DNA from: Armatimonadota bacterium
GTDB lineage: Bacteria; Armatimonadota; UBA10988
NCBI GenBank assembly: GCA_016235455.1
Contig: JACRKZ010000175.1
Location: forward strand, 1 to 16,210
Reading direction: 5' to 3'
DNA: 16,210 nucleotides
Shown here: one piece after another, positions 1 to 16,210 of the stretch
How the letters are laid out: each line of letters begins with the position of its first letter
Position numbering within the stretch: position 1 is the stretch's first letter
The notes under the pieces: model-generated
What the model saw: the letters and a program-made list of their open reading frames with translations, nothing else
Database searches by the model: none
What the model was told of the DNA's origin: nothing
Made by a program: the position numbers and the translations under genes

Positions 1-1703
1 AACGAATCGGCGGCCTGGGTGGCGTGCTCGGCGGCTTGGCGCGTAGCCTGGCCGAGCTGGTGGACCGTGGTGTTGAGCTGGCCCACCTGCTGCGACTGCG
101 ACTGGGTCTCCGCCACCGCCTCATCGCACCACGCCACCAGCCGCCGCAGGCCATCGATGACCTGGGCCAGGTCGCTGCTGAGCCGTCCGGCGAACTGGCG
201 GCTGTGAGTGGCGTCCGCGCGCGAGCCGTGCAGATGGTCGGCCACCTTGTGCGCCGCGCGCTGCACCTGGCCGGCGAAGTGCGCCATCTGCAGATGGACG
301 TTCTGCTCCATGGTGAGCGACCGGCGGTCGGTGCCTTCGGGTGGCGCGCCGGCCAGCGCCAGGCGCTCGGCTCGCTCGGCCACCTCGGCCACTTGCCGCG
401 CCAGCCGCTCCGCCTCGTCGGCGGCGACGCCGGAGCGCTGCAGGTCCCGGCTCATCTGGTGCATGGCCTCGAACCCGGAGTCCGCGGCCTCGCGCGCCTG
501 CGCCGCCGTGAGCCGGGCCGCGCGCGCCTTCTCAGCGGTCTGCGATGAGACCCGGCCCAGGGCGTGTGCCGAGCCGGTCAGGGCGGTCATGGCGACATTC
601 ACCGTATCGCTGGCGTGCGACAGTTCGCGGCTGGCCGTGGCCATCTGGTAGGACGCGCCGGCGATGGCCTGCGAGGTGCCGACCAGGCTGGCGATGGTCG
701 ATTCGATGGGCTCCGAGACCCGGCCCGACAGCCAGCGGCCGAGGGCCATGGTGGCCGCCATGACCACCAGGCAGATGGCCAGCAACGTGGCCTGAAGCCA
801 GCCGAACGGCGCCATGAGACCATCGATGGGCTGCTCGGTGATGACCACCCAACCGCAGTTCGACTCGTCCGGGCCGGCGCCCACGGGCCACGCCGACACT
901 ACCATCTCTGTCCCGCCGGGGTCGGCGCGGAAGGTGGTCTGCCCATGGCCACGCGCCAGGGCCGGCCGGTCGAGCCCGGACAGCAGCGCCGCCGGCTCCT
1001 TGGTGCTCGGCTGGCCCACCGACGCCAGGAGATGATCGGCGCTGGACAGCACCGCCACACCGCGCACGCTGGCCGGCGGCAGCAGCAACGGCGGCAACTG
1101 CTCGCGGCGGTAGCGCAGCACCAGCACGCCGACCAGTTCGTCGCCCGTGTCGCGCACGACCCGCGCGACACGGTACGTGCCCTCGGCGCCGGTAGCCGGC
1201 TCCTCCGCCGACAGGCTGAAGCCGCGGTCAAAGGTGGCCTTGAGCCAACCAGCCCGTGGGTAGCGCGGCCGCGGCGGCTCGCCCGCGGCCGCCAGCACGA
1301 CCCCGCGCCGGTCCACGGCCCACAGGCTGTCGAGCGACGGCTTGGGTCCATACCGGGCGTGGGTGGCCAGCGCCGCGGTCAACTCGCTCGCCAGCGCGCC
1401 GGAACGTAAACCTGGGCTGACGACGAGATCCGGCCCGCCGTTGTCCGGCACACTGACGGCGGCGGCGGCGCTGCCGAAGGCGCGGCGCAAGTCGGGCAGG
1501 GCGGCCAGCGCCTGTCCGTCGGCCAGCGCGTGACTGACGATCTGCTCGGTCCGAGCCGCCAGTACGGCGGCCGTTTCGCCGGATGCCGCGGCCACGTTGC
1601 GCTCCACGGCCTGGCGGGACACGAGCAGTACTACCAACGCCACTGGCCAGACCGTGACTGCCAGAGCCACCGACAAGAGCAGCACTCGATGGGCCAGCTT
1701 CAT
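1..1703 (-). CDS. Methyl-accepting chemotaxis protein-like receptor (TM1, Cache-like sensor, TM2, MCP coiled coil) with degenerate signalling tip; 3' end runs off the window
   Basis: Absent from the ORF track because no stop lies in the window. Manual translation from ATG 1703 gives MKLAHRVLLLSVALAVTVWPVALVVLLVSRQ (TM1), Cache-like motifs (LWAVDRRGVVLAA; GWVVITEQP), TM2 (LLAICLVVMAATMALG), then MCP-type heptads (SYQMATASRELS...AETQSQSQQVGQLNTTVHQLGQATRQAAEHATQAADS). The + strand ORFs 24-548, 564-1409 and 1530-1712 are its antisense shadows. Confidence 0.85.
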   Translation of the reverse strand, partial: MKLAHRVLLLSVALAVTVWPVALVVLLVSRQAVERNVAAASGETAAVLAARTEQIVSHALADGQALAALPDLRRAFGSAAAAVSVPDNGGPDLVVSPGLRSGALASELTAALATHARYGPKPSLDSLWAVDRRGVVLAAAGEPPRPRYPRAGWLKATFDRGFSLSAEEPATGAEGTYRVARVVRDTGDELVGVLVLRYRREQLPPLLLPPASVRGVAVLSSADHLLASVGQPSTKEPAALLSGLDRPALARGHGQTTFRADPGGTEMVVSAWPVGAGPDESNCGWVVITEQPIDGLMAPFGWLQATLLAICLVVMAATMALGRWLSGRVSEPIESTIASLVGTSQAIAGASYQMATASRELSHASDTVNVAMTALTGSAHALGRVSSQTAEKARAARLTAAQAREAADSGFEAMHQMSRDLQRSGVAADEAERLARQVAEVAERAERLALAGAPPEGTDRRSLTMEQNVHLQMAHFAGQVQRAAHKVADHLHGSRADATHSRQFAGRLSSDLAQVIDGLRRLVAWCDEAVAETQSQSQQVGQLNTTVHQLGQATRQAAEHATQAADS

Positions 1704-1774
1704 GGACTCTAGGGGACTTTCCCGCCGCTTGCAGAGAGCGCCGACAGGGCCATGGAACGTATTGTGTAGAGCGC

Positions 1775-1803
1775 ATTGTAGACGCCGGCGAGGGCGACCG
1801 CAA
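1775..1803 (-). promoter_or_regulatory. Putative sigma70-type promoter of the MCP-like gene
   Basis: Minus strand reads TTGCGG (1803-1798), 17 nt, TACAAT (1780-1775), about 70 nt upstream of ATG 1703. Confidence 0.6.
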
Positions 1804-1819
1804 CCGTTGCCGACAGGAG

Positions 1820-1848
1820 TTGTGCCACCGGCGGGCAGCATGTATACT
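1820..1848 (+). promoter_or_regulatory. Putative sigma70-type promoter of the pilM operon
   Basis: TTGTGC (1820-1825), 17 nt, TATACT (1843-1848); 27 nt upstream of ATG 1876. Confidence 0.6.
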
Positions 1849-1875
1849 GCCCCCGACGAGCAGAGGCAGGTCGTG

Positions 1876-2976
1876 ATGGGCTGGAGGCAGCCGCGCATAG
1901 GTCGCACAACGGGTCCCCTGGGGCTCGATGTCGGCCACCACAGCATCAAGTTGTCGCAGATCGAGCTCGGCCCCGGCGGCCCGCGGCTCGCGGCGCTGGC
2001 CAGTCGGGCAACGCCGCCCGGCGTATTTGATGGCGACGGCTATCTGGTCGATCCCGACAGCCTGGCGGGCGCCCTGCGGGACATGGCCAACGAGTTGGGT
2101 GTCGCCGGCGCTGATGTCGTCGCCGCGCTGTCCACGCCGTCGGCGCACGTGGCGCTGTTGGACGTGCTGGCCGAGCCCGATGGGGATCTGGCCCCGGCCG
2201 CCTGTCAGCAACTTGCCCCGCTGCTCGACTACCCGCTGGATGAAGCCTCCGTGGTGCTGCGGCTGATGCGCACACCGCCGTATAACGCGGTGGAACCGTA
2301 TGCCCCGGCGTACGTCAAGGTACTAGCCTGCGCGATGCCCGCGGCGCTCGTGGTGGCGCTGGAACAGGCCATCGAGTCCGCGGGGCTGGCGCCGTTGGTC
2401 ATTGAGGCCGCGCCGTTGCCCGCGGGCCATCTCCTACTGGGCGATGGCGCCGGCCCGGCGTCGGTGCTGGTGGGCGACCTGGGCGCCACGCAGACGACCT
2501 GGACGCTGTGGCAGGATCTGCTGCCGGTGTTCGTCACCACCTTGCCTCTCGGTGGGCAGGATCTGACCGAAGCCGCGGCTGGGGTACTCGGTGGCGACCC
2601 GGAGGCGGCCGAGGCTTGGAAGCTCAGCGACCCTTGGGACGAGTCCCTGCCCGCCGCCGCGGCGGTGGCGGACCAGTACCTTAAGTCGCTGCTGCAAGCG
2701 ATCAGTGCGCTGGCGCAGCCGGCGGCGGACGGTGCGCATGAGTCGGCGCCACGCTGGCCGATGTCGCTCATCGTGCTGCACGGCGCGGGCGCGTTGCTGC
2801 GTGACCTGGCACCGCGGTTGGCGGAAGCCACGGGTCTGCGGGTGGAGTGGTTGGACGGTTTTGCCCGGCTGGGCATGGGGATCGACGGAAGCCTGCCCAA
2901 CGAGGTCGGGCGATACTTGCCGCAGTGGGCCAACTGCTTGGGTCTGGCCTGGCGACAGTGGGTCGTGGAGGGCTAA
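1876..2976 (+). CDS. pilM: Type IV pilus assembly protein PilM (actin-like/FtsA fold)
   Basis: Motifs LGLDVGHHSIKL, VGDLGATQT, LPLGGQDLTEA, VLHGAGALL..LA..LAEATGLRVE and C-terminal LGLA. Start moved from 1597 to ATG 1876 (GTG 1873 possible), downstream of the promoter and a GAGGCAGG RBS-like stretch. Confidence 0.88.
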   Translation: MGWRQPRIGRTTGPLGLDVGHHSIKLSQIELGPGGPRLAALASRATPPGVFDGDGYLVDPDSLAGALRDMANELGVAGADVVAALSTPSAHVALLDVLAEPDGDLAPAACQQLAPLLDYPLDEASVVLRLMRTPPYNAVEPYAPAYVKVLACAMPAALVVALEQAIESAGLAPLVIEAAPLPAGHLLLGDGAGPASVLVGDLGATQTTWTLWQDLLPVFVTTLPLGGQDLTEAAAGVLGGDPEAAEAWKLSDPWDESLPAAAAVADQYLKSLLQAISALAQPAADGAHESAPRWPMSLIVLHGAGALLRDLAPRLAEATGLRVEWLDGFARLGMGIDGSLPNEVGRYLPQWANCLGLAWRQWVVEG

Positions 2977-3594
2977 GTGCGCGCGCACGCGAACTTCATC
3001 GGCAACCGGGAAGAGCAACGCCGGCGCGAGACACGGATCGCGGGCTGGGCGTTGGCCTTGGCGGTCGCCTTCGGCCTGGCGCCGCTGTTGCTCGTCGGCC
3101 TGATCCGCCAGGGCGCGGCCGAGCGCGCCACGCTGCTCAAAGACATCAACAAGCGCCGTGAGACCGTGCTCAACAACTTGGTCGGCAGTGCTTGGATGGA
3201 GGCCGAGAACAAGCGGCTCGAGCCCGGCCACAAGGTGGTCGTCGCGGCGCACACCAACCTGGCCAAGTGGACCGAGTTGCTCAACGAGGTGCGCGACCGC
3301 CTGCCCGAGGGCGCCTGGCTCACCCAGGTCAGCATCGCCCGCGCCGACTTCGACGCGGCCAAGCCGCTGGTCCCGGGCACCAGCCCACAGACGGTGATTG
3401 TGGTCGGTACCGCCGCCAAAGCCGAAGCGGTGGGTGCCTACCTGGAACAGCTCAATCGGTCGCCGCTGCTGGCTCGCGCCGTGTTGGTGCGCAGCCATCC
3501 CAGCGAGGCCAAACTGGCTACCGCCACCGCGCCTGCCGTGGACTATGAGTTGCGGGCCGAGGTCAAGCAGCCGATCGCGGAGGGCCAGCCATGA
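2977..3594 (+). CDS. pilN: PilN-family pilus assembly protein
   Basis: N-terminal ANFI resembles the PilM-binding INLL motif; single TM, coiled coil, WTELLNEVRDRLPEGAWLTQVSI and VVGTA...VGAYLEQLNRSPLL. GTG directly follows the pilM stop. Confidence 0.88.
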   Translation: MRAHANFIGNREEQRRRETRIAGWALALAVAFGLAPLLLVGLIRQGAAERATLLKDINKRRETVLNNLVGSAWMEAENKRLEPGHKVVVAAHTNLAKWTELLNEVRDRLPEGAWLTQVSIARADFDAAKPLVPGTSPQTVIVVGTAAKAEAVGAYLEQLNRSPLLARAVLVRSHPSEAKLATATAPAVDYELRAEVKQPIAEGQP

Positions 3595-4817
3595 CCTGCT
3601 GGCAACGACGCTACCGGTCCCTGCTCGTGCTCGCCCTGGGCCTGTTCCTGGCCTTGTCCTTGGTCAACCTGGTGCTGCTACGCAGCGCGGTCAGCCGCTT
3701 CCGCAGCGTCACCAAGCGGCTGGTCCAGGAGCGTGCGGCCCAGAAGGAAGAGGATAAGCGCCTCGGCAAGATGGCCGAGCTGCAGGCCAACCACGACACC
3801 ATCTTGCAGGATATCGGCTCCATCGAAGCCACACCCCCACGCCGGCTGTACCAGGCCACGTTGGTGGCGCAACTGGGCCAGTTCGCCGAGCACAGCGCGG
3901 TCACGCTGCTGGGTGTGACGCCCGACAACGGCGGCGCCCCGGTCGAGAAGGGCCTGCCCGAGTTGCCCAAGGATGGACCGTGGCGCTTTGTCGCGGTGTT
4001 CAGCGGGCACTACAACGACGTCGTCAAACTGGTCGACTCGCTCCAGACCTTCCCCAAGGCGGTCGCGGTGCAGTCGGTCAATCTGCGCGTCGACAAGGCC
4101 CTGCGCGACGGCACCATGCGCGCCGAGATCGTGCTTCTGGCGCGCGAGGTGGCCGGCGTGCGCGACCCCGCCACCATGACCACCATCCCCGTACCGCCAC
4201 CGTCCCTGATGGAGCGGTTCGACCACAACACCATTCGCGACTGGCTCAAGAGCCAAGAGCAGCGGCCGCTCGCCGAAGCGCCGGGTCAGCCCGGCCCTGC
4301 GGCGCCCATGCGGCCCGCGCCCAGTCAGCCCGGGCCGAGCAGCATCACGCCAGGAACTCGAGTTCCGCTGGGCGGATCGGCGCAGCCTGGTGGCGCGCCG
4401 CAACCCGGTCGCCTGCCGTTCGCTCCGGGCGCGGCCACCACGGGAGGCGCGGCACCGACCTCGCCGCCGGGCGTGCCGTTTGGCCGCCGGCGGTCACCTG
4501 GCGCAGGTCAGCCGATGCCGCCGCCGGCTGGCTTGCCGCCGGGCTTCGCGCCGGGCGGGCCGTTCGGCGCGCCACCGGCGCCGTCCGGTCACGGTGGGCC
4601 ACCTGGGCCGAGCACGCCGGACATGCTGCCTGGCCTCGGCCAGAGCCTGCTGCCGGACGATATGGCTCCCGCGCGCAGCATGGCGAACGTTGGGGTGGTT
4701 CGGCGGGTATTCAAGATCATGCGCACGGACGGTCTGTTGCCCGGCGGCGGCAAAGCGGTGACCGACGACGGCCGCGTCGCGGCCAACGACATGCCGGCGC
4801 GAGGGAAGACACGATGA
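3591..4817 (+). CDS. pilO: PilO-family protein with a ~200-aa Pro/Gly-rich C-terminal extension
   Basis: TM, coiled coil, LVAQLGQFAEHSAVTL, FSGHYNDVVKLVDSLQTFPKAVAVQSVNL (PilO-like ferredoxin core). ATGA overlap with pilN. Confidence 0.8.
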   Translation: MTCWQRRYRSLLVLALGLFLALSLVNLVLLRSAVSRFRSVTKRLVQERAAQKEEDKRLGKMAELQANHDTILQDIGSIEATPPRRLYQATLVAQLGQFAEHSAVTLLGVTPDNGGAPVEKGLPELPKDGPWRFVAVFSGHYNDVVKLVDSLQTFPKAVAVQSVNLRVDKALRDGTMRAEIVLLAREVAGVRDPATMTTIPVPPPSLMERFDHNTIRDWLKSQEQRPLAEAPGQPGPAAPMRPAPSQPGPSSITPGTRVPLGGSAQPGGAPQPGRLPFAPGAATTGGAAPTSPPGVPFGRRRSPGAGQPMPPPAGLPPGFAPGGPFGAPPAPSGHGGPPGPSTPDMLPGLGQSLLPDDMAPARSMANVGVVRRVFKIMRTDGLLPGGGKAVTDDGRVAANDMPARGKTR

Positions 4818-5707
4818 GCAGCGAGCCCGAAACCACTACCAGTGAGGCCACTCCGGCCACGCCGGTGACCACCGAGCCGCAGCCCTCGCAGCGGCTGGTG
4901 GTGGCGGCGGTGGCTTGCGTCGCCGTCGTCGGCCTCGTATTTCTCGGCTCGGTGGGCGTCTACGCACTGCGACACCTGCGTCCGCACAAGGCGGACACGA
5001 CCGTGGCCATGGCGGCCAAGGCCGTCGACGACGAACCGTCACTGGTCTCCGAGACGCAGACCCAGGACGGTCGCGACCCATTCCTGGCCCAGGGCATCGC
5101 GGCCACGGCGGATACGGCCATCCCGGTGCCGCCCAAGGACCCGACCGGCCCGGCGCCGGTCGTCATTCCGACGCCCTCGGTGGATCCGCCCAAGACCAAT
5201 CCGACGCCGGCCGCCGACCCGCCGAAGCCGACTCCGAGTACCGAAACCAGCAAGCCCGCGGCGCCCAGCAAGCCGGAGAAGCCCAAGGCCCCGAGCCGCG
5301 CCGAGTTGGCCACGCTCGATCCCGCCTCGCCGCCCGATTGGGTGACCGGCCCGGGCGCGGCCGAGGGTTTGGTCCTGATGGGTCTGGTGGCCAGCGGCAA
5401 GCCGCAAGCGGTGTTTGAGTACGAGGGCAAGGTGGTGCGCCGACGCATCGGCGAAGAGGTGGCCGGCATGACCGTCTCGCGCATCGAGCGCGGTCAGGTG
5501 ATGCTGCGCGACGCCAACTCGGGCGGGCCGGTGAAGGCCTTCTGGCTGACGGTGCGCGAGGGCAACCGCCTGGGCGGCACGCGGTCGGGTCCGGTCAAGA
5601 CTGTGACCCCACCGGCGGACAGTACGTCCGAGTCCAGCGGCTCCGGCTCCAGCGGTTCGGAGTCGAGCGGCGACACGAGCGGCGAGGGCAGCAGCGGTGG
5701 TGAGTAA
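4814..5707 (+). CDS. PilP/GspC-like membrane-anchored protein (297 aa) with Pro-rich linker and Ser/Gly/Glu tail
   Basis: ATG 4814 overlaps the pilO stop (ATGA) behind GAGGGAAG. TM (LVVAAVACVAVVGLVFLGSVGVYAL), GRDPF motif, and a PilP/GspC-HR-like domain LVLMGLVASGKPQAVFEYEGKVVRRRIGEEVAGMTVSRIERGQVMLR. Confidence 0.75.
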   Translation: MSSEPETTTSEATPATPVTTEPQPSQRLVVAAVACVAVVGLVFLGSVGVYALRHLRPHKADTTVAMAAKAVDDEPSLVSETQTQDGRDPFLAQGIAATADTAIPVPPKDPTGPAPVVIPTPSVDPPKTNPTPAADPPKPTPSTETSKPAAPSKPEKPKAPSRAELATLDPASPPDWVTGPGAAEGLVLMGLVASGKPQAVFEYEGKVVRRRIGEEVAGMTVSRIERGQVMLRDANSGGPVKAFWLTVREGNRLGGTRSGPVKTVTPPADSTSESSGSGSSGSESSGDTSGEGSSGGE

Positions 5708-5729
5708 GGCAGCAAGTAGAGGACGCGAT

Positions 5730-7478
5730 ATGGCACGGCGATGGTGGATGCTTGGGTTGGCGGCGCTGCTGACACTGCCGACGGCGGTGCCCGGAGCGTG
5801 GGCCGAAGAGGGCGGCGAAAGCAAGCCCAGCGTTGACGTGCCCGACCAGCGGGCGACGGTCAAGCAATGGGCCTGGGCCAAGGACGACAACAACTCGGTT
5901 GTGCGCCTCAGCCTGGTGCTCAACTGGCCCAAGACTGCGGTGCATTCGGAGTGGATCGGCCAGGGCACGTTCGTGGTCACGGTGCCGAACACGGGGCTCA
6001 AGGCCAACGCCGAGCGCAGCATCGTCATCGCTCAGCCGCCCATCGCCGACGTGCTGTTCGGGGTCGGCGCCGAAGCGGCCGACCTGCAGATCCAAGTGCG
6101 CCTGTCCACGCCCAGCAAGTGCCGCGCCTACGTCGTGCCTTCGCAGTACAAGGTGGTGATCGAGGCCGAGTACCCACCGAGCGTGCCGGCCGCGGCCAAG
6201 AACGACGACGAGGAGACCAAGGAGTTCGGCAAGCAGATCATCACCGCCGAGTTCGTTGACACCGACCTGCGGGTCATCGTCGAGGCGCTGGTCAGCCAGA
6301 GCGGCGCCAACATCATGCTGGCGCCCGAGGTGACCGGCACCTACAGCCTGTCGCTCAAGGAAGTCACGCTGATCGACGCGCTGGACAGCCTGTGGGAGGC
6401 GTGGGGCCTGTGTTGGATGAAGCTGCCGGGCAACATTGTCCTGGTCGGCGCCGAGGCTGAACTGGGCAAGCGCGTGGTCGAGGATGGCATCGAGTTGCCC
6501 AGCGGTTGGTCGGTGGCAGACGTGGCTTCCGTGCTGGCCGCCGAGTTCCCCGAGGTGGCGCCGGCACGCGACATGGCCAGCGTCCCCGCCACCGGTCCGC
6601 TGCCCGTGCGCGGCGAACTGCAGTTCGTGGGCAGGGCACGGCGCTGGGTGGCCAAGCTGCCGAGCAAGGCCGAAGGCACTCCGCCGGTGGTGACGCTGCC
6701 GCCGCGCGACAAGCAGACGACGGTCGTCGTGTGGCCGCGGTATCTCTCCTCGGAGACCGCCGAGGCCAAGCTCAAGGAAGTCTATCCACTGCTGACCATC
6801 ACGCGCGAAGTCGAGACCGGCAAGTTGACCCTGTCCGGCAGTCGCGAGCTGGTGAACAGCGCCAAGACCTTTGTGGACAAGCTCGACTTGCTGGAGGTCG
6901 AGACCGTACCGTTCTACCCGCGGTATGCCAAGCTCGACCAGCTCGAGCCCAAGATCAGGGAGAACTACCCGCAGGTGGTGGTGACGGTCGAAGAGAAGCT
7001 GGGCCGCCTGACGCTCAAGGGCCTGGCCGAAGTCGTGGCGGAGGCGCTCAAGTATGCGCAGAGCCTCGACCAGCCCGATCGCGACTCGACCCGTTTCTAC
7101 CCGCGCTACCTCAAGCTGACCGACGCCGAGACGAAGATCAAGGAGATCTTCCCGACGCTGACGGTGCTGTCCGAGGCCGGGCTGGGCTACCTGACGCTGG
7201 TTGGGCCGCGGGACATGGTCGGCGCCGCGCTGCGCTATGTGCAGACTATTGATGTCGTCGTCGACCCGGTGATCGATGAGTACCTGCACTTCCCCGGCAT
7301 GACCGAGGCCAACCTCAAGGGCCTGGTACCCGCCGACGTGACGCTCGAGCGGCAGTCGTCGGGCGCCAAGGGGCTGTACGTCCGGGTGCGAGGCAAGGAG
7401 TCCGCCGTGGCGCCGCTGCGCCGGCTGGCCGCCCAGTTGCAGGAAGACGCGCGCCAGGCACCCAACGGCACCAAGTAA
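5730..7478 (+). CDS. PilQ-position secreted protein with AMIN-like, N0/STN and about five secretin N-domain repeats; no C-terminal secretin domain
   Basis: ATG 5730 with AGAGGA RBS; signal peptide ending AWA-EE; N0 motif IITAEFVDTDLRVIVEALVSQSGANIMLAPEVTGTYSLSLKEVTLIDALD; N-domain repeats with PRY...LTLxG...LD; ends ARQAPNGTK-stop. Confidence 0.8.
   Translation: MARRWWMLGLAALLTLPTAVPGAWAEEGGESKPSVDVPDQRATVKQWAWAKDDNNSVVRLSLVLNWPKTAVHSEWIGQGTFVVTVPNTGLKANAERSIVIAQPPIADVLFGVGAEAADLQIQVRLSTPSKCRAYVVPSQYKVVIEAEYPPSVPAAAKNDDEETKEFGKQIITAEFVDTDLRVIVEALVSQSGANIMLAPEVTGTYSLSLKEVTLIDALDSLWEAWGLCWMKLPGNIVLVGAEAELGKRVVEDGIELPSGWSVADVASVLAAEFPEVAPARDMASVPATGPLPVRGELQFVGRARRWVAKLPSKAEGTPPVVTLPPRDKQTTVVVWPRYLSSETAEAKLKEVYPLLTITREVETGKLTLSGSRELVNSAKTFVDKLDLLEVETVPFYPRYAKLDQLEPKIRENYPQVVVTVEEKLGRLTLKGLAEVVAEALKYAQSLDQPDRDSTRFYPRYLKLTDAETKIKEIFPTLTVLSEAGLGYLTLVGPRDMVGAALRYVQTIDVVVDPVIDEYLHFPGMTEANLKGLVPADVTLERQSSGAKGLYVRVRGKESAVAPLRRLAAQLQEDARQAPNGTK
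6732..7260 (+). repeat. Three tandem ~60-aa secretin N-domain repeats, flanked by two more diverged copies
   Basis: WPRYL (6732), FYPRYA (6912), FYPRYL (7095), spaced 180-183 nt; DNA ttctacccgcggtatgccaagctc versus ttctacccgcgctacctcaagctg. Confidence 0.8.
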
Positions 7479-7511
7479 CAGGCCGCCCGCGCGGCAGGAG
7501 GCAGGGCCCAG

Positions 7512-8840
7512 GTGAATGCTCGACCCGACGATCCGCTGGCGCTGCTCGTTGCGGAGTACCTTCGCACGCGCGACACCGCGGTGCGGGACGAGATTGTGCT
7601 CGCCGCCATCGACCTGGTCGAGCACATCGCGCAGCGCTACCGCTTCGCCGCCGAGCCGGTGGAGGACCTCATCCAGGAAGGCACCATCGGCCTGATCAAC
7701 GCGGTCGAGATGTTCGATGGCAGCCGGGGGGTGAAGTTCACCACTTACGCGTCCCACGCGGTGCAAGGCGCCATCCAGCACTACCTGCGCGACAAGGGCA
7801 AGCTGATCCGCGAGCCGGGCTGGCTACACGATCTCAACCAGAAGATCGGCAAGGCCCGCGGGCGGCTCAACCACACGCTCGGCCGTGAGCCGTCGTCCGC
7901 CGAGTTGGCGGCCGACCTGCAGATGCCCGAGCAGCAGGTGAGCGACGCCCTGGCCACGCGCGGCGTGTTCCGGGTCAGTTCGCTCGAGCAGCCGCAGGGC
8001 GACGAGGGCGACGGTACCTACAGCGTCGTGGAGCACGATGCGGCGCGCGTGGAGCTGCCCGAGAACGCCGAGACCCCCGTGGTGGACCGGCTGGCCATCG
8101 AGGAGGCCCTCGGACGCCTGCGCGCCATGGAGCGGCAGGTCGTGCTCGACTTCTTCTTCAACGACCTCTCCAAGACCGAGATTGCCCGCCGTCTGGGTTA
8201 CTCGTCGAGCCACGTGGCCCATCTGCTGCGGCGCGCGCTCAAGCAGCTCAAGGATGCGTTGATCGTCGATGAGCGCAACCTGGTCCGCCGGCAACTACGC
8301 AGCCTGGAAGGCCAGTTGGCCGACTATGCTCGACGCGTGGAAGAAGAGACGATCCGCGACGACCTGACCGGGCTGTACAACCGACGGTATCTGCTGGACC
8401 GCTTGGATGAGGAGCTGTCACGCTGCCAGCGCTACGGCTTCCTGCTCAGTGTCGTGCTGGTCGATCTCGATGGATTCGAGGCGTATCTGGGCGAGCACGG
8501 TCGCGCCGAGGCGGATCAGGCGCTGATGGCCGTGGCCCGGCTGCTGACAGCGGCCTCGCGTCGCATCGACCGCATCTGCCGCTACGACGAGCGCCGCTTC
8601 CTGCTGCTGCTGCCCAACACCGGTCAACAATCGACGGTGCTGTGTGAGCGCCTCGTCGCCGCCGTCGACGCGCTGGAGCTCGGGCCGGGCGCGGCCGATG
8701 CCGGCCGTATCCGTGCCGTGTGCGGCATCGCTGTCTATCCTCTGGCCGGCGCCGATGCCGACGCGCTCATCGCCGCGGCAAACGACGCGGTGGTTCGGGG
8801 CCGTGCCAGCGGGCAGGGCGTGGTCATTTCGGGTGCGTAG
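7512..8840 (+). CDS. SigB/SigF/SigG-family sigma-70 factor fused to a degenerate GGDEF domain
   Basis: AGGAGG RBS at 7496-7501, GTG start. Region 2 EDLIQEGTIGLINAVEMFDGSRGVKFTTYA..YLRDKG; region 3 LGREPSSAELAADL; region 4 LSKTEIARRLGYSSSHVAHLLRRAL; helical linker; then DDLTGLYNRRY, VVLVDLDGF, RRIDRICRYDERRF, CGIAVYP. Confidence 0.92.
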   Translation: MNARPDDPLALLVAEYLRTRDTAVRDEIVLAAIDLVEHIAQRYRFAAEPVEDLIQEGTIGLINAVEMFDGSRGVKFTTYASHAVQGAIQHYLRDKGKLIREPGWLHDLNQKIGKARGRLNHTLGREPSSAELAADLQMPEQQVSDALATRGVFRVSSLEQPQGDEGDGTYSVVEHDAARVELPENAETPVVDRLAIEEALGRLRAMERQVVLDFFFNDLSKTEIARRLGYSSSHVAHLLRRALKQLKDALIVDERNLVRRQLRSLEGQLADYARRVEEETIRDDLTGLYNRRYLLDRLDEELSRCQRYGFLLSVVLVDLDGFEAYLGEHGRAEADQALMAVARLLTAASRRIDRICRYDERRFLLLLPNTGQQSTVLCERLVAAVDALELGPGAADAGRIRAVCGIAVYPLAGADADALIAAANDAVVRGRASGQGVVISGA

Positions 8841-8909
8841 GCAGCAAATCCAGGGTGTTGTCGCGCGGCGCTTGCGCCATAATGCCTAGTGTGTGGGGAG
8901 AGTCAGGCA

Positions 8910-10622
8910 ATGCGACGTTGGTCTGATCTGATGTACCTCGGCTGGTCGTTGGCCTTGGCCGCGCTGGTCGGCGTGTTGTTGTCCGGCGCCTCCGGCGCCT
9001 GGCTCGGCTGGGCGCTGCTGCCGTTGGCGGCTGGCGTCGTGCTGGGCCGCTGCGCCGAGTTGTCGCGGGCGGAGTCCTTCGCCCATGCCGCGTTCGTGGC
9101 TGCTGGCGTGGCCGCCTTCGGCTCGCTCAGCGATGCCAATCCCGGCGTCTGTGCCGTGCTCGCGGCCGGCTCGCTGCTGACCATGGCTGGCCTGGCGCGC
9201 TGGGGCAACCGCGCCACACGCATCTGGGTGGCGGCGATGGTGCTGCTCATCACCCTGGGTGCCGCGATTGCGCTCAACCGCGCCGTGCCCGGCGCCGCCG
9301 GCCGGCTGGCGGCCGAGCCGAGCCGCGATCTGCCCACCTCGGCCCTGGCCGATCAGCCCGAGATGTTCCTGCCGCTCGACCTCGACGACGCGGGTCGGCG
9401 CGTGGCCTTGTGGTCCATCCTCGACTCCGAGCAGACCGACGATGCACAGTCGATCTGGTCGCTGGACGTCAACGACGGCACGCTGCACAAGGTCTTCCAC
9501 GGCTATCCGCTGCCCCTCCTGGAATGGTCGCCAGCCGGCGATCGCTTGGTCTACCCAGCCTCCGAGAAGCCCTGGGATGAGGGCGCCGTGCCGTTCGGCA
9601 TCCATGTCGGAGCCGCCGCCGGCGGCTCGTCCAAGCGGTTGCCAGCCCCGGCTGATGGCGGCTCCTGGATGTACCCGAGTTGGTCCAAGCAGGGCAATCG
9701 GCTGGGCGTGTGGCGCCTGCCCGAAGCTCCGGAGTTCGGCTCCGTCGGTCCCCTCCGCGACCTACCGCGCAGCTTCGTGCTCTCGCCCGATGGCGGCGAG
9801 CCCACCGAGATCGCCGTCAAGGGCTGCCGGCTCTCGCTGCTCTCGGCCTGGGAGGCCGGCGGCGAGGGCGCGCTGATGATGACCGAGCACGGCATCTACT
9901 TGGTGCGGCCCGATGCCAAGCCCAAGCGGCTGGTCGCCGCCGGCGAGGCGCCGCTAGACCCGTTCCCGATGCCGCTGCAGTCCGGCGTGGCGCAGGATGG
10001 CAAGCACATTGCTTACCTCGAGCTGACCTTCAAGGGCGGCGACATCGACCGCATCGACGTCAACGTGATCGACATGAACGGCCGTGGCCGTGGCGGTATC
10101 GCCAACATCGTGCCGCTGGCCATGGGCTGGTCGGCCGATGGCAAGCTGTTCGCCGCGCTCACCCAGAACCGCCGCGGCGAGTTGCTGGTGAACGTGCTGG
10201 ATCCCGAGACGCGCCGCGTCAAGTCACTGCGCACCGGCCTGAAGCGCACCGACGAGGACTTCCCCTGCCGGCTGAGCGTCAGCCGCGATGGCAAGGTCGT
10301 GGCCATCAACGGCCCGCTCGACAAGGGTGCCATGCTGTCCGTGGCTATGGTGGATCTGACCAGCGGTGAGACCAAGCTGCTGCCCAACTGCCACAATCAC
10401 CTGGCCAGCGGCTGGCGACCTGACGGCTGGCTGGTGGTGAGCGACACGCAGACCGTCTCCGCAGTCTCGCCCGCTGGACAGCGCCAACCGATCTTCGTAC
10501 CGAGCGCCGCGGGCCGGTCCGAGGACCTGTGCTCCACCGCCATGCTGGAGACCACCTTCCGCCAGCCCATCGAGCGGCTGCAAGTGGCCGCCGAGATGGC
10601 CGTGCAACTGGCCCGCAAGTAG
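8910..10622 (+). CDS. Multi-pass membrane protein with C-terminal TolB/PD40-like beta-propeller
   Basis: About five hydrophobic helices in the first ~125 aa, then propeller-blade motifs WSPAGDRLVY, PSWSKQGNRL, QDGKHIAY, WSADGKLFA, SRDGKVVA, WRPDGWLV. ATG 8910 follows GGGGAG. Confidence 0.78.
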   Translation: MRRWSDLMYLGWSLALAALVGVLLSGASGAWLGWALLPLAAGVVLGRCAELSRAESFAHAAFVAAGVAAFGSLSDANPGVCAVLAAGSLLTMAGLARWGNRATRIWVAAMVLLITLGAAIALNRAVPGAAGRLAAEPSRDLPTSALADQPEMFLPLDLDDAGRRVALWSILDSEQTDDAQSIWSLDVNDGTLHKVFHGYPLPLLEWSPAGDRLVYPASEKPWDEGAVPFGIHVGAAAGGSSKRLPAPADGGSWMYPSWSKQGNRLGVWRLPEAPEFGSVGPLRDLPRSFVLSPDGGEPTEIAVKGCRLSLLSAWEAGGEGALMMTEHGIYLVRPDAKPKRLVAAGEAPLDPFPMPLQSGVAQDGKHIAYLELTFKGGDIDRIDVNVIDMNGRGRGGIANIVPLAMGWSADGKLFAALTQNRRGELLVNVLDPETRRVKSLRTGLKRTDEDFPCRLSVSRDGKVVAINGPLDKGAMLSVAMVDLTSGETKLLPNCHNHLASGWRPDGWLVVSDTQTVSAVSPAGQRQPIFVPSAAGRSEDLCSTAMLETTFRQPIERLQVAAEMAVQLARK

Positions 10623-10629
10623 GCCTGGG

Positions 10630-12606
10630 CTAGGGCGACGGCGCCATTCGCCACGGCACGGTGGCCGGCTGGCGGAACGGGCCGTCGCCCAGCCGGCTGA
10701 CCATGGCGTCGGTCAGGTTCTCGAACGCGAACAGGCAGACGCCTTTCAACCCGGCCTCGCGCGCGGCATACACTTGGTCGATCACCGCTTGGCTATTGTC
10801 TTCCAGCTTGTAGGCGCCGATGCCGCCAAAGATCTGGCCGCGCAGCCGCTCGTCGTCCACTGCGGCCAGTTCGTCGCCAATGCGCTTCTGGAACTTGCCC
10901 AGGTCGGTGTTGTAGGCCATGGGGCAGAGGAAGTTCACATACCCGCGGGCCAGCCAGGTGCGCCCGTCGCGGCGCACCTCGCTCAAGTCGGTCCGACGCG
11001 TGCCGCCCGCCGCGGAGACGACAATATCGGGCTTGACCGCGCGCGCCGCCGTCGAGCAGCGCCGCACGAGTTCGGTCACCTGGTCGACGCGCCACTGGTC
11101 CCAGACGAGCTCGGAACCCGGCTTGAGGCCTGTGCGTGCCGTGTTGACGATGCCGTGCTTCTCACCAAGCCAGGCCACCGCATTGGCCACCAGTCGCTGT
11201 ACCGCGGCGCTCTCGGCCGCGGCGCCCAGGTAGCAGTGGAAGTTCACCGACAGGATCGTGCCCTCGCCATAGGACTTCCAGGCCAATGCCGGCCGGCCGT
11301 CGGCAAAGCTGGCCAGCACCTGCGCACCGGCCGCCGATTGGCACAGGTTGCCCGACACGCGCAGCGCCAGCGAGGCCGGCACACCGGCCAGCACCGGATG
11401 GTCGGCCGCCGCCGCGAGCAGGCTCATCGGCACGTTGTCCGCGTAGGTGCGGCCAGTCAGGCCCACCGCGTCGGCCAGCGTGGCATCGTCGGTGACGGCC
11501 ACCGGCCCATCCAGGATCAGCACCGCGCCGCCTTCGCGCGCGAACCGCAGCACGCGCGCGATCTGCTCGGGCGGCACTTTGCCCGGATAGAGGTTGCCCG
11601 CCACAAGCACGGTGCGGCGCGACAGCATGGCCAGGTTCTCGGCCTCGACCAGCGCCGGCCGGTAGCCCGCCTGGCCCAAGAAGGCTTGCTGAGCAGCCAG
11701 CAACGAGCGGCCTTCGGTCTGGTGGTACTGGGTGCGGAGCAGCCTCATGCCGTTGCCGCTGGCCACTCCGGAGCGCAAGGCCAGCGGGTCGAAGCCCTTC
11801 TCCGCGAGGAACAGCCGCCGCGTGAACTCGCTGTAGTCGTAGTCAGTGTCGTACTCGTGGCGGATGTAGTCGTAGCTGACGCCGTCGACACCAGTGGCGG
11901 CCACCTCGGCGACGATCTGGCAGAGGAACTCGCGCACGCCTGGATGCGCCGGGTTGAGCCAGCCGTTGACCCGCTGGCCATGGCGGTCGACAACGAACCA
12001 CTCGGGCCGCAGGCACGGATGCTTGGTCAAGCCGCCGTGCAGCATGATCAGGTACGGATGCACCTGAATGCCGGCCGCATGCGCTGCCTTGGCCAGTTCG
12101 CGCAGCGGGTCGAAGCCCGCGGGCACGTCAGGATTGGTCGGCAGCAGGCGGCTGCGCCACATGGCCTGATGCGGGTAGTTGGCCAGCGGCAGCAAGGCGT
12201 TGAGCCCCGCTCGCGAGGCCCGGGCAACCGTGCGCGCGATGGCCTGCGGATTGGCGTAGTCCTCCCAATGCAGCCACGAGCCGCGGAACTCGCCGGGCAC
12301 GGGCTGGCAGGTGAAGGACTTGGCCAACGCCGGCACCGCAGCCACCGGACTGAGCGCGGCGGCCGCTGTCGGTTGCGCGGCCGGCGGCCCTGGCGGAGCG
12401 GGCGGCTGGCCCAAATCGAGCCCGCCGGATCCGCTGCCGGCGACATCGGCCGGCCGGGTCGCCGCGGGCTCGTCGCCGCCGCTGGGCCCACACAACGCCA
12501 GGATCACCAGTGCCAGCGCCACCGGCGCCGTGCCGGCCAAGAGCCAGCGTCGCGGCGAGCGCCAGCCACGCTTGGCCGCTTCGTTCGGTTGCCAGATAAG
12601 TGCCAA
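10630..12606 (-). CDS. Family 10 glycoside hydrolase-like protein (GHL10/DUF187-type) with an inserted ThuA/GATase1-like domain and N-terminal membrane anchor
   Basis: EFRGSW, AGLNALL, FDPLRELAKAAHAAGIQVHPY, WLNPAHPGVREF, VDGVSYDYIRH, WDQWRVDQVTELV, WLARGYVNFLCPMAY. TTG start with AAGGA RBS at 12620-12616. Confidence 0.85.
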   Translation of the reverse strand: MALIWQPNEAAKRGWRSPRRWLLAGTAPVALALVILALCGPSGGDEPAATRPADVAGSGSGGLDLGQPPAPPGPPAAQPTAAAALSPVAAVPALAKSFTCQPVPGEFRGSWLHWEDYANPQAIARTVARASRAGLNALLPLANYPHQAMWRSRLLPTNPDVPAGFDPLRELAKAAHAAGIQVHPYLIMLHGGLTKHPCLRPEWFVVDRHGQRVNGWLNPAHPGVREFLCQIVAEVAATGVDGVSYDYIRHEYDTDYDYSEFTRRLFLAEKGFDPLALRSGVASGNGMRLLRTQYHQTEGRSLLAAQQAFLGQAGYRPALVEAENLAMLSRRTVLVAGNLYPGKVPPEQIARVLRFAREGGAVLILDGPVAVTDDATLADAVGLTGRTYADNVPMSLLAAAADHPVLAGVPASLALRVSGNLCQSAAGAQVLASFADGRPALAWKSYGEGTILSVNFHCYLGAAAESAAVQRLVANAVAWLGEKHGIVNTARTGLKPGSELVWDQWRVDQVTELVRRCSTAARAVKPDIVVSAAGGTRRTDLSEVRRDGRTWLARGYVNFLCPMAYNTDLGKFQKRIGDELAAVDDERLRGQIFGGIGAYKLEDNSQAVIDQVYAAREAGLKGVCLFAFENLTDAMVSRLGDGPFRQPATVPWRMAPSP

Positions 12607-12621
12607 GCCACACAGTCCTTG

Positions 12622-12641
12622 GTGCGGGCCGCGGCCCGCAC
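12622..12641. repeat. Perfect 20-bp palindrome in the GHL10 leader
   Basis: GTGCGGGCCGCGGCCCGCAC is its own reverse complement; it lies between a minus-strand TACACT (12653-12648) and the RBS. Confidence 0.7.
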
Positions 12642-12788
12642 GCTCACAGTGTACCGGTTGGTGGCGCGACAGGGGAAGGCTACGGCCGACTCGCTACGTA
12701 ACACCGGGCGAAGCAGCTTGCTAGCAGAATCGCGCGGCACAGCGTGCGCCGCGGCCCGATCCGCCAGCCAGTCCCAGGCTCGCGGCGC

Positions 12789-12817
12789 TTGCGCGCAGGC
12801 GGGGTTAGTGTCACACT
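12789..12817 (+). promoter_or_regulatory. Putative sigma70 promoter of the metal ABC transporter operon
   Basis: TTGCGC (12789-12794), 17 nt, CACACT (12812-12817), preceded by TGn (extended -10). Confidence 0.45.
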
Positions 12818-12835
12818 TGCAATAGTATTGCGAGT
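12815..12835. promoter_or_regulatory. Fur-family (probably Zur) operator, 10-1-10 inverted repeat
   Basis: ACTTGCAATA-G-TATTGCGAGT, one mismatch; AT-rich in a high-GC background; 6 nt upstream of the znuA ATG. Confidence 0.72.
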
Positions 12836-12841
12836 AGACAG

Positions 12842-13738
12842 ATGCGACGCGCCTTGGTACTCACGTTCTCGCTGTTGGCCCTGGCCGGTTGCCGCCCCGC
12901 GGCCGCGCCGGCGGGGCGGCCGATTGTCGCGGCCACGATCTTCCCGCTGGCCTCGCTGGTGCAGCAGCTGGTGGGCAGCGAAGCGGACGTGGTGACGCTG
13001 GCGCCGAGCGGGGCGAGCCCGCACACGCTCGACCTGACCCCAGAGACGGCCCGGCAGTTGTCTTCGGCCAGCCTGGTGGTGCGCGTCGGTCCGGGCCTGG
13101 ACGACTGGGTTGCCAACCTGGCCGGGCCGCGGGCCGCGGTGTTCGAGGCCATGGGGCACGTCACGTTGCTGGACGGCAATCCCGAGACCGACCACGACCA
13201 TCTGGCGCACACTGGCGGCGCGCTCGACAAGGACCCGCATGTCTGGCTCGATCCGGATCTCATGGGGCGCGAGTTTGTGCCGGCGCTGGCCGCCCGGCTC
13301 ACCGAGCTGGGCATCCGCGGCGTCGAGCCGCGCGCGGCGGCGCTGAGGCGTGACCTGGCCGCGCTGGACGCCGAACTTTCCGCGCAACTCAAGCCGCTGC
13401 GGCAGCGCCGCTATGCCGGTGCGCATCCCGCCTGGGGCTATTTCAACCGGCGCTACGGGCTGGAGATGGTGGCGGCCGTCGAGCCCGTCGGCGGCTCGGA
13501 GCCGTCCGCGCGCTGGCTGCGCGAAGTGATCGAGACGGTCAAAGCCAAGGGTGCCGGCTGCCTGTTCACCGAGGTCCAGCTCAGCGACAAGCTCGACCGC
13601 GCCGTGGCCAAGGAGGCCGGCGTGCGCGTCGGCGTGTTGGATCCGCTGGGCGGGCCGGACATCGTCGGCCGCAACAGCTACGCCGCGATCATGCGCTACA
13701 ACGCGAAGCAATTCGTCGACGGCCTGGGGGGGAGCTGA
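12842..13738 (+). CDS. znuA: Zn/Mn ABC transporter substrate-binding lipoprotein (ZnuA/TroA family)
   Basis: Lipobox LAGC; VAATIFPL, GASPHTLDLTP, short His loop DHDHLAH, DPHVWLDP, HPAWGYF, EPS, LDPLG. Confidence 0.92.
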   Translation: MRRALVLTFSLLALAGCRPAAAPAGRPIVAATIFPLASLVQQLVGSEADVVTLAPSGASPHTLDLTPETARQLSSASLVVRVGPGLDDWVANLAGPRAAVFEAMGHVTLLDGNPETDHDHLAHTGGALDKDPHVWLDPDLMGREFVPALAARLTELGIRGVEPRAAALRRDLAALDAELSAQLKPLRQRRYAGAHPAWGYFNRRYGLEMVAAVEPVGGSEPSARWLREVIETVKAKGAGCLFTEVQLSDKLDRAVAKEAGVRVGVLDPLGGPDIVGRNSYAAIMRYNAKQFVDGLGGS

Positions 13739-14454
13739 TGACGACGGTCCTCGAATGCGACGACCTGCGCTTCGCCTATGGCGCCACGGAAGTGCTATGC
13801 GGCGTCAGCTTCTCCTTGCCCGCTCACGGCTTTGTCGGGCTGATCGGCGCCAACGGTTGTGGCAAGTCCACGCTCATGCGACTGCTGCTGGGCCTGCTCA
13901 CGCCGACCACAGGCCGTGTGAGCATCCTCGGCGAGCCACCGCTGGCCGCGGTGCGCCGGGGTGAGGTGGGGTATGTGCCCCAGCGCGACACCTTCTCTCG
14001 CACGTTCCCGCTGTCGGTGCAGGATGTCGTGGTCATGGGCCGCAGCGGCCGCATCGGGCTGGGCCGGCGGCCGAGCCAGGCGGACCGCGACGCGGCGCTG
14101 GCTGCGCTGGAGCGCGTAGGCGCGGTCGAGTGGCGTCGACGCAGCTTCGGCCGGCTGAGCGGAGGTCAGCAGCGGCTGGTGCTGGTGGCGCGGGCACTGG
14201 CCCAGGAGCCGCGCGTGCTGCTCATGGATGAAGCCGACACCGGCCTCGACGAACGGCGCCGGCAACACATCTACGATGTGCTGGCCGAGGTGCGACGGGA
14301 ACGCGATCTGAGCATCCTGGCCATCAGCTACCAGTTCGATGTGCTGGCCGGCGTCGTCGACTCCGCTGTGGCGCTGCGTGATGGCCGCTCGGTGGAATGG
14401 TGCCCGACGCACATGACCCACGCCCTGGCCGAGCACTTGGAGCCGACGCCGTGA
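13738..14454 (+). CDS. znuC: Metal ABC transporter ATP-binding protein (ZnuC-like)
   Basis: Walker A GANGCGKST, VGYVPQ, FPLSVQDVVVMGR, LSGGQQR, Walker B LLMDE; Cys/His tail CPTHMTH. TGATG coupling to znuA. Confidence 0.92.
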   Translation: MTTVLECDDLRFAYGATEVLCGVSFSLPAHGFVGLIGANGCGKSTLMRLLLGLLTPTTGRVSILGEPPLAAVRRGEVGYVPQRDTFSRTFPLSVQDVVVMGRSGRIGLGRRPSQADRDAALAALERVGAVEWRRRSFGRLSGGQQRLVLVARALAQEPRVLLMDEADTGLDERRRQHIYDVLAEVRRERDLSILAISYQFDVLAGVVDSAVALRDGRSVEWCPTHMTHALAEHLEPTP

Positions 14455-15269
14455 ACGATCTGATCGGCCTGTTCGGCTACGACTTCGCCCAACGCGCCCT
14501 GGCGGCCGGCCTGCTGTTGTCGGTCCTGGCCTCGCTGGTGGGCTTCTTTGTGGTATTGCGGCGCATGGCGTTCGTCGCCGTGGGCATCAGCCACGCCGCG
14601 CTGGGCGGCGTGGCCTTGGGTGTGCTGCTGGGCCAGTCGCCGACCGTCTGGGCCATCGCCTTCAGCATCGCCGTGGCGCTGGGCATGGCCGCGCTCGGGC
14701 GGCGCGGCATGGCCGAAGACACCGCCATGGGCGTGTTCTTCCCGGCGGCCATGGCCTTTGGTGTGGTGGTCATCGGCATGTCGAGCACCTGGCAACGCGA
14801 TCTGCTGACCTACCTCTTCGGCAACATCCTGGCCGTGCAGTCGAGCGACCTGTGGCTGCTGGGCGGGGTGACCGGCGTCGTCGTGCTGGTGACCGCGCTG
14901 TTCTTCAAGGAGCTCTTGTTCATCAGCTTCGATGAGGAGAGCGCCCACGCCGCCGGCGTGCCCGTGGCGCCGCTGCGCTCGCTGTTGCTGGTGCTCACGG
15001 CGGTGACCGTGGTGGTGTCCATCAAGGTCGTCGGCACGGTGCTGGTCAGCGCCATGCTGGTCATCCCGGCGGCGGCGGCGACCCAGGTCACACGGCGCTG
15101 GCAACCGATGCTGCTGGTCTCCGGACTGGTCTCCGCGGGCTCGCTGTTTGTCGGCCTGCTGGTCAGCTTCACCGCACCCAAGGGGCTGAATGTGCCGGTG
15201 GGTGCGGCAGCGGTGCTGGTCTCGGCCGCAGCCTTCGCGCTGGCCACGCTGGTCGGGCGCCGCGGCTAG
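14451..15269 (+). CDS. znuB: Metal ABC transporter permease (ZnuB/ABC-3 family)
   Basis: FAQRALAAG, VVLRRMAF..GISHAALGG, YLFGNILAV, ISFDEESA, IKVVGTVLVSAMLVIPAAAA. Start moved to GTG 14451 (GTGA overlap, GGAG RBS). Confidence 0.92.
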   Translation: MNDLIGLFGYDFAQRALAAGLLLSVLASLVGFFVVLRRMAFVAVGISHAALGGVALGVLLGQSPTVWAIAFSIAVALGMAALGRRGMAEDTAMGVFFPAAMAFGVVVIGMSSTWQRDLLTYLFGNILAVQSSDLWLLGGVTGVVVLVTALFFKELLFISFDEESAHAAGVPVAPLRSLLLVLTAVTVVVSIKVVGTVLVSAMLVIPAAAATQVTRRWQPMLLVSGLVSAGSLFVGLLVSFTAPKGLNVPVGAAAVLVSAAAFALATLVGRRG

Positions 15270-16210
15270 CCGAACTCGCGCAACCACTCCACCACCAGCC
15301 GGGCGGTGTTGTGCAGTCCGCCCAGATGCGCCACCTCGAAGCCGTGGGTGTTCTCCGTGGCGAAGCCCAGACAGGCGGCTCGCGCCACATGGCCGCGTCG
15401 CGCGGCGAAGGTGGCATCGCTGCCGTAGCCCGAAACGCAGGCAAACTGCAGGCCGAGCCCCAGATGGCCCGCCGCCGTATCGAGTTCGCGCGCCAGGCGG
15501 TCGTCGTACAGCCCGTAGTCGTCCTGCATGAGCACCACCGGCCGCTCGTCGCAGATGGTGTGGTACTCGTCGGCCACGGGCGCCACTTCCAGCGCCAGCA
15601 GCACTTCGGCCGGATGGCGCGCGGCCAGCCACGAAGCACCCACGCCGCCGACCTCCTCGTTGGCGGTCACCGCCAGGATCAGCTCGCGTTCGGTGGTGAT
15701 ATCAGCCAGTTGGGCCAGGATGTCGAACAGCACGACCATGGCGCCTTTGTCGTCAAGGTTGTAGGCACCCACATGCTGGCCCATGACCGTCGGGCGTTTG
15801 CGGTCGCGTGAGACGACCGCCTTGGTGCCGATACTCACCCCGGCGACCGCGAGTTCGGCGGGGGAGCGGAAGGTCTCGATCCAGGCCATCTCCCAGGTCA
15901 GCGCCTCGCTGCGCGCCGAGAAGTTGGGCGTCTCGTGTGAGGTGTGTCGCGATCCAAACGAGAGGATGCCGGGCACGGTCTCGTCGGCGCCGAGCACATC
16001 CATCGGCCCTTCGCCGTAGGCCCATGGCCACAGGGCGCCGATGGGCCGCACTTGCAGGCGGCCGTCATGGTCGACGCGCTTGACGATGACCCCCAGCTCA
16101 TCCTTGTGAGCCGTGACGATGACCCGCCGGTCGGGTTGCCGGCCGGGCCGCAGAACGAACAGGTTGCCAGCCGGGTCGCGCTGGCATGCGCCGCCATACT
16201 GGCCGAACAA
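15266..16210 (-). CDS. M42-family metallopeptidase (TET/FrvX-like), 5'-partial
   Basis: DPAGNL, TAHKDELG, NLDDKG, TANEEVG, GSDA, THGFEVAH. The TTG at 16210 is only the window edge. Stop overlaps the znuB stop (CTAG, 15266-15269). Confidence 0.88.
   Translation of the reverse strand: MFGQYGGACQRDPAGNLFVLRPGRQPDRRVIVTAHKDELGVIVKRVDHDGRLQVRPIGALWPWAYGEGPMDVLGADETVPGILSFGSRHTSHETPNFSARSEALTWEMAWIETFRSPAELAVAGVSIGTKAVVSRDRKRPTVMGQHVGAYNLDDKGAMVVLFDILAQLADITTERELILAVTANEEVGGVGASWLAARHPAEVLLALEVAPVADEYHTICDERPVVLMQDDYGLYDDRLARELDTAAGHLGLGLQFACVSGYGSDATFAARRGHVARAACLGFATENTHGFEVAHLGGLHNTARLVVEWLREFG

Follow-up and report, generated by a model that had tools for sequence, protein, structure and literature searches.

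An uncultured groundwater bacterium of the Armatimonadota has a closely spaced pilM-pilN-pilO-pilP-pilQ' operon whose fifth gene encodes a PilQ derivative (pilQ') in which an N0 domain is followed by N1-type (Secretin_N) modules, as in a secretin, but which lacks the C-terminal secretin domain. Comparison with its relatives indicates that pilQ' descends from the barrel-bearing PilQ of a pilMNOPQ operon, that it lost its β-barrel together with the gate and the final N-domains, that the deletion fell after the module named R4' in Table 1, and that what is left of the protein has stayed intact despite considerable divergence. We consider it moderately likely that pilQ' is a functional periplasmic collar, tethered to peptidoglycan and bound to PilP, derived from a PilQ that lost its outer-membrane part. 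Secretins are treated as single-chain units whose N-domains merely lead to the pore, and to our knowledge RhcC1 of type III systems is the only well-known natural N-terminal secretin remnant. A pilus-type secretin without a barrel, in an intact pilMNOP operon and under apparent constraint, suggests a barrel-independent job for AMIN-N0-N modules, for which wall anchoring, platform assembly and docking to another pore are candidates. A full-text literature search of limited extent returned no description of a barrel-less PilQ, which is not proof of absence in print.

Domain architecture, operon context and stop codon of pilQ'

The window (the whole 16,210-nucleotide stretch analysed, a 16.2 kb contig) belongs to a metagenome-assembled genome of 185 contigs that is 93% complete. 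The initial annotation had described a signal peptide, an AMIN-like region, an N0/STN domain and about five N-domains ending in a TAA at 7478, had expected no PF00263 match, and had placed a sigma factor gene next with no frameshifted remainder between. All of this was borne out, apart from a qualification on the AMIN-like region. The N-terminus (MARRWWMLGLAALLTLPTAVPGAWA followed by EE) was recognized by eye as a Sec signal peptide. Pfam matched Secretin_N (3.3e-9; 37.3 bits, cut-off 28.2) and gave no PF00263 secretin domain at E<=0.01, while the NCBIfam models of PilQ, HofQ and GspD matched in their N0 part only (residues 171-248), the PilQ model scoring 29.6 bits (cut-off 284). A PDB sequence search returned the N0 domain of Neisseria PilQ. 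The AF2 model (mean pLDDT 88.5) contains, after the β-sandwich and N0, one βαβα and four βαββα modules, the last of which ends the protein, and its top Foldseek matches in the PDB were PilQ and GspD periplasmic domains (4av2, 4e-13; 3jc8 chain Q, 1e-9). The AMIN-like region is a β-sandwich resembling the B2 domain of Neisseria PilQ (4aqz; 1.1e-4, TMt 0.57), but Pfam AMIN does not match pilQ' itself; orthologs score 17.1-21.2 bits against a cut-off of 20.5, P0007 (20.8) and P0025 (21.2) lying just above it and P0003 and P0014 below.

Table 1. Coordinates of pilQ', its domains and the neighbouring genes in the window
Feature	Position	Strand	Details
pilM-like gene	1597..2976	+	Pfam PilM_2 3.7e-14; TIGR01175 4.7e-20; true start uncertain
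pilN-like gene	2977..3594	+	Pfam PilN 1.3e-8, 35.2 bits (cut-off 22.8); abuts pilM stop
pilO-like gene (by position)	3591..4817	+	between pilN and pilP; same place in G004 and G005
pilP/GspC-HR-like gene	4814..5707	+	ATGA overlap with pilO stop (4 nt); fold search
pilQ' (barrel-less PilQ derivative)	5730..7478	+	ATG 5730 to TAA 7476-7478; 582 aa including signal peptide
Signal peptide	5730..5804	+	residues 1-25, ending AWA before EE; read from translation; low pLDDT at 15-31
AMIN-like β-sandwich	5853..6170	+	residues 42-147; all-β in AF2 model; Foldseek 4aqz match; weak ortholog Pfam AMIN matches
N0 domain	6237..6464	+	residues 170-245; TIGR02515 (PilQ) positions 4-80 only; 4ar0 at 2.6e-7; AF2 model
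Family-specific βαβα module X	6474..6653	+	residues 249-308; GPLPVRG and ARRWVAKLP motifs; AF2 model
Three tandem N1-type βαββα modules, R1 (329-387), R2 (390-446), R3 (451-510)	6714..7259	+	Pfam Secretin_N and KH-like matches; AF2 model
Last module R4' (βαββα)	7269..7457	+	residues 514-576; AF2 model; tblastn
Sigma factor (SigB/F type) with degenerate C-terminal GGDEF domain	7512..8840	+	Pfam, NCBIfam

Module X is kept in all orthologs of our alignment A1. R2 and R3 are extra copies found only in the pilQ' lineage, other orthologs having one such module at that position, and R4' has its homologue in the module that long orthologs carry ahead of their extra N-domains and barrel (tblastn, residues 451-574 versus the genes of G004 and G002). 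A complex prediction with three copies of residues 326-582, run without controls, scored 0.00 and is silent either way on ring formation.

pilQ' follows pilM, pilN, pilO and pilP as PilQ does, pilO being named by position only. The pilM-like gene contains a full-length PF11104 profile match at 1921-2958. The pilO-like gene shares 4 nt with the 3' end of pilN, and its product, which has one N-terminal membrane helix, a globular part and a Pro-rich tail, found no match in Pfam or NCBIfam. The PilP-like product, with a membrane helix, a Pro-rich linker and a small β domain (residues 186-246; pLDDT 75-91 in the AF2 model), was identified by fold search only. Foldseek ranks 1-11 for this domain were all PilP or GspC/PulC HR domains (best E 5.7e-3, none at 1e-3; TMt up to 0.74 at 1.9-2.3 Å); by sequence, the NCBIfam GspC model matched weakly and below its cut-off (2.2e-5), the PDB gave no match at E<=10, Pfam gave none and the ESM Atlas returned only leads below 0.9. 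The 33 nt between pilQ' and the sigma-GGDEF gene include AGGAGG and no terminator-like site on the + strand; the two are probably co-transcribed, and the same gene lies directly downstream of pilQ in three other genomes (G003, G004 and G005). The orf at 8889-10622 was considered as a replacement pore and rejected, as it encodes several membrane helices and a soluble β-rich domain (judged by eye) and has no Pfam match.

A short contig of a fragmented metagenome assembly could carry a stop made by sequencing or assembly error, or by a chimeric join, with the true gene running on into a barrel. We regard such an artefact as highly improbable. The missing barrel does not reflect the junction misassembly that the initial annotation had raised as an objection, because contigs from three runs, drawn from two studies, read across the stop with no gap: two cover the gene (X2, 10,678 nt, 8 differences; X1, 5,293 nt, 5 differences) and a third, from the second study, spans 7107-7518 (X4, 412 nt, 2 differences). 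The other objection, that all close orthologs might carry the barrel, also falls away: the closest, P0003 (85% identical) and P0004 (83%), are barrel-less and end at the same residue position, so strain-specific truncation is ruled out on sequence comparison. The sigma gene begins where it does behind the full-length pilQ of G004 and G005. Finally, tblastn with two barrel-bearing orthologs (P0007 and P0008) found no barrel-coding remnant 3' of pilQ' in any frame and nothing in the contig past 7445; thus no frameshifted remainder follows.

Recurrent barrel loss among relatives of pilQ'

Positional orthologs in three sister genera, with the same flanking genes, bear two further N-domains and then a divergent yet conserved secretin barrel, and recurrent loss of this barrel goes beyond what had been noted from the window. 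These orthologs (P0007, P0008/G002, P0014, P0015/G004, P0016/G005, P0017 and P0021) share 36-46% identity with pilQ' over AMIN-N0-X-R1. Their secretin domain matches PF00263 weakly (17.6-66.3 bits, mostly over model positions ~4-130 of 169) and is conserved among them to the same degree as the rest of their domains. The gene order in G004 and G005 is pilM, pilN, pilO, (pilP), pilQ, sigma-GGDEF, and their pilQ encodes 838 and 736 aa, respectively, both with PF00263. Eight of the 16 closest representatives of 50%-identity clusters are apparently complete and barrel-less, six have a barrel and two are fragments. PF00263 was found at E<=0.01 in all seven long forms (five above cut-off) and in none of ten short forms. 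Stops of short forms were checked in DNA for G000, G001 and G003, whereas those of P0003, P0004, P0005, P0013, P0018, P0019 and P0023 come from protein records.

On the gene tree the two states interleave, and the data reject one split dividing them (delta lnL 39.7, p-AU 0.0024); the barrel was therefore lost at least twice, with four losses in the best tree, most of them at a single linker. The clade of pilQ' itself (P0002, P0003, P0004, P0005, P0006 and P0020; 95/95 support) includes no barrel-bearing form, and its members are only ~50% identical. Short forms vary behind module X, with P0005 and P0020 lacking R4' and P0009 lacking R1, which could reflect progressive erosion. The counterpart of pilQ' in G001, which belongs to the same genus, has only one N module, and the adjoining sigma gene is missing there. 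Barrel-less N0 proteins do not appear to be a phylum-wide habit: four of five phylum-level loci examined hold ordinary full secretins, and the fifth runs off its locus. A metagenome contig search with the single pilQ' protein gave 245 pattern matches, none of which was confirmed.

P0003 and P0004 align with full-length pilQ' with no indels except in the signal peptide and tail; the three sequences, 15-17% apart, retain 577-582 residues and have no internal indel or stop. Identity to pilQ' is 96-98% in N0, 84-85% in AMIN and 77-85% in R1-R4'. Ten of the 13 ORF variants listed are synonymous; all but one of those listed lie within codons 1-233, and another 78 differences are not on the list. The C-terminal repeats are barely sampled among these variants. 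R1 was duplicated twice in the pilQ' lineage. Between the short-form genome G000 and G004, PilN and PilO are 31% and 27% identical, versus 48% and 37.5% between G004 and G005, a single comparison, faintly suggestive of constraint that has relaxed or changed. The adjacent sigma gene, by contrast, is 61% identical in the first pair and 54% in the second.

A proposed periplasmic collar and its alternatives

The pore part has been lost more than once in relatives, and therefore the periplasmic half of PilQ probably has a use of its own. Among the roles suggested in the initial annotation were a purely periplasmic one and half of a split secretin. The former is the natural reading, given full-length conservation in near relatives and an intact pilMNOP operon, whereas a split secretin in the strict sense does not hold up: no cognate C-terminal half was found in the 93%-complete genome, where tblastn with P0007 and P0008 reached only unrelated secretins on contigs C169 and C18 (24-26% identity). 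We propose that pilQ' is exported by Sec, that its AMIN-like domain ties it to peptidoglycan and that its N0 engages the HR domain of the PilP-like product of the preceding gene. The PilP-type HR fold is the known partner of N0, and 3oss and 4av2 are solved structures of N0/HR-type pairs in complex. The five N-type modules would then oligomerize into a periplasmic collar atop the PilM-N-O-P platform. Retention would be explained by the conserved core AMIN-N0-X, which would fasten the inner-membrane platform to the wall; the N modules behind that core could vary freely in number, and the machine would have no pore of its own.

The initial annotation had also looked to full-length or stand-alone secretins elsewhere. 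The genome does encode three full secretins, and a fourth gene shows weak secretin likeness; none is linked to the pilQ' operon and none is barrel-only. The four are a 642-aa PilQ lacking an AMIN domain, in a second complete pilMNOPQ (T4aP) cluster (contig C18), a Tad RcpA-type secretin (C102), a GspD-type secretin (C169) and an orphan gene of 491 aa (C4). As a special case of the collar, the N-terminal part might link PilMNOP, via PilP, to one of these heterologous barrels, much as RhcC1 and RhcC2 do in rhizobial type III secretion. We think such an adaptor unlikely, as the operon has no linked secretin gene, the first three secretins are each housed in a complete system of their own, and BLASTP relates PilQ' to neither the C18 N0 protein nor the C18 PilQ. 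The orphan C4 gene was rejected as a partner co-varying with barrel loss; its presence does not track that loss, because orthologs occur in all five family genomes, the barrel-bearing ones included.

That the system is instead on its way out, with a functionless truncated gene persisting only because little time has passed since the loss or through its place in an operon, seems to us less probable still. The differing C-terminal architectures of short forms, the somewhat more divergent PilN and PilO of G000, the reduced G001 locus and the second T4aP cluster, which could cover pilus function, all fit decay. Against it stand the full-length retention and the high N0 identity in the three near sequences, the excess of synonymous changes among the variants listed, and the persistence of barrel-less forms across a clade of such divergent members. 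Moreover, module duplication came later than barrel loss, truncations lie at a domain linker and not at random, and the reading frames of pilM, pilN, pilO and pilP are open, with their translation coupled. We retain the functional collar as the preferred reading. A broader proposal, which we advance tentatively and with some doubt, is that collar and barrel of the type IV pilus secretin are separable in this Armatimonadota family, so that PilMNOP-PilQ' is either a wall-anchored filament machine confined to the periplasm or borrows the pore of another system. If true, this would be a natural experiment in the barrel-independent function of PilQ N-domains, and matched long and short orthologs are available for testing such a role.

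Comparison with known systems

pilQ' shares with PilQ of type IVa pili (Neisseria 4av2/4ar0/4aqz, Myxococcus 3jc8, Pseudomonas 6ve2) a signal peptide, an AMIN/B2-like β-sandwich, N0, N1-type modules and a pilMNOPQ operon with a PilP-type partner. It differs in its tandem array of four N modules and in module X, which is specific to its family, and it lacks the N3-secretin-barrel part and therefore cannot form an outer-membrane channel or gate. The ExeA-ExeB pair of type II secretion is a peptidoglycan-anchoring scaffold, the same role as is proposed for pilQ'. Both it and GspB/OutB, which is reported likewise to tie a trans-envelope machine to the wall and inner-membrane platform (PMC9239104), are unrelated to pilQ' in sequence and architecture and serve a machine that has a secretin.

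The closest precedent is RhcC1 (NolW) of rhizobial type III systems. There the original secretin is reported to have shed a large C-terminal part, its remnant RhcC1 stayed in the cluster as a proposed linker to SctD, and a Tad-derived secretin, RhcC2, supplies the barrel (PMC3459982, PMC4500985). Like pilQ', RhcC1 is described there as an N-terminal remnant without a secretin domain that keeps its original place in the gene cluster of its machine, which for pilQ' is indicated by synteny with G004 and G005, and that retains the domain contacting the inner-membrane ring partner (PMC3459982). RhcC1 is a much shorter remnant, the first N-domain being the only one named for it (PMC3459982), and it belongs to a type III system rather than to the pilMNOP genes of a type IV filament system. 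Whereas RhcC1 has its replacement barrel in RhcC2, pilQ' has only the four unlinked secretin-domain genes elsewhere, of which the orphan does not co-vary with barrel loss. Unlike RhcC1, pilQ' represents one of several losses within a single family, and its remnant gained extra modules.

Domain architecture and integrity of pilQ′

Analysis of pilQ′, the barrel-less PilQ derivative encoded in the window, revealed a protein whose N-terminus (MARRWW...AWA/EE, the slash marking the end of the leader) reads as a Sec-type signal peptide. The window is an entire contig (C163; 16,210 bp) of an Armatimonadota genome (G000) that is 93% complete (6.5 Mb in 185 contigs); GC content is ~70%. Pfam profiles gave Secretin_N (3.3e-9) and a KH-like match, but not the secretin barrel PF00263 at E ≤ 0.01, while the NCBIfam PilQ, HofQ and GspD models align over their first 80 positions only, which correspond to the N0 part. 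A PDB sequence search recovered the Neisseria PilQ N0 domain (4ar0, 2.6e-7). The AF2 model (mean pLDDT 88.5, 49-row alignment) comprises a β-sandwich, N0, a family-specific module X and four further modules, R1–R3 and R4′ (Table). Its top Foldseek PDB matches are PilQ/GspD periplasmic parts (4av2, 4e-13; 3jc8 chain Q, 1e-9), with the XcpQ and GspD N0–N2 crystal structures also among the best, and the β-sandwich matches the Neisseria B2 domain (4aqz). The anatomy proposed in the initial annotation, namely signal peptide, AMIN-like region, N0, about five N-modules and no secretin domain, is borne out. Since the defining domain was tested for and is absent, PilQ′ is not a strict member of the secretin family.

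Table. Features of the window, of PilQ′ and of other secretin loci in the genome
Feature	Position	Strand	Basis or remark
ORF off contig end	3-1949	−	
pilM-like	1597-2976	+	PilM_2 3.7e-14
pilN-like	2977-3594	+	PilN 1.3e-8
pilO	3591-4817	+	one membrane helix, Pro-rich tail; named by position only
PilP-like ORF	4814-5707	+	ATGA overlap with preceding stop
pilQ′	ATG 5730 to TAA 7476-7478	+	582 residues (translation)
β-sandwich (AMIN-like)	PilQ′ residues 42-147		AF2 model
N0	PilQ′ residues 170-245		AF2 model
module X, b-a-b-a	PilQ′ residues 249-308		AF2 model
four b-a-b-b-a modules	PilQ′ residues 329-387, 390-446, 451-510, 514-576		AF2 model
sigma factor, SigB/F type, fused to GGDEF domain	7512-8840	+	Pfam/NCBIfam profiles
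577-aa protein	8889-10622	+	several N-terminal membrane helices, beta-rich soluble domain (sequence reading)
T2SS-like cluster	C169		GspG, GspK, PilN-domain protein, 1,136-aa GspD type (N0 + four Secretin_N)
Tad cluster	C102		RcpC, 762-aa secretin, response-regulator/ParA-type ATPase, TadA, two T2SSF proteins
second pilM..pilQ cluster	C18		642-aa secretin
296-aa N0 protein	C18 71206-72096 (L032:8207-9097)	−	signal peptide, STN/N0, Gly/Asn-rich low-complexity tails, no barrel
PilM as two ORFs	C18 75126-77294	−	326 aa (PilM_2 1-236), 378 aa (PilM_2 245-339)
weak secretin-like gene, 491 aa	C4 42170-43645 (L033:10171-11646)	−	beside multihaem cytochromes

An artefactual stop was ruled out by bridging contigs, orthologs with the same end and the lack of a downstream remnant. 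Logan contigs from runs X2 (10,678 nt; 8 differences and 0 gaps against 5000-9000) and X1 (5,293 nt; 5 differences over 5287-9000), possibly from the same study as the window, span pilQ′ and the junction, and a 412-nt contig from a separate study (X4) spans 7107-7518, gap-free and with 2 differences; the stop is no misassembly. Two homologs share this endpoint, P0003 being 85% identical and 582 aa long and P0004 83% and 577 aa, so pilQ′ is no strain-specific truncation. A tblastn search with two barrel-bearing orthologs found no barrel remnant downstream of 7445 in the contig, in agreement with the earlier claim that no frameshifted remainder follows.

Long and short forms across the family

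Barrel-bearing (long) orthologs share AMIN–N0–X–R1–R4′ with the query at 36-46% identity and continue past R4′ with two further N-domains and then a secretin domain. PF00263 was found at E ≤ 0.01 in 7/7 long and 0/10 short forms. Five of the seven long forms exceed the 27.5-bit cut-off (29.4-66.3) and two fall short of it (19.4, 17.6), with coverage mostly of model positions ~4-130 of 169; other secretins encoded in these genomes reach roughly 120-174 bits. Mean pairwise identity among long forms is 45% for the barrel, 38-51% for other domains and 66% for N0. The barrel is as conserved as the other domains and is therefore divergent, not decaying, where present. By eye, the secretin domains of P0007, P0008, P0014–P0017 and P0021 miss VPxLGDxPxxGxLF, the usual stretch before the last strand, which is present in the phylum's ordinary secretins. 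The order pilM, pilN, pilO, (pilP), pilQ, sigma-GGDEF is repeated in G004 and G005, sister genera of the same family, where PilQ has 838 and 736 residues (935 aa in G002).

An exhaustive representative search gave 278 matches at E ≤ 1e-3, of which 15 reach E ≤ 1e-30. Among the best 16 of the 278, six are barrel-bearing (P0008, P0014, P0015, P0016, P0017, P0021), eight are short with an apparently complete C-terminus (P0002, P0005, P0009, P0013, P0018, P0019, P0020, P0023) and two are fragments or cut (P0006, P0022); for the short forms, the stop and next gene are confirmed in DNA for G000, G001 and G003, the rest being protein records. P0013, P0018, P0019 and P0023 end 15-40 residues past R4′, like the query, P0009 (from G003, same family) is without R1, and P0005 and P0020 (G001) stop after R1.

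On a maximum-likelihood tree of the region common to both forms (query residues 40-325, 20 rows, rooted on the order-level relatives P0029 and P0025), long and short states are interleaved, with 4 changes in the best tree and at least 2 forced by strongly supported branches. A single split of 7 long against 10 short rows is rejected (ΔlnL 39.7, p-AU 0.0024). The query's clade of six (95/95 support) has no barrel-bearing member; it includes P0006, apparently cut by its contig and assigned to neither group. Elsewhere in the phylum, 4 of 5 loci encode ordinary PilQ-type secretins and the fifth runs off its locus, so loss is the parsimonious direction. The interleaving may instead reflect long and short alleles swapped between lineages by recombination. 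pilQ′ descends from a barrel-bearing PilQ, from which everything past R4′ has been cleanly lost and the remainder retained.

Operon context and other secretin genes

The operon genes are co-directional and closely packed; the 33-nt gap between pilQ′ and the sigma gene contains AGGAGG, and no terminator-like site was found there on the + strand. The product of 4814-5707 has no match in Pfam, PDB sequences or above 0.9 in Atlas. In its AF2 model, a disordered Pro-rich linker follows a membrane helix and leads to a six-stranded β domain (pLDDT 75-91); Foldseek ranks 1-11 for this model are PilP or GspC/PulC HR domains throughout (best E 5.7e-3, none at 1e-3; TMt ≤0.74 at ~2 Å). Secretin N0 domains are known to pair with HR domains, 3oss and 4av2 being solved complexes of this kind, and the operon therefore reads pilM-N-O-P-Q′.

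The sigma factor, of the sigma-70 family, contains regions 2, 3 and 4 (TIGR02980, 5.8e-51) and a C-terminal GGDEF domain (PF00990, 1.6e-27). YDERRF occupies the GG[DE]EF signature, so the active site looks degenerate, and an RxxD-like RRID lies five residues upstream; the protein could be a c-di-GMP-sensing sigma factor. Its gene lies directly downstream of pilQ in G003, G004 and G005 and is absent there in G001. The 577-aa protein has no match in Pfam or NCBIfam and a 62% identical counterpart adjoining pilQ′ in G001. The product of the ORF at 3-1949 has one or two membrane helices, and its long, helical C-terminal part, rich in Ala and Gln, by eye resembles a chemoreceptor signalling domain; there is no Pfam match at E 0.1.

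A PF00263 search of the genome revealed four loci (C169, C102, C18, C4), none of them a barrel-only ORF, and tblastn found no orthologue of the C-terminal half of P0007/P0008. The initial reading of a periplasmic protein without a barrel is supported; that of half of a split secretin, in the strict sense, is not. The C4 gene (Secretin_N 26 bits; PF00263 23.6 bits, under cut-off), adjoined by two multihaem cytochrome genes, has orthologs in 5/5 family genomes searched and therefore does not track barrel loss; in G001 its ortholog, in two pieces, shares a contig with pilQ′ at a distance of ~5.5 kb. PilM occurs on C18 and C163 (the window) only, PilB/GspE-like ATPases number four and PilT-like ones several, and a separate motor set for the C163 operon is possible. 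On C18, a second barrel-less N0 protein lies just upstream of the 642-aa secretin, with no BLASTP likeness to PilQ′. PilM there comprises two ORFs, the PilM_2 part of the 378-aa one lying behind a long acidic low-complexity stretch, which may reflect a frameshift, a split gene or a large insertion.

Maintenance and possible role of the remnant

Several observations count as evidence that the remnant is maintained. Compared with P0003/P0004, N0 is 96-98% identical, the AMIN-like domain 84-85%, module X 80-81% and each of R1–R4′ 77-85%, with indels only in the signal peptide and tail. Synonymous changes make up 10 of the 13 listed differences inside the ORF, these lying mostly in codons 132-233, with 78 more across the 4-kb stretch beyond those listed. 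R2 and R3 are extra R1-type copies found in the query's lineage only. Against maintenance, architecture past X differs among short forms, the gene in the congeneric genome G001 has one N module and no adjoining sigma gene, and PilN and PilO identity is 31% and 27% for G000–G004 versus 48% and 37.5% for G004–G005; the adjacent sigma gene follows the opposite trend (61% versus 54%). Separately, in P0020 the AMIN-like domain and N0 are set apart by a low-complexity insert rich in Gly, Met and Pro (residues ~140-190; G001 contig C134, L027), and a comparable Gly/Met-rich stretch occurs in the C18 PilQ.

In type IVa pilus machines, AMIN domains attach to peptidoglycan, N0 contacts the HR domain of PilP and rings are built from N1-type modules, as reported in the Neisseria and Myxococcus studies that gave 4av2 and 3jc8. 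By analogy, PilQ′ would be exported and would build a collar, tethered to the wall, on the PilMNOP platform; this collar may end blind or dock to a borrowed pore. AMIN–N0–X is kept in every short form, so selection most likely acts on anchoring to the wall and on binding of PilP. The barrel-less gene is confirmed and its first interpretation partly supported. With recurrent loss at one linker and matched long and short orthologs, it can be tested whether secretin N-domains have a role that does not depend on the barrel.

A full-text literature search found no description of a diderm PilQ reduced to its periplasmic part. According to Denise et al. 2019 (PMC6668835), secretins are often co-opted between systems and secretin loss is common in the adaptation of type IV filament systems to monoderms; those losses are of whole genes. 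The nearest described case is RhcC1 of the rhizobial T3SS, whose original secretin lost a large C-terminal part, leaving RhcC1 as the N-terminal remnant in the cluster (PMC3459982), where it was proposed to link SctD to the Tad-derived secretin RhcC2 (PMC3459982; commentary PMC4500985). PilQ′ is alike in logic but belongs to a different machine.

Follow-up and report, generated by a model that had tools for sequence, protein, structure and literature searches.

The window, the whole stretch of 16,210 nucleotides of an Armatimonadota genome analyzed here, carries on its forward strand a row of pilMNOPQ-like genes (1873–7478), closed by an open reading frame (ORF) at 7512–8840 with a GTG start, encoding 442 amino acids followed by a stop codon. 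The gene boundaries of the row were set by third-position GC frame analysis. It begins with pilM (1873/1876–2976; Pfam PilM_2) and pilN (2977–3594; PilN), continues with two membrane-anchored proline-rich ORFs supported by the same frame analysis (3591–4817 and about 4811–5707), and then encodes a Secretin_N-repeat protein (5697–7478; Pfam Secretin_N). The stop codon of the latter (7476–7478) is separated from the 442-aa ORF by a gap of 33 nt, within which a Shine-Dalgarno sequence, AGGAGG (7497–7502), can be read 9 nt before the GTG start. An equivalent pilus row was found in relatives, at loci L001/L088 and L085. The next gene on the same strand (8910–10622) encodes a protein with several N-terminal membrane helices and no Pfam family; it is possibly co-transcribed with the 442-aa ORF, had no tblastn match in related loci and is not conserved beside the corresponding genes elsewhere. 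The region upstream of pilM (1704–1872) contained only a sigma-A-like TTGTGC-17-TATACT element, and a consensus scan of the window revealed neither a sigma-70-type promoter nor a same-strand terminator adjoining the 442-aa ORF.

The encoded protein consists of sigma factor regions 2, 3, and 4, one long helix, and a GGDEF domain, in an order given by Pfam and AlphaFold2. The preliminary description of this DNA, made from the nucleotide sequence, had read complete sigma regions 2–4 and a GGDEF domain in a single ORF; Pfam recovered all four domains, and the motif coordinates were exact (DDLTG at residue 283, nucleotide 8358; RRID...RY-DERRF at residues 350–363, nucleotides 8559–8600). Region 2 (7611–7799, residues 34–96; PF04542, Sigma70_r2, E 1.4e-14) is the best-conserved segment of the protein, with a mean conservation of 0.76, and the N-terminus aligns with those of homologs. 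Region 3 (7836–8042, residues 109–177; PF04539, Sigma70_r3, E 7.4e-13) is joined through a linker modeled as disordered (residues 154–188, pLDDT <50) to region 4 with its helix-turn-helix (8106–8261, residues 199–250; PF04545 and PF08281, the Sigma70_r4 match covering residues 199–247 at E 5.7e-9). Unfused relatives terminate at the end of region 4, at about residue 250. In the fusion protein, region 4 ends in a helix that continues into a stalk (8262–8351, residues 251–280), so that AlphaFold2 shows a single unbroken helix over residues 232–279, in agreement with the helical linker proposed earlier. The stalk is the least conserved segment (mean conservation 0.32), and its length varies, with indels at residues 271–276 of the family alignment. 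The GGDEF-fold domain, which is catalytically degenerate (see below), occupies 8352–8816 (residues 281–435; PF00990, E 1.6e-27, 96.7 bits against a cut-off of 23.8), and the genome search placed it at identical coordinates. The gene is present in a single copy in the source genome.

The AlphaFold2 monomer had a mean pLDDT of 81 and a pTM of 0.44, and the placement of the GGDEF domain relative to the sigma domains is therefore not readable from this model. Foldseek matched the sigma half to Staphylococcus aureus SigB and sigma-S holoenzyme structures, and the stalk plus GGDEF part to coiled-coil cyclases (5llw, WspR, a GCN4-WspR fusion, and DgcB), with TM-scores of up to 0.88 against isolated solved GGDEF domains.

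The same architecture was found in 39 full-length protein clusters (33–88% identical) from five data sources and at 67 genome loci; those loci named to phylum or below belong to Armatimonadota, and some are titled only "bacterium." Matches at E ≤1e-50 were present in 265 of 301 sampled Armatimonadota genomes. Weak matches (E 1e-51 to 1e-69) were sigma-only in the five genomes examined, in three of them behind STAS and RsbW-like genes, and were rejected as divergent fusions; about 221 of the 301 genomes, those with strong matches (E ≤1e-74), rather than 265, were therefore counted as fusion carriers, a split made by E-value and counted from the match table. Because the architecture recurs in 39 clusters, 67 loci, and most of the sampled genomes, it represents more than chance. 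A joining of two separate genes by misassembly, frameshift, or read-through, a concern raised at the outset, would fit locus L002, whose protein P0023 has a frameshift where the GGDEF domain begins, and the few relatives that encode only the sigma part. Against this stand the independence of the 39 clusters and the roughly 150 strongest matches listed, all of which covered both halves of the protein in the same uninterrupted frame, nearly all without internal stops and several in genomes assembled into one or a few contigs. An artefact is for practical purposes refuted.

Three unfused forms were 57–58% identical. Such forms include P0027, P0030, and P0031. The FastTree phylogeny of the sigma part, rooted at the midpoint, placed 97 fusions in one clade of 102 tips, with a node support of only 0.34; the clade also held five unfused or cut forms. 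The fusion was absent from five genomes of family f17, in which 2–3 GGDEF genes and pilC were present; its loss was thus not accompanied by loss of these genes.

The sigma part has regions 2, 3, and 4 above the Pfam cut-offs, while no family for region 1 (1.1/1.2) was among the Pfam matches. The best-scoring model was TIGR02980 (SigBFG) with 173.4 bits, under its cut-off of 234.35, and the second-best NCBIfam match was NF005644 ("SigF") with 145 bits, where the cut-off of 261 was not reached. The FliA/WhiG (sigma-28) model TIGR02479 scored below threshold (110.6 bits against 189.6), and the presence of region 3 (E 7.4e-13) sets the protein apart from the ECF sigma factors of group 4. The sequence therefore describes a full group-3 sigma factor, which is SigB/F/G-like by best resemblance only: the earlier assignment to the SigB/F/G type holds as the closest likeness and falls short of the threshold for membership. 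As the preliminary description had noted, no anti-sigma gene adjoins the fusion, and tblastn found no RsbW/SpoIIAB-type anti-sigma or STAS antagonist gene on the contig of the window. By contrast, the nearest unfused paralog in this genome, at C110, follows STAS and RsbW-like genes, and such genes also accompany sigma-only best matches in other families of the phylum.

The conservation of the GGDEF domain was assessed in 97 non-redundant family members (31–88% identical) and compared with 59 generic GGDEF homologs. The active-site motif has degenerated to DERRF (8586–8600); [GAS]G[DE]EF occurred in none of the 97 members, and the five positions are free to vary across the family, whereas 54 of the 59 generic homologs keep a GG[DE]EF-type site. 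Residues F322–D335 stand in place of the substrate motif FKxxNDxxGHxxGD. At position 318, the equivalent of the metal-binding aspartate, the window protein has D, a residue shared by only 11/97 members; at position 326, corresponding to the guanine-binding asparagine, it has L, and the family is variable; the phosphate-side positions vary among the 97 members too. The generic homologs retain the metal and base ligands in 58–59 of 59 cases. One NCBI record titles a family member "diguanylate cyclase," and the GGDEF fold is intact, as would be expected if the protein, with its sigma domain attached, still worked as a cyclase through a non-canonical active site. With the motif lost throughout the family and kept in its nearest generic homologs, we regard this as very improbable; the domain is predicted to be no longer able to make c-di-GMP, in line with its initial description as dead. 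When the GGDEF part alone was searched against 1.84 billion representatives, 271,891 matches were obtained at E ≤0.001 and only 11 at E ≤1e-30, so by overall sequence it is classified as an ordinary GGDEF derivative and not a separate family.

The opposite pattern was seen at the allosteric product-binding site (I-site). The RxxD motif, R350-R-I-D353 (8559–8570), precedes the former active site by five residues, and both R350 and D353 are kept in 96/97 members. In a phmmer comparison with the solved cyclase DgcR (6zxm), RRIDRICRYDERRF aligned with RKSDIISRFGGEEF, and the two mutations in the deposited I-site variant 6zxb fall on the positions aligned with R350 and D353. The claim that the RxxD site is intact was thus borne out, both by its conservation and by its alignment to the DgcR I-site. 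According to PMC7288161, the c-di-GMP I-site of PleD comprises R359, D362, and R390, together with R313 of the adjacent domain. The third primary residue would be R380 (8649–8651; 95/97), spaced like PleD R390, and the cross-linking arginine R304, spaced like PleD R313, which is R in 94/97 members and K in two more. The spacing of R304 and R350 is 46 residues, equal to that of R313 and R359 in PleD, and D353 and R380 are 27 residues apart versus 28 in PleD; this residue-by-residue equivalence rests on spacing and alignment offsets, not on a PleD alignment. R304 belongs to a conserved face of helix alpha1 formed by R297, E300, E301, R304, and R307 (8400–8432; 92–96/97). Across the domain region, conservation of ≥95% is reached at just 11 of the 162 positions, and these include all four I-site residues. 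Since RxxD is common in ordinary cyclases, being found in 53 of the 59 nearest generic homologs as well, the argument rests on its retention after decay of the active site and not on its presence. Judged by alignment and spacing, the complete product-binding site (R350, D353, R380, and R304) is retained.

The source genome has eight GGDEF matches, five of them strong, and two EAL matches, and on the strength of these genes the c-di-GMP messenger is expected to exist in the organism. Some degenerate GGDEF domains bind GTP, and the fused domain could use the active-site remnant or the I-site to sense GTP, (p)ppGpp, or another cyclic dinucleotide. By their titles, PDB entries 9g85 and 9g86 contain PleD with ppGpp and pppGpp as well as c-di-GMP. 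However, neither the guanine- and metal-binding positions nor the phosphate-side positions are conserved, and the visible constraint is confined to the I-site, which makes another nucleotide an improbable ligand.

To the dimerization of the fused domain, the modeling of two copies of residues 232–442 with four c-di-GMP molecules is relevant. The dimer scored 0.55 over three runs (0.53, 0.59, and 0.55), and the best of three controls scored 0.00; in a ligand-free calibration set, 20 of 30 solved homo-pairs scored at least 0.55, as did 1 of 23 proteins solved as single chains, while the model itself included ligands. The runs had at least 43% of contacts in common, with a partner pLDDT of at least 82. 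In the modeled interface, residues 350–352 and 368–369 of one copy face residues 300, 303–304, and 307–308 of the other, which brings the I-site against helix alpha1, including R304, of the partner, while only the last residues of the stalk touch. The score may reflect memory of solved I-site-linked cyclase dimers. The earlier suggestion that dimerization of the linker controls the protein gained little from these results, since conservation of the stalk is low, its length varies, and the predicted contact is mainly between the I-site and alpha1.

The same model bears on another explanation, in which the dead GGDEF domain serves for protein-protein contact independently of c-di-GMP, its conserved arginine and acidic residues forming an interface, not a nucleotide pocket. 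Such a module could be a constitutive dimerizer or a dock for an active cyclase, a component of the pilus machine, or RNA polymerase, and degenerate GGDEF domains acting through protein contacts have been described. R297 and E301 are each kept in 96/97 family members versus 21/59 and 36/59 generic homologs, which suggests a family-specific surface, and in the dimer model the face bearing them makes direct protein-protein contacts; the output of this model reports protein contacts and not ligand placement. On the other hand, all four nucleotide-binding I-site residues are kept together (94–96/97) and are spaced as in PleD, precisely this set would not be required for an interface between proteins alone, and the genome also encodes GGDEF and EAL proteins for c-di-GMP. 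We consider a purely protein-binding role unlikely, though to be taken seriously.

Across the 67 loci, the neighbors of the fusion were pilus genes or varied other genes, and type IV pilus operons, which the preliminary description did not mention, are its most informative context. In 29 of the 57 evaluable loci, the gene immediately upstream is pilC, in the same orientation and ending <400 nt away, and in 32 there is some pilus gene within 7 kb upstream; the other 25 evaluable loci had no pilus gene upstream, and many of these are titled Chthonomonadales or Chthonomonadaceae. At loci L044 and L045, pilin genes are located just downstream of the fusion. In most lineages, the fusion closes a type IV pilus operon. 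Searches for a promoter signature gave no usable target motif. The gaps between pilC and the sigma gene at 33 loci had no common motif, and the words enriched within 300 nt upstream of the source genome's 97 pilin-like genes were limited to ribosome-binding and sigma-A-like ones. The upstream regions of the L044 and L045 pilin genes share TTGTGGAA[TC]AAC, which may just reflect the close kinship of the two loci; the cyanobacterial SigF promoter TAGGC/GGTAA was not found in these two regions when they were read by eye.

The computational tests by which the preliminary description could have been refuted all supported its reading. Taken together, we propose, with a probability of about 0.6, that the protein is a c-di-GMP-gated, pilus-linked sigma factor, a proposal that draws on motif conservation and on the dimer model. 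The messenger probably switches the sigma factor directly through the fused GGDEF domain. c-di-GMP, probably as an intercalated dimer, would bind the retained I-site and glue the GGDEF domain of one molecule to that of a second, with the I-site against alpha1. Product inhibition immobilizes cyclases such as PleD by the same gluing of I-site and alpha1. Gluing of the GGDEF domains would affect the ability of the attached sigma part to work with RNA polymerase; our guess is that high c-di-GMP sequesters the sigma factor, in which case the protein would act as its own c-di-GMP-armed anti-sigma. Since the gene closes type IV pilus operons in most lineages, the regulon probably includes genes for pili or surface behavior.

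The architecture resembles known systems in parts. In its four-residue I-site with nearly the same spacing and in its stalk-plus-GGDEF layout it is similar to PleD, WspR, and DgcR, and the modeled dimer, I-site against alpha1, resembles the c-di-GMP-cross-linked inhibited dimers of such cyclases. Unlike them, it has no catalytic site left to inhibit, and the regulated part would be an N-terminal sigma factor instead of a receiver or sensor domain. Proteins of the PelD, PopA, and SgmT type are dead GGDEF folds with RxxD that serve as c-di-GMP receptors controlling an attached or associated output, namely polysaccharide synthesis, proteolysis targeting, or kinase localization. We know of no receptor of this type that is a sigma factor, and the fusion differs from them in also conserving the R313-equivalent arginine and the face of helix alpha1.

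A functional parallel is RsiG-WhiG of the Actinomycetota Streptomyces and Rubrobacter, likewise an alternative sigma factor under c-di-GMP control. RsiG is an anti-sigma factor that needs c-di-GMP to hold WhiG, the RsiG-(c-di-GMP)-WhiG system controls type IV pili in Rubrobacter, and its authors regard it as the one sigma/anti-sigma complex known to be a target of c-di-GMP (PMC8325347). The sensor there is a separate coiled-coil anti-sigma with ExxxSxxRxxxQxxxD motifs, whereas in Armatimonadota it would be the covalently fused GGDEF I-site; the ExxxSxxRxxxQxxxD motif had no matches in six frames of the window and none in the 97 family members. The phylum also differs, and the fused sigma factor scores higher against the SigB/F/G model (173 bits) than against that for FliA/WhiG (111 bits, cut-off 190). 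A pilus link of another kind is offered by cyanobacterial SigF, which drives the pilin gene pilA1 (PMC2532724). SigF is, like the fused protein, a group-3 sigma factor of the SigB/F/G type, but it has no fused sensor domain. ECF sigma factors with C-terminal domains are group-4 proteins without region 3, and to our knowledge their C-terminal extensions are not receptors of nucleotide messengers. Among them, the ECF41-like factors share with the fusion the principle of regulation in cis by their own C-terminal extension (cf. PMC3426412) and lack the region 3 that the fusion protein has.

The literature search returned no description of a sigma-GGDEF fusion, in accordance with the initial view that the architecture had not been characterized, and no regulatory studies of this kind for Armatimonadota. 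It is a tentative reading, in our estimate slightly short of even odds, that this is the first sigma factor to sense a nucleotide messenger through a domain of its own and a phylum-wide, self-contained sigma/anti-sigma unit gating pilus or surface genes, convergent with RsiG and WhiG. c-di-GMP reaches transcription through dedicated transcription factors; a sigma factor with its own c-di-GMP pocket would add a third, simpler wiring beside these and RsiG, and the idea of a "one-component" sigma factor would extend beyond the ECF group. The family is large, and its members are soluble proteins of about 440 residues, which makes binding, oligomerization, and structural tests straightforward. If confirmed, the fusion would show how an enzyme whose catalytic half has decayed can live on as a sensor through its allosteric half, and it would open a defined and testable way into the study of gene regulation in Armatimonadota.

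The sigma-GGDEF gene lies at positions 7512–8840 of the forward strand in a window with about 70% G+C, has 442 codons and a GTG start 9 nt past AGGAGG, and is present in one copy in the genome. Its product contains the Pfam domains Sigma70_r2 (residues 34–96), Sigma70_r3 (109–177), Sigma70_r4 (199–247) and GGDEF (281–435; E 1.6e-27): a complete sigma factor covalently linked to a GGDEF domain. All coordinates and motif readings of the preliminary description agreed with the ORF, Pfam and alignment checks. The best NCBIfam model was SigB/F/G (TIGR02980; 173 bits, under the cut-off of 234), followed by SigF (145 bits), with FliA/WhiG reaching just 111 bits; the protein is thus below the curated cut-offs of both the SigBFG and FliA/WhiG models. 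In an AlphaFold2 model built with 39 homologs as input (mean pLDDT 81, pTM 0.44), the region 3–4 linker (residues 154–188) is disordered, and one unbroken helix (232–279) starts within region 4 and runs directly into the GGDEF fold. In Foldseek, the N-terminal half resembled SigB and sigma-S as found in holoenzyme structures, and the C-terminal half resembled coiled-coil-stalk cyclases (phytochrome cyclase 5llw, WspR, the GCN4-WspR fusion, DgcB and SiaD).

A word-indexed protein search yielded 243 proteins, and the best 120 of them included 39 full-length proteins with both sigma and GGDEF Pfam domains (33–88% identity), which were taken as the family set; clusters P0023, P0027, P0030 and P0031, having no GGDEF annotation, were omitted. 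Databases name family members "sigma-70 family RNA polymerase sigma factor," "RNA polymerase sigma-B factor" or "diguanylate cyclase." A scan covering a single genome of each species found 80 loci. The fusion family is found at 67 of them (L001–L067), and those titled to phylum or lower are Armatimonadota (Fimbriimonadales, Chthonomonadales, Armatimonadia and "Zipacnadia"), some being titled just "bacterium"; the other loci (L068–L080) carry plain sigma factors from other phyla, with the match confined to residues ~12–250. A profile search of 301 Armatimonadota genomes, each at least 80% complete, found matches at E ≤ 1e-50 in 265 genomes, in 217 of the 252 high-quality genomes and in 148 of 163 genera. 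The best match was weaker than 1e-70 in 44 of the 265, and the five weak-match genomes inspected were all sigma-only, three of them with the sigma gene directly after STAS and RsbW-like genes in the classical partner-switching layout. Therefore, about 221 of the 301 genomes, rather than 265, were taken as fusion carriers, the split being counted from the profile-search table by match strength. The ~150 strongest matches listed all cover both profile halves, and nearly all are free of internal stops. The possibility that the fusion is an assembly or read-through artefact, raised in the preliminary description, is contradicted by its recurrence across these proteins, loci and genomes; it is neither an artefact nor rare.

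Conservation was analyzed in a pool of 106 sequences (the 39 proteins and the ORFs of the 67 loci), of which 98 had 400–600 residues and no X; removal of duplicates left 97 members with 31–88% identity to the window protein. A [GAS]G[DE]EF motif is absent from all 97, the five positions of the active-site motif are freely variable, the position of the metal-binding Asp is D in 11 members, and that of the guanine-binding Asn is variable. Judging from this alignment, the catalytic site of the GGDEF domain is gone. The c-di-GMP inhibitory site (I-site) is retained, with R350 and D353, the RxxD pair whose conservation in homologs the preliminary description had proposed to check, each present in 96 of 97 members, R380 in 95, and R304 in 94 (K in two more). 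From residue 281 on, just 11 of 162 positions are at least 95% conserved: D283, T286, R297, E300, E301, R304, R307, R350, D353, P368 and R380. All four residues of the putative inhibitory site are among them, which points to strong constraint. In PleD, as given in one review, this site comprises R359, D362, R390 and R313 from the adjacent GGDEF domain (PMC7288161); the distance from R304 to R350 (46 residues) equals that from R313 to R359, and D353 and R380 are 27 residues apart versus 28 in PleD. A phmmer alignment to DgcR placed RxxD over RxxD, and the two residues altered in the deposited DgcR "I-site mutant" align with R350 and D353.

The 59 nearest ordinary GGDEF proteins among the matches listed in the word-indexed protein search served as controls. 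Their active site is intact in 54, metal and base ligands are present in 58–59, RxxD in 53, and all four I-site residues together in 33. Mere presence of an I-site is thus ordinary; its near-perfect retention is informative because it was kept over the same span of divergence in which the catalytic apparatus decayed. R297 and E301, each found in 96 of 97 family members, occur in 21 and 36 of the 59 controls, respectively, and therefore the alpha1 face around R304 is more constrained here.

In the proposed mechanism, c-di-GMP would bind at R350, D353 and R380 and bridge to R304 of a second molecule, and the resulting dimer would alter sigma availability. By analogy with cyclase immobilisation and RsiG-WhiG, high c-di-GMP might inactivate the sigma factor, a guess held with less than even confidence. 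A complex of two copies of residues 232–442 with four c-di-GMP was modelled with a score of 0.55 (runs 0.53, 0.59 and 0.55), against 0.00 for the best of three controls; in a calibration performed without ligands, scores this high were obtained for 20 of 30 homo-pairs of known structure and for 1 of 23 proteins with single-chain structures. The runs shared at least 43% of contacts, with partner pLDDT of at least 82. Confident contacts joined residues 350–352 and 368–369 of one copy to 300, 303–304 and 307–308 of the other, and the stalk ends (276–281) were also in contact. Since this geometry is that of solved product-inhibited, c-di-GMP-cross-linked cyclase dimers, the result may partly reflect memory of such structures. 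Control by dimerisation of the linker, as suggested earlier, is not favoured: mean conservation of the stalk is 0.32 and indels occur at 271–276 among the 97 members, which argues against a register-dependent coiled-coil switch.

With eight GGDEF matches, five of them strong, and two EAL matches, the genome encodes a c-di-GMP system. No RsbW or STAS homolog was found on the window's contig, in line with the earlier remark that no anti-sigma gene is adjacent. The nearest unfused paralog of the sigma half (contig C110, 11101–12568; 38% identity) directly follows genes of the STAS and RsbW-like types, the arrangement of a classical partner-switching module, whereas the fusion gene has none. One related copy (L002/P0023) is frameshifted exactly where the GGDEF domain begins, and clusters P0027, P0030 and P0031 are unfused forms of 246–273 aa (57–58% identity) ending just past region 4; a tree with weak support places these three among the fusions.

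The fusion gene is the sixth of a same-strand row comprising pilM (1873/1876–2976; Pfam), pilN (2977–3594; Pfam), two Pro-rich membrane-anchored ORFs without a Pfam family (3591–4817 and ~4811–5707), and a gene for a 593-aa signal-peptide protein (5697–7478), with gene boundaries from third-position GC. The 593-aa protein has three tandem ~65-aa repeats with weak Secretin_N matches, no Secretin barrel domain (PF00263) by Pfam, and 44% identity in relatives; it holds the place expected for pilQ, after pilMN and the two Pro-rich ORFs. Two relatives from the same family share this pilus-gene row together with the fusion. Upstream, a divergent gene without a family match (3–1703, reverse strand), with a signal- or membrane-helix-like N-terminus, runs past the window start; the 169-nt gap between it and pilM contains TTGTGC-17-TATACT. 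Downstream are an unconserved membrane ORF (8910–10622, forward), a convergent GHL10-like glycosyl-hydrolase-like gene (10630–12606, reverse), znuA, znuC and znuB (12842–15269) and an M42 aminopeptidase gene (15266–16210, reverse). The forward-strand ORF at 10774–12825, longer than the GHL10-like gene, is spurious by third-position GC.

The commoner order in the phylum is Secretin, PilB-size T2SSE, PilT-size T2SSE, T2SSF (PilC), and then the fusion. In a tblastn census of the 57 of 67 loci with at least 1500 nt upstream, pilC ended less than 400 nt before the fusion on the same strand in 29, and 32 had a pilus gene within 7 kb upstream; the remaining 25, many titled Chthonomonadales/Chthonomonadaceae, had none within that distance. 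In most lineages, the fusion gene is embedded in pilus operons. Pilin genes directly follow it in L044 and L045. L055 has an unusually long pilC-fusion gap of ~810 nt (1355–2200), which is filled with direct repeats of a ~60-nt unit and flanking repeated blocks. In a Thermoleophilia MAG (L080, 5587–8726), PilT and PilC are followed by a plain 246-aa SigB/F/G-like sigma factor without GGDEF, which has 33% identity to the window sigma half, occupies the same operon position and ends where the stalk starts here; therefore, this sigma lineage may have been linked to pili before the fusion arose.

Gene context and two precedents, the control of pilus genes by WhiG in Rubrobacter, as described in one report (PMC8325347), and SigF with pilA1 in Synechocystis, as described in another (PMC2532724), suggest that the regulon includes pilus genes. 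No shared promoter was found upstream of pilM, in the window, in pilC-sigma gaps or upstream of pilins. The genome contains a very large paralog family of 97–99 pilin-like ORFs (~200–290 aa) with near-identical prepilin-type N-termini (FTLIELLVVIAIIAILAAILFPVF...), spread over many contigs (e.g., C1:34008, C32:5445–8436 and C65:5145–6891), and no common alternative-sigma promoter was found upstream of these genes. The motif TTGTGGAA[TC]AAC, located ~100 nt before the pilin genes downstream of the fusion in L044 (~9380–9400) and L045 (~9900–9915), could be a regulatory site or mere shared ancestry of two related loci.

The protein is best described as a group-3 sigma factor carrying a putative degenerate-GGDEF I-site receptor. 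It differs from active cyclases in lacking their defining features and from RsiG in lacking the RsiG motif, and it is not an ECF sigma factor. According to the authors of one paper, no sigma/anti-sigma complex other than RsiG-WhiG is known to be targeted by c-di-GMP (PMC8325347). No description of a sigma-GGDEF fusion was found in the full texts searched, which include few subscription journals, so that mention elsewhere is possible. The sigma-GGDEF fusion is real, widespread, uncharacterised and directly testable.
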